DNA from: a bacterium
GTDB lineage: Bacteria > 4484-113 > JAFGCY01
Direction of reading: 5' to 3'
Length of the DNA stretch: 64,000 nt
Assembly: GCA_020849855.1 (NCBI GenBank)
Contig: JADZFO010000011.1
Coordinates: forward strand, 7,318 to 71,317
Shown here: one piece after another, positions 1 to 64,000 of the stretch
How positions within the stretch are numbered: position 1 is the first letter of the stretch
How the letters are laid out: every line of letters begins with the position of its first letter
Notes under the pieces: model-generated
Seen by the model: only the letters and a program-made list of their open reading frames with translations
Told to the model about the DNA's origin: nothing
The model's database searches: none
Program-made: the position numbers and the translations under genes

Positions 1-933
1 GATGCCGGCTGCCAGCTGGTGCGCCTGTCCGTGCCGGATGAGGCCAGCGCAGTGGGCTTTGGCGAAGTGAAGAAGCGCAGCCCGGTGCCGCTGATCGCCG
101 ATGTGCACTTCCACCACCGCATGGCCCTGCGCAGCATTGAGGAGGGCGCGGACAAGATCCGCCTGAACCCAGGCAATGTGACCCGCCGCGAGCATATCGA
201 GGAAGTGGCGAAGGAGCTGCTGGCTGCGCGGATCCCGGTGCGTGTGGGCTCAAACAGCGGCTCCATCGCGCCGCGCTACAAGACCCAGTATGTGCCGGAC
301 CCGGTGGGCGCCATTGTTGGCTCCGCCCGGGAGTATGTGGAGCAGCTGCGCGAGTTCGGCGTGGAGGACATCGTGGTGGCGCTGAAGAGCCATGACCCGA
401 TGACCACGGTGGAGTGCTACCGTCGCTTTGCCGCCACCGAGCCCTGGCCTCTGCACATCGGCGTGACCGAGGCCGGGCCAGGGATCACCGGGGCCGCGCG
501 CTCTGCGGTGGCCCTGGGCCTGCTGTTGAGCGAAGGCATCGGCGACACGATGCGCGTCAGTCTGGCCAATGACCCGGTGGAAGAGGTCTATGTCTGCCGT
601 GAGATCCTGGCCAGCCTGAACCTGCGCAAGACCGTGCGCGTGGTGGCCTGCCCAACCTGCGCGCGGGTGGAGTTTGACCTGCTGGGCCTGGTGGAGCGCC
701 TGGAGAAGCCCCTGCTGAGCCTCGATGCGCCGATCAGCATCGCCATCATGGGCTGCGCGGTCAACGGGCCGGGCGAGGCGCGGGACGCCGACATCGGCAT
801 CTGCGCCGCCGGCGGGCGCTATATGCTCTTCAAGAAGGGCGAGATCGTACGCTCTGACCTTACCGAGGCGGACTTCGCCGGCGTGCTGAGCGACGAGATC
901 TTCGAGATGACCGGAAAGCGCCTGGCGTTGTAG
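1..933 (+). CDS. ispG: (E)-4-hydroxy-3-methylbut-2-enyl-diphosphate synthase (flavodoxin), 5'-truncated by window edge
   Basis: Frame is open from base 1 (DAGCQLVRLSVPD). Motifs ADVHF, DKIRLNPGN, PLHIGVTEAG, GIGDTMRVSL, and 4Fe-4S ligands CPTCAR...GCAVNGPGE. Confidence 0.97.
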   Translation, partial: DAGCQLVRLSVPDEASAVGFGEVKKRSPVPLIADVHFHHRMALRSIEEGADKIRLNPGNVTRREHIEEVAKELLAARIPVRVGSNSGSIAPRYKTQYVPDPVGAIVGSAREYVEQLREFGVEDIVVALKSHDPMTTVECYRRFAATEPWPLHIGVTEAGPGITGAARSAVALGLLLSEGIGDTMRVSLANDPVEEVYVCREILASLNLRKTVRVVACPTCARVEFDLLGLVERLEKPLLSLDAPISIAIMGCAVNGPGEARDADIGICAAGGRYMLFKKGEIVRSDLTEADFAGVLSDEIFEMTGKRLAL

Positions 934-951
934 CTTTTCTGAGGTTGAGGC

Positions 952-1182
952 GTGCCAACAATAGCCCGCTTTGATGGAATAAGCATATGTATGTATGCAG
1001 ATGATCCACATCTGCCACACTGTCATGTGCGGTTTGCTGGCGACGAGATAATGGTTGATCTGATTGAGTTGGAAATAATCGCAGGTAAACTCCCGGCAGC
1101 AACAGAGCGAAAGGCAATGAAGTGGTGTGCCGAGAATCGCGACATTTTGTTGCGCAAGTGGCGTGAGCTTCACAAGAGTTGA
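952..1182 (+). CDS. DUF4160 family protein (putative toxin of a DUF4160/DUF2442 pair)
   Basis: 76 aa; MPTIARFDGISICMY..D.H.PH.HV...and W...N...L...W pattern typical of DUF4160; visibly AT-richer than the flanks. Confidence 0.85.
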   Translation: MPTIARFDGISICMYADDPHLPHCHVRFAGDEIMVDLIELEIIAGKLPAATERKAMKWCAENRDILLRKWRELHKS

Positions 1183-1191
1183 CTGCGGTAA

Positions 1192-1488
1192 ATGGCCTTG
1201 ATCGAGGGTAAGATAGAAACAATGACAGAGTTCATAAAAATAAAGATGATCCGACCGCTGAGCGGTTCTGTCCTGCTCGTCACTTTCTCCAACGGGGAGA
1301 ACCGATATGTTGAATATGGCCACCTGATTGCCAAGGGCGGCATGTGGGCGGCGCTGGCTGATCCCGACTACTTCGCGTTGGCGCAGATTGATGAGTATGA
1401 GCGGGGTGTGTTCTGGCCCAATGGCGCCGACAGCTGCGCAGATGCCATGTTTGAGCGCGGCACGCTGGCCCAGCCGATCGCAAGCTAA
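1192..1488 (+). CDS. DUF2442 family protein (putative antitoxin partner)
   Basis: LLVTFSNGE...L.DPDYF......GVFWPNGAD.CAD pattern; 9 bp after the DUF4160 ORF. Alternative start at 1222. Confidence 0.82.
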   Translation: MALIEGKIETMTEFIKIKMIRPLSGSVLLVTFSNGENRYVEYGHLIAKGGMWAALADPDYFALAQIDEYERGVFWPNGADSCADAMFERGTLAQPIAS

Positions 1489-1557
1489 GCAGTTTTCGGG
1501 TTTGTCTTCACGGCATCCTCAGTCAACGGCGCTATATGGCTGCGGTATCCTAAGCAC

Positions 1558-2151
1558 TTGCCAGCCAGCCAGCCAGCCTTTGAAGTACAGCCCGCGCAGG
1601 ACTCCGACCATGCCGCCATCCTTGAGCTGATGGCGCACTGGAACATGCAGCATGTGCCCAGTGTTGAGGTTGAAGAGCTCTACCTGCCCGGCTTCAACCT
1701 GGTTCGCAGTCCTGCGGCTGTCGGCGCGCTGATCGCTGCCTGCGGGCATAAGCTGCTCGCCCCGGGCCGCGGCAAGAACACGCTCTTTGCCGTGCATCCG
1801 CAGTGGCGCGGCAGAGGCCTTGGGCACCTGCTGATGGACCGCGCCCTGCAGGCCCTGCGCGCTGCCGGCGCCCGCACGGTGCTGACCAACACCGACCGGC
1901 CGGAGAGTGTGGCCTGGTACAGCGCCTGTTATGGCTATCGCGTCATCGGCCGCCTGCCCAAGCTGATGGACTTTGGCGTCAGCGCGATCCCCTTCTGGAC
2001 CACGATGGAGCTGGACCTCGACGCCCGTTTCGCTGGGCGGCCCATGGACCCGCTGCCGGCGGATGCTCCGCCGCGCGAAGAGCTGCCGTCCTATGCCGGG
2101 CTGTCCGAGCACGAGGCCTGGGACGGCGCCGTGGATGTCAGGCCGGCCTGA
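1558..2151 (+). CDS. GNAT family N-acetyltransferase
   Basis: Acetyl-CoA-binding motif A (AVHPQWRGRGLGHLLM) and N...AV.WY...GY. TTG start lies 6 nt after TATCCT. Confidence 0.85.
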   Translation: MPASQPAFEVQPAQDSDHAAILELMAHWNMQHVPSVEVEELYLPGFNLVRSPAAVGALIAACGHKLLAPGRGKNTLFAVHPQWRGRGLGHLLMDRALQALRAAGARTVLTNTDRPESVAWYSACYGYRVIGRLPKLMDFGVSAIPFWTTMELDLDARFAGRPMDPLPADAPPREELPSYAGLSEHEAWDGAVDVRPA

Positions 2152-3584
2152 GCCGGCGGTTGCGGCGGCGGCGCAGCTTCGGCTGAGCCCCGGGCCTGCC
2201 GGCGCCACCAGAGGTTCAGGCACTGCAGGCGCTTGCCGTTGCCAAAGGGGTCGACCAGCTGCAGGGGCAGCTCAGGCACGATGTGGCCTTCGATCTGAAT
2301 CCGGCCGCCGATCCAGTTGTTCTGCAGGCGCTCCAGGGCCAGCTGCAGGTGGCTCTCCTCAAACTCCTCGAAGGGCACAACCAGCAGGCGGGCCCGGTCC
2401 ACCTCGTCCTGCACAAAGATGAACTCGCGCTTTGGCATGGCGCGCAGCGCTTCGGCCACGCAGAGGCCATGCAGGGTGGAGCCGTCGGCAAAGCGGATGT
2501 AGTCCACCACCCGGCCGTCGAGGCTCTCCAGCCGCGGGAAGGGCCGGCCGCAGGCGCAGGGCGGACCGTCCAGCGGCGGCAGGACCACGCGGTCTTCGAT
2601 GTTGTAGCGGATCAGCGGCATCAGGCGCTTGTTCAGGCTGGTCAGCAGCAGCTGGCCGGAGCCATGCGGCGCGATGGAGCCGTCGTCCAGCAGCACCTCG
2701 GGATAAAGGTTGCAGGTGAAGAGGTGCCAGTTGCCCTGCTCGCACTGCGCCGCGATGCCGCCGCACTCGCGGCCGCCGTAGCGCTGGCGCAGCGGGGCGT
2801 CGAAGGCCTGCTGGATCTGCTCGGCCGAGAAGGGGTCAAGCTGCTCGGCGGTGGGGATGACCTTGCGCGCCGGGAGAGGCGGCAGATCAAGAGCACGGCA
2901 GAACTGCGCGAAGGAGCGCAGGTTGTTGACATAGCCCATCACGCGGGCCGGCTGGCGCAGCAGTATATCGGCGTGGTAGGCAGCGCTTTTTTCGCTGCTC
3001 AGCATGTAGCAGGGATAGACCGCCTCGCGGCGCAGCCAGTAGCGCAGCTTTTTGCGTATCTCGTGGATGCCGCCGCTGCGCAGGTCGCTGGCGCCCCAGA
3101 GGTAGCCCGTGCCGTCGAAGAGGCCGATGGGCGCCTCGCCGGGCCGGCCGGGCATGCACTCGCCATACCAGCCGGTGGCCAGACGCCAGGCCTGCTCCTC
3201 GCGGTCGTGCAGCACGCGCAGGGCCTGTCCGCTGCTGCCGCTGGTGGAGACCACGCCGGAGCCGCGGCGGTCCGCCGCGCTCGACTGCATCTGGTGGAAG
3301 TTCAGGTGGATCTGCTGCTTGCTGAGGACCGGGTAGTCCTCAAGTGTGCGCCGGCCCTGCTGGCTGAAGAAGGGCACAGTGCGGGCCGCGTATTCGAGGG
3401 CGGCCCCAAGGCGCTGCTGCACCGCGGCCCTGTATTCATGCGGGCTGAGCCGGGCCAGGCCCTCAAGCTCGCGCAGCCGCGCCAGGGCCGGCACACCCCG
3501 GCTGTTGTAATAGTTCTGAAGCAGTGATTCCCGCAGCAAGGCGCTCATTCTATGGGAGTCGGGCCTGAGCTGATGAGCTTCCAA
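2091..3584 (-). CDS. Phenylacetate-CoA ligase-like (PaaK/CapK-type) adenylate-forming enzyme
   Basis: TSGSSGQAL P-loop, RYGGRECG, PLIRYNIEDR and LDGRVVD motifs. Start may be the ATG at 3548. Confidence 0.82.
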   Translation of the reverse strand: MEAHQLRPDSHRMSALLRESLLQNYYNSRGVPALARLRELEGLARLSPHEYRAAVQQRLGAALEYAARTVPFFSQQGRRTLEDYPVLSKQQIHLNFHQMQSSAADRRGSGVVSTSGSSGQALRVLHDREEQAWRLATGWYGECMPGRPGEAPIGLFDGTGYLWGASDLRSGGIHEIRKKLRYWLRREAVYPCYMLSSEKSAAYHADILLRQPARVMGYVNNLRSFAQFCRALDLPPLPARKVIPTAEQLDPFSAEQIQQAFDAPLRQRYGGRECGGIAAQCEQGNWHLFTCNLYPEVLLDDGSIAPHGSGQLLLTSLNKRLMPLIRYNIEDRVVLPPLDGPPCACGRPFPRLESLDGRVVDYIRFADGSTLHGLCVAEALRAMPKREFIFVQDEVDRARLLVVPFEEFEESHLQLALERLQNNWIGGRIQIEGHIVPELPLQLVDPFGNGKRLQCLNLWWRRQARGSAEAAPPPQPPAQAGLTSTAPSQASCSDSPA

Positions 3585-3697
3585 GGCTTGAAATCATATT
3601 CAGGCGAAAGTATTGACGAACTACTATACGATTGATAAGATGTTATTGGCGTCGCGCTTCGTCTGCGATGCACACCAGGAAAACAAGGGGCAGGAAG

Positions 3698-4213
3698 ATG
3701 TTTCATACCTTCGAGGAGTTCATCACGGATTACCGCTTTGAGTCCGAGACCACAAAGAAGGTCCTGGAGGCGCTGAGTGATGAATCGCTGGGCCAGCGCA
3801 AGGGCATCGGCGAGACCACCCTGGGCGATATCGCCTGGCATATCGCCACCACCCACGGCATGATGCTGAACCAGGCCGGCTTCCACGTGCCGGCGAACGA
3901 CAAGTGGATGCTGCCGCAGGGCACCAGCGCCGCCGAGGTGCTGGCCGAGTATGAGCGCGCCGTCACGGCGACCATTGAGGAAGCCGCGGGCAAGAGCCCT
4001 GAAGAGCTGAAGAAGGTTTACAGCATGTGGGGCATGGCGGAGTGGCCGGTGCACGTCACCCTGGCCATGCTGATCAGCCATGAGGTACACCACCGCGGCC
4101 AGCTTTCTGTTCTGATGCGCCAGGCCGGCCTGAAGGTGCCCAGCATCTATGGCCCCAACTATGAAGAGACCCAGGAATGGATCGCGAAGAACGCGGCAGA
4201 AGGCGGCGCGTAG
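3698..4213 (+). CDS. DinB/YfiT family protein
   Basis: Metal-binding His pattern WHIATT...HEVHHRGQLSVLMRQAG. ATG at 3698 preferred over 3632 (purine-rich GGGGCAGGAAG upstream). Confidence 0.88.
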   Translation: MFHTFEEFITDYRFESETTKKVLEALSDESLGQRKGIGETTLGDIAWHIATTHGMMLNQAGFHVPANDKWMLPQGTSAAEVLAEYERAVTATIEEAAGKSPEELKKVYSMWGMAEWPVHVTLAMLISHEVHHRGQLSVLMRQAGLKVPSIYGPNYEETQEWIAKNAAEGGA

Positions 4214-4230
4214 GTAGGCAAGGCAAGAAG

Positions 4231-4454
4231 CAGGTTACAGGGGACAGGTTACAGAGGACAGTGGCGAAAGACACAGAGTTAGAAAGGCGCAGAAGTGAGA
4301 GACACAGAGAGGAAGAAACACTGACTAAGCAGGAGATGGATTGAATGCCCCGGCTGACTTCAATGGGTAAACAGGGAGGCCTAATGGCTGCATTCAAGCA
4401 TCCTCTTCTATCCGCTCCCACCTGTCCCCTGTCCCCTGCAATCTGTACCCTGTT
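4231..4454. repeat. Inverted pair of degenerate CAGNNNA heptamer arrays (4231-4261 and 4421-4454)
   Basis: Left: CAGGTTA CAGGGGA CAGGTTA CAGAGGA CAG. Right, reverse-complemented: CAGGGTA CAGATTG CAGGGGA CAGGGGA CAGG. Confidence 0.8.
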
Positions 4455-4458
4455 TCAG

Positions 4459-6411
4459 TTACCAGCCGCGTCCGCCGCCACCGCCGCCGCCGCCGCCACT
4501 GAAGCCGCCACCCCCGCCTCCGCTGAAGCTGGAGCCGGACCAGGAGCGGCTGGAGCCGCCCGAGCTGCCGCCTGAGGACACCACCACTGGCGCCGAGGCG
4601 ATGCTGAGCTTGCGGTTGAAGTTCTGGCTGAGGTTGCTCACCAGCTGGTCATAACGGTAGCTGCGGCGGTAAGGGTTGTAGTACCAGTCGATGCCGCTGT
4701 AGTAGCCGGGCTGCTCCTGCAGCACGGCGCCCGGGGGCGGCGGCGGAGCCTTCTGCGCGGCGGTCTTGAGCTGCTGCTCAAGCTGCTGGGCCCAGGCGGC
4801 CTGCAGGTCCATGGCCAGGGCATAGGGCAGGAACTGGCTGAAGAGTGCCGGGCTCATTGGCGCACTGGAAGGCATCAGGCTTTCGATGGGCTTGCCGCCT
4901 GACAGGGCCTCACGCAGGGGCTCGAACTGGTCCAGGATCATGCGGCCCTGGGAGCTGTAGCGCGGCACCAGGCGGGCATAGGCCCAGTTAAGGGCGACAA
5001 GCGCCACGACCGCGACGAAGGGCGCAGGGGTCAGGAAGAGCACGCTGGAGCCAATGCCGAACATCAGCACCCCGCAGGAGAGCAGGCAGCTCAGACAGGC
5101 GCCGGTCTGCTTCCAGGCCTCGTTGCTGTGGAAGTAGCCCTTCTCGTAGCGCTTCTTCAGCGCGGCCTGCAGCGCGTTGGTGGCCTTGATGAAGTGGGTG
5201 CTGTTGCTGCTGAGCTTGCGGCTGCTGGCGCCGGAGAAGACTTCCTCGTGCAGGCGCTTCTCTTCCGCCGGCAGCGAGTCATCCGCGCTCTTCAGGCGCT
5301 GCAGGGAATAGTCCCCTTCCTTGTCCTGGTTGATCCGCAGATAGCCCTTGGCGGCCAGGGAGACGACGGCGGTGGTGAAACACATGCCGTCGTACTTCAT
5401 CTGGCGGATATAGCGCAGCGCCGCAGGGCTGACATCCTGGGGCGGCTGGCGCAGCAGGGCCGGGTCAGCCCGGGCGGGGTCAATGCCAACTGAGAGCCAG
5501 GAGACCAGGAAAAGCAGGGCCAGCACGCCAACCGCGCCGTAGCAGATGTACTCCAGCAGGCGCTTGTCGCGGCGGCGCTGTTCCTCCTGACGCAGCTGGT
5601 ACTGGCGGTCCCACTCCGCCTGCTCGGCCAGGGCCCGGGCCTCCGCGTCGCGCAGTTCCTGCTCATAGGCCAGCTGCTCGGCGGTGGGCGGCGCGATGAT
5701 TCCGCTGGGCCACTGGAAGACCACCGTCAGGCCCTCGCCGGCTTCAAAGCGGCGCGTGGAGTTGATCAGGCCCTCGCCGGGACGGCTGATCGCAGCGCGG
5801 TAATCCTGGCCCTGCGAGCCGCGAAAGCCGGTATAGCCTTCAATATGCAGCTGCTCCGCCGGCACCGGCTGGGGCAGCATGATGCGGGCCGAAGCCGAGA
5901 GGATCGGCAGCTGCCACTCATTGCCGGTGATGTTGAAGTAGAGCTCATCGTAGCCCTGCAGGAAGGAGATCTGCCGGTTTGTGCTGTAGCGCAGCAGATA
6001 GCTGTGCTCACCGGCGCCGATGAAGACATCCGGGCTGCCGATGTAGATGTCCACAATTTCGCCCAGGGGTTCTTCGCGATAGGGCTCCGGGCGGCCGTCG
6101 CGCTGCACTTCAAGCAGCTCAAAGCCGACCGGGTGCCACTTGCCATCGGGCTCGGTATAGCGCAGCGGGAAGCTGCGCACGATGCCGCGCTGGATCTGCT
6201 CGCCTTCTGAGACCAGACGGATGCGCTCTGTAACCACAAGGCGGCCGTCTGGCGCGATCTGGATCTCGGAATCAAAGGAGGTGATCCGCTCCTCAGCCCC
6301 GGCGCGCAGCGGCGCAAAGAGCAGCAGCGCCGGGAGCAGGGCCAGCAGGCAGAAGAGCACGGGCCGAAGGGCGAGTGCGGGGCGCGGCGATTGCAGGGCT
6401 GCTTGCAGCAT
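4459..6411 (-). CDS. DUF2207 family predicted membrane protein
   Basis: Signal peptide, ERITSFDSEIQI, YDELYFNITGNEW, several TM helices, LPYALAMD and a Gly/Ser-rich tail ending GGGGRGW. Confidence 0.9.
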   Translation of the reverse strand: MLQAALQSPRPALALRPVLFCLLALLPALLLFAPLRAGAEERITSFDSEIQIAPDGRLVVTERIRLVSEGEQIQRGIVRSFPLRYTEPDGKWHPVGFELLEVQRDGRPEPYREEPLGEIVDIYIGSPDVFIGAGEHSYLLRYSTNRQISFLQGYDELYFNITGNEWQLPILSASARIMLPQPVPAEQLHIEGYTGFRGSQGQDYRAAISRPGEGLINSTRRFEAGEGLTVVFQWPSGIIAPPTAEQLAYEQELRDAEARALAEQAEWDRQYQLRQEEQRRRDKRLLEYICYGAVGVLALLFLVSWLSVGIDPARADPALLRQPPQDVSPAALRYIRQMKYDGMCFTTAVVSLAAKGYLRINQDKEGDYSLQRLKSADDSLPAEEKRLHEEVFSGASSRKLSSNSTHFIKATNALQAALKKRYEKGYFHSNEAWKQTGACLSCLLSCGVLMFGIGSSVLFLTPAPFVAVVALVALNWAYARLVPRYSSQGRMILDQFEPLREALSGGKPIESLMPSSAPMSPALFSQFLPYALAMDLQAAWAQQLEQQLKTAAQKAPPPPPGAVLQEQPGYYSGIDWYYNPYRRSYRYDQLVSNLSQNFNRKLSIASAPVVVSSGGSSGGSSRSWSGSSFSGGGGGGFSGGGGGGGGGRGW

Positions 6412-6437
6412 CGCTGCAATGGTACAACCCAGACGGC

Positions 6438-6965
6438 TCAGGCGAGCTGCTGCAGCGCCAGGGCCAGCGCCGCATCCACGGCCTGGGCCAGTACTTCCTC
6501 GCGGCTGCCGCTGAGGCGCAGCTCGCGCACCTCGCTCTGGCGCGCCGAGGCATAGGCGATGTACACCAAGCCCGCGGGCTTGGAGGCCTGGCCCTCGCCA
6601 TCGCCCTCCAGAGGTTCCGGCCCGGCGACGCCCGTGGTGGCCAGCGCCACCCGGGAACCCAGGCCCTCGCGGCCCGCCAGCTCCAGCGCGCCACTGGCCA
6701 TGGCCCGGGCCGTTTCGGGGCTGACCGCGCCGACGCGGCGCAGGATGGCCGGGGAGACGCCCAGAAGCTGCTGCTTGAGGGCGACGTTATAGGCAACCAC
6801 ACCGCCAAGGTAAACGGCGGAGCAGCCCGGCACATGGGTCAGCGCGGCGGCCAGGCGGCCGGCGGTGCAGCTTTCGGCTGTCAGCAGCCAGCGGCCCTGG
6901 CTTTTCAGCCGGGTCAGCAGTTCTGCAGCGGGTCCGGTCACAGGGCAGTCCACAGCAGGCATCAT
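6438..6965 (-). CDS. cinA: CinA C-terminal / nicotinamide-nucleotide amidohydrolase (PncC) family
   Basis: TAESCTAG, GGVVAYN..K...LGV, GAVS.ETARAMA.G, ATTGVAGP. ATGA overlap with the ROK gene. Confidence 0.92.
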   Translation of the reverse strand: MMPAVDCPVTGPAAELLTRLKSQGRWLLTAESCTAGRLAAALTHVPGCSAVYLGGVVAYNVALKQQLLGVSPAILRRVGAVSPETARAMASGALELAGREGLGSRVALATTGVAGPEPLEGDGEGQASKPAGLVYIAYASARQSEVRELRLSGSREEVLAQAVDAALALALQQLA

Positions 6966-7906
6966 AGCGAACGCGCCGCCAGCAGCGCGCCGCCAAGCGC
7001 GACGGTATCGCTGCTTTCCGCGATGAAATCGATGCGAGGCTGTGGCTGGCTGCGCAGCATGTGGCGGGGGACGTATTCGCGCAGGGCCGGCTCAAAGAAG
7101 CTGCGCGCGCCGGACAGCCCGCCGCCGATCAGGACCGCCTCGGGCGTGAAGACTGTGCAGAGGCTGCCAATGGCCGCGCCGCAGATGCGGCCATAGCGCT
7201 GCCAGCAGGCCAGGGCGGCGCTGTCGCCTGCCTCGGCCGCGCGGGTGATCTCCAGCGGCTCGCTGACCCGCGGGCCGCCAAGCGCGCTGTAAAGCTCAAT
7301 CAGCGCGGCCTTGTTGGCCAGACTCTCCCAGGAGCCCGGGATGCCGGTGATGCCTTCCGGGGCGTCGAGGCTGATGGTGATGTGCCCGGCCTCGGGGCTG
7401 ATGCCGGAGCCGCCGGCCAGCAGGCGGCCATCCAGCCAGAAGGCGGTGCCGATGCCTGTGCCAAGGATCAGGCCAAAAGCCGAGCGCGGGGGCGGGCTTT
7501 GCTGCTGCAGGGCCGCCAGCAGGAAGGCGTCGGCATCGTTGACCAGCAGGACGGGGATCTGCAGCTCGCGCTGCAGCCAGTCGCACAGCGGCAGATAGTC
7601 CCAGGCGGTGTTGGGAGATTCGAGGATCTCGCCGCGGGCGATGATGCCGCAGGAGCCGATGCCCAGCGCCGCCGGCGCTTCCTCCAGCCCGGCGCAGAAG
7701 TCCTTGATTGCGGTGCTGATCGCGGCGCAGACGGGGCGGTAGTCACGCTCGGCGGGCACGGGGATGTCCGGCTGCCAGGCCAGGCGGCGCAGCTCCAGCG
7801 GGGGGGTTTCAGGGTCGGCGCAGACGATGCTCAGCAGCTGGCGCACGCGCCAGGCGCCGAGCTTGAGCGAGGAGCCGCCGATATCGAGGCCAAGGATCAG
7901 GGTCAT
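6962..7906 (-). CDS. ROK family sugar kinase (glucokinase-like)
   Basis: GLDIGGSSLK, NDADA, LILGTGIG, EAGHI. True start taken as MTLILG (7906); the 66-aa extension in the ORF track reads through a heptamer repeat. Confidence 0.9.
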   Translation of the reverse strand: MTLILGLDIGGSSLKLGAWRVRQLLSIVCADPETPPLELRRLAWQPDIPVPAERDYRPVCAAISTAIKDFCAGLEEAPAALGIGSCGIIARGEILESPNTAWDYLPLCDWLQRELQIPVLLVNDADAFLLAALQQQSPPPRSAFGLILGTGIGTAFWLDGRLLAGGSGISPEAGHITISLDAPEGITGIPGSWESLANKAALIELYSALGGPRVSEPLEITRAAEAGDSAALACWQRYGRICGAAIGSLCTVFTPEAVLIGGGLSGARSFFEPALREYVPRHMLRSQPQPRIDFIAESSDTVALGGALLAARSL

Positions 7907-7932
7907 ACAGCTAGAGGTTAGCACGGAGGATG

Positions 7933-8140
7933 AAGGGGAAAAGGCGGAAGGCGGAAGGCGAAAGGCGGAAAGCGGAAGGACGGGGCCTGGATTAAGCGAA
8001 CGAAATTCAGCCAACGGGGCATTCAGGATGAGAGGAGTATTCAGCACAGATATAACAACGCAGCCGACGTTCCGGGTCTCCGGCGCAGGCTTTCTGATTC
8101 TCAAATTCAGCCTTTCGCCTTCCGCCTTTCGCCTTGCCTT
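7933..8140. repeat. Inverted pair of AAGGCG(G/A) heptamer arrays (7941-7980 and 8108-8140)
   Basis: Left: AAGGCGG AAGGCGG AAGGCGA AAGGCGG AAAGCGG. Right, reverse-complemented: AAGGC AAGGCGA AAGGCGG AAGGCGA AAGGCTG. Confidence 0.88.
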
Positions 8141-9560
8141 AGTAGCCGCCGCGGGATGAGCGGTTGTACTCGCTGAGGGTGTAGGTCAGCTCGCCGTCGC
8201 TGAAGCGGATCAGGCGGTGCGGCGCGCCCTTTTGCACCCACCACTCCCACTTCTGCTTGCCGATCTGGGCCTCGACGTGGTAGCAGGGTACCTTCTCGCC
8301 TTCGGCGGAAAGCTGGTTCTGCAGGCCCGCGGCGTTGATCACCAGCGGCGCGGAGCTGCGCTCCTCGGGCAGGGTGATATAGGCCTCGAAGGGCCACTGC
8401 TTGGCGCTGTAGTTCAGCAGGCGCATGATCAGCGGCATCTGCTGCACATCGAAGCTGAAGGGAAGGGCCCGCATGCGGTCATGCGAGGCCACATCGCCGG
8501 CGTCGCGGACGATGGTGACGCGGTCATAGAAGTACTCCACCCGCAGGTGCGGCACCGGCAGCAGGCCGTTGTCCTGGATCATGTCGCCTTCCTGCTGAGC
8601 CGCGCCGTCGGGCAGCTCGATGGCGTCGCGCTGGATCAGGCGCGGGCGCAGGCCTTCCAGGCTGGAGAGCACCTCTGTGCGGGCGGCCATGCCATAGTCC
8701 GTGGTGCGGGTCAGCACCACCAGGGCCTGGCCCTTCTCGTCCTTGCGGATCTGCACCGCCAGGCTCAGGCTGCCCTTAAGCTGGCCCCTGGCGTCCTGAA
8801 CCAGATAGAGGCTGTAGTCCTCCGGCAGTTCCTGGGAGAGCCAGTCGGTGGGGCGGTAGATTTCGCTGCCGGGCTTGATGCCCTCGCCCAGCTCGCCGCC
8901 GGGGGGATTGAGGAAGGGGTCCTCGCGGGTGCGGGCCAGCTTCCAGGTGCGCTCCTGCTCGGCGGTCCGGGGCCGCGGGCGGCGGATGGGCGTGGTGTCC
9001 TGGCCTTCTGCACCCTCAGCCCCGGCGTCCTGCGCTTCCTCGGCCTTGACCTCATCAAAGGTGGCGATGTCCAGGAACATGCCGCCGCTGTCGCTGCCGC
9101 CAGTGTTGCCATCGCCGCTGTTCTCATCCGGGGAGGCCGCGGCATTCTCTGGAGCCTGGCCCTCGTCCGAGGCAGCATCATCGCCTGGTACATCCGCAGG
9201 TGCATCCGCGGGTGCTTCACTGGGCGCCTCTGTGGAAGTTTCGGCAGGTGTCTCCGCCGGCTTCTCTTCCCCGCTGCCCTTGTCGTCCTTTTTGTCCGCG
9301 TCCTTCTTGTCAGCGTCCTTCTTGTCAGCGTCCTTTGCGTCGTCGCCCTTTTTGTCCGCATCCCGGGGCTTCTGCGGCCGCGGTTTGGGCGGGGTATCCC
9401 AGTCATCAAGGGCGCGGCCGGCCTGCGGCGCCAGGGCAAGGCAGATCAGTAGCAGCAGCGTGAAAAGGCGCAGCAGCACAGCGGCATAGCTGGCGCCGGG
9501 CCCTCGCCCGCCGCAATGCACCTGCTGCTTAACCCTCCGCATGTCCGCTGGCATCTCCAT
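8139..9560 (-). CDS. Exported hypothetical protein: acidic low-complexity N-region (DADKK repeats) plus C-terminal beta-rich domain (possibly DUF3108-like)
   Basis: Hydrophobic signal LLRLFTLLLLICLALAPQAGRA; 15-nt tandem unit at about 9289-9363; globular C-terminal ~230 aa. Start uncertain. Confidence 0.7.
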   Translation of the reverse strand: MEMPADMRRVKQQVHCGGRGPGASYAAVLLRLFTLLLLICLALAPQAGRALDDWDTPPKPRPQKPRDADKKGDDAKDADKKDADKKDADKKDDKGSGEEKPAETPAETSTEAPSEAPADAPADVPGDDAASDEGQAPENAAASPDENSGDGNTGGSDSGGMFLDIATFDEVKAEEAQDAGAEGAEGQDTTPIRRPRPRTAEQERTWKLARTREDPFLNPPGGELGEGIKPGSEIYRPTDWLSQELPEDYSLYLVQDARGQLKGSLSLAVQIRKDEKGQALVVLTRTTDYGMAARTEVLSSLEGLRPRLIQRDAIELPDGAAQQEGDMIQDNGLLPVPHLRVEYFYDRVTIVRDAGDVASHDRMRALPFSFDVQQMPLIMRLLNYSAKQWPFEAYITLPEERSSAPLVINAAGLQNQLSAEGEKVPCYHVEAQIGKQKWEWWVQKGAPHRLIRFSDGELTYTLSEYNRSSRGGY

Positions 9561-9623
9561 AGGACGCAGGAAACTATAGCGCGATTCAGCCCTGGCAGCC
9601 CGGTCTCAGTGCCGGGCGGGCTG

Positions 9624-10460
9624 TCAGGCTGTGCCGCTGCCGCGGCTAAGCAGCTCCTGCTCGCGCTGCTCTTCCATCTGCTTGTACTTGCGCAGGGTTA
9701 GGCGCAGCAGGGTCACGCCCTGGATAAAGCCCGCCACGCTGGCCGCCGTCAGCCCCGCCGTCGCATCGCCTGTGAAGTAGAACAGCGCCGCCATGCCGAG
9801 GCCATAGGCCAGTGTGGCCGGCAGCCAGACGATGTTGACCCGCAGCAGCACGTCCACCACCAGCATGAGCAGGATCGCCAGCACCCAGCCGGGGCCGAGG
9901 CTTTGCATGCCCCAGAGCGCCGGGCCGGAGAGCAGCGCGCCGCTGTCCACCTGCGCCGCCAGCACCCGCTGCAGGGTGGCCAGGAAGACGCCGCGGACAA
10001 AGAGCTCGCGGCCCAGGGGCTGGATCAGGGACAGGTTGATCAGGCCCCAGCTGACATAGCTGAGGGAGGGCGGCGCGCGCAGGATCGCCTCGTCCGCCGC
10101 GACAAGCTCGCCGACGCCGAAGAGGCGGCGGCCGAGGCCGCGGGCCAGCACCAGCCAGTACCACAGCACCGGGCCAAGGACCAGGCCCAGCAGCATGCGG
10201 CCGGGCAGGCCGGGGGCGGGGGGCGTGTTGTCCACAAGGCCCAGCACGCGCAACAGGACCGCCGCGCCAACGAAGTAAAGGGCGTTGGCCACGCCGGACC
10301 AGAAGGCGCAGATGATCAGGGCCAGGGGGCGCCGGCGCGCTTCAGCGCCGCGCACATAGCGCACGTTGATGATGTTCAGCAGGAGCTGCAGGACCAGATA
10401 GCCGGTCAGGGCCCAGCCGATCCCGGCCAGGGGGGCCAGTGGCGGGCCCGTCTCACTCAA
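9624..10460 (-). CDS. Multi-pass membrane protein, CPBP/Abi (CAAX protease)-like but with degenerate catalytic motifs
   Basis: About 7-8 TM segments; QPLGRELFVRG resembles the CPBP EExxFRG motif; GTGA overlap with the dxs stop. Confidence 0.6.
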   Translation of the reverse strand: MSETGPPLAPLAGIGWALTGYLVLQLLLNIINVRYVRGAEARRRPLALIICAFWSGVANALYFVGAAVLLRVLGLVDNTPPAPGLPGRMLLGLVLGPVLWYWLVLARGLGRRLFGVGELVAADEAILRAPPSLSYVSWGLINLSLIQPLGRELFVRGVFLATLQRVLAAQVDSGALLSGPALWGMQSLGPGWVLAILLMLVVDVLLRVNIVWLPATLAYGLGMAALFYFTGDATAGLTAASVAGFIQGVTLLRLTLRKYKQMEEQREQELLSRGSGTA

Positions 10461-12562
10461 CCGGAGACCACCTGCAGGCGTGAGCGCGGGTCTTCGTCAT
10501 CCCTGCCAGGCACGGCGCTGCGGGCGCTGACCACCAGCGCCCGCCGGGCCGCAGCGGCGATGCCGGCGCTGTCGAGGCCGTGGCGCGCGCGCAGCTCCTC
10601 CTGCGAGCCGTGCTCAATGAAGCGGTCTTCGATACCCACACGCACCAGGGCTATATCGCCCAGATGGCCGCTCTGCTCCAGCCATTCCAGCACGCCCGCG
10701 CCAAAGCCGCCGGCCAGGACGTTCTCCTCTGCAGTCACCAGCGCGCAGTGCGTGGATAGCAGCGCGGCAAGCAGGGTCTCGTCCAGGGGCTTGATGAAGC
10801 GCGCGTTGATGACGCTCAGCTGAGGCGCGCCGGCCTCGCCGGCCAGCAGCTCGGCCGCCTTCAGCGCCTCGCTGACCTGGTGCCCGACGGCCAGCACCGC
10901 CACGGACTTCTCGCGCGGGGCGCTGCTTTCACGCAGCACGCTCCACTGGCCGACATGCAGCAGCTCCGGGGTGTGCCGCATCGGCACGCCCAGGGCGTTG
11001 CCGCGCGGGAAGCGGAAGGCCACCGGGGCTTTCAGTTCCAGCGCGGTGAAGAGCATGCTGCGCAGCTCGTTCTCGTCCATCGGCGCCATCACGGTGAAGC
11101 CCGGGATCATGCGCAGATAGGACAGGTCGAAGATGCCCTGGTGGGTCTCGCCGTCCGCGCCGGCCAGGCCGCCGCGGTCGAGAGCGAAAACGACCGGCAG
11201 CTTCTGAATCGCCACGTCGTGGATCAGCTGGTCAATGGCGCGCTGCAGGAAGGTGGAGTAGATCGCGCAGACCGGCAGCTTGCCTTCCACGGCGAGGCCG
11301 CAGGCGAAGTTGACCGCGAACTCCTCGCAGATGCCGACATCGATGGTGCGCTCGGGATAAACGCGGCCGACCTTGTCCAGGCCGGTGCCGTCGGGCATGG
11401 CCGCGGTGATGGCGATGACCTCCGGGCGCTGGCGCATCTGTTCGATCAGCGCCTCGGCGAAGATCTGGGTGTAGGTCTTGGTGGAGGCGGGCTTGCTGGC
11501 GGCGCGGCCGGCAAGCTTGTCCTTCTCCTCGCTGGCCTGGAGCGGGGCGCACTGGGTCTTGAGCTTCTCCAGGCGCTCGCGCTCGGACTTCTCCAGCTCC
11601 GGCGCGATGGAGCGCGGCTTGGCCGCGTGCCAGGTGTAGGGGTCGGCCTCCGCCGGGGCGAAGCCGTGGCCCTTTTCCGTGCGCACATGGATCAGCAGCG
11701 GGCTGCCGTCCGGCTCGGCCGGCCAGGACTTGATCATGCGGAAGAGGTCGACGAGGCCGCCGATGTTGTGGCCGTCGAAGGGGCCGTAATAGTTGAAGCC
11801 CAGCAGGTCGAAGACAGCGCCCTGCGCGCCGGGCAGCCAGAAATAGTGCAGGGCCTTCTTGACCTTGTCATAGAAGTTGCGGCCGTGCTGGCGCAGCAGG
11901 GGCACACGGCCCGAGATCTTCTTGAGCGTGCGGTTGAGGCGGTGCATGTCCGGGCGCAGCTTGAGCTTGCTGAGATAGCGGCTCATCGCGCCGACGTTGG
12001 GGGCGATGGACATGCCGTTGTCGTTGAGGATCACCAGCAGGCGGCCCTGGGTCAGGCCGGAGTTGTTCAGGCCGGCCAGGCTGACGCCGCCGGTCATGGC
12101 GCCGTCGCCCACTACGGCCACGACCCAGCCGGGGTGGTCCCAGCCGCGGGCGGCCGAAAGGCCCAGCGCCGCAGGCAGGGCGGTGGAGGCATGGCCGGCG
12201 CCCCAGACATCGTGCTCTGATTCGTCGCGGCGCAGGAAGCCGGAGAGGCCGTCCAGCATACGCAGGCTGGCGAAGTCGTCGCGGCGGCCGGTGAGGATCT
12301 TGTGCGGGTAGCCCTGGTGTCCGGTGTCGAAGACCAGCGCGTCGGTGGGGCTGTCAAAGACATAGTGCAGGGCGATGGTCAGGTCGATCACGCCGAGGTT
12401 CGCGCCGAAGTGGCCGCCGGTTTCGTCCAGCGTGGCCAGCAGGAAGCGCCGCATCTCATCGGCCAGCTGCGGCAGCTCCCGCCGCGAGAGCTGCTTGAGC
12501 TCGGCAGGCGTGTTGACACGGGCCAGCAGGCTCAGCCCCAGTTCATCGACCAGTCGGGTCAT
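10457..12562 (-). CDS. dxs: 1-deoxy-D-xylulose-5-phosphate synthase
   Basis: GGHFGANLG, DTGHQGYPHKILTGR, GDGAMTGG TPP motif, ILNDNGMSIAPNVG, AIYSTFLQRAIDQLIHDV, DGETHQG. Start MTRLVDELG. Confidence 0.97.
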   Translation of the reverse strand: MTRLVDELGLSLLARVNTPAELKQLSRRELPQLADEMRRFLLATLDETGGHFGANLGVIDLTIALHYVFDSPTDALVFDTGHQGYPHKILTGRRDDFASLRMLDGLSGFLRRDESEHDVWGAGHASTALPAALGLSAARGWDHPGWVVAVVGDGAMTGGVSLAGLNNSGLTQGRLLVILNDNGMSIAPNVGAMSRYLSKLKLRPDMHRLNRTLKKISGRVPLLRQHGRNFYDKVKKALHYFWLPGAQGAVFDLLGFNYYGPFDGHNIGGLVDLFRMIKSWPAEPDGSPLLIHVRTEKGHGFAPAEADPYTWHAAKPRSIAPELEKSERERLEKLKTQCAPLQASEEKDKLAGRAASKPASTKTYTQIFAEALIEQMRQRPEVIAITAAMPDGTGLDKVGRVYPERTIDVGICEEFAVNFACGLAVEGKLPVCAIYSTFLQRAIDQLIHDVAIQKLPVVFALDRGGLAGADGETHQGIFDLSYLRMIPGFTVMAPMDENELRSMLFTALELKAPVAFRFPRGNALGVPMRHTPELLHVGQWSVLRESSAPREKSVAVLAVGHQVSEALKAAELLAGEAGAPQLSVINARFIKPLDETLLAALLSTHCALVTAEENVLAGGFGAGVLEWLEQSGHLGDIALVRVGIEDRFIEHGSQEELRARHGLDSAGIAAAARRALVVSARSAVPGRDDEDPRSRLQVVSG

Positions 12563-12602
12563 GGACCTGTAACTGTACCACCGCATTCAAGCGCTGCATT
12601 TC

Positions 12603-14714
12603 TTAATCCCAGCGCAGGAAACTGACCGTGCCCACGCCAAAAAATGTGTCGACTCCCGCGATTGAGGCATCACCGCCGCAGACCAGCAGGCTGCTGATTG
12701 AGTCTTCCGAGCCAATCTCGGCCGTCTCCGACCAGCTGTTGGCGAAGGTGTCAAAGCTGTGCAGGTAATAAATCAACTGACCATCATTGAACACGAGCGC
12801 CGGAGTTCCGTTGACGATGGCCGAACTGATCTCATTTGCGCCAAAGGATGCTTCGGCCACGCGCTGGGGCTGATTCCAGTTCAGAAGCAGGGGGTTGTTG
12901 GAGGAGATCTTTTTCATGCCCGGGTCGGTTTCATCCTCATAGACAATGAGCAGAGGACCGGACTCCGACGCGAGGAAGATGTGCGAATCGCCGCCAACAG
13001 CGCCGACGGAGTCAAGCACCTGGCGACTGCCCCAGGCGCTGCCGTCGGCATCCGTAGCCTCGATGAACAGGAGGTCCTGATCTGTCTGGTGCGTGTAGGA
13101 GATCACCGGGCGGTCGCCGAGCGGGAAAAGGCACTGGTTGAGTCCGACCAGGCCGTCGCTGTCCAGCACCTGATGCGCCGGCCAGGCCAGGCCGGATGCG
13201 TCATTGGAGCGGATATAGCGCAGCTCATCACTGCTGAGGCTCAGGTAGGCTATGGCCGGCCGGCCGTTGATGACCCGCAGACTGGGCCGGTAGCCCGTCT
13301 GGCCGGTGCTGTCCAGCGTAAGCGGTGCGGCCCAGACGCTTCCCGTGCTGGTGGTCGCGCGGACGTAGTTGAGGTCGAAGCTGCTCAGGTTGCAGAAACT
13401 TATGGCCGGCACGCCGTTCACGACTTCCAGATCAATGTCGCCAGGCTCCACGCCGCCCGCGGCGGTGACCTGCGCGCCCCAGGTCTGGCCCAGGGGGTCG
13501 AGCGCCCGGATATAGATCAGCATGTTCTGATCATTGTCGGCGTATACCAGCGCCGGATTGCCCTGTACCATCGCCAGCTCGACGCTGTTAAGCTGGCCGC
13601 TGGTCGCTACTGTCTGCGGGGCGACAGAGACCCTGACTTTTGAGCTGTCGAGGGCTTGATTCCCCGCGCTGTCGGTCACGCGCAGGCCCAGAGTGAAGTC
13701 GCCGATGTAAGGATACAGATGCTGCACCTGCGGCTGCTGGCTGCTGCTGTCCCAGCTCCCATCACCGTTGAAGTCCCATTCATAAAGAACGATGCTGTCA
13801 CCGGGGTCGCCGCCGGCATTGCTGTTATCTGCATCGGTATTCAGCGTATAGGGAGCAAAGCCGCCCAGGCTGATGCTGTCACTGATCACCGCCTCGGGCG
13901 GGTTGTTGCCCGGCAGGGTCACATTGATTTCCACACTGGCGCTGGCGCGCTCGCCCTCGCTGTCCTCCACCGCCACCGTTGCGTTGAAGATCCCGGGCAG
14001 TTGATAGACATGGCTGAATACTGGTTCGAAGGTGGTCAGCTCAAAGCCGCCGTCACCTTCAAAGTCCCAGAGATAGCGCTCGATGCCGCCTTCGGGGTCC
14101 GCGCTGCCGCTGGCATCAAACTGCACCGCCAGAGGCGCGTCGCCGCCGGCTATGTCGGCCTGCAGGTCCGCGCTGGGCGCGGCATTGCTGTGGAAGGCGA
14201 GCAGCTTCAGCCGGCTGATGTCCGCGCTGGCGCCGCCGCTGGCCAGGGCGGCGGCATACATCAGGCCGCCGGGGGAGCTGTGGCGCAGGGGGTCAAGCTG
14301 CAGCACGGCCCCGGTACCGCCAGGCGCCAGCAGCTCCCAGCGTCCGCTGCTGAAGTCAGCCAGAGCCAGATGGACTTCGCCTGCTGCAACACTTGCGCTT
14401 AGATCAAAGTCCAGATAGCGCAGCTCATCCTGCGCGGGCAGCTCCCAGATGGCCCAGGCCAGTTCGCCTTCGGCGGAACTCAGGGTCAGCAGCGATCCAT
14501 CAGCGCTGGCCAGAGGGCTGCGGCTGAAGGTCTGCGAGCCGTCCAGCTCAGTACTCAGCAGGCCGCCAGCGCGGCGGCCCGCAGGCAGATCCGGCAGGCC
14601 GGCCGGGTCAGCGGCGGTCCCCATGGCCTGCTGAGCACCCTCGCCGGGCTCGGCACTGCAGGCCACACAGGCCAGGCAGAGCAGCACAAGAAGAATCAGC
14701 GGCAGGGCTTTCAT
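12603..14714 (-). CDS. Lipoprotein: shared N-terminal module, two PKD domains, C-terminal beta-propeller-like repeats
   Basis: Lipobox CVAC; PKD signatures FDASGSADPEGGIERYLWDFEGDG and IVLYEWDFNGDG; repeats such as VNGVPAISF, INGRPAIAY. SD GGAG before MKALP. Confidence 0.85.
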   Translation of the reverse strand: MKALPLILLVLLCLACVACSAEPGEGAQQAMGTAADPAGLPDLPAGRRAGGLLSTELDGSQTFSRSPLASADGSLLTLSSAEGELAWAIWELPAQDELRYLDFDLSASVAAGEVHLALADFSSGRWELLAPGGTGAVLQLDPLRHSSPGGLMYAAALASGGASADISRLKLLAFHSNAAPSADLQADIAGGDAPLAVQFDASGSADPEGGIERYLWDFEGDGGFELTTFEPVFSHVYQLPGIFNATVAVEDSEGERASASVEINVTLPGNNPPEAVISDSISLGGFAPYTLNTDADNSNAGGDPGDSIVLYEWDFNGDGSWDSSSQQPQVQHLYPYIGDFTLGLRVTDSAGNQALDSSKVRVSVAPQTVATSGQLNSVELAMVQGNPALVYADNDQNMLIYIRALDPLGQTWGAQVTAAGGVEPGDIDLEVVNGVPAISFCNLSSFDLNYVRATTSTGSVWAAPLTLDSTGQTGYRPSLRVINGRPAIAYLSLSSDELRYIRSNDASGLAWPAHQVLDSDGLVGLNQCLFPLGDRPVISYTHQTDQDLLFIEATDADGSAWGSRQVLDSVGAVGGDSHIFLASESGPLLIVYEDETDPGMKKISSNNPLLLNWNQPQRVAEASFGANEISSAIVNGTPALVFNDGQLIYYLHSFDTFANSWSETAEIGSEDSISSLLVCGGDASIAGVDTFFGVGTVSFLRWD

Positions 14715-14953
14715 GTTGCGCTCCGGTCCAGATCTGAACAGGTGGATTCTAACCCGCTGCAATGCGGATTCACGAAAGCGCAGCGGAATCGCGGCACTTG
14801 AGGCCTGCAAAAGCCGGCGTGAACGCAGCGCAGGCTTGAAACGACTTAAAGTACAATGGCGGACTCAGGCGGAATATGCGGATAAGGGGACTTCGGGGCA
14901 ACGCGCCGCTGCGTGGCTGCGCCCTGAACACAGCTGGGCGGGCGCTGCGGACC

Positions 14954-17842
14954 ATGGGGTGCGCGGCATTTTCACGCGGCATCGCCCTGCTGCTGGCGGC
15001 CCTGCTGGGCCTGCCTCTGCTGAGCCTGCCCGCCGCGGCTGTGGAATGGCAGAACTACCTTGAGGATGACTTCGAATCCAGCGAAAGCATGTTCTATACC
15101 GGCCAGGCCGGTGAAGCCCAGTACAGCATTGATGAGGAAGAAGGCCGTTATGTGATCGACGGCCTCGAGAGCGGCTCGGACAGCCTGTCGGCCCTGACCG
15201 ACAGCATGTATTACTACTACGTACAGTCCGAGTGCCAGGTGCTGGAGAGCACCGCCGGCGATCTGGCCTTCTGCGGCATCGTCTTCCACTACCACAAGCT
15301 GGGTGACGGCCGCCTGGCCTACTATGTCTTTTATACCTATGGCGACGGCTACTACGGCGCCAAGCGCGTCATCGGCACGGATGTTGAGATCCTGCTGCCG
15401 CTGAAGAAGACCGACCTGTTCAACCCTGACGGTTACAGCAACACCCTGGCGGTGGACGCCCAGGGCACGCGCTTCAACCTATACATCAACGGCGACTATG
15501 TTGATGGTTTCACCGACATGCAGGTTGACGGCGGCGGCTTTGGCTTCTATGTCTCCAAGAACAGCCGGGGCTCCTTCGACAACTTTAAGGTCAAGACCGA
15601 GAAGCGCGGCGGCTCCAAGCGCGATGAGGATGAACCCTCGGTGGCCGACGACGGCGCCGAGGACGAAGGCCCGGGCCGCCCTGCGCGCGGCTACTTCGGC
15701 GGCTATGAGCCACCGGAGATTCCCAAAGACCCCGAGCGCCCGCTGTACCCCTGGGAAGTCGGCTACGACAAGAGCTACCGCAAGAAAGTGCAGGACGCAA
15801 AGGAGCGCGAGGGCGAAGATGGCCGGGGCGCAGACCCTGACGACGCTGATTACATCCCGGACGAGAGCCCGATAAAGCCGGTGCCCGAGGATGAAGACAG
15901 CGCGGAGCCGGACGAAGAAGACAAGGACAAGAGCGAGAAGCGCAGCGCCCGGCCCGAGAAGAAGCCCCGCAAAGAAACGGACGAGAAGCGCAGCGACAGC
16001 CCGGACAAGCCCGCGGGCCGCGAGCTGCCGGAGTCTGGCGATCCCCCTGCCGAGCAGGATGAGGAGCCTTCCGGCCGCAAGGCCAAAGGCGGGCGTCTGA
16101 AGCCCACCGACGGCTTCCGGGAAACCGGCGGGCCGCTGGCCCCGGCCGAGGGGATGCCCGAGAGCACCCGGCAGGTGCGCCCGCCCCAGAAGGGTGACAA
16201 GGCCCCCGCCGAGCTGCAGGATGAGCAGGCGCAGGACGAGGAAACGCAGAGCGATGAAGACGCAGGCCTGGAGCTGCCCTCGGAGTCAGGCGACAGCGCT
16301 GCGGACGGGGATGCAGAGGCGGGCGCAGAGGACGAGGCCAGCCTGAGCAGTCCGCTGGCTGCCGAGGGTGGCCAGCCGATGGTGCGCCCTGAGCCGCATG
16401 CCGGCGGGGAAGCCGAGGGGGCGGAGTCGCCGGATAAAAGTGCTTCGGATGCTGAGGCCGCTGGCGAAGATGCAGGCGCGGCTGAGGCTGAGCCTACGGA
16501 TGAAGCAGAGCAGCAGCTGGAGATGAAGCCGGAGCTGCCCAGCCGCGGCAAGCCCAAGGGCAAGGATAAAGGCAAGCCCAAGGGCAAGCAGAAGGGCCGC
16601 GCGAAGGAAAAGGGCAGCGCGGGCAAGGGCGCCGGAGACAAGCAGGCTGCTGAGCCGGAGAAGACCAGCCAGGCGGCCGACGACAGCGCAAAGGCTGAAG
16701 AAACAGCGCCTGCGGACAAGAACGAAAAACCCGCAGAGAACGCTTCCCGCCAGAGCCGCCAGGGTCTGAAGACCGGCGGCGACGACTGGGACAGTGGCAA
16801 TGCCAGGACAGTGCCCGCTGAGCAACTGCGCCCGAAGCAGAAGCAGCAGGACAAGAAGCAGGAAGAGCCGGTTGACGAGAACGCCGGCGAGTCCCGCCCG
16901 CCCGCGGCGGATGAAGAGCCCGCAAAGCAGGCTGATGCAGCACAGCCGGATGAAGCAGGCAGCGAAGAGACTGCGCTGCAGGAACTGGCGGAAGCTCAGC
17001 CGGAGGCGGATGCCGAGGGCCTCGACGGCTTTGCCGGACAGCAACAGGACCTGGGCCTGCCGGATAGCAGCGGCGAAGGCAGCAACAGCCTGGAAACTGA
17101 TTCAGCTTCTGAAAGTGAGATGCCCGCGGATGAGGCAGCCCTGCTGACAGATGAAGCGGCGGACGCTGGCGGGACGGAAAGCGCTGGCGCGGATGACCCG
17201 CTGCAGAAGCAGGCGCGGCCGCCGGCGCGGGAGCTGCCCGGCGAGCAGCCGGAGCTGGAGAGCGGCGCCATGAAGCACTCCCTGCTGCTGGATTATGTGA
17301 ATGTCTCGACCGTGCAGGACGACTTCAGCCAGCAGCGCTGGCCGGTCGCCGATAACGACAGCTCGGCCTATCGCTACAGCGACGGCGCCTATGAGCTGGA
17401 TAACCTGGCGGCGCAGACCATGGCGATCTCCTACCAGCAGGACAGCTTTGTGGACTGCGAGCTGAGCTGCGATGTGAGCTTCCTGGGCGGCGAGACCGCC
17501 GTGGGCTATGGCCTGGCCGGGCGCTTCATGCTTGAGGAAGGCGCGGTCAGCTATTACGCGCTGTTTGTCTCCTCCTCCGGCGAAGTGCTGTTGCTGAAGG
17601 TGCTGCGCGGCGAGGAAATCGTGCTCAGCGACTGGCAGCCCTGCCCTGCCCTGCTGCAGGGGGAGGCCAACCGCCTGAGCCTGGAGCTGGTGGGCAACAC
17701 GATCCGCGCCAGTGTGAACGGCGAGCTGGCCCTGCAGGTTGAGGACGGGGATATCTCCGTCGGCGGCTATGCCCTGCTGGCCGGTCCCGGAGTGGCGGCG
17801 AGCTATGACAACCTGCTGCTGCGTGGCGTGCGGGCGCAGTAG
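14954..17842 (+). CDS. Large secreted protein: two DUF1080/ConA-like beta-sandwich domains joined by a ~600-aa acidic disordered linker
   Basis: Signal LLLAALLGLPLLSLPAAA; terminal domains share DDF...Y...G.Y...YY.F...G...N.L.....G......+NG...D....GG...+DN. Start could be 14876. Confidence 0.75.
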   Translation: MGCAAFSRGIALLLAALLGLPLLSLPAAAVEWQNYLEDDFESSESMFYTGQAGEAQYSIDEEEGRYVIDGLESGSDSLSALTDSMYYYYVQSECQVLESTAGDLAFCGIVFHYHKLGDGRLAYYVFYTYGDGYYGAKRVIGTDVEILLPLKKTDLFNPDGYSNTLAVDAQGTRFNLYINGDYVDGFTDMQVDGGGFGFYVSKNSRGSFDNFKVKTEKRGGSKRDEDEPSVADDGAEDEGPGRPARGYFGGYEPPEIPKDPERPLYPWEVGYDKSYRKKVQDAKEREGEDGRGADPDDADYIPDESPIKPVPEDEDSAEPDEEDKDKSEKRSARPEKKPRKETDEKRSDSPDKPAGRELPESGDPPAEQDEEPSGRKAKGGRLKPTDGFRETGGPLAPAEGMPESTRQVRPPQKGDKAPAELQDEQAQDEETQSDEDAGLELPSESGDSAADGDAEAGAEDEASLSSPLAAEGGQPMVRPEPHAGGEAEGAESPDKSASDAEAAGEDAGAAEAEPTDEAEQQLEMKPELPSRGKPKGKDKGKPKGKQKGRAKEKGSAGKGAGDKQAAEPEKTSQAADDSAKAEETAPADKNEKPAENASRQSRQGLKTGGDDWDSGNARTVPAEQLRPKQKQQDKKQEEPVDENAGESRPPAADEEPAKQADAAQPDEAGSEETALQELAEAQPEADAEGLDGFAGQQQDLGLPDSSGEGSNSLETDSASESEMPADEAALLTDEAADAGGTESAGADDPLQKQARPPARELPGEQPELESGAMKHSLLLDYVNVSTVQDDFSQQRWPVADNDSSAYRYSDGAYELDNLAAQTMAISYQQDSFVDCELSCDVSFLGGETAVGYGLAGRFMLEEGAVSYYALFVSSSGEVLLLKVLRGEEIVLSDWQPCPALLQGEANRLSLELVGNTIRASVNGELALQVEDGDISVGGYALLAGPGVAASYDNLLLRGVRAQ

Positions 17843-17902
17843 CAGCCCGCGCGGGAGCTGAAGCCGAGCTGGTAAACAGACAGTGAGGACGCAGAGTTCC
17901 GC

Positions 17903-18115
17903 TCAGGCTTCGCTGCCGGGATGCTTATCCTTGCGGCTGTAGCTGCCCTTACCCTTCTTGGCCTTATGCGGCTTGTCTGTGCCCACGTTCACGCTGAACC
18001 AGGCCCAGTCAGGGCGGCGCGTGTGCTGGGCTGCTATCTGCTCAGCGCTCGGAGCGGCGCCTCCGCTCCGGCTGAGGCTCTGCAGACGCTTCTTCCTGCT
18101 CTTGCTGCGTGACAT
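17903..18115 (-). CDS. Alternative ribosome-rescue factor A (ArfA)-like small basic protein
   Basis: KAKKGKGSYSRKDKH against E. coli ArfA KNKKGKGSYMRKGKH; Lys/Arg-rich, about 70 aa. TATAAA upstream favours ATG 18115 over 18124. Confidence 0.72.
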   Translation of the reverse strand: MSRSKSRKKRLQSLSRSGGAAPSAEQIAAQHTRRPDWAWFSVNVGTDKPHKAKKGKGSYSRKDKHPGSEA

Positions 18116-18210
18116 CCGGGGCATTTATACCCGCTGCGGCTGATCTTTCGCGTCTGTCTGCGCTCCGCCTGTCATAATCCCCCGCCCGGCGAACCGGGGG
18201 AGGAACTGCA

Positions 18211-18486
18211 ATGATCAGGATCACGGCCATTCAGATGGAAGGCGACACCGACCACGAGAAGATCGAACGGCTGCGCTGGGTGTCGATGGGCTCAACCGCC
18301 ACGGGCGAGAACACCCTGGATGAGATTGTCGAGTTCATTGAGAACGGTGAGCGCGTTGTGGTCACCGAGGGCAAGGATGTGATCCCCGTGCGGGTGGTGC
18401 TGGGCCAGACCAAGCCTTACCTGCGCACCTTCTGGAAGGGCGAGTACCGCGACCACCTGCTGGATTTGCCGGTCTTCTTCGACTGA
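18211..18486 (+). CDS. DUF3892 family protein
   Basis: MIRITAI......HE.I..LRW......YLRT...G...D.LL.LP pattern; SD GGAGGA. Confidence 0.8.
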   Translation: MIRITAIQMEGDTDHEKIERLRWVSMGSTATGENTLDEIVEFIENGERVVVTEGKDVIPVRVVLGQTKPYLRTFWKGEYRDHLLDLPVFFD

Positions 18487-18550
18487 GGCTGCTTGAGAAA
18501 GCAACCGAGCGGCGTGATTGATGTAGGGTGGAATCAGCGCTTCGCGGCAG

Positions 18551-18570
18551 AAGAAAAAAAGAAAAACCCC
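18551..18570 (-). terminator. U-rich tail ending the SRP RNA transcript
   Basis: Plus-strand AAGAAAAAAAGAAAAA directly follows the terminal SRP stem on the minus strand. Confidence 0.7.
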
Positions 18571-18676
18571 GCGGGTCAGAACACTGTCAGCGCCGCAACC
18601 TCCCGCTTAGTGCTGCTGCCTTCCGGCCCTGACACGGTTCGCAGTGTTTGCCCGCAACAGGCCCGACCCACGAGGC
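18567..18676 (-). ncRNA. ffs: Signal recognition particle RNA (4.5S, small bacterial type)
   Basis: Minus strand has GAACCGUGUCAGGGCCGGAAGGCAGCAGCAC (helix-8 core). 5' CCUCGUGGGUCGG pairs fully with 3' CUGACCCGCGGGG. Upstream TAAAAT -10 and downstream U-tract. Confidence 0.93.
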
Positions 18677-18681
18677 AGAGC

Positions 18682-18687
18682 ATTTTA
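18682..18687 (-). promoter_or_regulatory. -10 element (TAAAAT) of the SRP RNA gene
   Basis: About 6 nt upstream of the predicted 5' end of the stem. Confidence 0.65.
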
Positions 18688-18771
18688 CCCCAAAGCAGGG
18701 CCGGCCGACAACTGCTGCCAGCCCGCCCTGGCGAGCTGCAGGCAGCTCAGGACCCGGCGGTATCCTGACTG

Positions 18772-19335
18772 ATGCGAGCTTTGCGCTACACCATCAACAT
18801 CACCCTGGACGGCTGCTGCGACCATCGCGTGGGCATCGCTGATGCGGACCTGCACCAGTATGCCGCCGGGATCATCGCCGAGTCCGATGCCCTGATTTAT
18901 GGAAGGGTGGTGTACCAGATGATGGAAGAGGCCTGGCGGCCGGTGGCCGAGACAGGCCTGCAGGCAGACTGGATGGAAGACTGGATGGTGCCATTCGCCC
19001 GGACTATCCATCAGGCCCGGAAGTATGTTGTCTCGGACAGCCTGCCGCAGGTGGACTGGAATGCGCAGCTCGTGCGCGGGCATGAGCTTGAAGCGACGGT
19101 GTGGCAGCTCAAGCAGCAGCCGGGCCGCAGGCTTTCCACGGGCGGGGTGCGGCTGCCGCTGGCCCTTGCTGAGCTGGACCTGATTGACGAGTATGAGTTC
19201 ATCGTCCACCCCCGGGTGGCGGGGCATGGGCCGACACTGCTGGCGGGGCTCTCGCAGCTTGTTGACCTGAAACTGGAGGATCGCAGGGAGCTCCGCTCAG
19301 GTGCGGCGATACTGCTTTACACGCCAAAACGCTGA
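18772..19335 (+). CDS. Dihydrofolate reductase / RibD C-terminal domain family protein
   Basis: INITLDG, GRVVYQMM..AW, KYVVS.SL, LIDEYEFIVHP.VAGHGPTL. Confidence 0.9.
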   Translation: MRALRYTINITLDGCCDHRVGIADADLHQYAAGIIAESDALIYGRVVYQMMEEAWRPVAETGLQADWMEDWMVPFARTIHQARKYVVSDSLPQVDWNAQLVRGHELEATVWQLKQQPGRRLSTGGVRLPLALAELDLIDEYEFIVHPRVAGHGPTLLAGLSQLVDLKLEDRRELRSGAAILLYTPKR

Positions 19336-19419
19336 GGCTGCGCGAAGGCTTATTGCCTCGCAGAAACAACGCGGCTGCAGGGCAGTCGTTCAGCGCGTTG
19401 CCTGGCCTACAATCGAAGC

Positions 19420-21585
19420 ATGCAGCCCTTTTGCCCTGTGTCTTCCGTATCACGCCTGCGCCTGCCCGCGGGCCTCCTGCTGCTGGGCCTTACGGCCGCG
19501 CTTGCTTTGCTGGCCGCCTGCGGCCGCGCCTCGGCGGGTCAGCTTGAGCCGGGCCTGCAGACAGCGCCTGCGGCTTTTGCCAGCCTGGGCCTGCCAGGCC
19601 CGGACAGCCTGCTGCGCAGCGCCAGCGCTTATCCGGCCCTGCGCCTGGGCAGCCAGCATCTGCCGCAGACCGGGGCGGGCCTGCAGTACAGCGGCTACAG
19701 CGCAGTGCTGAGCCCGCAGCCGGGACAGGGCATGGATGGCCTGGCCTGGGCTGTCTATGGCTTCAACGCCGAGGGGTTGGGCGGCAACCTGAACCTCAGC
19801 TACGGCTTCGAGCCGGGTATGACCGGCGCGGCGCAGGATTTCTGGCTGGCGGTGGCCAACTTCAGCCAGCAGCGCTGGGACTGGCACAGCGCGGTTCCAT
19901 CCGGCGCCCTGAGCCTGAACGCGAACACGAACCTGCAGGACGGCCAGGCTCTTGTTGTGCTGGCCTTTCGCGGCAGCGCGCCCTGGCAGCTCAACTGGGT
20001 GCGCCTGGGGCCCGCCGGGCCCTCGCCGCATGACGTGATCACCGCCGGCTGCAGCAGCGTGCTTGGCGGCCACTACATCAGCCGCTCGACCTGTGACAAC
20101 CCCAGCTTTGAGCCCCTGCTCTGGGCCAGCCAGGACGGCATCGGCGGCGACAAGCTGGGCCTGCAGCGCACGCAGCCCGTGCCGGGCTGGGCCGGCTATC
20201 ACTATGACGGCCGCGTTCTCTTCTGGTCCGGGCATGAGGGCTTCTGGGGCACTGGCAACGACGCTAAGGGCGACAATGATCTCTTCCGCACCCAGGCGCT
20301 ACGCTGGCTGCTGGACGGCGGAACGAAGGTGCTGTGCCTGCGCAGCCATGGCGGCGGGCCGGACAGCAGTGGCTTCAGCGCGGCGGTCAAGGCCGCGCTG
20401 GCCGGCGAGGGCGTGAGCTTCACAGACAGCAATGCGGCTCCGACGGCCGAGCTGCTGGCGGAATACGACCTGGTTTACATCGGCCATGGCGACAGCTATA
20501 CGCCGGAGGAAGTGGACACCGTGATGGCCTGGCTGGAGGCTGGCGGCAGTCTGTTGCTGGCGGCTCAGGGCTGGGTCTGGAGCGGCGAGGAACTGCCGCT
20601 GCATCCGCTGAACCAGTTCGGCGCGCGCTTTGGCTGCTGGATCAGCAACGGCCTGCTCAGCGATGCCTCGGCGCCTAATGGACAGGCCGATACGCCAAAC
20701 TTTGCCGTCGCGCCGCTGAGCGAGTACAAGCCCGCGCGGGTGATCGTGCTGCGCACTAGCGAGACGGATGTGAACACGGTAAAGGAGCTGGCCGCAGCCA
20801 GCCCGAACGATATCTACGTTGTTGAGGGCCAGCACATGGGCCTGCAGCTCCTGAGCAGCGACTGGCCGCTGCTAAACGACCCCCTGGCCACGATCAACAC
20901 ACTGGACCAGATGTACCTGGAGCAGGTGGCGATGGTTGGAGACCAGAACCGGCCCTACGGCGGCGAGCTGACCTGGATCATTACCCAGCATGCGCCATCA
21001 GCCGGCTGGTACATGCACTCCGGCAACCCGATCGTGATCCAGGACTATGCCTCGGGGGATCTGGTGCAGAGCTTTAATGACCATGGCCATCCGGGCTGGG
21101 GCCTGCCGCATGAGCACGGCCACAACATGCACCTCTCAGCCTGCGCATACCTCTTCGGCGCGGACGCGGTCGAACCCTGCGCGAACATCTGGAGCGTGCG
21201 CACCTTTGAGCGCATGGGCTGGGACCTGAACCAGAGCGGGCATCCGGACTACTACCAGGCCGGCTATGACTATCACTATGCGCCAACGCAGAACTACAGC
21301 GATGTGCAGGCCAGCGCCTGGATCTGGCTGGGCCTGCTGGACCTGATCTGGAAGAAGTATGGCTGGGAGGGCATGGAGAGCTTCCTGGCTGAGGCGGCAC
21401 TCGACGCCAAGAACGGCGTCACAGCGCCGGACGACGCTTTCCGCACGGCCTATCTGGTGGAGGGGCTCAGCGCGGCCTACAGCCTGGACTTCAGCCCCCT
21501 GTTTGACCATTGGGACTTCCCGTTGACGGATGCCACCAGGGCGGCGACGGATGTGTATCCCGACGCCGAAATTCCCTGGAACTAA
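19420..21585 (+). CDS. Lipoprotein with shared N-terminal module and C-terminal M60-like (enhancin-type) zinc metallopeptidase domain
   Basis: Lipobox LAAC; gluzincin LPHEHGH followed 16 aa later by E (EPCANIWS); MHSGNPI motif. Confidence 0.75.
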   Translation: MQPFCPVSSVSRLRLPAGLLLLGLTAALALLAACGRASAGQLEPGLQTAPAAFASLGLPGPDSLLRSASAYPALRLGSQHLPQTGAGLQYSGYSAVLSPQPGQGMDGLAWAVYGFNAEGLGGNLNLSYGFEPGMTGAAQDFWLAVANFSQQRWDWHSAVPSGALSLNANTNLQDGQALVVLAFRGSAPWQLNWVRLGPAGPSPHDVITAGCSSVLGGHYISRSTCDNPSFEPLLWASQDGIGGDKLGLQRTQPVPGWAGYHYDGRVLFWSGHEGFWGTGNDAKGDNDLFRTQALRWLLDGGTKVLCLRSHGGGPDSSGFSAAVKAALAGEGVSFTDSNAAPTAELLAEYDLVYIGHGDSYTPEEVDTVMAWLEAGGSLLLAAQGWVWSGEELPLHPLNQFGARFGCWISNGLLSDASAPNGQADTPNFAVAPLSEYKPARVIVLRTSETDVNTVKELAAASPNDIYVVEGQHMGLQLLSSDWPLLNDPLATINTLDQMYLEQVAMVGDQNRPYGGELTWIITQHAPSAGWYMHSGNPIVIQDYASGDLVQSFNDHGHPGWGLPHEHGHNMHLSACAYLFGADAVEPCANIWSVRTFERMGWDLNQSGHPDYYQAGYDYHYAPTQNYSDVQASAWIWLGLLDLIWKKYGWEGMESFLAEAALDAKNGVTAPDDAFRTAYLVEGLSAAYSLDFSPLFDHWDFPLTDATRAATDVYPDAEIPWN

Positions 21586-21609
21586 AGGGCCTCGGCTAAA
21601 CTTGGCGCA

Positions 21610-24600
21610 GTGGCGCGGCTTGGGCTGATAACTGGTCCGGCGGGTTCCGGCAAGACAGAGCTGGTGCTCAATGAGGCGGCCCAGGCATCCCTGGACCAGC
21701 CTCTGGGCCCGCCGCTGCTGATCATTGTCCCGGAGCAGCAGGGCGTGCAGACCGAGCGAGCCGCCCTGCAGCGCATCGCGCGCCTGCGCGGCAGCGCTGA
21801 CGGGACTGCTGCCAGCTCGAGGATCCGCGTGCTCAGCCTCAGCCGGCTGGCGCGATTGCTGGAGGAGCGCAGTGGCCGGCACAGCCAGCCCCTGAGCGAG
21901 CTGCAGCGCCGCCTGCTGGTCTGGCGCCTGCTGGAGCCTGGCCGAGAGCGCGAGGCCCGTGCGCAGGTCTATTCGGACCTGCTGGCAGAGCTGGCCCTGT
22001 GGCAGACCCGCCCGGAAGAGCTGGAACAGTGCAGCGCGCAGCTTTCGCTGCAGGCCGCTGCGGCCGCCGAGCTGCCCCTGCGCCAGAAGCTGGAGCAGCT
22101 TTCCGCCAAGCTGAGCACCCTGGCTGCGCTGCAGCGGCGCTATATCGCTGCCTGCGAGGCCCAGGGCCTGGATTTCCGGCCGGCCCCGGCGCGGATACCC
22201 GAACTGCTGAGTGAGGAGAACTGGCCCGGGCTGAGCCGCACGCGGGTCTGGGTCGACGGTTTTGCCGGCTTCACGCCGGCTGAGGAAAGCGCTCTGCAGG
22301 CCCTGCTGAAACACTGCGAGAGCGTCAGCGCCACAGTGCTGCTGGACCCGCGGCGGCGCTACGGGCCGCTGGAGTCGGATACCCGCGACTGGTACGCGCC
22401 CGGGCGAGCCCTGCTGGAGCGCTGGCAGCTGCTGGCCCAGCGCAGCGCGGCGGCGCAGACACAGCTGCTTGAGCTGCCCCAGCCGCAGGCCTGGCCCCCG
22501 GGGCACCCCCTGGGGCAGCTGGCGCTGGAGCTGCCGCAGGCTGGCATGCGCATCGCCGCGGCGGAGCAGGATGAGATCCTGGCCGTGGCCTGCGCGGACG
22601 AACGCCAGGAGGTTGAAGCGGCGGCCCAGCATATCCGCGAGCTGCTGCTGCCGCCGGAGTCCGGCGGACGGGGCATCCCGGCGGGGCGGATATCAGTGGT
22701 GCTGCGCAGTGTGGAGCACTATGCCCCGCTGATCCGCAACATCTTTCACGACTATGAGATTCCCTTCTTTCTGGACCAGCGCCGCAGCCTGGCACACCAT
22801 CCCGCGGTGGAGCTGCTGCGCAGCGGCCTGCGTCTGGCACTGGGCCTGGCCGGCCAGGAGGACATAGCGGCGCTGCTGCGCTGCGGCCTGCTGCCGGCGC
22901 CGGAGGATGAAAGCCTGCGCGCGGCGGCCGACGCCTTGCTGGCCTATGCGCGGCGACACGGCCTGCGACCGGGGCTGTGGCTCAGCGACAGCGACTGGCG
23001 CTTCAGCGGCGGCCTGCTGGGCTCCGAGGAGAGCCTTGACGATGAGCGCCTGAGACAGCGCGAGGAAAGCCTGGCGCGGCTGAACGCCTGGCGCCGGAAG
23101 ATCCTGGCGCCGATAGCCGCGCTCTCACGGCGGCTGAGGGGGCTGGAGCGGCCGCGGCTTCGGGAGCTGCTGGCCTGCGCCTGGGAAGAGCTCTTCAGCG
23201 CGGCGACGGCGCAGCAGATGGAAAGCTGGGCCCTGCAGGCGCAGCAGCGCTCGGCTGGCAGCGGCCGTGAAGCCTCCTACATGGGGGACAAGGCGCAGCT
23301 GCACCGGGCGGTATGGCCTGCGCTGGCCGCGCTGCTTGACGCGCTGGATGCCGTCGCCGGCGAAGAGCGCATGGAACCGGCGGAGGTTTGCGCCTGGCTG
23401 GAGGCCGGCCTGGCGGCGCTGGATACCGGCTTCCCCCCGCCTCTGCTGGACACAGTGCTGGTGACGCAGATTGACCGCGGCCGCCACGGGAGCGTGGATG
23501 CGACCCTGCTGCTGGGACTGAGCGAGGACCTGTGGCCGCCGGCCCAGGCGGAGTCCGCGCTGTTCTCCGACCTTGAGCGCGAGCTGATCAACGCGGGCCC
23601 GGAGGGCGGCGGCGACAGCGATATGCAGCTGCTGGCGGCCGGTGCGCGCCAGCAGGCCCAGCGCGAACCCTGGTTCTTCCTGGTAGCCATCACCCGCCCG
23701 GCCCGGCACCTGTATCTCAGCCGGCCGGCATCCTCAGCGGATGGCCAGCTGCGCCCGGCATCGGCATATCTGCGCGCGCTGCTGGACAGCATCGGCCTGC
23801 AGGAGCGCGGGGCAGAGCAGCTTTGCGCCGAGCGCCTGGAACGCGGCAGCCTGTATCTGCCGCCGGCGGAACTGGCCGCGCGCCTGGCCGGCGCGGAGCC
23901 CGGGCTGTTATCCGCGCTGCCGCAGCTTGAGCGGCTGCTGCTGGCGCAGGCGCCGGACGCGCTGAGCGCGGTGCGCTGGTCGCAGGCCGAGTATCAGCGC
24001 CGCGGCCAGCCCCTGCCGCTGGACGCGCCGACACTGGAGCTGCTCTTCCAGCGCACAGGCCAGACCCGCCTGCGGGCCAGTGCCTCCCAGCTTGAGGCCT
24101 TCGCGCTCTGCCCCTTCCGGCACTACAGCCGCTACCTGCTGCGCCTCAGTGAGGAACAGCCGCCGCTATTTGACGCCCGCACCATGGGCTCCTTCTACCA
24201 CAGCCTCTTTGAGGGCCTCGTGCGGCGTCTGCAGGTGAGCGCGGCACAGGAAAGCTGGGCGGCCATCGACAGCGAGCGGATTGAAGCCGAGGCCGCCGAA
24301 GTGCTGAGCGAGCTTGGCGCGGTGCTGAAACTTGAAACGGACTATCAGCGGATTGACTTCCTGCTGCTGCGCGCGCGCGCCATCCTGGCCCAGCATGCGC
24401 AGCTCCTGGCCGCGATGCTGGCCGAGGGCCGTGTGCCCCTGGCGGCGGAGCTGGCCTTTGGCGAGCAGCCCGGCAGTCAGCTGCCGCCCCTGCGCCTGGA
24501 CTTCCCCGGCGGCGAGCTGCTGCTCTCGGGCAAGATTGACCGCCTGGACCGCGACAGTCAGGGCCAGGCCAGTGTGGTGGACTACAAACTGGGGCAGCGC

Positions 24601-25131
24601 AGCTTCAAGGACATGCAGCTGCTGGCCGGCGCCCAGATCCAGATGTATGTGTATCTGCTGGCCCTGGCCCAGGGGGAGGCCGGCCGCCGGCCCGCCCAGC
24701 TTGAGCTGGAGCTGCGGCCCCACAGCGCCTGCTATCAGAGTATCGAGCCGAGCTGGGCCGATTCAGGGCTGAAGCTGAACGCCAGCCAGCGTGAGCTGGC
24801 CTCGGCTGAGGATGGCGAGTGGGAAGCAGCATCGCGCGCCGGCGCGGCGCAGAAGCTGCGTCCCAGCCTGGAGCTGGTGCGGCGCCTGCTGAGCGGCATT
24901 GCCGCCGATATCGCTTCCGGCTCGCTGGCGGTCAGCCCGCTACGCGACGGGCCGCAGTGGCGGGCCTGCAGCAGCTGCGACTTCCGCAGCGTCTGCCGTT
25001 TCGACCCGCTGAGCCAGGGCCAGTACCGCAGCACGGAGACTGTCGCCAGGCGCAACCTGCAGCGCAGCGGCCTGAATCCCCGGGAGCTGGCCCGCGAGGG
25101 CTTAGCCCGCCCGCGGGGAGGCGGCCGATGA
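21610..25131 (+). CDS. addB: ATP-dependent helicase/nuclease subunit B (AddB/RexB-like)
   Basis: GPAGSGKT, SASQLEAFALCPF, GKIDRLD..VVDYK nuclease motif, Fe-S ligands C...CSSCDFRSVC. Confidence 0.9.
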   Translation: MARLGLITGPAGSGKTELVLNEAAQASLDQPLGPPLLIIVPEQQGVQTERAALQRIARLRGSADGTAASSRIRVLSLSRLARLLEERSGRHSQPLSELQRRLLVWRLLEPGREREARAQVYSDLLAELALWQTRPEELEQCSAQLSLQAAAAAELPLRQKLEQLSAKLSTLAALQRRYIAACEAQGLDFRPAPARIPELLSEENWPGLSRTRVWVDGFAGFTPAEESALQALLKHCESVSATVLLDPRRRYGPLESDTRDWYAPGRALLERWQLLAQRSAAAQTQLLELPQPQAWPPGHPLGQLALELPQAGMRIAAAEQDEILAVACADERQEVEAAAQHIRELLLPPESGGRGIPAGRISVVLRSVEHYAPLIRNIFHDYEIPFFLDQRRSLAHHPAVELLRSGLRLALGLAGQEDIAALLRCGLLPAPEDESLRAAADALLAYARRHGLRPGLWLSDSDWRFSGGLLGSEESLDDERLRQREESLARLNAWRRKILAPIAALSRRLRGLERPRLRELLACAWEELFSAATAQQMESWALQAQQRSAGSGREASYMGDKAQLHRAVWPALAALLDALDAVAGEERMEPAEVCAWLEAGLAALDTGFPPPLLDTVLVTQIDRGRHGSVDATLLLGLSEDLWPPAQAESALFSDLERELINAGPEGGGDSDMQLLAAGARQQAQREPWFFLVAITRPARHLYLSRPASSADGQLRPASAYLRALLDSIGLQERGAEQLCAERLERGSLYLPPAELAARLAGAEPGLLSALPQLERLLLAQAPDALSAVRWSQAEYQRRGQPLPLDAPTLELLFQRTGQTRLRASASQLEAFALCPFRHYSRYLLRLSEEQPPLFDARTMGSFYHSLFEGLVRRLQVSAAQESWAAIDSERIEAEAAEVLSELGAVLKLETDYQRIDFLLLRARAILAQHAQLLAAMLAEGRVPLAAELAFGEQPGSQLPPLRLDFPGGELLLSGKIDRLDRDSQGQASVVDYKLGQRSFKDMQLLAGAQIQMYVYLLALAQGEAGRRPAQLELELRPHSACYQSIEPSWADSGLKLNASQRELASAEDGEWEAASRAGAAQKLRPSLELVRRLLSGIAADIASGSLAVSPLRDGPQWRACSSCDFRSVCRFDPLSQGQYRSTETVARRNLQRSGLNPRELAREGLARPRGGGR

Positions 25132-28100
25132 GCGGGCGGCGCTGGACAGCGGCACAGCTTGAGGCGATCAACGCGCGGGACTGCGAGCTGGCGGTGAGCG
25201 CCGCGGCAGGCTCGGGCAAGACATCCGTACTTGTGGAGCGCGTGCTGCGCTGCGCCCTGGGCCAGCAGCTTGACGCGCAGGGGCTGGCCCGTGACAGCGC
25301 CGCGCTGGCGATTCCGCTCGACCGTCTGCTGATTGCGACCTTCACTAACGCCGCGGCGGCTGAGCTGCGCTCGCGCCTGCATGAGCAGCTGGGCCGTGAG
25401 CTGCAGCGCCGGGTGGAGGCCGGGCAGCCGACCCGCCTGCTGCGCGAGCAGCTGGCGCTGCTGCCCCTGGCCTCCATCGGCACACTGCATGGCTTCTGCC
25501 TGGAGCTGATCCGGCGCTATGGGCATGAGCAGGGACTGGCCTCCAGCCGCGTGCTGAGCGAGCATGAGAGCCGCCTGCTGCTGCATGAGCAGGCTTCGCG
25601 CTTTCTGGACGAGAAACTGGGCAGCGGTCAGGAGGAGCTGCTGCGCCTGGGCCTTGACTGGGGCGGGCAGGACGGCGTGGGGGCCGAGGACCTGTCGCGC
25701 AGCAGCGCCGGCCGCGGCCTGCGCCCGCTGCTGCTGATGGTCTATGAGCTGCGGCGCAGCCTGCCGGACCACGAGGCCTGGTACAGCCAGCACCTGGGCT
25801 GGGCTGACCTTGACCCGCAGAACTGTGACCCTGGCCATCCCCTGCTGGCGGCGCAGATAGAAGAGCTGCGGGCCTGGCGCGACAGGTGGATCGCCAGTGA
25901 TGCGGCCTTTGGCCTGAGCCTTGGCAGCGAGCTGCCGGATGCCGGCTTCCTGCAGACCATTGCGGCGCGGCGCCTGGCCCTGCAGGACCTGCGCCTTGAT
26001 CTGCACTGGGACAAGCTGGGTATCCATCTGGACGAGTCCCTGCGCAAGACCAGGCTGGACCTGCCACACAAACCGGCACTGACCGAGGGCTATCGCCGGG
26101 ACATCGACAAGGAGAGTCCCTGGTACGAGCGGATTCCGCAGTACAACTCGGCCTTCGCGGAAGAGATAAAGGACTGGCAGGAGCACTTCAGCCGCCGACC
26201 CTTTGCCCAGGTGGCGGCGGACGAGAACCATGTGCGCGGGCAGATCAGCCTGCTGTGGTCACTGGCCGCGGACTTTGAGCAGCGCATCAGCGCCTACAAG
26301 CGCGAGCGCGGCTGGCTGGATTACTCGGACATGGAGCGCGGCGCGCTGGAGCTGCTTAGCGCGCGGGACGAGGCCGGCCGGCCGCTGCGCGATGAATCGG
26401 GCGGCCTGCGGCCCAGTTCAGTTGCGCTGGAGCTGCGCAGCCGCTATCTGGCAGTGCTGGTGGATGAGTACCAGGACACAAGCCCGCTGCAGGCGGCGCT
26501 GCTGGAGCTGGTCTGTCCGGAGCTGCCCCTGCCGGATGGCAGCGGCAGCTTCCGCCCGCGCTTTGTGGTGGGCGACGTGAAGCAGAGCATTTACTCCTTC
26601 CGCCTGGCCGAGCCGGAGCTTTTCATCCGCCTGCAGGCCCGGCTGCGCAGCGCGGAAATGGCCGGGCAGCGCCTGGTGTTGCTGCGCGAGAACTTCCGCT
26701 CCCGCCGGGGGGTGGTGGCGGGGATCAACCGCCTGCTGGGCGGCCTGATGAGCCTGGAGCTTGGCGGCGAGGATTATGCAGAGGCGGCGCTGATTTACAG
26801 CGCCGGCTATGAGGCCTTTGAAAGCGAGGCGCAGACTGCGGCGCGGCAGGCCGAGCCGGCACTGCGGATCAGTCTGGTGCCTGAGCCGGAGCCGAGCCCT
26901 TCTGAAGACGCGCTGCCTGAGCGCGAGAGCAGCATGGAAGAGCCAGCCACTGAAGAAGAAGGCCCAGGCGGCGGCGAGGATGAAGACAGCCCTGAGCTGC
27001 AGCGCAGCGTCTACCGCGCGGTGGCCCGGCGGCTGCTTGAGCTGAAGGCCGAGGCCGACGGCGGCCACCTGACCGTGCTGGACCACGCCATCGGGGCGCT
27101 GCGTCCGGCGCAGTGGGGCGACATGGTGATCCTGCTGCGTTCCACCCGCGGGCGGGTTGAGACACTGCGCGAGGAACTGGAGCGCGCCGGCGTGCCCTGC
27201 CTGGCCCTGGGCCGCAGCGGCTTTTATGAGCGGCCGGAGGTGCTTGACGCACTGAGCCTGCTGAAGGTGCTGGACAACCCGCTGCAGGACACCGCGCTGG
27301 CCGCACTGCTGCGCGGCCCGGCCCTGGGCCTCAGCGCACAGGAGCTGCTGCAGGTCGCGCGGCCGGACATCTTCGCCGCCCAGGATGAGGGCGCCGATGC
27401 GGGTCCGCTGCCAACCAGCCGCGAGCCCCTCTGGCTGCGGCTGCGCTACAGCGCGGCGCGACACCCTGACGGCGGCCTGCGGGCCCGCCTGCTGCTGTTC
27501 ATCGCGCGGCTGGAACACTGGCGCGACCTGGCCCGCGATGAGCCGCTGAACCTGCTGCTGCACCGCCTTTACCGCGAAGCCGGGCTGCTGGCCGCGGCGG
27601 CGGCGCAGGACCGCGCGCAGCAGCGCCGGGCCAACCTGGAGGAGCTGCTGCGCCTGGCCGGGGAGTTCAGCTCCTTCGAGCGCCAGGGCATCAGCCGCTT
27701 CCTGCAGTTCATTGAATCATCGCGCCGGGCTGCCGGCGATACCGGCGAGGCCGTGCTGGGCGAGTCCGGCCAGCAGCAGGTGCGGATCCTGACCGTGCAC
27801 CAGTCCAAGGGCCTGGAGTTCCCCATCGTGCTGCTGCCGGACCTGCAGCGCCGCTTCAACCAGCAGGACCTGGGCCGCGACCTGCTGTGGCATCCCCGCG
27901 CCGGTCTGGGCGGCCGCTTCTATGACTATCAGGCCCGGCCGCCGCGGCGGGCCGTGACCCTGCAGCTGGAACAGGTGCGGCGGGCCAAGCGCGCGGACCT
28001 GCTCAGCGAAGAGCTGCGCCTGCTGTATGTGGCCCTGACCCGCGCCCGTGAACGCCTGGAACTGATCAGCGGCCTGCCGCGCAGCTTCAAGGCGGAGAAG

Positions 28101-29144
28101 GCCGTGGCCGCCAGGCCGCAGGAGGCCCGCAGCTGGCTGGACTGGCTGGCCTTGCAGCTGGGCCCGCAGCTGCTGCAGTGCCTGGAAGAGGGCAGCGCGG
28201 AGCTGGCCGAGGCGCAGGCGCGAATCAGCCTGCAGCTAATGCTGCCGGGCGGAGCGGCGGCGGCGGAGCATGACGGAGGCGCGGCGCAGGAGCAGGACCC
28301 GCTGGCGGCCGCGCTGCTGCGCGACCAGGGCCGCGGGATGCTGAGGCTGCTGGAGGCGGCAGGAGCGCAGTCGGCCCAGCAGCGCCTGCCGGGCAAACTG
28401 AGCGTCAGCCACATCGCGCACCAGCCGCCTGCGCAGTCTGGCCCGGATGCCCCGGACAGCGAGTTTGTGCTGGAGGGCTTTGAGCAGCCAGCCATTGAGC
28501 TGCGCGATTACCAGCCCCCGCGGCTGCTGTCCAGCAGCGAAGCTGACACAGAAGAAGCTGTCCTTGCCGGGCCGGATCCGCGCGCTCTTGGTACGGCCAC
28601 ACACCGCCTGTTGCAGGAGCTGGACCCGGCGGCGCCGGGCTTTGCGCGCTATGCGGTGCGCGAAGAGCTGGCCGGGCTGCGCGATGCCCTGCTGCAGCGC
28701 GGGCTGCTGGATCCGCTGGCGGCCTCTGCTTTGAGGCTGGACCGCATCGCCGCGCTGGTCACGGAGCTGCAGCCGCGGGCCCGGGCGCTGCTGGCCGAGG
28801 GTGGCCAGGCCTGGCGCGAGCTGCCCATCGGCCTTTTGGTGCCCGAGGCCGAGCTGGCCCGCCTGCCGGCTTTCAGCGCGGGCCAGGCCGCAGACAGCGC
28901 ATATGGCAGCGGCAGTGTGTATGTCCAGGGCACCATCGACCTGCTGCTGGCGGGTCGCACAGAAGCGCTGATAGTGGACTACAAGACCGACCGCGGCGCA
29001 TCTGCAGAGACCCTGCTTGCGCGCTACAGCCAGCAGCTTGAGTGGTACGCGCGGGCTGTGCGGCTGCTTCTGCCCTCGCACAGTGTGCGCTGGGCGATAT
29101 ATGGCCTCGACCGCGCCGGCTTGGTGCTGCCGGATATAGCCTGA
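25128..29144 (+). CDS. addA: ATP-dependent helicase/nuclease subunit A (AddA/RexA-like)
   Basis: WTAAQ..AI, SAAAGSGKT, TFTNAAAAEL, LVDEYQDTS, VGDVKQSIYSFR, TVHQSKGLEF, EELRLLYVALTRA, QGTIDLL..VDYKTD. ATGA overlap with addB fixes the start at 25128. Confidence 0.95.
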   Translation: MSGRRWTAAQLEAINARDCELAVSAAAGSGKTSVLVERVLRCALGQQLDAQGLARDSAALAIPLDRLLIATFTNAAAAELRSRLHEQLGRELQRRVEAGQPTRLLREQLALLPLASIGTLHGFCLELIRRYGHEQGLASSRVLSEHESRLLLHEQASRFLDEKLGSGQEELLRLGLDWGGQDGVGAEDLSRSSAGRGLRPLLLMVYELRRSLPDHEAWYSQHLGWADLDPQNCDPGHPLLAAQIEELRAWRDRWIASDAAFGLSLGSELPDAGFLQTIAARRLALQDLRLDLHWDKLGIHLDESLRKTRLDLPHKPALTEGYRRDIDKESPWYERIPQYNSAFAEEIKDWQEHFSRRPFAQVAADENHVRGQISLLWSLAADFEQRISAYKRERGWLDYSDMERGALELLSARDEAGRPLRDESGGLRPSSVALELRSRYLAVLVDEYQDTSPLQAALLELVCPELPLPDGSGSFRPRFVVGDVKQSIYSFRLAEPELFIRLQARLRSAEMAGQRLVLLRENFRSRRGVVAGINRLLGGLMSLELGGEDYAEAALIYSAGYEAFESEAQTAARQAEPALRISLVPEPEPSPSEDALPERESSMEEPATEEEGPGGGEDEDSPELQRSVYRAVARRLLELKAEADGGHLTVLDHAIGALRPAQWGDMVILLRSTRGRVETLREELERAGVPCLALGRSGFYERPEVLDALSLLKVLDNPLQDTALAALLRGPALGLSAQELLQVARPDIFAAQDEGADAGPLPTSREPLWLRLRYSAARHPDGGLRARLLLFIARLEHWRDLARDEPLNLLLHRLYREAGLLAAAAAQDRAQQRRANLEELLRLAGEFSSFERQGISRFLQFIESSRRAAGDTGEAVLGESGQQQVRILTVHQSKGLEFPIVLLPDLQRRFNQQDLGRDLLWHPRAGLGGRFYDYQARPPRRAVTLQLEQVRRAKRADLLSEELRLLYVALTRARERLELISGLPRSFKAEKAVAARPQEARSWLDWLALQLGPQLLQCLEEGSAELAEAQARISLQLMLPGGAAAAEHDGGAAQEQDPLAAALLRDQGRGMLRLLEAAGAQSAQQRLPGKLSVSHIAHQPPAQSGPDAPDSEFVLEGFEQPAIELRDYQPPRLLSSSEADTEEAVLAGPDPRALGTATHRLLQELDPAAPGFARYAVREELAGLRDALLQRGLLDPLAASALRLDRIAALVTELQPRARALLAEGGQAWRELPIGLLVPEAELARLPAFSAGQAADSAYGSGSVYVQGTIDLLLAGRTEALIVDYKTDRGASAETLLARYSQQLEWYARAVRLLLPSHSVRWAIYGLDRAGLVLPDIA

Positions 29145-29258
29145 GCCGGTGCTGGCTAAGCCCGCATCATCCCTCCGCAAAGACAGAGGAAAGGGCGGGA
29201 TTGCCTCCGACCTGATGGTTCAAGTTAGCTGCGGGCGGTGCCTCAGTAAGTTTGCAGT

Positions 29259-30023
29259 TCAATCAGGATGCCGAACTGCATCTCCACCGTAGTAGGTGAA
29301 AACATCCCTGAAAAGCACCTCGTTAGCCTGCTCGCCATAGGCGGTGACTTGGATCGCACCGCTGAGGGGCATTCCCTCGCTTGGGGTACTCAACAGCAGT
29401 TCTCCGGACTCCAGGTTTCGAATCTCATCCTCTGTCAAGGCTCGGAAATCCAGCGCCAGTGGAGCCCAGGCTGAGCTTTCAAATGACGTGTAGTACTTGC
29501 CTGTCAGCGGGTCAATGCTGTAAAGGGCCTGACACAGTTGAGTTCGCGCGTCACTATTCTTGAATTGCTCCCAAGAACTGCCATCAGTAAACCTTGCACT
29601 AAGTAGATCGGCCCCATCTTTGGGCATTACGCCATGTGCGAAGTAGTACTGGCCAACATAGTGGGCAGTAGTTGGGAGCGAAGCAGTAGTCTGTCCGCAT
29701 AGAACGGCACCCAGTCGCTTCAGGTCCTTTGGGCTCAGCTCCGACGAAACTACCTGCTTGCCTTCGCATCTGCGGTACTCGTCCAGCAGCGAACGCGCGG
29801 AGTCAGGCATGGAGGCCTGAGACGAAGCCAGTGTGTGGATAGTGACTTGTTCCGCGAAATTGGCTTCCAAGTCTGAGCTGACCAAGGCCTGCCTTATCTT
29901 CGCTGCGGAATAAACGTACTGGCGGTCGTTGACCTGCTGAGCAGACTCGGAATTGACGCAGCCAGTCAGTGCTTGCAGCAACCCGAACAGTAGTGAGCAG
30001 GCAAGAAGAGAATCGCGAATCAT
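29259..30023 (-). CDS. Hypothetical lipoprotein (island paralog B)
   Basis: Lipobox LTGC; lower GC; shares blocks with 30606-31409. Confidence 0.7.
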   Translation of the reverse strand: MIRDSLLACSLLFGLLQALTGCVNSESAQQVNDRQYVYSAAKIRQALVSSDLEANFAEQVTIHTLASSQASMPDSARSLLDEYRRCEGKQVVSSELSPKDLKRLGAVLCGQTTASLPTTAHYVGQYYFAHGVMPKDGADLLSARFTDGSSWEQFKNSDARTQLCQALYSIDPLTGKYYTSFESSAWAPLALDFRALTEDEIRNLESGELLLSTPSEGMPLSGAIQVTAYGEQANEVLFRDVFTYYGGDAVRHPD

Positions 30024-30060
30024 AGAAACCTCCCTGGGAAGTTGGATGCTGGCTGCCGCG

Positions 30061-30549
30061 TTAGCAGTCTTCGCACAAATAGAATACGTAGGCCTCTCCC
30101 CACTGACTCATACTGCAAGGCATATCTGCGCCAGCTGTGCATCGGCAGACGTCGCGAGTGAAACTGCGCCGCCTGATGTTTGATTTGATCAGGTTTCCGA
30201 CCCCATCCCTTGCGTTCATCTCATCGCTGTGTGACTCTGTCTCGATTGTGATGTAACCCTCCTCCGTGTCGGTATGACAGAAGAGCGAGAAGCTACCGCA
30301 GCAGTCAAAATTTACTGTGTTTGTGACAGAGAAATGCTCGGTCGCTACGTTGTTGTAGCAGCACCAGTGCGGAATGTTCAGAGATTGATGCAGTAGCTCT
30401 GCGTCCTCTACCCAAGCATCGGTGATTGGTTCGTCGGGGACTTCAACGCAGTCAGCATCATGCCCACTGCTCGTCGCGGGTCCCAATACAAGCCCTGAAC
30501 AGATGAGCAGAAGTACTAACTTAGAGCTCCTTAGCATAGCTGTCTCCAT
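30061..30549 (-). CDS. Cysteine-rich secreted hypothetical protein
   Basis: Signal KLVLLLICSGLVLG; 11 Cys after the signal in about 140 aa. Start 30549 (or 30537) lies downstream of a canonical promoter. Confidence 0.65.
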   Translation of the reverse strand: METAMLRSSKLVLLLICSGLVLGPATSSGHDADCVEVPDEPITDAWVEDAELLHQSLNIPHWCCYNNVATEHFSVTNTVNFDCCGSFSLFCHTDTEEGYITIETESHSDEMNARDGVGNLIKSNIRRRSFTRDVCRCTAGADMPCSMSQWGEAYVFYLCEDC

Positions 30550-30575
30550 TATGAATCTCTTGTGGAGATATAGGC

Positions 30576-30604
30576 AGTATATATATATATATGTATATTG
30601 GCAA
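30576..30604 (-). promoter_or_regulatory. Sigma70-type promoter TTGCCA-N17-TATACT with a (TA)7 microsatellite in the spacer
   Basis: -35 at 30604-30599, -10 at 30581-30576, TA run at 30578-30592. Confidence 0.72.
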
Positions 30605-30605
30605 C

Positions 30606-31409
30606 CTAAAATGAGGTGAAATCTCTGCCCGGACACCAATTGCCGTTTTCGCTAAGCGTCATCCAAAAATGGCCAGAGAAGAGTACGGTCCTGACCTTGG
30701 CGCCATATACAGTGACATGAAAGCCCTGCTGAATCTTCTCGCTTCTCTTTGCTCCAACCTGAACAGGAGGTATAGAGCCACCCCTCGTCTTCCTGATGGA
30801 GCCAAACCCCCTGAGTGGCACAATTCTGATTCCATAAGGTTCACCGCCAGATTCGAAGGATGTAATCAGCTTGCCGGTCGCAGCGTTGATTCCACTTTTT
30901 ACCAACGTCAGTTTGTCTTTGTCGATAGCCGTGTCGAAAGCTGCGTCACTGATAGTTAAGTGGCCCTCAGCTGTCGCCAAAATTCCTGAGCTAGCGACCA
31001 CCAGCTCTTGTCCGTCCTGTGGCAGCCTGCCATGCTCTGCGTAGAAGGACATAGCCTTGTATATTGGGAGTGTCCCATGGAACGTCTGTCCATTCTGCCA
31101 TGACAAGGACCTGACCAGTCTCAACTCCTGGGTACTCAGCGAGCTAACCTCTACACTGTTCAGCGCCAGGTTCCCCGGATAAATATGAGATTGTTGCTCA
31201 GGTATTGCAGTGCTGAAGTAGTCGGCGAGATCAAGGGCGGCAAGGCGGGTCCTAGTAGCTTGTGGTATGTCTGTGAATTGCGCGACTTCGGGCTGCCATC
31301 CCCAGAGTGCCATGCTTTGAAAGTCGCATACCCACCATGCGAGGACAAGAACCGTGCCTGCGGCGCCAAATGCCACAAGTGCTCTTATGGCCTTGGTCCC
31401 CTTTGGCAT
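30606..31409 (-). CDS. Hypothetical membrane-anchored protein (island paralog A)
   Basis: N-terminal TM (ALVAFGAAGTVLVLAWWV); starts 9 bp after the pilT stop; lower GC. Confidence 0.7.
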   Translation of the reverse strand: MPKGTKAIRALVAFGAAGTVLVLAWWVCDFQSMALWGWQPEVAQFTDIPQATRTRLAALDLADYFSTAIPEQQSHIYPGNLALNSVEVSSLSTQELRLVRSLSWQNGQTFHGTLPIYKAMSFYAEHGRLPQDGQELVVASSGILATAEGHLTISDAAFDTAIDKDKLTLVKSGINAATGKLITSFESGGEPYGIRIVPLRGFGSIRKTRGGSIPPVQVGAKRSEKIQQGFHVTVYGAKVRTVLFSGHFWMTLSENGNWCPGRDFTSF

Positions 31410-31418
31410 GCAGCAGTC

Positions 31419-32573
31419 CTAAATCCCGCCGACCGGCCCGGTCTGGGCGCGGGTGCGTGCGAACTGGTCGACGCGGTTGAGCACTTTGTCGGAGAAGTCG
31501 GTTTCCTTCTGCTCCAGCAGCTTGAAGTCGTGCGGGCTGGTGGCGGCGTTGAGGGCGGTTTCGTAGGTGATCTTGCCCTTCTGGTAAAGCTTGAGCAGGT
31601 AGCGGTCGAAGGTGATCATGCCTTCGCTCTCGCCTTCCTCCATCGCCATCTTGATCATCTCGGTCTTCTCGGGGTCCTCGATGAACTCCTTGATACGGCC
31701 GGTGGACTTCATGATCTCCATCGCCGGGATACGGCCGCCGCCGACCATCGGCAGCAGGCGCATCGAGACGATGGCCTTGATCGTTTCAGAAAGCATGATG
31801 CGGGCCTGCTGCTGCAGGCTTTCGGGGTAGAAGTCGACGATACGGTTGATCGTACGCACGACGTCCAGGGTGTGCAGGGTGGAAAGCACCAGGTGGCCGG
31901 TGAGGGCGGCCTGGAAGGTGGCGTTGACCGTCTCGCGGTCGCGCATCTCACCCACCAGCATGATATCCGGGTCCTCTCGCATCGCGCCGCGGACGGCGTT
32001 GGCGAAGGAGTTGGTGTCCACGCCAAGCTCGCGCTGGTTGATGATCGCTTCCTTGTCGTAGAGGACGTACTCGATGGGGTCCTCGATGGTCAGGATGTGC
32101 ACCGGGCGGCGGTTATTCACATAGTCGATCATCGAGGCCAGGGTGGTCGACTTACCGGAACCGGTGGTTCCGGTGATGATGATGATGCCGCGGTGCTCGA
32201 GGGCCAGCTCCTCCATGATGATCGGGAGGTTCAGCTCCTCGAAGCTGGGGATGCGGTCGTTGACCAGACGGATCGCGCTGGCCAGGCTGCCCTTCTGGCG
32301 GAAGATGTTGACGCGGAAGCGGCCGCGCTTGCCATCCTTCGTCAGAACATAGGAGAAGTCGATCTCGTTCTCTTCCTCAAGACGGTACTCGCGCTTGGGA
32401 GTCAGGAGCTGCTTGCACAGGCGCTCCATGTCCTCCTCGTTGAGCAGGTCGTATTCGCTGGGCATCAGGTCGCCATCGATGCGGTAGAAGGGCGGACGGT
32501 CGACACCAAGGTGGGTGTCAGAGGCGCCTTTCTTCATCATGGTGAAGAGGATGTCGTCAATGTGAATCGCCAT
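31419..32573 (-). CDS. pilT: PilT/PilU family type IV pilus retraction-type ATPase
   Basis: ASDTHL, GRFRVNIF, GTTGSGKSTT, ILTIEDPIEY, AMREDPDIMLVGEMRD, TGHLVLSTLHT. Confidence 0.92.
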   Translation of the reverse strand: MAIHIDDILFTMMKKGASDTHLGVDRPPFYRIDGDLMPSEYDLLNEEDMERLCKQLLTPKREYRLEEENEIDFSYVLTKDGKRGRFRVNIFRQKGSLASAIRLVNDRIPSFEELNLPIIMEELALEHRGIIIITGTTGSGKSTTLASMIDYVNNRRPVHILTIEDPIEYVLYDKEAIINQRELGVDTNSFANAVRGAMREDPDIMLVGEMRDRETVNATFQAALTGHLVLSTLHTLDVVRTINRIVDFYPESLQQQARIMLSETIKAIVSMRLLPMVGGGRIPAMEIMKSTGRIKEFIEDPEKTEMIKMAMEEGESEGMITFDRYLLKLYQKGKITYETALNAATSPHDFKLLEQKETDFSDKVLNRVDQFARTRAQTGPVGGI

Positions 32574-32644
32574 GTCGTTTCCTTGAGTGAAGCTGCCAGG
32601 CCGCAGCAGAGCGCGAGCGCTGCCCCGGCGCGTAGTACAGCCTG

Positions 32645-32653
32645 ATTATAACA
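32645..32653 (-). promoter_or_regulatory. Extended -10 promoter (TGtTATAAT) of pilT
   Basis: Consensus match about 70 bp upstream of the ATG; SD AAGGA present. Confidence 0.65.
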
Positions 32654-32699
32654 GGATCGGGCCGGCTTGGAAGAGGGCCGGTCCATCCCGGGCGCTGGC

Positions 32700-33098
32700 T
32701 CAGGGCTGGGCCGGTGCGGCAGAGCGCTGCAGCGTGAAGCTGCGCGTGTCGCGGTAGGGCGAGCCGTCCGCCACTGTTACATTTCCCACAAACTGCGCCG
32801 CCTCCGCCCCGGCGGGCAGGCGGATGCGAACCGTGGACTGGCGCTGGCTGGTCTCCTCAGAGACCAGAACCCGCTCAAACTCCGGCGGGAAGGCCCAGGT
32901 GACCAGGAAGGGCGGACCGCCGGTTTCCCAGACCGCGCTAAGCGTCACTTCGCTGCCACCGGGGGCGGGGGCGGGCACGCTGACGCTGTTAATGTGGACG
33001 CGGAAGGTGGGCAGCGGGTGCAGGTCAGAGTTCTTGGGGCCGCAGGATGCGAGAGCCATACAAACGGCAATCAGGACCAGGGACACGATCAGGCGCAT
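32700..33098 (-). CDS. Small hypothetical lipoprotein (single beta-sandwich-like domain)
   Basis: MRLIVSLVLIAVCMALASC lipobox; SD GAGGTG. Confidence 0.7.
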   Translation of the reverse strand: MRLIVSLVLIAVCMALASCGPKNSDLHPLPTFRVHINSVSVPAPAPGGSEVTLSAVWETGGPPFLVTWAFPPEFERVLVSEETSQRQSTVRIRLPAGAEAAQFVGNVTVADGSPYRDTRSFTLQRSAAPAQP

Positions 33099-33163
33099 AG
33101 TTCACCTCAGCCGGAAGTGCCTAGATTATGCCGCAGCCTGACCGGGCTGTCACAGCGTGATTC

Positions 33164-33715
33164 TCAGTCAGCATCCGGCGCAAGCAGATAAGCCTGCCAG
33201 GGGCCGGCGTGACCCGGGCCGCTGCTGAGCAGCAATGCAAGCTGCAGCTCGCCTGCGCGGAGCTGCGCGGAGCTTGCGGCAGGCAGTCCGCTGGCCGTCA
33301 CGCACTCGCTGCCCAGCCAGCGCCAGCTTTCAAGCGGGTGCACGGGTAGGCCTTCCCGGGCCACCGATTCCAGGCCCGGCGCAAGGGCCTGGACCCGCAG
33401 CTCAAAGCTGGCGCCGTCAAGCTGCAATCCGCCTGCGGCCAGCGCGGCAGTCGGGATGTAGTAGCTCTCCCGGCGCGAGAGCGGCAGGCGCGGGCCGGAG
33501 CTTTGGGCGAGCAGCAGCAGGGCCGCCGGCCGGCCCAGGATGCTGGGCACACCGGCGCGCAGGCTGAAGCCCTCGGGCTGCTCCACCAGGTCCACGAAGG
33601 CAATCTCAGGTGCAGGCCTGCAGGCGCTGAGCAGGCAGCAGACGCAAAGCAGCGCGCAGGCTGCAAGGCCGCGCCCGCGAAAAGTGCTGCTTTGCCAGTG
33701 CTGAATACAGCTCAT
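33164..33715 (-). CDS. Hypothetical lipoprotein
   Basis: LLCVCCLLSAC lipobox; follows the DegT gene on the same strand. Confidence 0.55.
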   Translation of the reverse strand: MSCIQHWQSSTFRGRGLAACALLCVCCLLSACRPAPEIAFVDLVEQPEGFSLRAGVPSILGRPAALLLLAQSSGPRLPLSRRESYYIPTAALAAGGLQLDGASFELRVQALAPGLESVAREGLPVHPLESWRWLGSECVTASGLPAASSAQLRAGELQLALLLSSGPGHAGPWQAYLLAPDAD

Positions 33716-33749
33716 TGCTGATCTCTGTCAGCAGATGATTGCACAGTAC

Positions 33750-35072
33750 CTAGAGCTCGACCACCGCCTCGCGGATTTTCGCTATGACGTAGTCCTGCTC
33801 GGCGCGGGTGATGCCGGGGTGGATCGGCAGGCTCAGCACCTCGGCAGCCGCGCGCTCGGTGACCGGGAAGTCGCCGGGGCGGTGGCCATAGATGCTGTAG
33901 ACATTCTGCAGGTGCAGGGGCACTGGGTAGTAAATCATCGCCACCACGCCGGAAGCACGCAGGTGCGCCATCACCGCGTCGCGGCGGGCCGGATTGGGCA
34001 GGCTCTTGCCGTGCGTGGGCGGTACCTCGCCCTCCGGATAGCGCCCGGAGCGGTAGGCCGCGCCGTCCTCGCTGTGTGCCTTAGCGCTGCAGCGGTGGGC
34101 GCCGGCCTTGATTCCGGCGGGGCTGTTGGCCGCGCCCCAGCCCTGGGGCGCCTGCCACTCGACCCAGCCTTCAGAAGAAACGCGGATCGTGTACTGGTGG
34201 TAGACGTGGGTGCAGCCTTCGGCCACCTTCGGGGTGGTGATGCCCGGGACGCCATCGAGATGTGCGTTGTAGTAGGCCGCAGCCTCGGCCCGCAGGCCGT
34301 TCCACTCATCCAGCTTGTCCAGCTTGACGTTCAGCACCGCGGCCTGGAACTCGTCCAAGCGGCTGTTCAGGCCGTCGCTGAGGTGGTAGTAGCGCTCATG
34401 CTGGCCATGGTTGCGCAGCAGGGTGGCCGGCTCCAGCAGGCGCTCGCGGTTCATCAGCAGCATGCCGCCGTCGCCGCAGGCGCCAAGGTTCTTCGTGGGA
34501 TAGAAGCTCAGGGCGGCAGCAGCGGAAAGGCCGCCGACCTTGCGGCCCTTGTAGGTGGCCCCGATGGCCTGGGCCATGTCTTCCAGCACACTGATGCCAA
34601 GGTCGTCGGTGATCGGCAGGATCTCGTCCATGTCCGCCGGGTGGCCATACAGGTGCACAGGGATCAGCGCCTTGGTGTTCGGCGTCACGGCCGATTCGAT
34701 CCGCGCCGGGTCGATGTTGAAGGTCTCGGGCTCGATGTCCACGAAGACCGGGCGTGCGCCCAGCCAGCGGGCGGCTTCCGAGGTGGCGATAAAGGTGAAG
34801 GGCGGGGTGATGACCTCATCCCCGCAGCCCACGCCCAGCGCGGCCAGGCCGATGATCAGCGCATCAGTGCCGCTGTTCAGCGCCAGGGCGCTCTTGGCGC
34901 CGCAGTAGGCGGCCAGGCGCTGCTCCAGCTCCTTGCCTTCCTTGCCCAGGATATAGCCGCCGCTGTCCAGCACGGCCAGCAGGCGCTGGGCCATCGCATC
35001 GCGGATCGGCGCGTGCTGTTCGGGCAGGCGCAGCGGGGGGACGTTCATCGAAGGGCTAGGTGTATCGCTCAT
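33750..35072 (-). CDS. DegT/DnrJ/EryC1/StrS family PLP-dependent sugar aminotransferase, with an internal insertion
   Basis: NSGTDAL, PVHLYG, EDMAQA, SFYPTKNLGACGDGG, NSRLDEFQAA, YYPVPLH, LSLPIHP. Start 35072 or 35048 (35168 in the ORF track). Confidence 0.93.
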   Translation of the reverse strand: MSDTPSPSMNVPPLRLPEQHAPIRDAMAQRLLAVLDSGGYILGKEGKELEQRLAAYCGAKSALALNSGTDALIIGLAALGVGCGDEVITPPFTFIATSEAARWLGARPVFVDIEPETFNIDPARIESAVTPNTKALIPVHLYGHPADMDEILPITDDLGISVLEDMAQAIGATYKGRKVGGLSAAAALSFYPTKNLGACGDGGMLLMNRERLLEPATLLRNHGQHERYYHLSDGLNSRLDEFQAAVLNVKLDKLDEWNGLRAEAAAYYNAHLDGVPGITTPKVAEGCTHVYHQYTIRVSSEGWVEWQAPQGWGAANSPAGIKAGAHRCSAKAHSEDGAAYRSGRYPEGEVPPTHGKSLPNPARRDAVMAHLRASGVVAMIYYPVPLHLQNVYSIYGHRPGDFPVTERAAAEVLSLPIHPGITRAEQDYVIAKIREAVVEL

Positions 35073-35229
35073 GGCGCGGGGATTATGGCAGATGCAGCGC
35101 CCGCCGGGAGCACTGCTGCGCTGAAATCGAGGACGCTTTTGGGGCGGGCGCGGGGCGGCCCGGGACATGCTAGGATTCTGCCCTTCCAGTCAAGGAACTG
35201 GTGGCAGCTTCTGCGGGGAGGCAGACTAA

Positions 35230-35973
35230 ATGGACAGCAATGCGGGCGCCCTGAGCAGCCTTGAAATCTATGACGACTTCAGCATCACCACCCCTGATGG
35301 TGAACCGACGCCGGGCAAGTGGGTCATCGGCCAGATGGTCATTGACGGCCAGGTGATCTGGACCTGGCGCGACAAGGATCTGCAGGTCAAAACTGGCGGC
35401 GGATACTGCGAGCTGAACATCCCGGTCTTCAGCGCGGAGCATCACGAGGTAGGGATCTTCGACAACCCCAAGGTGCTGTTCTGTTCCAGCAAGGTCTGGG
35501 AGCACGGCGGCCGGCCGATCCGCTTCGAGAGCCGGATGAGCTGCGAGTTCAACGGCGATCTGTCGGATTATCGCGACGGCTTCGCCGGCTTCCATGTGCT
35601 GGACTTCCATTCCGGCACGGTGATGGACGTAGTGGGCAATGGCAACCGGCTCTGGGCCATTGTCGAGCGCCTGCCGATCCCCGGCCTCGACAGCCCGGTG
35701 GAGCCCTTTATCGAGTTCCATGACCTGGGCGTGCAGTCCGCGCCGGGGATGGAGCACGAGGTGGCAGTGGAGTTTGACCCGCAAAGCCGCATGGCGCGCT
35801 GGATTGTCGACGGCAAGGTGGGCTATGAGCGCGAGATCCTGATGAACCCGCAGAGCTTCTTCCTGGCCTTCGGCCTGCTGACCCTGCACGAGCAGGTGGA
35901 TGGCAAGAGCGTGTCCAATAAAGGCCAGGGTGGCCGCGGCAAATGGGGCGCCTTCAAGGTGACGCAGGGCTAG
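35230..35973 (+). CDS. DUF6081-like protein (ConA-like fold)
   Basis: YDDF, DNPK, DYRDGFAGFHVLDF.SG.V.D...AI.ERL pattern recalled for DUF6081. Confidence 0.65.
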   Translation: MDSNAGALSSLEIYDDFSITTPDGEPTPGKWVIGQMVIDGQVIWTWRDKDLQVKTGGGYCELNIPVFSAEHHEVGIFDNPKVLFCSSKVWEHGGRPIRFESRMSCEFNGDLSDYRDGFAGFHVLDFHSGTVMDVVGNGNRLWAIVERLPIPGLDSPVEPFIEFHDLGVQSAPGMEHEVAVEFDPQSRMARWIVDGKVGYEREILMNPQSFFLAFGLLTLHEQVDGKSVSNKGQGGRGKWGAFKVTQG

Positions 35974-36410
35974 GGCGCAGGCAAGCCAGTGATGGTGCAG
36001 GTGTAGCCCAGCAGGTCATCAAGCGTGCTTTTGCGGCTGACGGAATGGCCCAGGCCACGCGAGCTGATGAACACCTCGCTTCGGCCGTCCATGCTGCGAA
36101 GCCTCAGGGCGTAGACGTCCGAGCCTGCCTTCATGGCCGGCTCCGGGTGCCAGCCCGCAGCGGCGAGTTCGCGGGTCATCAGCTCGGCGTTTGACATGGG
36201 GTTGCCCGGAGCGGTGAATTCGATCTCATAGCTGCCCGGAGAGGCATTGCTCAGCTTGATGTCCCGCGCGCCGGCGGGCAGCTTAAGCTCCGCCAGCGGC
36301 CAGCCGCTGGGGTACTCGCCGCGATAGGTGCCATCGCCGCAGGCGCACAGAACTGCCAGCAGAAGGGCCATAATGCCGCTGAGACCGGCCTGCCGCTTGT
36401 TTCGCATCAA
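35970..36410 (-). CDS. Small hypothetical lipoprotein
   Basis: IMALLLAVLCAC lipobox; GWP..EL.LP.GA motif. Start 36410 (TTG) or 36407. Confidence 0.65.
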   Translation of the reverse strand: MMRNKRQAGLSGIMALLLAVLCACGDGTYRGEYPSGWPLAELKLPAGARDIKLSNASPGSYEIEFTAPGNPMSNAELMTRELAAAGWHPEPAMKAGSDVYALRLRSMDGRSEVFISSRGLGHSVSRKSTLDDLLGYTCTITGLPAP

Positions 36411-36547
36411 AGAGCATCATATTCGCAGACTCGCTGCGCCGCCGGTTACACTCTGCCCGCGGTCAGGTCGACTGCATTTCCTTGCATACTAAACAATTGG
36501 CTGATCGGGCGCATCTATGCTGCTGCGATCCGCACCTGGGAGGAGCT

Positions 36548-37501
36548 ATGCGCACTTCGCATTTCACACTGATTCTGACCCTGGCCACTGTCTGCCTTCT
36601 GCTGGCGCCGCGGGCTGCCAGCGCCGCCGAGATCGTGGAGTGGACACCGGGCAAACACAGCGAAAAGGACAAGGAGAGGGCCTGGTTTGATAACGAACAT
36701 GAGGACGATTTCATCTGGATCGCGCTGGAAGAACTGAGCGGCAAGCGCCCGGCGGCGGATGCCAGCCGCAGCGAGCTGGCAAAGGCCACGCTGGCGCTGC
36801 TTAACGAGCTGCCGAAGTACGGTGAGCGCGAAACGAAAATGCTCAGGCCGCCGGTGCCCTTCTTTGTCACTGAAGGCTATCTCAGCCTGGGCAAGGCGAC
36901 TCTGCCGGCCAGCCGCTACATGAAGTACTACACGGCCGGTGAGCATCCTGAGTTCTTCACCGATGCGACCGCCTTGAGCGACACTGCCGCCCTGTATTGC
37001 TACTTCAGCATGTACGACGCCGAGTGGTTCGGGATAACGCGCATTCCGGCCTACAAGGCCTGGCTGAGCTGCGTAGCCCTGAGCTATCCGCCGCACTGGC
37101 AGAAGTTCAAGGGTATGGGGCAAAGCGCTCTGCACGAGCGCCTGGTGACGCCCTTCCAGACGAAGGACGAGCCCTGGCGCGAGATCGATAACTGGATCAC
37201 GGCCTATACCCGGCCCGAGCTGGACGGCGAGCCGCAGGTCTTTGTAAAGCCCCTGGTACGCAATGCGCTGGTGGCCGAACTGCTGGACAATGCCGGTCTG
37301 GACTTCGACCCGCGCTACCTGAAGGAGCGCGCATACAGCAACAGTGCGCCCTCGCTGCCGGGCTACGACAGCCGCAGGGCCAGCCTGCTGGCGGCGCTGA
37401 CACTCGAGCTGAGCCAGGAGATCTATGAGCAGGACGGCAACACGAAGCAGCCCCTGTGGCTGCGCGACTGGTTCCTCGAGCGCTTCAACACCCTGAAGTA
37501 G
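36548..37501 (+). CDS. Secreted hypothetical protein
   Basis: SD GGAG before MRTSHF; signal peptide ending AASA; host-like codon usage. Confidence 0.7.
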   Translation: MRTSHFTLILTLATVCLLLAPRAASAAEIVEWTPGKHSEKDKERAWFDNEHEDDFIWIALEELSGKRPAADASRSELAKATLALLNELPKYGERETKMLRPPVPFFVTEGYLSLGKATLPASRYMKYYTAGEHPEFFTDATALSDTAALYCYFSMYDAEWFGITRIPAYKAWLSCVALSYPPHWQKFKGMGQSALHERLVTPFQTKDEPWREIDNWITAYTRPELDGEPQVFVKPLVRNALVAELLDNAGLDFDPRYLKERAYSNSAPSLPGYDSRRASLLAALTLELSQEIYEQDGNTKQPLWLRDWFLERFNTLK

Positions 37502-37549
37502 TCGGGGCCCGGACTGCCGGGCCTGCGCGCTGCTGAAGTCTGCGGGCGC

Positions 37550-38989
37550 TTAAAGGGCCGGCGCGGGCTGCTGATCGAGGCTGGCCACATGCGCAAAGCA
37601 GGCCTCAAGGTCGGCGATTATGTCGCTGGTCTCTTCGATACCGACGCTCAGGCGGATGCCGCCGGATTCCAGGCCGGCCGCCGCGCGCTCGCTTTCCGGA
37701 ATTGCGCTGTGGGTCATTGAGCAGGGGTTTTCGATCAGGGTCTTGACCTGTCCCAGGCTGACCGCCAGGGTGATGCAGTAGCTGTTGTCGGCCGCATAGT
37801 CGATAAAGGCCTCGGCCCGGGCATTGGAACCCGGCGCTTCCTTCAGGGTGAAATAGACCATGCTGCCGGGCATGAAAGCGCCGTCATAGCCGCGCATTTG
37901 CTTCCTGGCCAGCGCGTGCTGGGGGTCAGCCTCCAGGCCGGGGTAGCGCACCTTTGCCACCAGGGGATGCGCCTCCAGATACTCCGCTATGCGGCCGGCG
38001 GAATGCTGCATCTGGCGCATGCGCACGGGCAGGGTCGGCAGGCCATAGACCAGCGGGGGCCAGGCGGCCTTGGGCGAGAGGCTGCCGCCGAAGTCCTTGC
38101 GGTAAAGCAGCAGCTCAGGCTCAAGCCTGGCCGGGGCGATGACCACACCGCCCATATCGGTGCCAAAGCCGCCGATGCCCTTGGTCAGCGAGTGGACGAC
38201 GATATCAATGCCCTGCTCCATCGGCCGCTGGCAGACCGGGGTGCTGAAGGTGTTGTCGCAGACCGAGAGGATCTGCTCGGGCTCGGGGAGCCCGGCATTC
38301 GCGCCGGCGATAACCGCGGCCACGCCGGCCAGGTCGATCAGCTCAAGGGTCGGATTGACTGGTGATTCAAGGTACACCAGGCGTGTGTTCGGGCGGATGG
38401 CACCGCGCAGGGTTTCAAGGTCGGTCATGTCGATGAAGCTGACCTCAATGCCCAGACGTGGATACCAGTTGCGCAGCAGGCTGGCCGTGCAGCCGTACAG
38501 GCAGTTGTGGGCGATCACGTGAGTGCCGCTCTGGGCCCGGATGCCGAGCGCCGCGGAGATAGCGGCCATGCCGGTGGCGAAGGAAACGGCGCGCACGGGC
38601 TGGCCGTGGGTCACTGACTCAAGCGCGCCAGCGCCTTCGGCCTCGGCCAGGCGCTCTTCCAGCATGGCCGCGGTGGGCTCATGCAGGCGGTCATAGATGA
38701 AGATGTCCTGCTGGGCCTGCTCGGCGAGGCTCAGCTCGGGGCTGGCGAAGTTGCAGAAGCCCAGCGCGCCGCGGGCAGCGGAGCTGAGGCGGTAGGTGGC
38801 CGAAGCGCTCATCGGCGGGACGACATGGTGGCTGTAATCCCAGTGCGGGGTGTACATCTCGCCGTGGATAAAGCGGCTGCGCTGGGAGTAGCGCCGCGGG
38901 GGGCCGGCAGCAGAGCCGGGCTCGCCGGCTCCCTGGCCGGGCATTCGGGGCTGTTCGTCGCTGTTGCCGTTCAGATGCTCATCCGCCAT
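37550..38989 (-). CDS. Methionine gamma-lyase-like trans-sulfuration PLP enzyme
   Basis: YDRL..PT, FATGMAAI, LYGCT (Tyr/Cys pair typical of methionine gamma-lyase), ESPVNPTL, DNTF.TP, HSLTK, AVSLG...TLI..P.SMTH, IRLSVGIE. SD AGGAGA before MADEHL. Confidence 0.88.
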   Translation of the reverse strand: MADEHLNGNSDEQPRMPGQGAGEPGSAAGPPRRYSQRSRFIHGEMYTPHWDYSHHVVPPMSASATYRLSSAARGALGFCNFASPELSLAEQAQQDIFIYDRLHEPTAAMLEERLAEAEGAGALESVTHGQPVRAVSFATGMAAISAALGIRAQSGTHVIAHNCLYGCTASLLRNWYPRLGIEVSFIDMTDLETLRGAIRPNTRLVYLESPVNPTLELIDLAGVAAVIAGANAGLPEPEQILSVCDNTFSTPVCQRPMEQGIDIVVHSLTKGIGGFGTDMGGVVIAPARLEPELLLYRKDFGGSLSPKAAWPPLVYGLPTLPVRMRQMQHSAGRIAEYLEAHPLVAKVRYPGLEADPQHALARKQMRGYDGAFMPGSMVYFTLKEAPGSNARAEAFIDYAADNSYCITLAVSLGQVKTLIENPCSMTHSAIPESERAAAGLESGGIRLSVGIEETSDIIADLEACFAHVASLDQQPAPAL

Positions 38990-39072
38990 AGAAATCTCCT
39001 TGGCCCAAGGCCTGAGCATTCTAGCTGGCGAATCTCTGTCGCAAATGAGTGCTGGGTGCGCCGGCAGGCCAG

Positions 39073-41001
39073 TTAGTCGAGCGGCACAGTGCGGGCGATC
39101 AATGCTTCGCTGCTGGCCGCGGTCTCAAAGAGGTCCAGATCCCCTGCGGCATCCACAAGTTCACTGGCGCTTTGATCAATCAGCTGGCTTTGCGTAAGCA
39201 CTGTGAGCGTATCGCCTGAGTCAACCAGACTGACGATGCCGGAGTAGTCTTCAGTAGTCAGGTCGGTACCGCGGTTGATTGTCGGCTGGGCGTCGGCCAG
39301 TGTCAGGGCGTCACCCAGACAGAAAAAGGACCCACAGTCCTCCAGGAAACTGAAGTAGAGCACGCCGAAGGTCAGCCATTCCTGTGGACTGGCATCAACT
39401 CTGCTCAGGCGGATAAAGCCGCTTTCTGTACCCTCACCCGCATCGCTGCGGGTCTGCACAAGCAGGTCGCCATTAGTGAAGCGCTCCGTCATCAGGCGTG
39501 TTTCAAGAGACACACTCGACCGTGGTGTGAGCAGCTTCTGGGCTGAAAGCAGAGCGCCGCTGCGGTCACTGCGTACGAGCAGGACGCCATCATCGAAGGA
39601 CGAGACATCCTGCCGTGGCACTGCGCTGGCGCTAACCATGTTTCCTGCTTCGTCGTAGGCCACTCCATTTTCAGAGAAGGTCAGGCTGAAGGAGAGGCTT
39701 GAGTCGAGATACTTGTCAAAGAGAACCTGGCCCGTCGAGTCAAGGCGCAGCAAGCTCGGGGTGCCCATGGAGGGCGGGTCAAAGGCACTACGGTGCCCGA
39801 CCAGCAGCAGGTCGCCTGTCGTCGGCTCGGAAATGATGCGGCGATACAGGGGCCGGTGGCTGGCGACCGCCCAGTTATGCTGCAGTTCCCGGACCAGGTT
39901 GCCATCCGGAGAAAGCCAGACCAGCGCCCCATAGTCATCCGGGTCTGATAGCACGTCATTTGACACAACAACATGGACCACCAGATTGCCGTCAGCGTCA
40001 AAGCCCAGGCCGCCCACGCTCTCTGTGCCTGCTGTGTCCCAGCGCCGGCACCAGACCGTGTTCAGGTCTGAGTCAGCCTTCATGATGAAGGCCTTGCGTG
40101 AGCTGCCAGCGGTGTAGGCCAGGTAGACATCGCCAGCCGCGTTGACGAGCATCTCCCTGATGCCAAGTTGAGAGCCAAACAGCTCAGGGTCAGTCCACTG
40201 GCGGGCGACCAGCAGGGTGCCGTCCTGGGAGAACTTGAGGATCGACGGCGTGACTTCGTCGCTGAGCGCCTCGGAGTCAATCGACACATACAGATTGCCC
40301 TCCGCATCCATCCCGCAGAAGCGGCCATCCTCAGACGCTGAGGTGCCCCAGCTGTGCGCCCAGTTCAGGGTCTCGCCATTGTGCTGGATGCTGACGCTGT
40401 TTACCGTCAACGCTGAGCCATAGGCAAGCACGGCAACATGCATCAGGCAGCTGTCTGAGGACAGATCTTCAGCGGGGCGATCTACTGTCAGGCTGGCGCT
40501 GTCGCTTAGAAGCGGCGCAATCTTCCAGTTGCCCGCCGAGTAATCGCTCAGGCCGATCCAGAACTGCTGCGGCTCCGCAGCGCTGCAGTCGATGCTGACA
40601 CTGGCAAGCTGCGCGCCATGCGGGACGGTGAAGGAATAGATGCCATAGCTCAGTTCATCCGTGCCCGGGGTCAGCTGCAGGGAAGTGCCATCCAGAGCCT
40701 GGGGCCCTGCGGAGCGGCTGAAGTCTGCACCGCTCAGGCTGCCGACCGCGGAGACTGCATGCGATTGGCCTTCAAGCGCTGTCAGGGCGGGGAGGCCATC
40801 GCGAACTGGCCGCGCTGCACTTCCGGAGGGCGCATTGGAAGTCGTCGTCTGCTCCGCGTAGCGCGCGGCACCGCCAGAGGCGCAGGCAGCCAGGCCGAGC
40901 ACACTGGCTGCGGTGGCAAGTGTGCACAGAATCAACGACATGCAGTGGTGCTTCGACAAGCTAACCCCCGATAACGCAAGCTGGAACTCTGAGCTGCACA
41001 C
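39073..41001 (-). CDS. Lipoprotein: shared N-terminal module plus beta-propeller (SBBP-like) repeats
   Basis: Lipobox LAAC; repeats D..GN+Y+...K....G..+W. Start may be 40941. Confidence 0.72.
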   Translation of the reverse strand: MCSSEFQLALSGVSLSKHHCMSLILCTLATAASVLGLAACASGGAARYAEQTTTSNAPSGSAARPVRDGLPALTALEGQSHAVSAVGSLSGADFSRSAGPQALDGTSLQLTPGTDELSYGIYSFTVPHGAQLASVSIDCSAAEPQQFWIGLSDYSAGNWKIAPLLSDSASLTVDRPAEDLSSDSCLMHVAVLAYGSALTVNSVSIQHNGETLNWAHSWGTSASEDGRFCGMDAEGNLYVSIDSEALSDEVTPSILKFSQDGTLLVARQWTDPELFGSQLGIREMLVNAAGDVYLAYTAGSSRKAFIMKADSDLNTVWCRRWDTAGTESVGGLGFDADGNLVVHVVVSNDVLSDPDDYGALVWLSPDGNLVRELQHNWAVASHRPLYRRIISEPTTGDLLLVGHRSAFDPPSMGTPSLLRLDSTGQVLFDKYLDSSLSFSLTFSENGVAYDEAGNMVSASAVPRQDVSSFDDGVLLVRSDRSGALLSAQKLLTPRSSVSLETRLMTERFTNGDLLVQTRSDAGEGTESGFIRLSRVDASPQEWLTFGVLYFSFLEDCGSFFCLGDALTLADAQPTINRGTDLTTEDYSGIVSLVDSGDTLTVLTQSQLIDQSASELVDAAGDLDLFETAASSEALIARTVPLD

Positions 41002-41089
41002 AAACAGGCTACTACCGAGCGATGCAGTTTTAGTGTGAGCTTCTCATTTTTACACTGTGCTGCAATGAAGCTGATGACGGCCTGGCGGA

Positions 41090-42037
41090 CTAGTCCCAGT
41101 ACAGCTCAACCATGAGCGGAAAGTGGTCGCTAAGGTAGCCCAGCGTGGCCTGCCTGCCCTTGCCGACGCGCCAGCTGTCACGGATCAGCTCGCTGCTGAT
41201 CAGGCTGAAGTCAGGGCTGCTCAGGACATAGTCGATCCGCCTACTGCCGGCCTCGCCTGTCCAGTTGTGGAAGGTCCCGTTGGCAGACTCGTCCATGGGC
41301 AGACGTTCGTTGCTGCTGCTGTAGGTGAAGTTGCCCAGGGCGTGGCAGTCCTGGAGCTGGCTGAGCAGGGCCTGCATGGGAGCACTGTCCGGCGTGCAGT
41401 TGAAATCGCCGGTCAGCAGCACCGGCATCTCCGCGCCGTTGGCCATAAAGCTCTCGCCGATGCGCTGCAGAAGCAGCTTCGCGCTTTCCAGGCGCGCCTG
41501 CTCGCCGACGTGGTCGAAGTGCGCGTTGTAAAGCCAGAAGCTCCTGGCGTTCAGCCTGTCGTGGAGATGGACCCAGGAGCAGATTCGGGGCAGGGCGGCA
41601 TCCCAGGCAGTCTCGCCCAGCTTTCCCTCGGGCGCAAGCCCAAAGGAGCCGGAGTCGATCAGCTCAAAACGATCCGCGCGCCAGAGGATGGCGCACATTT
41701 CTCCGCCGCCGTCCTTCTCCCGGCCCAGGGCATAAGCAGCATGGCCCGGCAACGCCGCCTTGATCTGTTCGAGCTGGAAATCCAGGCACTCCTGCAGGCC
41801 GATCAGATCCGGATCACGCTGCTTCAGCATCGCCAGCACATGCTCGCGCCGCCTGTCCCAGCGGTTCGGCCCGTCATCGGCAGTCCCGTAACGGATGTTG
41901 AAGCTCATTACCCGCAGAGGATCAATGGCCTTGGCTTCAGCCCCGGCGGGAGAGGGCAGGCAGAGCGCAAGGCAGGCCGTGGCCAGCAGACCGGCGGAGC
42001 CAAGAAGAATGCTAAAGAGCTGCAGGCCGGGCTTCAT
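41090..42037 (-). CDS. Secreted endonuclease/exonuclease/phosphatase (EEP) family protein
   Basis: VMSFNIRY, DLIGLQE, NAHFDH, LTGDFN, RIDYV, SDHFP; N-terminal signal peptide. Confidence 0.92.
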   Translation of the reverse strand: MKPGLQLFSILLGSAGLLATACLALCLPSPAGAEAKAIDPLRVMSFNIRYGTADDGPNRWDRRREHVLAMLKQRDPDLIGLQECLDFQLEQIKAALPGHAAYALGREKDGGGEMCAILWRADRFELIDSGSFGLAPEGKLGETAWDAALPRICSWVHLHDRLNARSFWLYNAHFDHVGEQARLESAKLLLQRIGESFMANGAEMPVLLTGDFNCTPDSAPMQALLSQLQDCHALGNFTYSSSNERLPMDESANGTFHNWTGEAGSRRIDYVLSSPDFSLISSELIRDSWRVGKGRQATLGYLSDHFPLMVELYWD

Positions 42038-43407
42038 CGCAGGAGCTCCGCGACAGAGCTGTGCCCGCCGGCCAGGGCCAGGTCTTCCGGCGACTGGCCG
42101 TCGTTTGTGCGCAGGTAAGGGTTGGCGCCGGCGGTGATCAGCATCTGCACAAAGCCGGCGCTGCCCACAAAGGCGGCGGAGTGCAGGGCGGTCAGGCCAT
42201 ACTGCGGCTCCTGGAAGTTCAGGTTCGCGCCGGAGTCGATCAGCACCTGACCCACCTCGACATTGCCCTGGTTGGCGGCCAGCAGCAGGGCCGTGTTGCC
42301 TTCAAAGTCCGTTGGCACATCCACGCCTGAACCGTTGGCGATGAGCAGTGTGGCCACTTCCACGGCATTGGCGTTCGCGGCATCGTGCAGGGGGGTCAGG
42401 CCCAGGTCGTTGCGGCTCTCGATCTCAGCGCCGCAGGAGATCAGCATGCGGGCGCTGTCGGCTGCGTTGCCGATGGCCGTTTGATGCAGCGGTGTCCCCA
42501 GGTCGCCGCCGGCGTTGAGGTTGAAGTCCGCGCCATTGGCGATCAGGATCGCCACGCAGTCGACATAGTTGTTGTAGCTCGCAGAGTGCAGGGCCGGTGA
42601 GCCGAAGGTCTTGCTGGCCGCGTTGACGTCCACGCCCTCGCTGGCCGCCAGGTACTTTGCAACCGGGGCATTGCCGGCGGCGCAGGCAAAGACCAGCGCA
42701 TCCTGGGGCTGGTAGTACTCGCCAAGCTCCTGGGCGATGGCCCAGTCCGTCACTTCCGCATCGCTGGCAGCTGTAACCGCCTCGGCAATTCCGTAGACCT
42801 GCTCCATGCCGTCCATGCTCACGGCAGAGCCGCCGTCCGGGGCGAAGGCACCGCCGTCGAGGCCCGGGCTGCTGGCATCTGTGCTGGTCACCACGCCACC
42901 GTTCTTGGCGGCTTCCTTTTCCTGCTTGTCCAGGTAGAAGCCCAGGCCCGCAAAGCCGGCGAAGAGCAGCACAGAGCAGCCGCAGCAGCCACCCACAACC
43001 CAGCCAATGATCTTGAGGGTGTTGTCCGGCTTCTTCGGGGCCGGGGGCGCGCTGTAGCCCTGTACCGGCTGGGCATCCGGCTGGGGCCAGGCCGGCGAAG
43101 GCGTGGTCGAATCACCCGGCGGCGCTGGCGGCGGCTGGACGGAGCTGCTGCTGCCGGCCCAGATACCCGCGCCTTCGGTGCCGTCAGGGAAGGCTGTGCT
43201 GACTGGAATCTCACCCGTGCCAGGCGCCGAGCCCGGAGGCGCTGCAACCGGCCCGGCGGGCGTGGCACTCTGGCCAGATGGATCGCCTCCGGCCAGGCGC
43301 TCCAGCCCGGGGCCACCGGGGGCGGAGCCAAGCATAAAGCCGCAGTGGCCGCAGAAACTGGCCCCCGGGGGGTTATCGCTGCCGCACTTGGGACAGACAC
43401 CGCTCAT
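42034..43407 (-). CDS. Zinc-ribbon + Pro-rich linker + single TM + ankyrin-repeat protein
   Basis: CPKC..N...FCGHCG; TM IIGWVVGGCCGCSVLLFAGFAGLGFYL; about 5-6 ankyrin repeats (TPLHQTA, TPLHDAA, TALLLAA, TALHSAA). Confidence 0.88.
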   Translation of the reverse strand: MSGVCPKCGSDNPPGASFCGHCGFMLGSAPGGPGLERLAGGDPSGQSATPAGPVAAPPGSAPGTGEIPVSTAFPDGTEGAGIWAGSSSSVQPPPAPPGDSTTPSPAWPQPDAQPVQGYSAPPAPKKPDNTLKIIGWVVGGCCGCSVLLFAGFAGLGFYLDKQEKEAAKNGGVVTSTDASSPGLDGGAFAPDGGSAVSMDGMEQVYGIAEAVTAASDAEVTDWAIAQELGEYYQPQDALVFACAAGNAPVAKYLAASEGVDVNAASKTFGSPALHSASYNNYVDCVAILIANGADFNLNAGGDLGTPLHQTAIGNAADSARMLISCGAEIESRNDLGLTPLHDAANANAVEVATLLIANGSGVDVPTDFEGNTALLLAANQGNVEVGQVLIDSGANLNFQEPQYGLTALHSAAFVGSAGFVQMLITAGANPYLRTNDGQSPEDLALAGGHSSVAELLR

Positions 43408-43474
43408 TGGACCCAATGCTCCTTGCCGCTCAGCGGCTGAGCGATGTTAGCAGAATGGCCGGAGCGCTTGAAGC

Positions 43475-46400
43475 TCAGAGGGTGCTGCGGCACAGGACGC
43501 GGTCGCTGGCGGGATCGTGATAAATCAGATGCCAGCGGCCATCGACCCCGGCGGTGATGACCGCGCGGTTGATGCTGCCAAGGCCGCCGGGCAGCGGCAG
43601 CTCTTCAAACTTCCCAAAGTCACTCCATTCAAGGTACTGCTCGCGGCCGTCCAGGCTGGTGATCACCGCCACCGCAGTGGGGCCGGCGACTGTATAGGCG
43701 CTGACTGTCCGGCGCAGCTCCTGCCTGTAAAAGTCGCTCAGGTCGGACTCGAAAGGAATGATGGAGCTGTGGTCACCGTTAACGTCTGGGAACAGATAGC
43801 GCTGCGGTGAAGTGGTGTTGCCCATGCTGGTGTAGTAGACCTGGTCATAGCTGGATACCAGGCTGAAGATGAGTCCAGGCGCCGCCCCGCCCAGACACCA
43901 GGCGGTGGCAAAACTCTGGCCGCGGACAGAGTCGCTTGTCATCGGGTCGTTGGGTGGGTTGCCCGGCGGCGGGAAGGCCCAGTTGTTGTTGGTGCCGTTC
44001 TCCATCCAGGAGGTGTAGCCGACATTGGGACCCAGCAGTCCGCCGCCGTTGCTGAAGCTGTAGAAGTTGAAGAACTCATCTGAGCCGGTGACCGCGCCGT
44101 CCCAGAGGGGCAGCAGATCCGGGCTGGTGCTGTAGCTGCTGAATGTCCCTGTACTGCCGGTGGCGATCTGCAGGTCCCCGGGGATAGAGTCGTCGTAATG
44201 CAGCCAGACATGCGTATCACTGGTGGGGTCATCGCTGAGGATCGGATGGTGTTCAGGCTGCCCGCTGGCCAGCAGCTCGCCGTTGAAACTGCGCGCCACC
44301 TGATCCCAGCTTGAGAGGCCATGCCCGATGGCGGAAGCGGCGGTGATCAGGACTTCGCCGTCTTTTCCGCTGCCGAGGTCAAAGTAGGGCACATAGGTCT
44401 CATCCACCTCCTGGACCCAGGTCTGTGTGTCCGCTGAACTCATGTGCCGGGTCAGGTAGGCGTAGCTGGTCCACATCGCGTGCAGGCCGTCACCACCGAA
44501 GACGGCCTGCAGGTTCTGGCCCTGGCCCTCGATGGAGACAATCTGCGTCACCGGCGAATCGCCGCCGCCAAGATCAAGGCCCAGGACGTTGAAGCTGTTG
44601 TTCAGGTCCTCGCAAATGACCATAACCTGCGCGGGCCCGGAGGGGCAGAACTGGAAGTATCCGTAGTCCGACTTCATCTGGGCCGGCGCGGACACCGGGC
44701 TGCTGCCGGCCGTGCTCACCTGGTGCAGGCTGACCTGGTCGCCGCTGTTGGCCCGGGTCAGGCACAGGGCCGTGCCGTCGCTGAGGAACTCCAGCCGGCA
44801 CTCCTGGCCATTGTCGGCGCTGTCGTCAACGACCAGCGGGCTGCTCCAGACAGCGGCATCATTCCTCTCGCTGAAGCGGCAGCGTGCCGACGGCAGTGTT
44901 GTGTAATAGACCACGGCGGCCCGGCCGCTGTCCGGGTTGACCTCCAGGTCCAGCCCGCCCAGCGCAAGCGTATCCGGGCTGATCACGCTGGACGGGCCCA
45001 CGGTGCCATCCAGTGGGTTGAACTCATAGTTCAGGGTGCCGACGGGCAGGCTGAGGGCCAGCTCGATCCTTTCCGTTACGGGGTTGAACTCCGCATCGAT
45101 GGCGGTCAGGCTGCCAATTCCGGGCACCGGGTCTGTAATCATTGAAAGCGCCCCGCTGAGCAGGCCGAGGCGGCTGGCCCGCACATTTATGTCCGGGCCG
45201 TCGACAACCGTGAAGAACAGCCAGGCATTGCCTCCGCCGTCTTCGGCTAGCGCGCAGGGTGCAAAGGGCGGCGGGGCCGGAGAGCTGAGAGCACCGGGAT
45301 TCGCCACATCCATGAACTCGCCCTCGCCCTTACCGCCATTGGCCAGCGGATCCCAGATCAGGACCAGGTTGCTGGCCTGATTGCTCACTGGTACCAGAAC
45401 ACGCTCCTGGACAAAGCTGCCGTCGCTTTGCTGCTGATAAACGCTGAACATGGCCTGGCTGATGTCATAACCCACGATACTCAGCAGGCCCGTGGCGGGG
45501 TTCCTGACGATCTGCGGTTTGAAGAGGCGTGGAATGAGGGTGCTGAGGTTCTGCTCGGGCTCACGTACCACCACTGAACTTGATTCCCAGCGCGGATAAA
45601 CCTTGACCTCAAAGCTTTGGCGGCTGAAGGAGCCGCTGGAGTCCAGTACCTGCACAGCGATGCGGTGGCAGCCCGCCGGCAGAGTGAGCGTCAGTAGCGG
45701 GTCACTGCCGCTGACCGGGCTGACGCCATAGATGCCAGCGGCGGCGTAGGCGGTGATTGCATCGCCGTCAGGGTCGAAGCAATCACCGAAGTCAAGCTTC
45801 AGGTCATAGGGCGCGTAGTAGCGCCCGTATGGCAGCTTCATGCGGATCACCGGCGGGAGGCTGCTGCCAGAGCTGATGCCGGAGCTTGTGGTCAGCCAGA
45901 TGCTCTGGTTGCCGCTGCTGTCCACGGCGGCCGCGCGCCAGCGGTAAGCTTCGCCGCTGACGGCATCAGGGTCGTGGAACTGCAGGCCAGGATAAACCTC
46001 GGTGGTCACACGAGTGAAGGGTCCACTGAGCAGGGGGGCGCGCTCGATGATGTAGCCGGCGAAGTCCGGATCGCTTTGGCTGGGTGAGGCGTTCAGCCAG
46101 GCCACCGCGCCGTTGTCGCCGGAGATCGGCAGCAGCGATAGCGGCGGCAGGGGCGCATCGTCCCCGCCGCTGACGCCCAGCTCCAGCTTGCGGAGGACGA
46201 TGCCGGGGGCTTCGGGCGCGATGAGCGCGAAGTAGTGCGTGCCATCGGATGCGCAGTAGGCCCGCGGGTCGGTGTAAGGCGTGATGTTGGGAATCTCGAC
46301 TTCAGCATCGCCGTTGAAGGGGCCGGCGAAGACCCAGCGGCCGGCGATGTAGTCGCTGTAAGCCACGAAGTAAGGCCCGGCCGGGGCTTCCAGACTGACC

Positions 46401-46780
46401 TTGAGGCCCGTGGAGAAACTGTCACCATCAAAGCCAAAGGCGCCAAAGACCGCAAAGGCCTCGGCAACCCCGGGCTGCATGGCCAGGTCCCCGTCGGGCT
46501 GGCTTGTGCACTGCGCCGAGCGCAGGCTCAGGGAGGCGGCGATATCCAGCCAGCCGGGGCCGGAAATGGATGCGCTGCGCAGGCCTTCAAGCTGGCTCAG
46601 CGCCGGCAGGCCCTTGAACTGCGGCTGCACCGGCAGGGCGCTGCGCTGGGGCGCTGGCCCCTGAAGCGCAGACAGGGCCGGGTCAGCAGCCGGGCCAAAT
46701 GGGCTGCTGTTGGAACTGCCACAGCCGGACAGGCCCAGCCAGACAGCCAGGAAGAGCAGGACGGGCAGCACAGCGCGCAT
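43475..46780 (-). CDS. Large lipoprotein: shared N-terminal module, FN3-like and PKD-like domains, propeller-like C-region
   Basis: Lipobox LSGC; DFAGYIIER...YRWRAAAVDSSGN (FN3-like); DPDGD.I..Y (PKD-like). SD GGAGG before MRAVLP. Confidence 0.78.
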   Translation of the reverse strand: MRAVLPVLLFLAVWLGLSGCGSSNSSPFGPAADPALSALQGPAPQRSALPVQPQFKGLPALSQLEGLRSASISGPGWLDIAASLSLRSAQCTSQPDGDLAMQPGVAEAFAVFGAFGFDGDSFSTGLKVSLEAPAGPYFVAYSDYIAGRWVFAGPFNGDAEVEIPNITPYTDPRAYCASDGTHYFALIAPEAPGIVLRKLELGVSGGDDAPLPPLSLLPISGDNGAVAWLNASPSQSDPDFAGYIIERAPLLSGPFTRVTTEVYPGLQFHDPDAVSGEAYRWRAAAVDSSGNQSIWLTTSSGISSGSSLPPVIRMKLPYGRYYAPYDLKLDFGDCFDPDGDAITAYAAAGIYGVSPVSGSDPLLTLTLPAGCHRIAVQVLDSSGSFSRQSFEVKVYPRWESSSVVVREPEQNLSTLIPRLFKPQIVRNPATGLLSIVGYDISQAMFSVYQQQSDGSFVQERVLVPVSNQASNLVLIWDPLANGGKGEGEFMDVANPGALSSPAPPPFAPCALAEDGGGNAWLFFTVVDGPDINVRASRLGLLSGALSMITDPVPGIGSLTAIDAEFNPVTERIELALSLPVGTLNYEFNPLDGTVGPSSVISPDTLALGGLDLEVNPDSGRAAVVYYTTLPSARCRFSERNDAAVWSSPLVVDDSADNGQECRLEFLSDGTALCLTRANSGDQVSLHQVSTAGSSPVSAPAQMKSDYGYFQFCPSGPAQVMVICEDLNNSFNVLGLDLGGGDSPVTQIVSIEGQGQNLQAVFGGDGLHAMWTSYAYLTRHMSSADTQTWVQEVDETYVPYFDLGSGKDGEVLITAASAIGHGLSSWDQVARSFNGELLASGQPEHHPILSDDPTSDTHVWLHYDDSIPGDLQIATGSTGTFSSYSTSPDLLPLWDGAVTGSDEFFNFYSFSNGGGLLGPNVGYTSWMENGTNNNWAFPPPGNPPNDPMTSDSVRGQSFATAWCLGGAAPGLIFSLVSSYDQVYYTSMGNTTSPQRYLFPDVNGDHSSIIPFESDLSDFYRQELRRTVSAYTVAGPTAVAVITSLDGREQYLEWSDFGKFEELPLPGGLGSINRAVITAGVDGRWHLIYHDPASDRVLCRSTL

Positions 46781-46888
46781 AAGAACCTCCCGCAGCAACG
46801 CGGCATCCGGCTAGTATAGCCATGCTGGCCAGGCCTGAAACAACGTAGTGCATAACAATTATTGTGCCTGAGATGCTAGAATCCGCCC

Positions 46889-48076
46889 ATGCGGATCCGC
46901 GCATTGCCGCTTTTCATGCTGGTCCTGCCCTCCTGTTTAGTCCTGCTCGGCGCAGGCGCCCGCCAGCCGCCCTCAAAACTCAAGGCCACTGTTCCGGACA
47001 GCTATGAGCGCCTGGCGCCCAAAGGTCTGATCCGGGGCAAGAGCCTGGGCTGGCACACTGTGTACCGCGAACCCGACAGCCGGGGTGTGCTGGCAAACCA
47101 GGTGAGCTGCTTCAGCGCCGACTTTGGCCCGGGTGATGAGCTCCAGCTGCTGCTGTGTTACGACGCCGCGGCCCAGAGCGCGGTGCTGATCAGCGGCGAT
47201 GGCAGCACGCAGAGCCTGGGACTGCCGCTGCAGGCCGTCTGCGGACCGGCCTGGGATTTTGACGCCGACGGCGTCTGCGAAGTGGGCGTGATGGGCGCGG
47301 GCGCCGAGGGCAGGCCGGAGCTGCAGTTCCTGAGCCTGCAGGGGCAGAAAGTCGGCGCGCTGAGTGCGCAGTCCAGCCTTCCCGAGCGCAGCCTCTGCCT
47401 GGACTACGACGGTGACGGGCGCCAGGAAGTGCTGCTGCAAAACGGCGTCGAGCGCGAGAGCATACTGAGCTGCTATGCAAGCTCAGGCCGCCTGCTGAGC
47501 AGCTTCAAGGGCGGCATCAGCCCGCTGGCCAATCCCGTGGGGGACCTGGACGGCGACGGCCGGCAGGAACGGGTACTGGAGGACTTTGGCACGGATCCTG
47601 CCTTCCTGGTCGGCGTAGCGCTGGACGACAGCCGCCAGCGCTACAAGGGCTGGCCCCAGCGCTGCATGGCCAGCCTCTGCGCCGACATCAACCGTGACGG
47701 GCGCTGCGAGGTCTTTGGGGGCCGGGGCTACTTCAACCCGGCGCTCGGCACCTTCAACAAGTTTGAGCAGTTCGAGCTGGAGTGGGACCGCCTGCAGCGG
47801 ACGCGCGCCACGCCGGTGCGTGAGACCGCCGAGTCCGAGCGCCTGTATCTGGAAGGGCGGGTCCTGGTGGGCGACTTCACCCATGACGGTATTCCTGAGG
47901 CCCTGGTCTACGCCGGCACACCAGACTGCGGCGGCATTCTTGTGTTCTCCCTGGACGGACGCAGCATCAGTTACGAGGAGTTCGGCGAGCCCTACTACGG
48001 CGGCTATAAGCTGGTGCAGGGCGGCAAGGACTACGCCGCGCTGATCATGCAGGACCGCGTACTGATCGCGCCTTAA
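46889..48076 (+). CDS. Secreted protein with FG-GAP/VCBS-like Ca-binding repeats
   Basis: DFDADG, DYDGDG, GDLDGDG, DINRDG and GDFTHDG repeats; N-terminal signal. Confidence 0.78.
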   Translation: MRIRALPLFMLVLPSCLVLLGAGARQPPSKLKATVPDSYERLAPKGLIRGKSLGWHTVYREPDSRGVLANQVSCFSADFGPGDELQLLLCYDAAAQSAVLISGDGSTQSLGLPLQAVCGPAWDFDADGVCEVGVMGAGAEGRPELQFLSLQGQKVGALSAQSSLPERSLCLDYDGDGRQEVLLQNGVERESILSCYASSGRLLSSFKGGISPLANPVGDLDGDGRQERVLEDFGTDPAFLVGVALDDSRQRYKGWPQRCMASLCADINRDGRCEVFGGRGYFNPALGTFNKFEQFELEWDRLQRTRATPVRETAESERLYLEGRVLVGDFTHDGIPEALVYAGTPDCGGILVFSLDGRSISYEEFGEPYYGGYKLVQGGKDYAALIMQDRVLIAP

Positions 48077-48208
48077 GGCAGTGCCTTAGCGAGCGCGGTG
48101 CCAGTGTGGATTGACCTTCGCGCCAGCCTGCTGTAGTTTGCAGTCCGCAACAATCTGCCCTCCGGCCTGTCTTAAGCAGCGGGACGATCGTAATTCAGGA
48201 GGCGCATT

Positions 48209-48685
48209 ATGTCGGCTTGGCGTGGATGGCCCTTCGAGAGGTTCATGTATTTCTTCATCGGACTGGCGCTGCTGCTGGTCTGGGCCCAGGTTTCCCTCTT
48301 CCACGGCCGGACGGACTTTCGGGACCCGCTGATGTGGATCCCGGTCGTGTTTGTTCCCCTGCAGATAGCCTCGGCCTGGCTGCTCACGCTCTGGCGCGGC
48401 CGCTTCAGCCGCGGGCTGTATATCTTTTCCCAGTACGTCGGCATCCTGGGCGGCCTGTATGGCAGCTACCTGCACTACCAGGGCGTGATTGAGTACGCGG
48501 CCGGTGAGGGTATCCCGCTGGGTGCTCAGGCCTTCATGGGCGGACCTCCGGTCCTGCTGCCCTTCCTCTTTGCCTGTGTCAGCCTGCTGGGCGTGGTGAC
48601 CTACAGCTGGCCCTGGTCCAGCCGCCGCGACCAGGAGATTACGCTGCATCCCTGGGAGAACCGCAGGACGGAGCGGGCGGCCTGA
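48209..48685 (+). CDS. Small 4-TM membrane protein of unknown function
   Basis: SD AGGAGG; four hydrophobic segments; FH...MWIP...LH..G...GPP motif. Confidence 0.72.
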   Translation: MSAWRGWPFERFMYFFIGLALLLVWAQVSLFHGRTDFRDPLMWIPVVFVPLQIASAWLLTLWRGRFSRGLYIFSQYVGILGGLYGSYLHYQGVIEYAAGEGIPLGAQAFMGGPPVLLPFLFACVSLLGVVTYSWPWSSRRDQEITLHPWENRRTERAA

Positions 48686-48756
48686 GGCGCATTCACCACC
48701 GAACCTTGTCTTTGCTACTGCACAGACACTGAAGCGCAGCTACTTCTCTGCAGCAT

Positions 48757-51162
48757 CTACTCTGAGGAAACTTCAGTGAGGCCATCGGCCTCGGCTTCCG
48801 CTTCTTCTTCGCCCTCGCTGTCCTCGCTGAAGCCCTTGTGGTTGGCGCAGGCGACGTTGGGGCAGTAGCGCTTCCAGCGGTCGGTGCCGCGGATCTTCTG
48901 CTCGGCCAGCCAGAAGCCGCACAGGGGGCAGGTCTCCAGCAGGGGCTTGCCCCAGAGCACAAAGTCGCAGTTCTTGTCGCCAGCCTTGCCCTTGGCGGCG
49001 GTCACTGTGCCGTCGGCCGCGGTATCCGGCACGTTCTCGCAGACATAAATCACCTTGCGGCTGGGCAGCTGCTTGCGGATCAAGGTGCCGCCGCACTTGG
49101 GGCAGGTGGTCTGCAGCTCCGAGGTGAAGTCGCACTTGGGATAGCCCGAGCAGCCAAGGAACTTGGTACCCCAGCGGCTGACCTTGACCACCAGACCCTT
49201 GCCGCACTTGGGGCAGGGACGCCCGGCCTCCTGGCCCTGCTCGGAGCTGACCTTCTCGATGATGTTGCCCTTGTCGTCAAGGTTCTTGATGTTGCTGCAC
49301 TTGGGATAGGTGCTGCAGGAAAGGAAGCGCCCGAACTTGCCATGGCGCAGGACCATCACCGCCCCGCACTTGTCACACATCACGTCGGTTTCAAACGGCT
49401 TGGCCTTGAAGTAGCGCTTCTCGCCAGCGGCTTCGTCAATCTTGTGCTTGAAGGGCGTATAGAAACTGCCCAGCAGCTGGCGCCAGTCCTGGCGGCCTTC
49501 CTCAACCTCGTCGAGCTTCTCCTCCATGTCGCGGGTGAAGCCGATATCGACGATGTCGGGGAAGTAGTGGGTCAGCATCTCAGTGGTGACAAAGCCCCAC
49601 TCCGTGGGCTCGAAGGCGCGCTGTACGCGCACAACATAGCCGCGGGCGATGATGGTCTCGATGATCGCGGCATAGGTTGAGGGCCGGCCGATGCCGTTGT
49701 CCTCCAGGGCCTTGACCAAAGTGGCGTCCGTGAAGCGCGGCGGGGCCTTGGTGAAGTGCTGGCTGCTCTTGAGCTCATCCAGGCTGGCCTTGCTGCCGGC
49801 AGGCTGGTTCGGTATCGCCGCCGGCTCGCCTTCGCGTTCGTCGCCATACGCGGCCATGAAGCCGCGGAAGGTGGTGACTGTGGCGCTGGCGCGGAAGGTA
49901 TAGGCGCCGCCGCTCAGCTCCACGCTGGCGGTCTCGAACTCCGCCGGCTTCATCTGGCTGGCCAGGAAGCGGTTGTAGATCAGGCGGTAGAGCTTGATCT
50001 GGTCGGCGTTCAGATAGCGCTCGATGCTCTCCGGAGGGCGCTGCATGTCGGTGGGCCGGATGGCCTCATGCGCCTCCTGGGCATCGCTCTTGCTCTTGTA
50101 GAAGTTGGGCTTCTCGGGCAGATAGTCTGCACCGAAGCGTCCGCCGATCGCATCGCGCACGCTGTCCAGCGCCTCTGTGGAAACGCGGACGGAGTCGGTA
50201 CGCATATATGTAATCAGACCCTCAGAGCCGGAACCCACATCCACGCCTTCGTAAAGCGACTGGGCCACCTGCATGGCCTTGCGGGCGGTCCAGCCCAGCT
50301 TGCGCGCGGCTTCCTGCTGCATCGAGCTGGTGGTAAAGGGGGCGCCGGGCCGGCGGCTGGTCCTGCGCCGGGTCACCTCGCCCATCACGTAGCTCTGGGC
50401 CCGCGCCTCCGCGGCCAGCTTCTCGGCCTGCTCCGCCGAGCTTATGGTGATGCTGCCGCCGGTGGCGGCGCTGTCGCCTTCCTCGTCGCGGCGCGGCTCC
50501 TCGCCTTCGGCCGCCGGGCGGGCCAGGCGCTTGTCGCCAATGCGCACCAGGCTGGCGGCGAAGCTCTGGCCGCCGCAGGAGAACTGGCCCTCAAAGCTCC
50601 AGTACTCCTGGGGCTTAAAGGCTCGGATCTCGCTCTCGCGCTCGCAGATCAGGCGCACAGCCACGCTCTGCACGCGGCCTGCGGACAGGCCGGGCTTGAT
50701 CTTGCGCCACATCAGCGGGCTGATCGAATAGCCCACCAGACGGTCCAGCACGCGGCGGGCCTGCTGCGCGTTCACGCGGTCGACATCAATCTCGCGGGGG
50801 TGCTTCAGGGATTCAAGGATGGCGCGCTTGGTGACTTCCTGGAACTCAATGCGCTTGACCGGCTTGCGCAGGATCTCTGCCACATGCCAGGCAATCGCCT
50901 CGCCTTCGCGGTCGGGGTCAGGGGCCAGGAAGATCTCATCCGCCTCCTTGGCGCTGTCCTTCAGGGCCTTGATGGTCTTGGCCTTGCCGGTGATTACCTG
51001 GTAGTCAGGCAGAAAGCCGTGCTCCGGGTCGACACCCAGGCTGCTCTTGGGCAGGTCGCGCACATGCCCGACCGTGCTGAGCACCTGGTAGCCGGGGCCC
51101 AGGTAGCGGCTGATTGTCTTCGCCTTGGTGGGCGATTCCACTATGACCAGTTTCTTTCCCAT
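48757..51162 (-). CDS. topA: DNA topoisomerase I with C-terminal zinc ribbons
   Basis: LVIVESPTKAKTI, DPDREGEAI, SAGRVQS, ITYMRTDS, AHEAIRPT, GIGRPSTYA and several CPxC...C ribbons. SD GAGGGG before MGKKLV. Confidence 0.97.
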   Translation of the reverse strand: MGKKLVIVESPTKAKTISRYLGPGYQVLSTVGHVRDLPKSSLGVDPEHGFLPDYQVITGKAKTIKALKDSAKEADEIFLAPDPDREGEAIAWHVAEILRKPVKRIEFQEVTKRAILESLKHPREIDVDRVNAQQARRVLDRLVGYSISPLMWRKIKPGLSAGRVQSVAVRLICERESEIRAFKPQEYWSFEGQFSCGGQSFAASLVRIGDKRLARPAAEGEEPRRDEEGDSAATGGSITISSAEQAEKLAAEARAQSYVMGEVTRRRTSRRPGAPFTTSSMQQEAARKLGWTARKAMQVAQSLYEGVDVGSGSEGLITYMRTDSVRVSTEALDSVRDAIGGRFGADYLPEKPNFYKSKSDAQEAHEAIRPTDMQRPPESIERYLNADQIKLYRLIYNRFLASQMKPAEFETASVELSGGAYTFRASATVTTFRGFMAAYGDEREGEPAAIPNQPAGSKASLDELKSSQHFTKAPPRFTDATLVKALEDNGIGRPSTYAAIIETIIARGYVVRVQRAFEPTEWGFVTTEMLTHYFPDIVDIGFTRDMEEKLDEVEEGRQDWRQLLGSFYTPFKHKIDEAAGEKRYFKAKPFETDVMCDKCGAVMVLRHGKFGRFLSCSTYPKCSNIKNLDDKGNIIEKVSSEQGQEAGRPCPKCGKGLVVKVSRWGTKFLGCSGYPKCDFTSELQTTCPKCGGTLIRKQLPSRKVIYVCENVPDTAADGTVTAAKGKAGDKNCDFVLWGKPLLETCPLCGFWLAEQKIRGTDRWKRYCPNVACANHKGFSEDSEGEEEAEAEADGLTEVSSE

Positions 51163-51276
51163 TTCCCCTCGAAGGAGCGCGTCATCCTGCGCGTTCAAAC
51201 AGCCTTATACCCTAAGCCGCGCGCAATAGCCTACATTATCTTTATGCTCGGGCTGCTGTGCGGGGCGGATCAGGTA

Positions 51277-52485
51277 TCAGAGACGGACGTAATATCCGCC
51301 GCTTTGGGCGCTGATTAAACCCCTGATTTCCAGCAGCGTCAAGAGCGAGACCGCCTCGGCGGTGTTCAGGGACAGGCGCCTGACGACCTCATTTACATGT
51401 GTACCTTCATAGCTCAGCAGCTCCAGAACGCGGCGCTCGCCTTCTGGCAGTGCGGGTGCCGCCGGCGCCGAAGCTGCTGCGGCTGAGGCCGCAGAACCAG
51501 CAACTGAGACTGACGCTTCACTGCCGGTTGTCGTATCCGTCGCGCTTCCGGCCGGCTGGAAGAGGCCGGCCTGGGCCTGGCGCTCGCGCCGCAGGCTGGC
51601 GCGGTTGGTGCCGAACTCGGCCAGGATGTCATCGATGCCCTCGACCAGCTTGGCCTCGCCGCGCTTGATCAGATGGTGGCAGCCCTTCACATAGGGGCTG
51701 CTGATCGGTCCCGGCACAGCGAAGATCTCGCGGCCCTGCTCAATGGCGCAGCGCGCCGTGATCAGCGCGCCGGAGCCCATCGGTGCCTCGACCACCACGA
51801 TGCCCCGCGAGAGCCCGCTGATGATGCGGTTGCGCTGCGGGAAGTGTTCACGCAGGGGCTCGGTACCGGGCGGGTACTCGCTGATAACCAGGCCGCGCTC
51901 GCACAGCTCTTCGTAAAGCTGGCGATGCTGCGGCGGATAAACCACATCCACCCCGCTGCCCACCGCCGCCACAGTCGGCCCGCCAGCCTCCAGGGCGCCC
52001 TGATGCGCTGCCCCGTCGATACCCAGGGCCATCCCGCTGACCACCGGGATGCCCAGCTCGGCCAGCTCATGGCTGAACTGGCGGGCGATCTCCGCGCCGC
52101 GCTCAGAGCACTTGCGGCTGCCCACCATGCCGATACCGTGATGCAGCATCTGTTCCCTCTGGCCGCGGCAGAAGAGCAGCAGCGGCGCGTCGGCGCACTG
52201 GGCCAGCAGCTCCGGATACTCCGGCTCGCCCCAGCCGGCCAGGAGGATATCGCGCTCGGCGAGGCGCGAAATCTCCGCCGGCGGGTCACAGCCGCGCCGG
52301 GCTTCCAGCAGGCGGCCAAGCTGCCCTCCGCGCAGGTCCAGGGCCTTCAGCTCTTCTTCCGGGCAATCCAGCAGGGCTTCCAGGGCGCCCAGCTGCAGCA
52401 CCAGACGGTCATGGTCCGCCGGGCTGAAGTTGCGCGCCATGGCCAGCAGATAGAGGGCCTGAAGTCTGCGGCTCGGCTCATTCAT
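51277..52485 (-). CDS. dprA: DNA-protecting protein DprA/Smf
   Basis: MVGSR, VSGMALGIDG.AH, FPQRNRIISGLS, EA..SGALITA...QGREIFAVPG; C-terminal winged helix LTLLEIRG; adjacent to topA. Confidence 0.96.
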   Translation of the reverse strand: MNEPSRRLQALYLLAMARNFSPADHDRLVLQLGALEALLDCPEEELKALDLRGGQLGRLLEARRGCDPPAEISRLAERDILLAGWGEPEYPELLAQCADAPLLLFCRGQREQMLHHGIGMVGSRKCSERGAEIARQFSHELAELGIPVVSGMALGIDGAAHQGALEAGGPTVAAVGSGVDVVYPPQHRQLYEELCERGLVISEYPPGTEPLREHFPQRNRIISGLSRGIVVVEAPMGSGALITARCAIEQGREIFAVPGPISSPYVKGCHHLIKRGEAKLVEGIDDILAEFGTNRASLRRERQAQAGLFQPAGSATDTTTGSEASVSVAGSAASAAAASAPAAPALPEGERRVLELLSYEGTHVNEVVRRLSLNTAEAVSLLTLLEIRGLISAQSGGYYVRL

Positions 52486-52491
52486 AAGGGC

Positions 52492-52517
52492 ATCATAACA
52501 AAAAGTGCCGCACTTTT
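52492..52517 (-). promoter_or_regulatory. dprA extended -10 (TGtTATGAT, 52492-52500) with adjacent perfect palindrome AAAAGTGC-C-GCACTTTT (52501-52517)
   Basis: -10 lies 6 nt before the ATG; 8-bp arms with a 1-nt spacer sit immediately upstream. Confidence 0.65.
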
Positions 52518-52621
52518 GTATAGATGTCCTGCTGGCCAGAACATTTTCGCTGCCCTGGTTCTATTCCGCAGGTGCTATCTGACCGGCCCGGCAGGACCCA
52601 GCCGCCGGCAGCTCCAGCACG

Positions 52622-53734
52622 CTAGGGATCCTGGACGGTAATGGGCACACTGATCTCGTCCGACATGCCGCCGTCATCCACCACCAGCAGCCTGACGTTG
52701 TAGTCGCCCGCCTGCTGATAGACGTGGTTGGTGAACTTGGAAGCACCCGTGTCGGCATCGTAGCTGCCGTCGCCGTCAAAGTCCCAGGAGCAGAAGATGA
52801 TGCTGCCGTCGATGTCGCTGCTGCCGCTGCCATCCAGCAGCACCTGCGCGCCGGTCTCGATGTAAGCCGGCTGGATCTCCAGCGCGGCCACCGGCGGCAC
52901 TGTGCCGGCGAGGGTCACCTTGACCAGCTGCTCGGCGATGTCGCTCTCGCCGTTCGCGTCCGTCACCCGCAGCCGGGCGTAGAACCAGCCCGGCTCGCTG
53001 TAGCCGTGGTCCACAGTCGGGTCAGTTCCACTGTCGAGGTCGTAGGTCCCGTCGCCGTCGAAGTCCCACTCATACCTGGCCACCGGAGCATCGAAACACT
53101 GGCTGTTGACCGCGCTGAAGCCGACGCCCAGCGGCGCCTCGCCCTGCGGCGGGTCGGCGCTGAGGATCGCCTCCACCCCGCTGCCGCTGAGCTGCAGCTC
53201 CATGCGGTCAAAGGTGAACAGCGTATCCCGGGGCGTCACTACCGCGAAGACCACATTCTGATCGTCGCTGAGCAGGGGGGCGGGCAGGCTGGCCGAGTAG
53301 CTAAAGGGGCCGTGCCAGCGCCAGACATCATAGGCATAGTCGGCGTAGCCAACCCAGTAGTTGCCGGTGTGGATGCTGCCCGCCTTGAGCTCGATGTCGA
53401 GCCCGCCGATCTGGGCGTTGCCGACCTGGCTGTAGTAGATCGCCCACTCGCGCTTGCTGGACATTGCGCTGAGGCGCATGTCGGTCTCGTCCGGCAGGGG
53501 CTCGGCGCCCAGCGAGAGCATCGTGTAATTCGAGGCCTCGATCAGCTTGCCGACGCTGCCAGAGCTGAGCCTGATTTCGCTGGGCAGCGGCAGGCCGGCG
53601 GCGCTGGTGTTCATGTCTGGCGCGGTCTGGCCGGGGTCCGGACCGGCGGGGCTGCCCAGGGGGGCCTGGCCGCCACTGCAGGCGGCGAGACTGAGCAGAA
53701 GCAGGGTCAATGCGGCGATCCACAAGCGGTGCAT
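52622..53734 (-). CDS. Lipoprotein: shared N-terminal module plus two PKD domains
   Basis: Lipobox LAAC; YEWDFDGDG and CSWDFDGDG; SD GGAGGA before MHRLW. Confidence 0.85.
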   Translation of the reverse strand: MHRLWIAALTLLLLSLAACSGGQAPLGSPAGPDPGQTAPDMNTSAAGLPLPSEIRLSSGSVGKLIEASNYTMLSLGAEPLPDETDMRLSAMSSKREWAIYYSQVGNAQIGGLDIELKAGSIHTGNYWVGYADYAYDVWRWHGPFSYSASLPAPLLSDDQNVVFAVVTPRDTLFTFDRMELQLSGSGVEAILSADPPQGEAPLGVGFSAVNSQCFDAPVARYEWDFDGDGTYDLDSGTDPTVDHGYSEPGWFYARLRVTDANGESDIAEQLVKVTLAGTVPPVAALEIQPAYIETGAQVLLDGSGSSDIDGSIIFCSWDFDGDGSYDADTGASKFTNHVYQQAGDYNVRLLVVDDGGMSDEISVPITVQDP

Positions 53735-53827
53735 AGAATCCTCCGGCAGCACTGCTGCCGCCGGAATAATATCCAGCCAGGGCCGGCTTCAATATGGCGA
53801 AGATACCCAATGATAGGCAGGCGGGCC

Positions 53828-53953
53828 AAGGCGGAAGGCGGAGGCGGAAGGCGAAAGGCGGGAAAAGGCGGAAGGCGGAAGGCAGAAGGCGCAAGGCGCA
53901 AGGCGCAAGGCGCAAGGCGCAAGGCGAAGGTGACTGGGCGGAGGCGAAAGGCA
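53828..53953. repeat. Long AAGGCG(G/C/A) heptamer tandem array (about 15 units)
   Basis: AAGGCGG units, then five consecutive AAGGCGC at 53886-53920. Confidence 0.9.
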
Positions 53954-54001
53954 AAACAGGGTGCCGGGGCCGCGGCAGGGCTCAGGCAGGCCGGGCCCGG
54001 A

Positions 54002-54113
54002 TTTAACCTTGAGGTCCCTTTTTGAACGTCAGAGAGGTCTTTCACGCCGCCCGGAGCCCCCGATTTTAACCTCCGGGCTGCTTTTCGAACGTCAATCCCG
54101 TCTTTTCCGCCGC
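54002..54113. repeat. Two degenerate direct repeats with a 63-bp period
   Basis: TTTAACCT-N7-(C/G)CTTTT(T/C)GAACGTCA-N5-GTCTTT-NN-CGCCGC starting at 54002 and 54065. Confidence 0.8.
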
Positions 54114-54404
54114 GGCGCCCCTCCGCCTGAGCCACACGCTCGCGGGCCCGCCTTAACAGGGAGTTGAGCGAAACCGCGGCAGGCCGGTGCGGCAGGAGGC
54201 AATCTGCAGGCAAGACGAATCTCCGGGCTGGGCTTAGGCGCTTATCGCACGCCCTTGTCATACCCTGCGCAGGGGCTAGATATCGCCTAGCCTAGCGGTT
54301 TCAGGCGGCATTATCACAAGTGAGCCAGGCCCGGCGGCCAGCGCATTGCTGAGTCAGGTTTGATCCGCGCCTCTATCCGGGAAGCCCGTTAAGGGGCGGT
54401 CCGC

Positions 54405-55394
54405 TTAGCCCTTCTTCCTTCTCAGCACGTCGCGCATCGCCTTGATGCAGTCCTCGACATCCAGACCGGCGATGCTCATCAGCTCATAGGGGTCGCCCGA
54501 CGAGAGGTACATATCCCGCACGGCAACGCCCTTCACCGGGACGAGGGTCTCGCTCTCGCTGACGACGCGGGCCACCGTGCTGGTCAGGCCGCCGTAGATC
54601 GACACTTCCTCGCAGACCACGATGCCGCCGGTCTCCGCAGCCGCTTTCAGCACGGCCTCGGTATCCAGGGGCTTGACCGTCGGCATGCTGAGCACGCGGC
54701 AGAAGATGCCTTCCTCGGCCAGCTTCTCCGCCGCCTGGATCGCCCGCGGCAGCATCAGGCCATGCGCGATGAAGGTGCCGTCGGGGCCGTCAAGCACCAG
54801 ATTGGCCTTGCCAAAGACAAAGGGCGTGGACTCGCTGGAGGTGATGGGCACCTTCTCGCGGCCGAGGCGGCTGTACATCGGGCCGTCCCACTCCGCCAGC
54901 CACTTGGTGGCCTTCTTGGCCTCCCAGAAATCGCTGGGGTAAAGCAGGCCCATGTTCACCAGGGGCTGCATGCAGGAGCAGTCCTCGTTGGACTGGTGCG
55001 TCGGGCCGTCCTTGCCCACGCTGATGCCGCCGTGCGCCGCGGTGATCTTCACGTTGCAGTAGCTGTAGTCCACCGTGTTGCGGATCTGGTCCCAGGCGCG
55101 CCCCGACAGGAAGATGCTGTAGGAGGCCAGGTAGGGGATATAGCCCATCTTGGACAGGCCGGCGGCGGTGTTGACCATATCGGCCTCGGAGATGCCGCAC
55201 TCAAAGAAGCGCCGGGGATAGGCATCCCGGAAGAACTTGGTATAGGTGCTTTCGGCCAGGTCGGCATCCAGCACGACGACGCGCTCGTTCTCCGCGCCAA
55301 GCTCGACCAGCGCGTCGCCGAAGCCCTTGCGGGTCAGCTCCATGGTCCATTCGCTGGAAGGCAGATAGCCGTTGTGGAAGGTCAGGTTCGCCAT
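54405..55394 (-). CDS. Transketolase family protein, C-terminal (pyrimidine-binding plus C-terminal) subunit of a split transketolase
   Basis: RKGFGDAL, DADLAEST, ECGISEADM, GKDGPTHQS, RLGRE, MPTVKPLD. Confidence 0.92.
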   Translation of the reverse strand: MANLTFHNGYLPSSEWTMELTRKGFGDALVELGAENERVVVLDADLAESTYTKFFRDAYPRRFFECGISEADMVNTAAGLSKMGYIPYLASYSIFLSGRAWDQIRNTVDYSYCNVKITAAHGGISVGKDGPTHQSNEDCSCMQPLVNMGLLYPSDFWEAKKATKWLAEWDGPMYSRLGREKVPITSSESTPFVFGKANLVLDGPDGTFIAHGLMLPRAIQAAEKLAEEGIFCRVLSMPTVKPLDTEAVLKAAAETGGIVVCEEVSIYGGLTSTVARVVSESETLVPVKGVAVRDMYLSSGDPYELMSIAGLDVEDCIKAMRDVLRRKKG

Positions 55395-55585
55395 CGGGTG
55401 TCTCCAATAATCAGGGCAAGTGCGCTGCGGATGCGGCCGGGGGCCGTTCCAGCGGGAGATTATCGCAGATGCAGCAGTTGCTCATGTTGCAGCCTAAATG
55501 CGAGCCACTCTCATTCGTGGGCAAGCGGTTTTTCAGCGCTGCGCGTGGGTAAAATCACGCGGTCATTCCCCGGGCGGAGGACGTT

Positions 55586-58039
55586 ATGCGCAACGCCGCA
55601 ATGCTGCTTGCCACTGCCAGCCTGATAACGCTGGCCGCCTGCTCCAATGGAGCCGCGATTCCCTCCAGACTCGGCGCGCCGGCGCCGGAGCAATTCAGCC
55701 TGAGCGTCCTGCCCGAAACGTATGCCTTCGGCGGCAGCGCGCGCGCGATCAGCCTGCAGCAAAGCGAACGTGGCGACAGCATTGAGCTGCAGCTGCGGGC
55801 GGAGGGTGCCAGCGGGCTGAAGGCGCTGTACTTCAGCCTCGACTATGACCCGCTGCGGTACAGCCCAGCCGGGCTGGAACTGAACCCGGAATTCCTCGCG
55901 CCAACGCAGCGCCTGGAGCTGACCCTCAGTGGCCGGCCGGGGAGCCTGGAACACGGCAGCATGCTGCTGCATCCGCAGCTGCCAACTGCCGGCGCCGGAT
56001 TCAGCGGCGACTGCGTGCTGGCCAGGCTGCGTTTTGAGCGGCGCGCCGATGCTGCTGCGCGGCGAGTCAGTACGCCGCCAACCAGCGCCGCGGCGCAGAC
56101 TCCGCTGTTCAGCAGCGGCCTGGCGGGCAACCTGAAGTGGTACCTCTACAACCCCGGCGACTATGACCAGAACGGGGTGGTCGCCGTACAGGACCTGACG
56201 CCGATCGGGATCAATTTCGGGGCCAGTGTGCCGCCGGGCAGCGGCCCCGACGGCCGGGACTACACCAGCGCGCTGGATGTGATCGACGGCAGCGACGACG
56301 GCGTGATCAACGTGCAGGATCTGACAGCCATCGGCGTGAACTATGGCCGGCGCGTGGCCGGCTTCAATATCTACAGCGGGATTGATGCCTCGCACTATCC
56401 GGCGGACAACAGCGCACCAAGCTCGATCAACCCCGACGACAGCGTTGACACCGGTTTTTCGAGCACCGACACCTCGCAGTTCCGCCGCGCCTACGACTAC
56501 ACCATCCCCGGCGCACCACCGGGGCCGATCTTCTGGCTTCGGCCCTTCGACAGCGCCGGCACAGAAGGCACCCCAAGCCAGATCTATGACGCCGGCAACC
56601 CGAACCAGCCACCGCAGATCAGCGGCTTTGCCGTCCAGCCGTCCCAGTCGATGCCGGAGCGGCTTACCCAGCTGATTGCCATGGCCAGCGACCCGGACGG
56701 CGATCCGCTGTTGTTCAGCTGGAGCATCATTTCCGGTGGCGGCTATCTACTGCGCGACGACCCCGGTTACAGCGTCTACAACGGCTATTTTTGCCCCAGT
56801 TCCAACGAAACCGCCACGATCAGGCTGACGGCTGACGACGGGCGGGGCGGGACCGCCATCCATGACGGGCAGATCGCCGTCAATAACAGTTTTGAGGGCA
56901 ACTTCCCGTTCAGTCCGACCCAGGTACAGGGCTGGACGGACGGCAGCGGGCTGCACAGTGCACTGACCGTGGGTATCGACGGCCTGCCACGAATTTACTA
57001 CTACAACGAAAGTGGTGAAGGCAGCGGGGTTTTCCTGGCCCTGGCCGGCAGCCCCTTTGGCAATGAGTGGGCCCTGGCTGGCCAGGTCGGCAATGGCGGA
57101 TTCCGCGGGCTGGCCGCGTGGACCTATTTTCAGCAGTCCGGCTTTGCGACTTATGACCAGCCCGGTGGCGCAGGCAACCTGGTGTGGTACTTTCAGGACG
57201 CTCCCTTCAGCCTTAATCACAATCTGACGGTGCTGGACAGTACGCCGGCGACCGGGCTCTTTCCCAGTATCACATTTCTGGAGAACCCGGGCGGCGACGG
57301 CCTGCCTGCGCTGTCCTATCACAATGACCTAGGCTTTGGCACCGGGTCGCTGCGATTTATAGGCGCCCAGGACCCGCTGGGTGACAACTGGGGTGCACCT
57401 CTGCCGGTGGCTGGTGAACCGGAGACAGCCGGCGTCGATCTGGGCGGTGAGTCCTCAATCAGCAATGTCAACGGCAATCCGGCCATTGCTTATCATGACA
57501 CCGGCAACCAGCGCCTGCTCTATGTGCGCGCCAGTGACCCGCAGGGCAGCAACTGGAACGCGCCGCTGCCAGCGGTGGTGGTCGACGAGGCCGGCGTGGC
57601 CGAGCTTGGCGCCTCGCCCGCGCTGGTTACGCTGGCGGATGGCCGGCCGGCGGTGTTCTACAAGCGCAAGGCCGACGACTTCGCCGTGACGCAGCTCATG
57701 TTCAAGGTGGCGCTGGATGCCAACGGCACTGGCTGGTACCCGGCATCCACCCAGATCGCGCTGTCGCTGAACCCCAACAGCAGGATCAGCGCGAGGAAGA
57801 GCTTCAACGGAAATCCGGCCGTGGCCTACTGCGGTCCCCCGCCGGCCGCGGGAAACTGCTACTACTCGGAGATCACCGGTGTCGATGGCAGCGGATTGGC
57901 CAGCTACGCAGACCTGGTCGCCTGCAGCCTGACCGGAAGCAGTTTCATCAACCCTTCGCTGGCCTTTGTCGGCGGCCGGGCGGCGGTGAGCGTCCATGAC
58001 CAGACCAACCAGGACCTGTACTTCAATATCCGTTTTTAG
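55586..58039 (+). CDS. Surface lipoprotein paralog 1: cohesin-like + dockerin-like + Ig/PKD-like + propeller repeats
   Basis: Lipobox LAAC; LKALYFSLDYDP...GDCVLARLRF; GDYDQNGVVAVQDL / DGSDDGVINVQDL; DPDGDPL.FSW; NGNPAIAY repeats. Own -10 TAAAAT (55550) and SD GGAGGA. Confidence 0.82.
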   Translation: MRNAAMLLATASLITLAACSNGAAIPSRLGAPAPEQFSLSVLPETYAFGGSARAISLQQSERGDSIELQLRAEGASGLKALYFSLDYDPLRYSPAGLELNPEFLAPTQRLELTLSGRPGSLEHGSMLLHPQLPTAGAGFSGDCVLARLRFERRADAAARRVSTPPTSAAAQTPLFSSGLAGNLKWYLYNPGDYDQNGVVAVQDLTPIGINFGASVPPGSGPDGRDYTSALDVIDGSDDGVINVQDLTAIGVNYGRRVAGFNIYSGIDASHYPADNSAPSSINPDDSVDTGFSSTDTSQFRRAYDYTIPGAPPGPIFWLRPFDSAGTEGTPSQIYDAGNPNQPPQISGFAVQPSQSMPERLTQLIAMASDPDGDPLLFSWSIISGGGYLLRDDPGYSVYNGYFCPSSNETATIRLTADDGRGGTAIHDGQIAVNNSFEGNFPFSPTQVQGWTDGSGLHSALTVGIDGLPRIYYYNESGEGSGVFLALAGSPFGNEWALAGQVGNGGFRGLAAWTYFQQSGFATYDQPGGAGNLVWYFQDAPFSLNHNLTVLDSTPATGLFPSITFLENPGGDGLPALSYHNDLGFGTGSLRFIGAQDPLGDNWGAPLPVAGEPETAGVDLGGESSISNVNGNPAIAYHDTGNQRLLYVRASDPQGSNWNAPLPAVVVDEAGVAELGASPALVTLADGRPAVFYKRKADDFAVTQLMFKVALDANGTGWYPASTQIALSLNPNSRISARKSFNGNPAVAYCGPPPAAGNCYYSEITGVDGSGLASYADLVACSLTGSSFINPSLAFVGGRAAVSVHDQTNQDLYFNIRF

Positions 58040-58140
58040 CAGCGCTGACAGTCAGGCCGCCGGTTGGGCGGCGGGCTGAGCCCGGCAGCTGGGCTGCAGA
58101 TAACATAGCGCACCGGCGGCAGGGGTGTATAAAGCCAGTG

Positions 58141-58272
58141 ATGCTAAAGCAGGATCCGGGTCGAGAGATCGAAGTGCGCGGCGCTGAGGACGAGCTGTTG
58201 GCGGCGGCACGGGCCGCCCGCGGGCGGGCCTGGTGCCCATACTCCAGTTTCCCGGCCGGCGCGGCTGTGCTG
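58141..58272 (+). pseudogene. cdd: 5' fragment of cytidine deaminase
   Basis: ELLAAARAARGRAWCPYSSFPAGAAVL matches the CDD N-terminus; homology stops before the catalytic Glu and Zn motifs. Confidence 0.78.
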
Positions 58273-58278
58273 CGCAGC

Positions 58279-58577
58279 TACCTGGTCCCAGCTGCGTCCG
58301 GCGAGGAACATGCTGTAACTGGAGAGGAAGGGGATGAAGCCCATCTTGCTGAGGCCGGCGGCGGTGTTAACCAAGTGGGCCTCGGAAATGCAGCACTCGA
58401 GGAAGCGCGTCGGGTGAACTTCGTGTAGGTGCTCTCGGCCAGGTCGGCATCCAGCATAACAACGCGCTCGTTCTCCGCGCCCAGCTCTACCAGCGCGTCG
58501 CCGAAGCCCTTGCGGGTCAGTTCCATCTTCCATTCGCTGCTGGGCCGATAGCCGTGATGCCAGGTCAGGTAGGGCAT
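58279..58577 (-). pseudogene. Frameshifted, 3'-truncated paralog of the transketolase C-terminal subunit
   Basis: MPYLTWHHGYRPSSEWKMELTRKGFGDAL...STYTKF, then a 13-nt deletion relative to 54405-55394, then PTRFLECCISEAHLVNTAAGLSKMG...WDQV in another frame, then homology ends. Confidence 0.88.
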
Positions 58578-58688
58578 TGCATCTTTGGGCACTGCGATTC
58601 CGAAAGCTGACTGTCCACCTGCCCGGCGTCGTGCGCAACCAGCCTTTAGGTATAATCCGCAGTAACTGTTTCCTCGGGGGGGAAGCCG

Positions 58689-61414
58689 ATGCGTAAGCTG
58701 TGGCTAGCCGGCCTGCTGCTCAGCATGGCCAGATGAGCGCATGCTCAGTCAGCGAGAACCTGGAGGAGCGCGGGTCTTCGGCCTTCCGACTGGAGCTGCT
58801 GCCTGGAAGTTTTGACTTCGGCGGCAGCGCCGACATCCGCCTCAGCCAACGCGAGGAAGCCGGCGAGATCCTGTTGGATGTTCACGCGTACAACGCGCAC
58901 AGCCTGAGAGCCCTCTATTTCGAGCTGTACTACGACCCGACGCAGTTCAGCCCGCTCAGCGTCAGCGCGACGGATGAGCTGGCCCCGGCGGCACAGCGTC
59001 TGGAACTAAACTTGAGTGGCCAAGCTGGCCTAGTACAGCACGGCCAGCTGCTGCTGCACCCGCAGATCGACATGCAGCCGGGCAGCACTCGCGGCTTCAA
59101 CGGCAGCGGCGTGCTGGCCACGCTGCGCTTCGAGCGGCGGCCGTTCAGCGCTGGCCGAGCGGTCAGCACACCGCCCAGCGGCGCCAACAGCAACGCCGTC
59201 CTGGGCAGCGGTGGTCTGTCCGGAACGCTGCTGTGGTACTACTTCTCCCCCGGCGACTATGACCAGAACGGCATTGTGGCCGTGCAGGACCTGACGCCCA
59301 TCGGCATCAACTTTGGCGCCAGCGTAGCGGCTGGCCCGGGGCCCGACGGGCGCGACTTCAAGACCGCGCTGCACGCCATCGACGGCTCCAGCGACGGCGT
59401 GATCAATGTGCAGGACCTGACCGCGATCGGCGTCAACTTCGGCCGCCAGGTGAACAAGTACACGATCTACGAAGCGCCGGACAGCAGTGCTTACCCAGCC
59501 AGCGATACAGCGCCGAGCAGCATCAGCCTGCTGGACTCCGTCCTTTTCAGCACGGCCATCGGCAACCCGGTCAGCGAACGAAAGCAGTTCTTTTTCAGCA
59601 TCCCGGCTCCGGTGCCGGGATCGGTCTACTGGGTGCGCCCGGCGGATGCCAGCGACATGGAGGGCGCGCCGAGCAATGTCTATGACCCGGCGCTGGCCGG
59701 ATCCAACAACATCAGCGGCACAATCCTTGAAGACACCTCGGTGCCCATAGACGGCATCGGCGATGTCCCGCTGGCTGGAGTGACGGTGACCCTCGGCGGC
59801 GGCGTGGCGACAACCACCACGGCCGGGGATGGCAGCTACAGCTTCAGCGGCGTCGGCGACAACACCTATACGGTTACCCCCAGCCTGAGCGGCTACAGCT
59901 TTACCCCGATCAACCGGACGATTGCCGTCCCGCCGGATGCAGGCTCGACGGACTTTGTGGGCAACCCCGGCGCTGCCAATCAGCCGCCGACCATTCTGGG
60001 CGTGATCGCTACCCCTCAGCCTGCGCGGCCTGGCCAGACCGTCTCGCTTTATGCCGACGGCGCTGATCCTGACGGCGACCCACTGACCTATACCTGGCAG
60101 GTCATCAGCGGCGGCGGATCCCTGATCCACAGCATTACCTCGCCAACGCCCTACAACGGCTACACCAGCTTCGGAGAAGAGAGCGTGGAGATCAGGGTCA
60201 CGCTGGACGACGGCCGGGGCGGCAGCATTGACACTACTCAGCCGCTGACCATCAGCAACGCCGCGCCAGAGGGCAGTTGGCATGTATTCGACGTTGATCT
60301 CGGCGGCAGCGGCACCAACAACACAGGTGTGCGCAGCTCGCTGATCGAAGTCAACGGTCTGCCGCGCATCCTGTATTACAGGCAGGATAGCGTGACTGGC
60401 GATGGCGTTTATGAAGCCCTGACGGAGAGTCCTTTTGGTGAGGTCTGGACCACGCAGGTCCCCGGCGGCAACGCTCCGTCCGGGCCAATCCCCGGCGGCT
60501 TCGGCGGGCTGAGCGCGCTGTATGCCCCACGGTCGGCACCGGTGGACGTTCTCGTGGCGGCTTATGACGATACAGGCATGGCGCCCTCGCCTCTGGCTTA
60601 CTCGCTCTATCCCGCCACAGGCGGCGGCTGGAGCACTTCCGGTCTTGACTCTGACGCGGGCGCCGGGATTGGCGTGGACGGCGTTCTGGACGCACTCGGC
60701 CAGCCGCTCTATGCCTACCACTGCGAGCAGGGCCTCAGCACGGGCTCGCTGCGGGCGCTTGGTGCGGATGACTACCAGACCAATATGTGGCGCTTCTTCA
60801 CCGGCATTGAGGGCGAGCCGGAGGCGCCGGGTGTGGACGTGGGCAGCGACTGCTCCATCAACATAATCGGCGGTTTCCCGGCGGTGGCCTATTACGACAA
60901 GGCAAATGCCGCGCTGAAGTTCGCTGGAGCATTCAATTCAGTCGGCAGCGACTGGACCACTCCCCCTGCGGTGCTGCCGATAACAGTTGACGCTTCGCCG
61001 GGTCTTGACTTTGGGCGCGGCGCGCAGCTGGTAACCGAATCCGACGGAACCCCCGGCATCTTTTACTTCAACGCCACGGACTCCACTGTGCTCTATGCGC
61101 GGGCTTCCAGCCCCGACGGCAGCGCCTGGGGCGGCGGCTTCTTCTCTGTGGACAGCGGGGACTCCCTGCGCGGCATGTCGGCTGGCCAGTCGCCCGCCGG
61201 TGACCCGGCGGCGGTCTACTTCAATGCCTCAAGCGGCAACCTGGTTTACGATGAGATCACCGGTTTCAGCCCTTACACATCCAACAATCTGCCTATCGCC
61301 TCAAGTCCGGGTGTGGTCTATGGCAACCCTTCATATGCACTTGTCGGCGGGCGGGCGGCGGTCAGCTTTTATGACTTCACCAACCAGAGCCTGAAGTACG
61401 CAGTGCTGTACTAA
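58689..61414 (+). CDS. Surface lipoprotein paralog 2 (cohesin-like, dockerin-like, carboxypeptidase-regulatory-like, Ig/PKD-like, propeller); signal peptide frameshifted
   Basis: ATG 58689 gives MRKLWLAGLLLSMAR-stop; the body (MSACS...) continues in the -1 frame from about 58733. Own -10 TATAAT at 58651. Confidence 0.78.
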
Positions 61415-61576
61415 GACCTTCAGGCTATCTGCACTGCCGCCTTTGACAGGACCTGGCGGGGCGTCATGGGCCCGGTCCGCTGTGCAGTTTCCTGCGCCTG
61501 CCTGCCCGGGCCGACCCGCGCTTTCAACCTTGGCAGTCTGGGTATAATCGCCGGTTGTTTGAATTTGGAGGAAACG

Positions 61577-64000
61577 ATGTCCCGACTCTTGGCGCTGCCC
61601 GCTGTCCTGCTCTGCCTCGCCCTGCTGGGGCTTGCCGCATGTGGAACCGGAGAAAAGCTGGACACTGCTCCTGCCGCTCCAGCTGATGGCTTCGGCCTGC
61701 AACTGCTGCCTGAAAGCTATATCGCCGGAGGCAGTGTGGAGGCCATCGAGCTGCAGCAAAGCAGCGAGGGCAGCACCGTTCAGCTTGAGCTGCAGGCCCG
61801 CGATGCCAGCGCGCTAAAGGCGCTCTTTGCCAGCGTCAGCTATGACCCGGCGCGCTACAGCCCGGCCGGGGCCAGGATCAACGAGGCGCTTGCCCCGCAG
61901 TCCCAGAGCCTGCAGCTGGTGCTGACAGGCCAGCCGGGCAAGGTGGAGCTGGGCGCGATGCTGACCCGCCCGCAGGAGCGCAGCGGCGCCGGCTTCAACG
62001 GCGATGGAGTGCTGGCCACGATCTTCTTCGAGCGCCGTCCCTTCAGCGCGGCCCGCGGCGTCAGCGCCGTACCCACTTCTGATGCGGCGCGCAGCGGCCT
62101 GACATACATTGGCACCGACAACTTCCTGTGGAACCTGTATAACCCCGGTGACTACGACCAGAACGGTGTGGTGGCTGTGCAGGACCTGACCCCGATCGGC
62201 ATCAACTTCGGTGACAGCGTGCCTGCCGGTGGCGGCCCTGACGGCCGCGACTTCAAGAGCGTGCTGGATGTGATCGACGGCTCGGACGACGGCGTAATCA
62301 ATGTCCAGGACCTGACGGCCATCGGCGTCAACTTCGGCAACAAGATCGTCAGCTTCACGCTGTTCCAGTCGGCCAGCGCGGCAGACTACCCGGCCAGCAA
62401 CAGTGGGCCCAACGGGGGCGGAGCGTCCGCAGCCGCCGGGATCAGCCTGACCTTCTCCAGCACGGATATCTCGCAGTTCCGCCGCGAGTACAACTATCTC
62501 CACCCCGCCGCGCTGGCCGGGCCCTTCTTCTGGGTGCGGCCTGAAGACGGCGAGGGCAACTACGGCACGCCCAGTGCGCTGCTGGACATCAGCGGCGGCA
62601 GTGGCTCGACGATTTCCGGCACGGTGCTGGCCGACACCAGCGTACCCAAAGACGGCATCGGCGACGTGCCCCTGGCCGGCGTGACCGTCACAGCGGGCGC
62701 CAGCAGCGCCGTGAGCGGCGGCGACGGAAAGTACTTCATCGTTGCTGTGCCTGACGGCACCTATGACCTGACCCCCAGCCTGGCCGGCTACAGCTTCCTG
62801 CCGGCGGCCGTGCCGGTAACCGTGCCTCCGGCAGCAGCGCAGGATTTCGTGGCCCTGCCCGCGGCGGCCAATACCGACCCGCAGATCAGCAGCATTGACG
62901 CAGTCAACGCGCCCTCGCTGCCGGGCCGCACGGTGCAGCTTTATGCCAATGCGACTGACGCGGACGGCGATTCCCTGAGTTACCAATGGAGCGTGGTGTC
63001 AGGCAGCGGCGTGATGCTCTTTGGCGGCATCAGCAGCCTGAACGGCAACGCCTACCTGCCCGCGCCGGGCATTGAGGAAACCGCCCAGGTGCAGGTGCTG
63101 GTGACGGACGGCCATGGCGGCAGCGCCACCCTGAGCCGCGATGTGCAGTTCACCAACGGCGCCTTCATCGGCTCCTGGCATCCGGTTATCGTCCGGGATG
63201 GCGGCGGCAACAACACCGGCGTGCGCAGCGTGCTGCTGGATGTGGACGGAGCCCCGGACATCTTCTATTACAACCAGGACCCCACGGACGGCGATGGAGT
63301 GTTCCATGCCGTGCCCACAGACTGGCTGGGCCAGTTCTGGAACGATTTCGGCAAGTATGCCGAGGGCGGTTTCAGCGGTCTGTCGGCAGTGTATGACGGC
63401 AGCGCGAGCAACCTGATCGTGAGTGTCTGCGATGACACCGGCATGGCGCCGGCTCCCCTGACCAGCTACCTCTCCACCATCGGCGGCGGCCTCCCGACAG
63501 CCTTCTCGGTGGACAACGCCATAGGTACCGGCGTGAATGTAAGCAGCATCCTGGACCTGAATGGGCAGCCGCTGCTGGCCTACCACAACAGCCTGGGCCT
63601 GGCCACCGGCAGCCTGCGGGTCTGCGGCGCGAACGACTATGTGAACCTCAACTGGAAGCCGGTCCAGCCGGTCGAAGGCGAGCCCGAAGCACCGGGCGTC
63701 AACGTCGGCAGCTTCACTTCCATTGCCCAGATCGGCGGCTTCCCGGCGGTGGCCTACTACGACGAGGCCAACGGTGAGCTGCGCTATGTCCGGGCCAGCG
63801 ACCTCTCCGGTACGGTCTGGAATTCGCCCACGCCGGTAGTGGCCCACGCAGCTGCCGGAGACACGGTGGGCTATTCGCCCCAGCTGGTCTATGTCGAGGG
63901 CCGGCCGGCAGTCTTCTTCCTGGACATCACCAACAACAGCGTCCTGTACAAGCGTGCTGACGACAACCAGGGCAATGCCTGGACCGGGCTGGCCTGGGCC
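61577..64000 (+). CDS. Surface lipoprotein paralog 3, 3'-truncated by window edge
   Basis: Not in the ORF track because it runs off the end. MSRLLALPAVLLCLALLGLAAC lipobox; same cohesin-like and dockerin-like modules. Frame spot-checked as consistent at 62642, 63662 and 63962; -10 TATAAT (61543) and SD GGAGGA. Confidence 0.82.
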   Translation, partial: MSRLLALPAVLLCLALLGLAACGTGEKLDTAPAAPADGFGLQLLPESYIAGGSVEAIELQQSSEGSTVQLELQARDASALKALFASVSYDPARYSPAGARINEALAPQSQSLQLVLTGQPGKVELGAMLTRPQERSGAGFNGDGVLATIFFERRPFSAARGVSAVPTSDAARSGLTYIGTDNFLWNLYNPGDYDQNGVVAVQDLTPIGINFGDSVPAGGGPDGRDFKSVLDVIDGSDDGVINVQDLTAIGVNFGNKIVSFTLFQSASAADYPASNSGPNGGGASAAAGISLTFSSTDISQFRREYNYLHPAALAGPFFWVRPEDGEGNYGTPSALLDISGGSGSTISGTVLADTSVPKDGIGDVPLAGVTVTAGASSAVSGGDGKYFIVAVPDGTYDLTPSLAGYSFLPAAVPVTVPPAAAQDFVALPAAANTDPQISSIDAVNAPSLPGRTVQLYANATDADGDSLSYQWSVVSGSGVMLFGGISSLNGNAYLPAPGIEETAQVQVLVTDGHGGSATLSRDVQFTNGAFIGSWHPVIVRDGGGNNTGVRSVLLDVDGAPDIFYYNQDPTDGDGVFHAVPTDWLGQFWNDFGKYAEGGFSGLSAVYDGSASNLIVSVCDDTGMAPAPLTSYLSTIGGGLPTAFSVDNAIGTGVNVSSILDLNGQPLLAYHNSLGLATGSLRVCGANDYVNLNWKPVQPVEGEPEAPGVNVGSFTSIAQIGGFPAVAYYDEANGELRYVRASDLSGTVWNSPTPVVAHAAAGDTVGYSPQLVYVEGRPAVFFLDITNNSVLYKRADDNQGNAWTGLAWA

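Follow-up and report, generated by a model that had tools for sequence, protein, structure and literature searches.

Five lipoprotein genes of an uncultured wastewater bacterium share a homologous N-terminal module of ~140 aa, the most likely role of which is that of a membrane-proximal pedestal or adaptor for varied cargo, possibly with a ligand-binding capacity, and which would thereby resemble BACON and DUF1735 in function; we give this reading an even chance of being correct. The domain family is new, while its architectural kind is already known. All five genes lie within the window, i.e. the whole stretch of 64,000 nucleotides that was analysed, and are given here with their module copies, the boundaries of which run from GLP to the end of the alignable sequence:

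12603-14714, minus strand: gene A (open reading frame and translation), a 703-aa lipoprotein comprising, in order, signal peptide and lipobox (MKALPLILLVLLCLACVAC; lipobox LACVAC), tether, module, two PKD domains and a C-terminal repeat region
14160-14600, minus strand: module copy A, GLPDL...LAWAIW...HLALADFSSGRWEL..., leave-one-out E 6.6e-13
19420-21585, plus strand: gene B, a 721-aa lipoprotein with lipobox LLAAC (Cys34), tether, module and M60-like metallopeptidase
19588-20049, plus strand: module copy B, GLPGP...LAWAVY...FWLAVANFSQQRWDW..., the most divergent copy, leave-one-out E 1.7e-7
39073-40941, minus strand: gene C, a 622-aa lipoprotein with lipobox GLAAC (Cys20), tether, module and C-terminal region
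40345-40797, minus strand: module copy C, GLPALTAL...LSYGIY...FWIGLSDYSAGNWKI..., leave-one-out E 1.2e-19, used for the structure model
43475-46780, minus strand: gene D, an 1101-aa lipoprotein with lipobox LSGC (Cys20), a longer tether, module and ~890 further aa
46136-46612, minus strand: module copy D, GLPALSQL...EAFAVF...YFVAYSDYIAGRWVFAGP..., leave-one-out E 2.9e-11
52622-53734, minus strand: gene E, a 370-aa lipoprotein with lipobox LAAC (Cys19), tether, module and two PKD domains
53150-53596, minus strand: module copy E, GLPLPSEI...REWAIY...YWVGYADYAYDVWRWHGP..., leave-one-out E 3.6e-17

The five module copies are homologous. Profiles built from four copies at a time were searched against all 525 six-frame open reading frames of the window (at least 60 aa), and the copy left out was retrieved with E values from 1.7e-7 to 1.2e-19, compared to 0.054 or higher for the best unrelated reading frame; no sixth copy was found in the window. 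The original prediction, in which a single module follows the lipobox of five lipoproteins, was thus borne out, with all five reading frames and the module found where it had placed them. Its proposed GLP start and hairpin motif also held, GLP and the Trp of the (W/F/H)(I/L/V)(G/A)xx(D/N)(Y/F)xxxxW hairpin being invariant in the alignment of the five copies. The predicted length of ~135 aa was essentially right, since the confidently folded part of the AlphaFold2 model spans ~140 aa.

Each of the five proteins begins with a signal peptide ending in a lipobox of the form [LVI][ASTVI][GAS]C, as for an SPase II substrate, and carries a short tether of Ala, Gly, Pro and Ser between the lipobox Cys and the module. 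No C-terminal tail is common to the five, and the module is joined to unrelated cargo domains, as had been proposed. The individual cargo assignments fared unevenly. The PKD domains of genes A and E were recovered by Pfam as two copies in each (PKD_4, E 6e-25 and 1.7e-26, respectively), and the M60 peptidase of gene B scored 30.5 bits against a Peptidase_M60 cut-off of 25.8, with an HEHGH motif present. The SBBP-like propeller of gene C is represented by a weak signal only (NCBIfam Lepto_SBBP_lipo, sub-threshold at E 0.013), and the FN3/PKD assignment for gene D stays at the level of a prediction, its ~890-aa cargo matching no Pfam family at E ≤ 1 and no NCBIfam family. The C-terminal repeats of gene A are propeller-like in relatives, with a weak BNR_2 match in the close relative P0005. 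Four of the proteins are identical to library entries, namely A to P0004, C to P0001, D to P0003 (same-architecture relatives of which include P0015 and P0091) and E to P0002. RNA-labelled runs were uninformative on expression, covering genes C and D with a handful of low-depth contigs at most.

Beyond the window, the module proved to be a real and large family tied to lipoprotein N-termini. A word-indexed protein search returned no match with either copy C alone or the 49-sequence alignment, whereas an exhaustive HMMER profile search does find the family, with 1,418 protein clusters at E ≤ 1e-3, of which 228 remain when the threshold is tightened to E ≤ 1e-10; counted at 50% identity, the family comprises at least 1,418 clusters. 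Among the best 150 of the 1,418, the module forms one single-copy stretch near the N-terminus in 149, starting at approximately residue 35-70 in nearly all, and a loosened lipobox pattern is matched by 119 of the 150. A hydrophobic stretch and a Cys occur upstream of the module in 130 of the 131 members of this set with complete N-termini (at least 30 residues upstream of the module). The intervening tether of the relatives is rich in Ala, Gly, Pro and Ser and has a median length of 24 residues (IQR 20-28), while residue +2 after the Cys is Gly, Ala, Ser or Thr in 95 of 100 cases and Asp in none. The cargo is varied and typical of extracytoplasmic proteins, including PKD arrays, beta-propellers, M60 peptidase and others.

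Judged by sequence, the module constitutes an uncatalogued domain family of ~140 residues, consistent with its having been predicted as unrecognised. Pfam, run on the five proteins and on 49 module sequences, placed no family on the module at E ≤ 1, NCBIfam gave no match to it in the five proteins, and no PDB sequence matched better than E 0.02, the weak matches being antibody V domains. Because a first AlphaFold run with five sequences was mediocre (pLDDT 71.7) and its Foldseek matches were weak, it was replaced by an AlphaFold2 model of copy C from the 49-sequence alignment (pLDDT 91.3, pTM 0.85), which is nearly all beta, the GLP segment included. The best Foldseek matches of this model in the PDB are CBM6, CBM4, CBM61, CBM86, CBM36, phloem lectin and Cry-toxin domain III (probability 1.00, E 4e-5 to 4e-4, TM 0.4-0.6, ~10% identity), and those in BFVD are phage tail-fibre and tailspike modules. 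The structure comparison that had been suggested for the module thus points to a jelly-roll nearest to CBMs; the fold is predicted to be a carbohydrate-binding-module-like beta-jelly-roll, with the resemblance confined to the level of the fold. Conserved loop residues are, in copy C numbering, LP, R11, G23, D/N85-Y/F86, R90, W91 (100%), G95-P96 and S114-P-x-G117.

Comparison with known systems places the module closest to the BACON/DUF1735 class. The original prediction had likened it to SLH domains or the T9SS C-terminal domain, which are likewise envelope-targeting modules common to proteins with diverse cargo, but the fit is poor because SLH (PF00395) belongs to another family and binds wall polymers, its HMM giving no match to the nearly all-beta module, and because the T9SS domain (PF18962/TIGR04183) is C-terminal and removed on export, whereas the module is N-terminal and has no Pfam or NCBIfam match. 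In addition, the module proteins already possess a lipid anchor, as predicted from the lipobox, and this anchor would in itself explain membrane attachment. BACON, by comparison, is a phylum-associated beta-sandwich of Bacteroidota surface lipoproteins that often occurs N-terminally behind a lipoprotein signal peptide with varied C-termini (PMC11216935), an arrangement also found for the module. Both BACON and DUF1735 are phylum-restricted, belonging to Bacteroidota, and have been proposed to be membrane-bound spacers, BACON rather than a binder; DUF1735 lies at the N-terminus of a multimodular protein in 89% of cases, with a lipoprotein signal peptide in 96%, and occurs in many copies per genome with varied C-termini (PMC11216935).

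Nevertheless, the module is not homologous to BACON or DUF1735, and its fold differs. No HMM of either family matches it (BACON, PF13004; BACON_2, PF19190; DUF1735, PF08522), and both have an Ig-like fold (for BACON, the beta-sandwich in BoGH5A, 3ZMR) in place of the CBM-like jelly-roll modelled here. Consistent with this, no BACON structure appeared among the top 50 Foldseek PDB matches of the module, a list made up of jelly-roll CBMs, lectins and Cry domain III. BACON is also less strictly N-terminal, is tied to lipoproteins in 76% of cases compared to 130 of 131 for the module, and belongs to another host lineage. DUF1735, in turn, is found almost only in PULs beside SusC/D, whereas the module genes have no SusC/D-like neighbours and lie among housekeeping genes (ispG, dxs, addAB, topA, dprA, a transketolase and others).

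In the pedestal reading, the signal peptide, lipidated Cys and flexible Ala/Gly/Pro/Ser tether would be followed by one module and then by the variable extracytoplasmic cargo, such that the module, as the first folded domain, would fix how far the cargo stands from the lipid anchor. The module probably also touches a constant component of the envelope, such as a glycan, given its CBM-like fold and conserved polar and aromatic loop residues. A pure spacer requires neither strongly conserved polar loop residues nor a CBM-type fold, and a role as a spacer only is therefore probably an incomplete description. We infer actual lipidation, the membrane and side faced, the spacer role and any ligand.

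The aligned sequences further indicate that, among same-architecture relatives, the module is conserved as much as the cargo or more (41-55% versus 36-42% for A, and 35-43% versus 31-36% for D). Between cargo subfamilies, however, the modules have diverged to ~25% identity and track their cargo, so cargo-specific co-adaptation fits at least as well as one common partner.

The fold raises the question of substrate capture, in which the module would be a true carbohydrate or glycoprotein binder that tethers polymers, for example floc exopolymers or mucin-like glycoproteins, to the cell surface for the cargo, and its N-terminal position would reflect common descent only. The nearest characterised structures are CBMs and phage glycan-binding modules, the conserved positions are aromatic and polar, and the organism lives in activated sludge and wastewater. 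The M60-like peptidase among the cargos belongs to a class often paired with glycan-binding domains. The module also shares with the beta-jelly-roll CBMs (CBM6, CBM4, CBM36, CBM61 and CBM86; galactose-binding-domain-like) a two-sheet jelly-roll and a comparable size (~130-150 aa). However, this likeness is limited to ~10% identity and TM 0.4-0.6, no CBM family model matches the module (Pfam, E ≤ 1), and binding is at most a prediction from the modelled fold. Ordinary CBMs are neither position-locked nor linked to a lipobox and frequently occur as repeats, whereas the module is single and N-terminal in 149 of the best 150 clusters. Moreover, no glycoside hydrolase occurs in the cargo of 66 relatives, where PKD domains and propellers predominate. 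We consider substrate capture unlikely.

Alternatively, the lineage of the metagenome-assembled genomes (MAGs) labelled UBP7/UBP7_A could possess its own pathway for displaying lipoproteins at the surface, with the module as a folded N-terminal 'address' domain that would either be read by export machinery or fasten the lipoproteins to an envelope glycan or lattice common to them; taken as a whole, we hold this proposal to be doubtful. Its export form, in which machinery peculiar to the lineage would recognise the module and bring lipoproteins to the cell surface or keep them there, appears slightly more doubtful. Such recognition would suit the obligate lipobox link, the narrow range of tether lengths, the single and first position of the domain, the few residues that are invariant across subfamilies otherwise ~25% identical, and the restriction of the module within the window to lipoproteins of >350 aa. 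It is harder to reconcile with the gene neighbourhoods, in which the suggested look for a co-occurring transporter or partner came up empty: no transporter, sorting machinery or partner gene recurs beside the module genes in the window and six related loci. The signals known to direct lipoproteins to the surface are short peptides or lie in C-terminal domains, in contrast to a 140-aa N-terminal fold. At 55.6-64 kb, three neighbouring genes (two of which have a clear lipobox) encode a second, unrelated N-terminal module, and the ~140-aa module is therefore not universal. Kinship between the two modules was ruled out (hhalign probability 0.1%). In three related loci, an RseP-like gene lies ahead of the A-type gene; the window lacks this arrangement, and nothing else recurs.

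A surface coat, into which the lipoproteins would be arranged by modules that adhere to one another or to an S-layer-like array, is improbable. Many paralogues carry the one N-terminal domain, with tandem arrays in relatives, and assembly through jelly-roll domains is common in viral capsids and tail proteins, yet identity to copy C among the window copies is just 19-27%, which is little for a shared homotypic interface, and no S-layer protein was identified nearby. Finally, an N-terminal pro-domain or intramolecular chaperone, removed once the cargo has folded, is very improbable: the first, low-confidence model weakly matched peptidase zymogen pro-regions in Foldseek, but these fall outside the top matches of the high-confidence model (an astacin zymogen is at rank 27), most cargos are non-enzymatic (PKD or propeller), and cleavage of the module would free the cargo from its lipid anchor.

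The lineage specificity claimed for the module stands in part. The genome relatives found were all in unclassified MAGs, two of them labelled UBP7/UBP7_A, and this taxonomic range is a lower bound because the pattern with which genomes were scanned represents the A subfamily alone. A literature search found nothing on the biology of UBP7_A. If the module is indeed a pedestal, an uncultured lineage would have arrived independently, and with a different fold, at the design of BACON and DUF1735; a lineage-restricted N-terminal beta-sandwich between lipid anchor and cargo would then be a general principle of lipoprotein design rather than a peculiarity of Bacteroidota. Proteins likely to make up the cell-envelope lipoproteome of these wastewater organisms could also be picked out with the module profile, which would provide a handle for metaproteomics, surface-labelling enrichment and glycan-binding tests. 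At present, public records name the module proteins after their cargo ('PKD domain-containing protein') or as 'hypothetical'.

All five lipoprotein ORFs named in the original prediction are present in the window, a chromosomal stretch (GC 64–66%) with the housekeeping genes ispG, dxs, topA, dprA and those for a transketolase subunit, a ROK kinase and a DegT aminotransferase, and also addB/addA:

12603-14714, minus strand, gene A
19420-21585, plus strand, gene B
39073-40941, minus strand, gene C
43475-46780, minus strand, gene D
52622-53734, minus strand, gene E

Each protein has a hydrophobic signal peptide closing in a lipobox Cys, a short low-complexity stretch, and then a region alignable among all five (module 1), within whose boundaries, as set here, the predicted coordinates fall. 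GLP and one Trp are invariant in the five-copy alignment, which also contains the anticipated motifs WA[IV][YW] and [WFH][ILV][GA]xx[DN][YF]xxxxW. Because pairwise identity of the other window copies to copy C is low (19–27%), significance was tested by leave-one-out, with a four-copy profile run over the complete set of 525 six-frame ORFs from the window. The left-out copy was recovered at E values of 6.6e-13 (A), 1.7e-7 (B), 1.2e-19 (C), 2.9e-11 (D), and 3.6e-17 (E), with the top unrelated ORF at 0.054 or worse. The alignment and these profiles thus bear out a common module in five lipoproteins, and the window holds exactly five copies. The C-terminal cargos proposed for A, B, and E were recovered; C gave a below-threshold match to the predicted SBBP propeller, and the call for D found no support. 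Within the window, module 1 is restricted to lipoproteins longer than 350 aa. Three small lipobox proteins of 133–187 aa (32703-33101, 33167-33727, and 35973-36416, all minus strand) carry neither a Pfam match nor either N-terminal module of the window.

The module is as unrecognised as predicted. Pfam-A gave no family on it at E ≤ 1, whether the queries were the five proteins or 49 module sequences each scanned singly, NCBIfam gave no match over it, and a profile search of all PDB sequences returned antibody V-domains at chance level (E ≥ 0.02). The family escaped a word-indexed protein search; an exhaustive HMMER search of 1.84 billion representative proteins with the five-copy profile yielded 1,418 clusters at E ≤ 1e-3 (228 at E ≤ 1e-10). 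Public names of relatives derive from the cargo ('PKD domain-containing protein', 'PQQ-binding-like beta-propeller repeat protein', 'carboxypeptidase regulatory-like domain-containing protein') or read 'hypothetical protein'. Among the best 150 matches, 149 have a single module stretch, and nearly all start it at residue ~35–70; no confident two-module protein occurred among sampled members. A hydrophobic stretch and then a Cys precede the module in 130 of the 131 relatives with at least 30 upstream residues, the Ala/Gly/Pro/Ser-rich tether between Cys and module is 24 residues long at the median (IQR 20–28), and at position +2, 95 of 100 have Gly, Ala, Ser, or Thr and none has Asp. A median of 520 residues follows the module. 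In 66 relatives sampled, this cargo included PKD (26 relatives), several kinds of beta-propeller (PQQ/BamB-type, ACSF4-type, BNR, NHL, SBBP, and strictosidine-synthase-like), fn3, CarboxypepD_reg, CAP, PPC, and a PccH-type cytochrome.

AlphaFold2 produced a middling model from the five sequences (pLDDT 71.7) and, from the 49-sequence alignment, a model with pLDDT 91.3 and pTM 0.85. The latter is nearly all beta, with ~11 strands; the GLP segment is confidently modelled inside the domain, and confidence falls beyond approximately residue 140. Foldseek matches in the PDB (E 4e-5 to 4e-4, TM 0.4–0.6, ~10% identity) comprised jelly-roll CBM6, CBM4, CBM61, CBM86, CBM36, and CBM16, phloem lectin PP2, and Cry-toxin domain III; those among viral models were tail-fibre, tailspike, and minor-tail modules. 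On these matches, the module is predicted to be a CBM-like beta-jelly-roll, while its sequence places it in no known family. Core aromatic and aliphatic positions conserved across the family (copy C numbering) include W51-A-I-Y54, W80, Y120-x-A-V, and V132/L137, and the conserved polar, Gly, and Pro positions sit in loops and hairpin ends: L2-P3, basic residue 11, G23 (97%), D/N85 and Y/F86 (100% each), R90, W91 (100%), G95-P96, and S114-P-x-G117. Among same-architecture relatives, identity is 41–55% in the module versus 36–42% in the cargo for A, and 35–43% versus 31–36% for D; as estimated from sequence, purifying selection on the module is at least equal to that on the cargo.

Scanning genomes for the A-subfamily pattern located six loci in four MAGs: 'UBP7 HKST-UBA01', 'HK-STAS-UBP7_A-1' (a complete 4.1-Mb genome labelled Planctomycetales), 'binchicken_co199_143', and 'AC1.30'. 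Their GC content and genome size are unlike those of 'UBP7' proper, which has a small genome (PMC11382960), and literature searches returned no account of the UBP7/UBP7_A-labelled lineage's biology. Metagenomes containing the window's own sequence came from wastewater, activated sludge, bioreactors, and aquaculture. Module genes occur in tandem in related loci (L002 and L006 each have three within 12 kb, L001 has two), and the five in the 64-kb window point to a strongly expanded paralogous family. In three related loci, the gene immediately upstream of the A-type module gene (L002 4156-5739, L004 4135-5706, L006 4157-5740) encodes an RseP-like site-2 protease with the HEWGHMMAAKRAG motif; the neighbour of gene A in the window is dxs, not an RseP-like gene.

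A second unrecognised N-terminal module (~50% identity over ~200 aa) is common to three tandem genes:

55586-58039, plus strand, second-module gene
58700-61414, plus strand, second-module gene
61568-64000, plus strand, second-module gene running past the window end

Pfam gave no match at E ≤ 5 on the initial ~340 aa of these proteins, and hhalign assigned a probability of 0.1% to a relationship with module 1, to which the second module is unrelated. It is followed by GDYDQNG(V/I)VAVQDLTP(IGINFG), dockerin- or EF-hand-like by eye only, and, further downstream, by weak CarboxypepD_reg, Big_9, and PKD matches.

A functional account of module 1 has to explain its first-domain position, single copy, constant lipobox, narrow tether, unrelated cargo, CBM-like fold, conserved loop residues, and purifying selection. 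The nearest described situation is that of BACON and DUF1735 in Bacteroidota, phylum-restricted beta-sandwiches located after a lipoprotein signal peptide and before varied C-terminal domains, for which a role as membrane-bound spacers has been proposed (PMC11216935). Given this architectural likeness, we favour, at about an even chance, a membrane-proximal pedestal or adaptor, which would stand near the membrane between the predicted lipid anchor and the varied cargo. The module is comparable to BACON and DUF1735 in architecture but a member of neither, matching neither HMM and differing in fold, an apparent case of convergence. In view of the CBM-like fold and conserved loop residues, it is probably more than a passive spacer, and contact with a constant component of the envelope, for example a glycan, is possible. 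We rate it as a new domain family, solid and sizeable, in which another fold in another, uncultured lineage appears to fill a known architectural role, and do not claim a new mechanism.

Substrate capture, as by a CBM, would suit the fold and the sludge habitat, yet the position-locked single copy and the absence of glycoside-hydrolase cargo among the 66 relatives sampled make it improbable; with CBM families the module shares the fold class only, without an HMM match. The surface-sorting or export determinant originally proposed, likened to SLH or the T9SS CTD, would draw on the obligate lipobox association and the invariant residues. We consider it quite doubtful, since no transporter or partner gene recurs beside the module genes in the window or the six related loci, and the three adjacent genes, two with a clear lipobox (LAAC), carry an unrelated N-terminal module; neither is the likeness upheld, as the module has no HMM match to SLH and agrees with the T9SS CTD neither by HMM nor in position. 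A lattice or oligomerisation domain is highly improbable, and a cleavable pro-domain is less likely still, because cleavage would separate the cargo from its anchor.

Several other features of the window were recorded. Divergent from gene A is the gene for a 988-aa secreted protein (14876-17842, plus strand), whose N-terminal end weakly matches the 3-keto-disaccharide-hydrolase (LamG-like) family, whose C-terminal end is similar by eye only, and whose middle (~600 aa) is low-complexity, acidic, and rich in lysine and proline. Two very long plus-strand ORFs, AddB-like (21610-25131) and AddA-like (24819-29144) by eye, overlap by ~300 nt as listed; the true start of the latter probably lies downstream of the listed GTG. 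Between genes C and D, a zinc ribbon and ankyrin repeat protein (42034-43416, minus strand) is encoded next to an endonuclease/exonuclease/phosphatase-family gene (41090-42037). At 28000-32600, GC drops to 0.595 from ~0.65 elsewhere, and three successive minus-strand ORFs without a Pfam match (29259-31409) adjoin a PilT/T2SSE-type ATPase (31419-32573); possible interpretations are a gene cluster for a pilus or for secretion, or an acquired region.

Follow-up and report, generated by a model that had tools for sequence, protein, structure and literature searches.

The question raised by this locus is whether a bacterium of Planctomycetota-like descent encodes a ribosome rescue factor related to ArfA. 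The window, by which we mean the whole 64,000-nucleotide stretch of DNA that was analyzed, contains a 73-codon ATG-to-TGA open reading frame on the minus strand at 17903-18124, the translation of which, MPRMSRSKSRKKRLQSLSRSGGAAPSAEQIAAQHTRRPDWAWFSVNVGTDKPHKAKKGKGSYSRKDKHPGSEA, is a basic protein. A first-pass annotation had pointed to an ArfA-type motif near its C-terminus and to an N-terminus loosely resembling that of BrfA, and had proposed a hybrid or new class of release-factor-dependent rescue factor in a genome with AddAB and dprA-topA. The frame is present, as are the motif KAKKGKGSYSRKDKH at 17921-17965 (minus strand) and the N-terminal string that was quoted, and the genes named as context were found at 21610-29144 (AddB/AddA), 48757-51198 (topA) and 51277-52485 (dprA).

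In published surveys ArfA is confined to the gamma-proteobacteria and part of the beta-proteobacteria (PMC8012679). The same limits are given for it in reviews and in a 2024 survey of 15,259 genomes, which restrict BrfA to Bacillus and treat ArfA, BrfA and ArfT as independent inventions which cannot be found by sequence. A tabulation of 211 PVC genomes lists arfA in none, smpB in 208 and arfB in 107 (PMC11633108 Table 1); because nucleotide HMMs were used, that survey would miss a gene such as the one described here. The genome closest to the window is a Planctomycetales-labelled MAG, which places the host outside the beta/gamma-proteobacterial range of ArfA, as had been supposed.

The coding sequence and its ArfA-type C-terminus

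The ORF lister had started the frame at the ATG at 18124 (73 aa). When the window was aligned with four related loci the conserved start was the second ATG, at 18115, and the first ATG, which overlaps a conserved GGGTATAAA box, was missing in two of the four relatives. The arfA-like coding sequence is taken here as 17903-18115 on the minus strand, 70 codons followed by a TGA at 17903-17905, and all residue numbers refer to this 70-aa form.

A word-indexed search of 5.8 billion proteins returned seven close relatives of 64-75 aa with 65-83% identity, and a relaxed profile search added P0008 and P0129-P0132 (E 1e-16 to 1e-10); 11 relatives have an invariant motif core. The pattern R-x-DWAWF-x-x-N-x-G-T-[DS]-x-x-H-[KR]-x-KKGKGSY-x-R-[KR]-x-KH is nearly invariant among them. 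The tight clade around the window protein is small; only two sequences at E<=1e-3 were obtained when the seven-sequence profile was run against 1.84 billion representatives in a deep HMM search, a collection so large that a protein as short as canonical ArfA does not become significant in it. When the window was compared codon by codon with three close-clade loci, dN/dS values were 0.10-0.17 at dS 1.0-1.5, and values of 0.22-0.27 were obtained among those three loci themselves. Strong purifying selection acts on the arfA-like frame, and this disposes of the reading in which the ORF is spurious and its motif a chance product of a GC-rich genome. Long spurious ORFs are indeed common in such genomes, but this frame has an invariant core in 11 relatives and dN/dS of 0.10-0.27 at dS of about 1, and together with the Pfam match described below these conservation data already refute the spurious reading, the chance of which we take to be practically nil.

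Within the GTDB-based collection the sole species-level genome with the gene is a MAG named 'uncultured Planctomycetales bacterium' (GCA_964512635.1), and near-identical DNA was found in wastewater, sludge, bioreactor and aquaculture metagenomes. In this MAG the neighbouring genes are syntenic with those of the window and encode proteins of 53-80% identity.

Judged by sequence comparison, homology to ArfA is well supported and is confined to the C-terminal third of the protein (about 25 residues). The C-terminal ArfA-type module, referred to here as the plug, comprises residues 46-65 (TDKPHKAKKGKGSYSRKDKH, 17921-17980, minus strand) as identified by Pfam, hhalign and ArfA chains of the PDB, and holds both the KKGKGSY core (17939-17959) and the KH motif. 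Residues 51-65 (KAKKGKGSYSRKDKH) are identical to residues 31-45 of E. coli ArfA at 12 of 15 positions; the E. coli segment quoted in the first-pass annotation is correct, the PDB ArfA chains reading VEKNKKGKGSYMRKGKHG. With the PF03889 profile the score was 26.7 bits (E 3.8e-6), the gathering threshold being 25.5, with an alignment restricted to residues 50-65 and to positions 28-43 of the 44 in the profile, and all 20 sequences of the extended alignment matched PF03889 at E<=0.01.

For profile-profile comparison a search with E. coli ArfA was unsuited as the source of a diverse profile, the 120 matches listed being all enterobacterial with at least 80% identity, and a canonical ArfA profile was therefore built from the Vibrio/Psychromonas/Photobacterium-type matches of the relaxed profile search (18 sequences from Escherichia, Citrobacter, Cronobacter, Vibrio, Psychromonas, Photobacterium and Amphritea). 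Against this profile hhalign returned a probability of 96.7% and an E value of 4e-10 over 25 columns, pairing residues 46-70 with residues 26-50 of E. coli ArfA. When the clade profile was run against PDB chains only ArfA chains were matched (E 0.003-0.02), over the plug. Residues H50, K53-Y59, R61 and K64 are invariant or nearly so among the relatives. On the strength of Pfam, profile-profile comparison and this invariance, the resemblance to ArfA reflects true homology and not chance. An NCBIfam scan gave no match, but E. coli and Vibrio ArfA were unmatched as well, indicating that the library has no ArfA model.

The KH-containing C-terminal part of ArfA loops into the mRNA entry channel of the ribosome (PMC8012679), and the KH motif and the basic residues which published structures place in the channel (PMC8012679) are conserved in the window protein. 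The shared segment K-x-KKGKGSY-x-RK-x-KH, the passing of the Pfam threshold and a small, basic, probably disordered chain are likenesses to ArfA (E. coli YhdL; PF03889), and a common role in sensing an empty mRNA entry channel may be supposed for both.

ArfA was the sole Pfam match of the window protein at E<=10, with no GGQ/ArfB domain and no KGG repeat. Identity with ArfB was rejected since the 70-aa protein has no GGQ-containing RF-1 catalytic domain, and identity with ArfT or the KGG-repeat family was rejected since it has neither a KGG-type charged helix repeat nor a non-ArfA Pfam match at that threshold. ArfT of Francisella and the KGG-repeat family would resemble it in being small release-factor-dependent rescue factors with a charged ribosome-binding segment; ArfT works with RF1 or RF2, so that release-factor specificity can vary in such factors, and is unrelated in sequence to the window protein. 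The C-terminal tails of SmpB and ArfB are likewise basic and probe the vacant mRNA channel, but these are helical parts of larger folded proteins and have no sequence relationship to the window protein, which lacks a GGQ domain.

The upstream half of the protein

RF2 is recruited and activated by a helix of ArfA at residues 15-24 (with A18), by F25 and by a strand at Q27-E30 (PMC8012679). None of these elements could be recognized in the window protein, in which the Pfam and hhalign alignments stop at residue 46, the positions opposite Q27-E30 read D-K-P/A-H, often with proline, and no equivalent of ArfA residues 1-25 is recognizable. As the RF2-contacting residues of ArfA are not conserved, recruitment of a release factor by this protein is an extrapolation, and as the RF2-specific contacts (F25 and its neighbours) are among them, RF1, RF2 or both may be used. 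The protein also differs from ArfA in having His in place of Glu three residues before KKGKG, and in having about seven extra residues between the plug and the hydrophobic block (DWAWFSVNV here, DPLFRQRV in ArfA).

In place of the RF2-recruiting part there is a conserved, clade-specific middle block at residues 31-45 (HTRRPDWAWFSVNVG, 17981-18025, minus strand). It is aromatic and hydrophobic with an alternating, strand-like pattern, and is invariant in the seven closest relatives; R.DWAWF..N.G is retained in P0008 and P0129-P0131. Neither Pfam nor hhalign aligned the block with canonical ArfA. We consider it a putative surface for interaction with a release factor or the decoding centre.

The N-terminal basic segment at residues 1-15 (MSRSKSRKKRLQSLS, 18071-18115, minus strand) carries a conserved M.R.K..KKR pattern. 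AlphaFold2, run on the 20-sequence alignment, gave a model of low confidence (pLDDT 61, pTM 0.19) which was used for secondary structure only; it contained helices at residues 4-15 (pLDDT about 58) and 24-30, with coil elsewhere. A predicted N-terminal helix followed by a largely unstructured remainder is what would be expected of a factor that folds on the ribosome, and the 70-residue protein is probably disordered when free. The N-terminal basic alpha-helix of BrfA binds h44/H71.

The transcript and the locus

The ArfA message of E. coli breaks off within the ORF owing to an RNase III hairpin, and the BrfA message of B. subtilis owing to an intragenic terminator, and as a result the product is normally destroyed through tmRNA (PMC8012679). 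The window gene differs from that of ArfA in having no hydrophobic C-terminal tail, no RNase III hairpin and no non-stop mRNA. As the first-pass annotation had read it, the ORF ends five residues past KH, at an ordinary TGA and with no destabilizing hydrophobic tail, and the C-termini of relatives are also short and hydrophilic (PGSEA, PKVEP, PGAEQ, GGGE). The 3' half of the gene with its flank folded no better than shuffled sequences (z = +1.0), no conserved hairpin or covariation was found by RNAalifold on four loci or by single folds of five loci, and no terminator-like site was found by the terminator scan within 17903-18124. In the alignment of related loci the sequence past the stop codon was not conserved. 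Both an E. coli-type hairpin and a BrfA-type terminator were rejected on the basis of the single folds, RNAalifold and the terminator scan. With an ordinary stop codon and no tail, hairpin or terminator, the factor would not be made from a non-stop mRNA and would not be gated by tmRNA in the known way.

Upstream of the conserved start lies a GGTATAAA box at 18124-18131 (minus strand), a candidate promoter -10-like element with the same spacing in relatives. The TATAAA of the GGGTATAAA box ends 8 nt before the ATG at 18115 in the window, L011, L001 and L006, with variable flanking bases; the GGTATAAA sequence occurs twice in the 64 kb window, where 0.1 matches would be expected. Between TATAAA and the ATG a Shine-Dalgarno sequence would not fit, and this arrangement points to an mRNA that is probably leaderless or nearly so, transcribed from its own TATAAA promoter. 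Public RNA runs yielded SRP-RNA fragments and two stray low-depth contigs only.

The gene for SRP RNA, ffs (18571-18668, minus strand; Rfam RF00169, 54 bits), lies upstream of the arfA-like gene on the same strand, and its terminator-like hairpin and T-run were found in the window at 18577-18565. In six of the seven loci with enough upstream DNA, namely the window, L001 (P0004), L008 (P0006), L005 (P0008), L013 (P0130) and L042 (P0129), ffs is found upstream on the same strand, the exception being L012 (P0132). This linkage argues for orthology of the genes and for their long residence in the lineage. In the sister clade represented by L013 and L042 only 52-56 nt, with a weak T-run at most, separate ffs from the arfA-like gene, and the arfA-like stop overlaps the start of maf; owing to the short gap, the weak T-run and the maf overlap, transcription from the ffs promoter could plausibly run on into an arfA-like-maf unit, and the arfA-like transcript of this clade probably arises by read-through from ffs just upstream.

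In the clade of the window a DUF3892 gene (18211-18486, plus strand; Pfam PF13031, 26 bits) has been inserted between ffs and the arfA-like gene; it is oriented opposite to both and divergent from the latter. It has a CATAAT box of its own at 18173-18178 and a GGAGG at 18199-18203, 7 nt before its ATG. This gene adjoins the arfA-like gene in the closest clade only and is absent from the P0008, P0129, P0130 and P0132 loci; as a neighbour in one clade it was rejected as a functional partner. Other genes near the locus encode Dxs, PKD-domain proteins and a 988-aa low-complexity protein convergent to the arfA-like gene, and elsewhere in the window there are genes for a RibD_C protein, an M60-like peptidase, AddB and AddA, with topA and dprA further off.

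Wider relatives and proposed function

With the threshold at E<=10, 252 proteins were obtained in the relaxed profile search. Among the 117 motif-bearing sequences that were fetched, the ranking of which was biased toward His by the query, 76 have His three residues before KKGKG (median length 54 aa, a median of 6 residues past KH) and 21 have the canonical Glu (median length 69 aa). By its sequence the window protein belongs to a large, uncharacterized set of short proteins that match PF03889 and follow the pattern NxGxxxH[KR]xKKGKGSYxRKxKH. The motif-bearing sequences show many types of head, among them IKIRSVFTSGVNLGGxxH, FTTSEIGRGxGIH, NIHEHLQxVNRGAGxH, VVSFNTGTRVH and a type with hydrophobic LCFLF tails. 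Several short members carry the IMG label 'stalled ribosome alternative rescue factor ArfA', and a 41-aa protein of a Parcubacteria MAG (P0175) is labelled ArfA by NCBI. The short His-type proteins, which include P0175, a 44-aa family with FTSGVNLGGxxHKxKKGKGSY and phrog_37108, share with the window protein the pattern N/G-x-G-x(3-4)-H-[KR]-x-KKGKGSY-x-RK-x-K[HY], a short hydrophilic tail past KH and an ordinary stop codon. The window clade differs from them in a G...H spacer longer by one residue, in the unique RPDWAWF block, in a basic, Ala-rich N-terminal extension of 30 residues, and in being chromosomal and linked to ffs.

These findings bear on the proposal of a hybrid or new class. What is new is that the clade has an N-terminal and middle part of its own and lacks the regulation by non-stop mRNA; the terms class and hybrid are overstated, since a good many short ArfA-like proteins of this kind are present in databases, some of them, in IMG and NCBI, under the name ArfA. 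With the Pfam threshold passed and the plug present, and with the RF2-binding region and regulatory architecture of ArfA lacking, we would class the protein as a variant inside the ArfA superfamily.

Many of the relatives appear to be viral. The KKGKGSY pattern was found in at least 589 stretches of IMG/VR contigs, the 44-aa family was located on at least 12 viral contigs (24-185 kb), at one locus of which the neighbouring genes gave PHROG matches, virion structural proteins among them, and the window protein itself matches phrog_37108, a family of unknown function, at E 5.5e-5. One viral contig of 10 kb encodes ...RDPSWQWLRALLKQVIPSKKGKGSYQRKPKH beside a 557-aa ORF which, by eye only, is primase-helicase-like. 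A tblastn search of GenBank phages with the window protein and the 44-aa family gave no match with the low-complexity filter on, and a scan of metagenome contigs was flooded by the KKGKGSY pattern and returned one canonical-type ArfA. These viral relatives would favour a reading of the window gene as phage or mobile in origin, serving phage-host conflict and not host housekeeping. We find this scarcely credible, because the window is chromosomal with an even GC content (65-66%), the chromosomal surroundings of the gene and its relatives, with ffs, AddAB and housekeeping genes, are syntenic and conserved, and no phage genes, att sites or integrase were seen nearby.

The reading we prefer, which we would place just on the likely side, is that the protein is a divergent member of the ArfA superfamily that senses an empty mRNA channel and uses an N-terminal module unlike that of ArfA to recruit a release factor. 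The plug (residues about 46-65, ...H-K-A-KKGKGSYSRKDKH) would enter the mRNA entry channel of the 30S subunit only when this is empty and so mark non-stop ribosomes. The RF2-recruiting part of ArfA would be replaced by the clade-specific block RRPDWAWFSVNVGTD, preceded by the basic N-terminal helix. At the decoding centre the aromatic, strand-like block (residues 35-44) could dock a class-I release factor (RF2, RF1 or both) by strand addition (beta-augmentation), aromatic contacts and contacts to the switch loop, with the basic N-terminal helix adding contacts to rRNA, and the GGQ of the release factor would then hydrolyse the peptidyl-tRNA. Expression would be from the TATAAA promoter of the gene itself, leaderless or nearly so, with no tmRNA gating of a known type. 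Against this reading it may be said that an unregulated ArfA-like factor might compete with tmRNA, unlike the wiring of known systems.

The main rival to the rescue-factor reading is a protein that binds the channel as ArfA does but with another output, such as a hibernation-like protection or silencing of idle 30S or 70S particles, a block of re-initiation, or a hand-over to ArfB or Pth. The plug module is all that is common to ArfA, the RF2-binding half being different, and an ordinary stop codon without tmRNA-linked regulation would suit a constitutive ribosome ligand, while arfB, as tabulated above, is present in about half of PVC genomes. We nevertheless think this unlikely, since every characterized protein with the motif is a release-factor-dependent rescue factor and the strongly conserved aromatic block beside the plug resembles a surface at the decoding centre that binds a protein or rRNA specifically, not a passive plug. 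Less likely still is an ordinary ArfA orthologue, with E. coli-like recruitment of RF2, a truncated non-stop mRNA, control by tmRNA and a sequence that has merely drifted. The Pfam ArfA gathering score was passed, and some ArfA proteins of the Vibrio/Psychromonas type have basic N-terminal extensions (KKRLKSL against KKRLQSL) which BLAST aligns over about 90% of the length, but what is shared at the N-terminus amounts to a short basic patch of low complexity, the alignments by Pfam and hhalign end at the plug leaving equivalents of A18, F25 and Q27-E30 unrecognizable, and the hairpin, intragenic terminator and hydrophobic tail are all missing.

The fusion of a BrfA-type N-terminus to an ArfA-type C-terminus, as originally proposed, is in our view very improbable. 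BrfA (B. subtilis YqkK) is of similar size, has KH in a basic C-terminus and possibly shares an N-terminal basic helix, and release-factor-dependent rescue is a plausible common logic of the two proteins. Its elements are alpha1 at 4-17, alpha2 at 21-25, beta1 at 35-38 and a basic segment at 48-55 (PMC6881298). The order predicted for the window protein (helix 4-15, short helix 24-30, strand-like block, basic tail with KH) loosely parallels this, and the likeness of helix 4-15 to alpha1 of BrfA would be an analogy at most. The BrfA-like N-terminus itself was not upheld: the clade profile matched ArfA only and the N-terminal 50 residues matched nothing among PDB chains at E<=10, in a library expected to contain the BrfA-ribosome entry 6SZS (cited in PMC8012679). 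No sequence similarity between the two proteins could be detected, the tail of BrfA lacks KKGKGSY, BrfA is confined to the Bacillus group, and the intragenic terminator that truncates the BrfA mRNA has no counterpart in the window gene.

Returning to the reading as a divergent rescue factor, sequence comparison can find the channel-binding module of ArfA in a lineage of the PVC group, and also in hundreds of short uncharacterized proteins, including phage-encoded ones, with a different upstream half and no tmRNA-dependent non-stop-mRNA regulation. Published surveys thus seem to understate how widespread and how modular ArfA-like factors are, and genome annotation for inventories of rescue pathways in Planctomycetota is corrected. 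Such natural chimeras bear on the choice between RF1 and RF2 and their activation, on constitutive rescue factors and on interference of phages with ribosome rescue.

A broader and more tentative proposal, which we regard as doubtful at present, is that the KKGKGSY-KH plug is an ancient portable module carried on different release-factor-recruiting heads in different lineages, among them the Planctomycetota, candidate phyla and many phages. In the first of these the head (RPDWAWF..NVGTD and the basic helix) would then contact the release factor in another way than ArfA or BrfA does, and might differ in RF1/RF2 specificity, and the constitutive leaderless mRNA, tied to the SRP RNA locus, would act in parallel to trans-translation and not as a tmRNA-gated back-up. 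If this were true, the phage-borne relatives would mean that phages manipulate the rescue of stalled host ribosomes. One viral contig of 10 kb encodes ...RDPSWQWLRALLKQVIPSKKGKGSYQRKPKH beside a 557-aa ORF which, by eye only, is primase-helicase-like.

Linkage of the arfA-like gene to ffs and maf

The SRP RNA gene (ffs) was found 5' of the arfA-like gene and on the same strand in six of the seven loci having upstream DNA, with protein identity among the loci spread over about 50-60%. In the window ffs lies at 18571-18668 (-), and in the related loci it was located at 4993-5090 (L001), 121-218 (L008), 644-741 (L005), 2242-2339 (L013) and 591-688 (L042). Since the gap between ffs and the arfA-like gene is just 52-56 nt in two of these loci and contains no clear terminator, co-transcription of the two genes is suggested there. 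Within the sub-clade of related proteins P0129-P0131 the start of maf, a nucleotide pyrophosphatase gene, overlaps the arfA-like stop (L013 2392-3191, L042 745-1541 and the JGI contig of P0131), implying that ffs, the arfA-like gene and maf form one unit in this sub-clade.

Flanking regions in the window

Only within the closest clade is the arfA-like gene flanked by a conserved, divergently oriented DUF3892 gene (91 aa, 18211-18486 (+)), which appears to be an insertion separating it from ffs. The two genes diverge from a compact promoter region at 18124-18210, where a TATAAA motif (18124-18129 (-)) is found 8 nt from the arfA-like ATG, which has no Shine-Dalgarno sequence, while the DUF3892 gene is preceded by CATAAT (18173-18178 (+)) and GGAGG (18199-18203). 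The block CCGGGCGGGGGATTATGACAGGCGG of this region was retained in three of four relatives.

On the 3' side, the GC-rich near-palindrome CAGCCCGCGCGGGAGCTG (17843-17861) falls between the convergent stops of the arfA-like gene and a gene for a 988-aa protein (14876-17842 (+)), and may act as a bidirectional terminator lacking a T-run. The 988-aa protein has a signal-like N-terminus, a very long acidic/lysine-rich low-complexity stretch in the middle and weak 3-keto-disaccharide-hydrolase-like (lectin-fold) matches at both ends; its syntenic counterpart in the related MAG is a 1084-aa protein.

ArfA-like proteins on viral contigs

Viral contigs 10-185 kb long (IMG/VR loci L014-L026) also contain genes for short ArfA-like proteins. 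Loci L015-L026 carry a 44-aa FTSGVNLGGxxHKxKKGKGSY family (match at ~4001-4132) and L014 encodes a DPSWQWL...KKGKGSYQRKPKH protein (2884-3177). At least 589 stretches in IMG/VR matched the KKGKGSY pattern alone. One such short ArfA-like family is present in PHROGs as phrog_37108, labelled "unknown function", and no mention of phage-encoded ArfA-like peptides was found in the literature examined. The L014 gene is adjoined by a large ORF which, by eye, resembles a primase-helicase.

Other features of the window

ARAGORN predicted an 88-nt tRNA-Arg(CCG) at 27072-27159 (+), within the addA coding region. Because Rfam returned no tRNA there at the gathering threshold, the GC-rich coding sequence has probably given a false-positive call. 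A 460-aa protein (42034-43416 (-)) combines an N-terminal zinc-ribbon with multiple ankyrin repeats, an arrangement unusual for bacteria.

Follow-up and report, generated by a model that had tools for sequence, protein, structure and literature searches.

A length-variable TA repeat in the spacer of a probable promoter before a Cys-rich protein and lipoprotein gene pair in an uncultured UBP7 bacterium

Introduction

A tract of TA dinucleotides lying between two promoter-like hexamers in a wastewater or activated-sludge MAG of UBP7 (‘Planctomycetales’) differs in length, by whole repeat units, between strains that are otherwise nearly identical. The tract is probably a hypervariable SSR within the spacer of a promoter, and the strain represented by the 64-kb stretch of DNA analyzed here (the window) probably carries a stabilized allele with a 17-nt spacer. 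The genes that this promoter would serve, cys158 and lipo254, encode a secreted Cys-rich protein and a lipoprotein. A sequence-only reading of the window had proposed a candidate phase-variation switch, and overall that interpretation is partly supported: length polymorphism between strains, located in a probable promoter spacer, stands in its favor, while the window’s own allele is interrupted and proved to be the same in seven runs from four studies. To our knowledge, nearly all SSR contingency loci described to date come from host-adapted pathogens that were studied as cultures.

Anatomy of the candidate promoter

The plus strand from 30576 to 30604 reads AGTATATATATATATATGTATATTGGCAA. On the minus strand, a -35-like hexamer, TTGCCA (30604-30599), is followed by the 17-nt spacer ATATACATATATATATA (30582-30598), nearly all of which is TA tract, and then by a -10-like hexamer, TATACT (30581-30576). 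Each hexamer matches the consensus at five of six positions, the -10 having A as its second base and T as its last. Counted from the -35, the tract has the form A-TA-TA-CA-(TA)7-CT and so comprises ten TA units, interrupted by a single T>C change. Its final two units together with CT make up the -10. The pure (TA)7T run at 30578-30592 is the length-polymorphic part; with 30593-30598 it forms the ten-unit tract, in which the interrupting base at 30593 (G on the plus strand, C on the minus strand) splits the pure run from two further TA units. Positions 2 and 6 of a -10 hexamer are both even, so uninterrupted TA sequence cannot supply A at the one and T at the other, and the sole canonical -10 is therefore TATACT, at the tract’s 3′ edge.

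From sigma70 geometry, a transcription start would be predicted ~7 nt downstream of TATACT, in the zone 30566-30571 of the minus strand. The -10 is separated by 38 nt from the ATG of cys158 at 30537, which is itself preceded at 6 nt by a Shine-Dalgarno sequence, GGAGA (30547-30543), and lipo254 comes next. The sequence-only reading had described the hexamers, their spacing and the overlap of the tract with the -10 exactly as they are, and it had correctly aimed the site at the Cys-rich gene and the lipoprotein gene behind it.

In a promoter scan, TTGCCA-17-TATACT scored 10 of 12 matches. Just two sites of this quality occur in the 64 kb when both strands are considered (128 kb of strand), this one and one at 33153, and both lie in short intergenic gaps, in the correct orientation, 20–40 nt before a start codon. 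Near-consensus hexamers, a spacer in the range of 16–18 nt and a position 20–50 nt before an SD-preceded start, as in sigma70-type promoters, thus come together at the site, and the repeat is located between the -35 and the predicted -10, as in promoter-spacer SSRs. We infer that the hexamers would act as a working promoter, with the proviso that they were scored against the sigma70 consensus and that the preferences of the UBP7 RNA polymerase may differ. The second site, GTGACA-17-CATAAT (33125-33153, minus strand), lies within the 65 nt that separate p183 from p132 and is likely to drive the p132-pilT operon; its -10 (GCGGCATAATCT box) is kept in the closest genome, L001.

The (TA)7T run is the sole TA microsatellite in the window; TRF and a regular-expression search both returned no other TA run of at least four units, in agreement with the uniqueness noted earlier. 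Under a first-order Markov model, the number of (TA)7 runs expected by chance is ~1e-7 in the window and 3e-7 in the low-GC island that houses the tract, a rarity which implies that the run is a product of slippage rather than of chance.

Since TA repeats are palindromic, promoter-like hexamers also appear on the plus strand, where TAGGCA-17-TATATT (30571-30599) matches at 9 of 12 positions, a feature that the sequence-only reading had passed over. Were this mirror site the relevant promoter, it would yield an antisense RNA to the 3′ end of p267, the gene upstream of the tract, or act as one half of a divergent pair in the manner of hifA/hifB. Its 17-nt spacer is in keeping with such a role, as is the use of overlapping divergent promoters by hif (PMC3899988), but its -35 matches at just four of six positions, there is no divergent gene for it to serve, and the plus strand runs antisense through p267, a gene with a full-length orthologue. 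We consider a primary role for the mirror site very improbable.

Other repeats in the window are of different kinds. A (GC)6 run at 24369-24380, the only other dinucleotide repeat of at least six units, lies ~440 nt upstream of the listed start (24819) of an AddA-like ORF. Arrays of the heptamers AAGGCGG, AAGGCGA and AAGGCGC occupy apparently intergenic DNA at 7932-7979, 8106-8135 and 53819-53952. Two of them, short and inverted, bracket a 126-bp segment of lower GC content, and the third comprises about 15–19 units, including six consecutive copies of AAGGCGC. These arrays may bind a protein, or they may belong to a further class of variable SSR.

Length alleles in public metagenomes

Length variation among strains had been set beforehand as a test of the phase-variation interpretation, and it was found, in the form of whole-unit differences of 2, 4 and 8 nt between near-identical strains. 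Logan contigs were aligned on the region, and allele lengths were inferred from the alignment gap reports. Allele A, which has the length of the window (ten units, interrupted; TTGCCA; spacer of 17 nt) and shows no other change, was found in X1 (study P1), X2 (P2), X3 and X11 (P3), and X5, X6 and X30 (P5), so that all seven runs cross the tract with neither mismatch nor gap; the strains that carry it are a few SNPs apart elsewhere in the island. Three shorter alleles consist of uninterrupted repeats and have TTGACA as their -35. Allele B (X9, P6) is 2 nt shorter, a pure (TA)9 with a 15-nt spacer, and carries 30543 T>C, 30547 C>T and 30601 G>T. Allele C (X13, P8) is 4 nt shorter, (TA)8 with a 13-nt spacer, and carries 30543 T>C and 30601 G>T, and allele D (X32, P15) is 8 nt shorter, (TA)6 with a 9-nt spacer, and carries 30601 G>T. 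Repeat numbers of 10 (interrupted), 9, 8 and 6 are therefore found within flanks that are at least 99% identical.

The purity of the shorter alleles follows from how the contigs align. The X9 contig aligned ungapped from 30590 and showed a second mismatch besides the one at 30601, which means that the interrupting G at 30593 is absent from it. The gaps of alleles C and D were placed at 30590 and 30586 and, by the same convention and the depth bins, both end at the G, so that by inference from gap placement this base is missing there too. A short piece from X15 (P6), which has two mismatches in common with X9 and stops short of the tract, fits allele B or another pure allele.

The contigs have depths of 2–6x, at which minor alleles are dropped, and allele D comes from one 151-nt contig of depth 2 that does not reach 30543. 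Low depth and a single contig of read length would be the grounds for attributing the repeat or its length variants to errors of assembly or sequencing. Against this, the tract measures at most 22 nt and should not collapse in an assembler whose word length we take to be k=31, the same allele recurs in seven runs, and the variant lengths are linked to SNPs at 30601 (all three alleles) and at 30543 (alleles B and C), with no competing contig. An artefact is the least credible of the alternatives considered here.

All differences of the variant haplotypes fall within the 68-nt gap between p267 and cys158, and the 210–275 nt of coding sequence that these contigs also cover on the flanks show none. 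Read on the minus strand, 30601 G>T converts TTGCCA into TTGACA, a six-of-six match to the -35 consensus, 30543 T>C converts the SD from GGAGA to GGAGG, and 30547 C>T deletes an in-frame upstream ATG; the linked SNPs thus lie on expression signals, the -35 and the SD. The three pure-tract haplotypes all differ from each other in length and are otherwise at most one SNP apart, whereas the interrupted haplotype is constant, which indicates that slippage depends on repeat purity, as expected.

Judged from these sequences, the tract is a slippage hotspot, a classic slippage-prone microsatellite that has been stabilized by an interruption. A rough estimate would place its rate of change hundreds-fold above that of a single nucleotide site. 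The window strain’s own allele, being interrupted and identical across the seven runs and four studies, looks stabilized rather than actively switching. The sequence-only reading had expected a gain or loss of one unit, giving spacers of 15 or 19 nt; the natural spacers of 17, 15, 13 and 9 nt do not toggle around 17 and depart from that prediction. The raw-read runs X21 and X34 contained no reads of the organism, and scans of JGI metagenomes with gapped patterns across the tract gave no matches.

The island downstream of pilT

The tract lies in a small group of genes on the minus strand behind pilT (31419-32573), which encodes a protein with a T2SSE domain. The first gene, p267 (30606-31409), begins 9 nt beyond the stop codon of pilT, and its stop codon falls 1 nt short of the -35; its product is a paralogue of lipo254 that is anchored in the membrane. 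The 68-nt gap that houses the tract is followed by cys158 (30061-30537; true start ATG 30537), which encodes a 158-aa secreted Cys-rich protein with 12 Cys, and, 37 nt after it, by the start of lipo254 (29259-30023), which encodes a lipoprotein of an uncharacterized ~250-aa family. Export of both products is apparent from an N-terminal signal peptide in cys158 and the lipobox LTGC in lipo254, each read by eye from the sequence. An AddA-like helicase-nuclease gene on the plus strand is convergent with the group.

Together, these three genes constitute a low-GC insert of 2.2 kb (29222-31414), with GC3 values of 0.57–0.60 versus 0.79–0.89 in the flanking genes. The insert is missing from L001, whose pilT protein is 98% identical and in which a terminator hairpin and then addA directly follow pilT. 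A degenerate remnant of this pilT/addA intergenic hairpin, intact in L001, is found at 29188-29213 (minus strand), downstream of lipo254, and its position implies that the island was placed inside the pilT transcription unit, upstream of the terminator. A site scan found no terminator-like site between pilT, p267, cys158 and lipo254. The location upstream of the pilT terminator and the 9-nt distance of p267 from pilT should give basal expression by read-through whatever the spacer length, and an ‘off’ state is likely to be leaky for this reason. The earlier proposal that the two genes would switch independently of pilT is therefore doubtful.

Searches for the origin and relatives of the island were unproductive. 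No direct or inverted repeats flank it as mobile-element borders, it had no match in a plasmid collection, and Pfam, PADLOC and Rfam returned nothing on it. The exact proteins cys158 (with two start choices), p267 and lipo254 were not on record in look-ups, and word-based homologue searches with the three returned nothing or the query itself only. Among RNA-labelled runs, in which contigs are fragmentary, the metatranscriptome X25 holds a single near-identical contig across a 3.6-kb region, located inside cys158 (30105-30285), and none in pilT, p267 or lipo254; this contig hints weakly that cys158 may be the most expressed gene of the island.

The operon-like arrangement is the natural starting point for a neutral account, in which the tract is a microsatellite in an AT-rich intercistronic gap, the three island genes are transcribed solely as the tail of the p132-pilT operon, from the promoter at 33153, the -35 and -10 are by-products of TA-richness, and length has no phenotype. 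The close spacing of p267 behind pilT, the lack of a terminator-like site from pilT to lipo254 and the position of the island upstream of the terminator remnant all agree with this account, in that genes not separated from pilT by a terminator can be expressed without a dedicated promoter. Spacers of 15, 13 and 9 nt show no selection for keeping 17, and a TA run provides TATA-like hexamers free of charge, as the score of 9 of 12 on the plus strand illustrates. By-products of base composition would not be expected, however, to include a perfect TTGACA in three haplotypes, SNPs that fall in the sampled stretch only on the -35, the SD and the upstream ATG, or one of just two 10/12 sites in the whole window. 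With the evidence from related loci described below, these points make neutrality a possible account that we rate on the unlikely side.

Proposed mechanism

The reading that joins the observed anatomy of the site, the length polymorphism seen between strains and the promoter-like elements that other copies of the module carry in the corresponding position is that the TA tract is a slippage-prone repeat forming the spacer of a sigma70-type promoter of cys158 and lipo254; in our judgment, the case for and against it is evenly balanced. The number of TA units, n, would set the distance from TTGNCA to the sole canonical -10, TATACT, with a spacer of 2n-3 nt. At n=10 the spacer would have the optimal length of 17 nt, and at n=9, 8 and 6 the resulting lengths of 15, 13 and 9 nt would be expected to weaken or abolish initiation. 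The window strain would possess the 17-nt ‘on’ geometry, in which the T>C interruption cuts the pure run to seven units and apparently stabilizes it, and in related strains uninterrupted tracts would have slipped to shorter lengths that are predicted to be weak. As the island is located inside the pilT transcription unit, such a switch would raise or lower expression on top of a basal level supplied by read-through and would not silence the genes completely.

Since tract length differs between near-identical strains, the predicted geometry makes it probable that expression of cys158 and lipo254 is altered by TA number, and switching of the predicted promoter may be frequent and reversible. Several observations count against the proposal. 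The 17-nt spacing is missing from every pure allele, and a neutral, decaying microsatellite would look the same; the uniformly shorter pure alleles fit drifting ‘off’ states and equally fit a decaying neutral tract. The invariance of the window allele in all seven runs also weighs against active switching.

Transcription running on from p267 would carry the tract into the mRNA, 41 nt ahead of the cys158 start codon, which raises an alternative at the RNA level: a transcribed (UA)n, which is self-complementary, might tune processing, stability or translation of cys158, in the way of the heptamer in the 5′-UTR of hmw1A. RNase III processing of a transcribed SSR has been described before (PMC12721329). 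Here, however, the region is predicted to fold no better than shuffled sequence (z=0.61 for RNA and z=1.04 for DNA), values on which an RNA hairpin and a DNA cruciform were both rejected; Rfam gave no match, and a seven-unit hairpin of AU pairs only would be very weak. Regulation at the RNA level is thus improbable.

Other copies of the Cys-rich/lipoprotein module

The promoter reading gains support from two other copies of the module, in which sigma70-like promoters are predicted at the same position. One copy is represented by L030, a second contig of the MAG to which L001 belongs, and by L031. There, a clear intrinsic terminator closes a porin gene and is followed by cTTGACAttcaggaTTGATAaatatatacacatatatactgcc...GAGGtgaactcaGTG and, farther downstream, by a Cys-rich gene of 147 aa and then a lipoprotein of the family; the Cys-rich protein of L030 is 30% identical to cys158. 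Upstream of the Cys-rich gene, TTGACA/TTGATA precedes A(TA)3(CA)2(TA)3CT, after which comes GCC. The degenerate TA tract of L030 aligns with that of the window, and both end in TATACTGCC. Its placement after a terminator means that this stretch must hold the module’s own promoter, and a copy with its own promoter and a homologous TA tract counts against the neutral account given above. The hexamers are arranged as TTGACA-17-TATACA or TTGATA-14-TATACT, and the latter, with TATACT 14 nt from TTGATA, shows that the geometry of the window is not conserved.

The other copy, in the UBP7 genome L002, consists of two genes in inverted orientation next to the 3′ end of pilT, where TTGACT-18-TAGAAT, lacking a repeat, lies 32 nt before the Cys-rich gene. 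Across the three copies, then, a sigma70-like promoter is predicted just ahead of the Cys-rich gene in all, a TA tract is present in two, and the exact geometry varies. An island at the same site as in the window was also found on a 2960-bp JGI contig (sample 3300056388), with proteins that are only ~34–35% identical. In order, this contig carries a 3′ fragment of pilT, a p267-like gene that provides the full-length orthologue of p267 and, beyond a gap of 72 nt, an ORF of 154 aa and a lipo-like gene, on which a PDDEXK nuclease gene converges. It is possible, though we rate it below even odds, that the Cys-rich/lipoprotein pair is a self-promoted, fast-evolving UBP7 surface module with an ancestral (TA)n contingency tract in its promoter.

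The pilT 3′ flank is a variable spot in UBP7 genomes, as comparison of L001, L002, L010, the JGI contig and the window makes clear. It has no insert in L001 (7152-7262), the inverted Cys-rich/lipoprotein pair in L002 (7150-8650), and in L010 (7152-8650) a different low-GC insert (GC 0.47–0.55) with a 309-aa ORF.

Two further loci contain relatives of these genes. In L028 (1-413), a Cys-rich homologue upstream of the lipoprotein P0005 is broken by an in-frame TGA, between …CCCYHNRLD and HSDYDLL…, beyond which the conserved Cys motifs resume; the gene could be a pseudogene, or the TGA could be recoded or an error of sequencing. In L034 (650-685), the sequence cTTGCTT-CCCCCCCCC-TCGCGT-TATACT, in which a poly-C9 tract lies within the promoter-like spacer, stands before P0022, a member of the family encoded on an ENA contig. 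This arrangement is a second hint of SSR-bearing promoters before genes of the p267/lipo254 family.

The p267/lipo254 protein family

The products of p267 and lipo254 are paralogues within a small, uncharacterized family of secreted proteins of ~250 aa, which share the motifs YY..HG.LP.DG.EL, INP.TGK.Y.SF and W.VT.YGE.PG. A full HMMER scan of 1.8 billion proteins with a p267/lipo254 profile identified 67 representatives at E<=1e-3, and the family has no match in Pfam. It evolves fast, as orthologues at the same site are the ~34–35% identical proteins of the JGI contig. The AlphaFold model of lipo254 is confident (pLDDT 82.6, pTM 0.76), and a Foldseek search of the PDB with this model gave nothing better than E 0.69. 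The fold of lipo254 and p267, as modeled, may be undescribed. Identification as a chitosanase, suggested by a PDB sequence profile, was rejected as a marginal match (E 0.016).

Implications

The mechanism itself, of the hif type, is already known, and the value of the locus lies in the example that it provides and in the handle that it gives on unknown surface biology. If the proposal is true, the promoter-spacer device would occur in an uncultured environmental phylum and would have been found and partly tested through public metagenomes alone. An SSR phase-variable locus of a free-living, uncultured wastewater lineage would then be visible as population polymorphism in metagenomes, with alleles that include ‘locked-on’ (interrupted) and ‘slipped-off’ (pure, shortened) forms. 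The repeated placement of such modules at the pilT 3′ flank might further indicate a link to type IV pilus biology or to phage evasion. The natural allele series, an interrupted tract with 17 nt and pure tracts with 15, 13 and 9 nt, is usable directly in reporter assays. The locus also flags an uncharacterized secreted pair as a likely target of diversifying or fluctuating selection, and it draws attention to a lipoprotein family with a confident model that has no match among solved structures.

Comparison with known repeat switches

Repeats that act through promoter spacing or through the leader of a transcript are known from several systems. In Neisseria meningitidis porA (poly-G), Bordetella pertussis fim and Mycoplasma hyorhinis vlp (poly-A), the length of an SSR in the spacer grades or switches expression (PMC3899988); these tracts are mononucleotide repeats that change in 1-nt steps, whereas the tract described here changes in 2-nt steps. 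Dinucleotide spacer tracts were looked for in a review of phase variation (PMC11868660), which yielded none. In Haemophilus influenzae hmw1A, an intergenic heptamer SSR in the 5′-UTR tunes expression according to its length via a long RNA hairpin and RNase III (PMC12721329). Like hmw1A, the present locus has its SSR in intergenic DNA ahead of a gene for a surface protein; it differs in that no significant structure is predicted. A more distant likeness is offered by the human UGT1A1 A(TA)nTAA polymorphism, in which TA number sets the level of transcription (PMC9169181). The TA units again lie within a core promoter element, but this element is a eukaryotic TATA box, and the polymorphism is a stable germline one rather than a bacterial contingency locus.

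The closest known system is the (TA)n spacer switch of H. influenzae hifA/hifB, in which TA repeats are located between the -35 and -10 of overlapping divergent promoters (PMC3899988). Both loci have TA as the repeat unit, a tract that fills the -35/-10 spacer, a 2-nt change in spacing per unit, exported or surface products, and a palindromic tract that produces promoter-like hexamers on both strands. Repeat numbers are similar as well, 6–10 here and about 9–11 in hif, the latter being the range that van Ham et al. in 1993 reportedly found. The divergent gene pair that shares the hif promoters has no counterpart here, where mirror hexamers are present and a divergent gene is not. Unlike hif, the UBP7 locus has an interrupted allele in the window strain, its genes lie inside an upstream operon, its ‘off’ state is likely leaky, and its switching is a prediction. 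The hosts also differ, the hif switch belonging to a host-adapted pathogen and the present tract to an uncultured environmental UBP7 bacterium.
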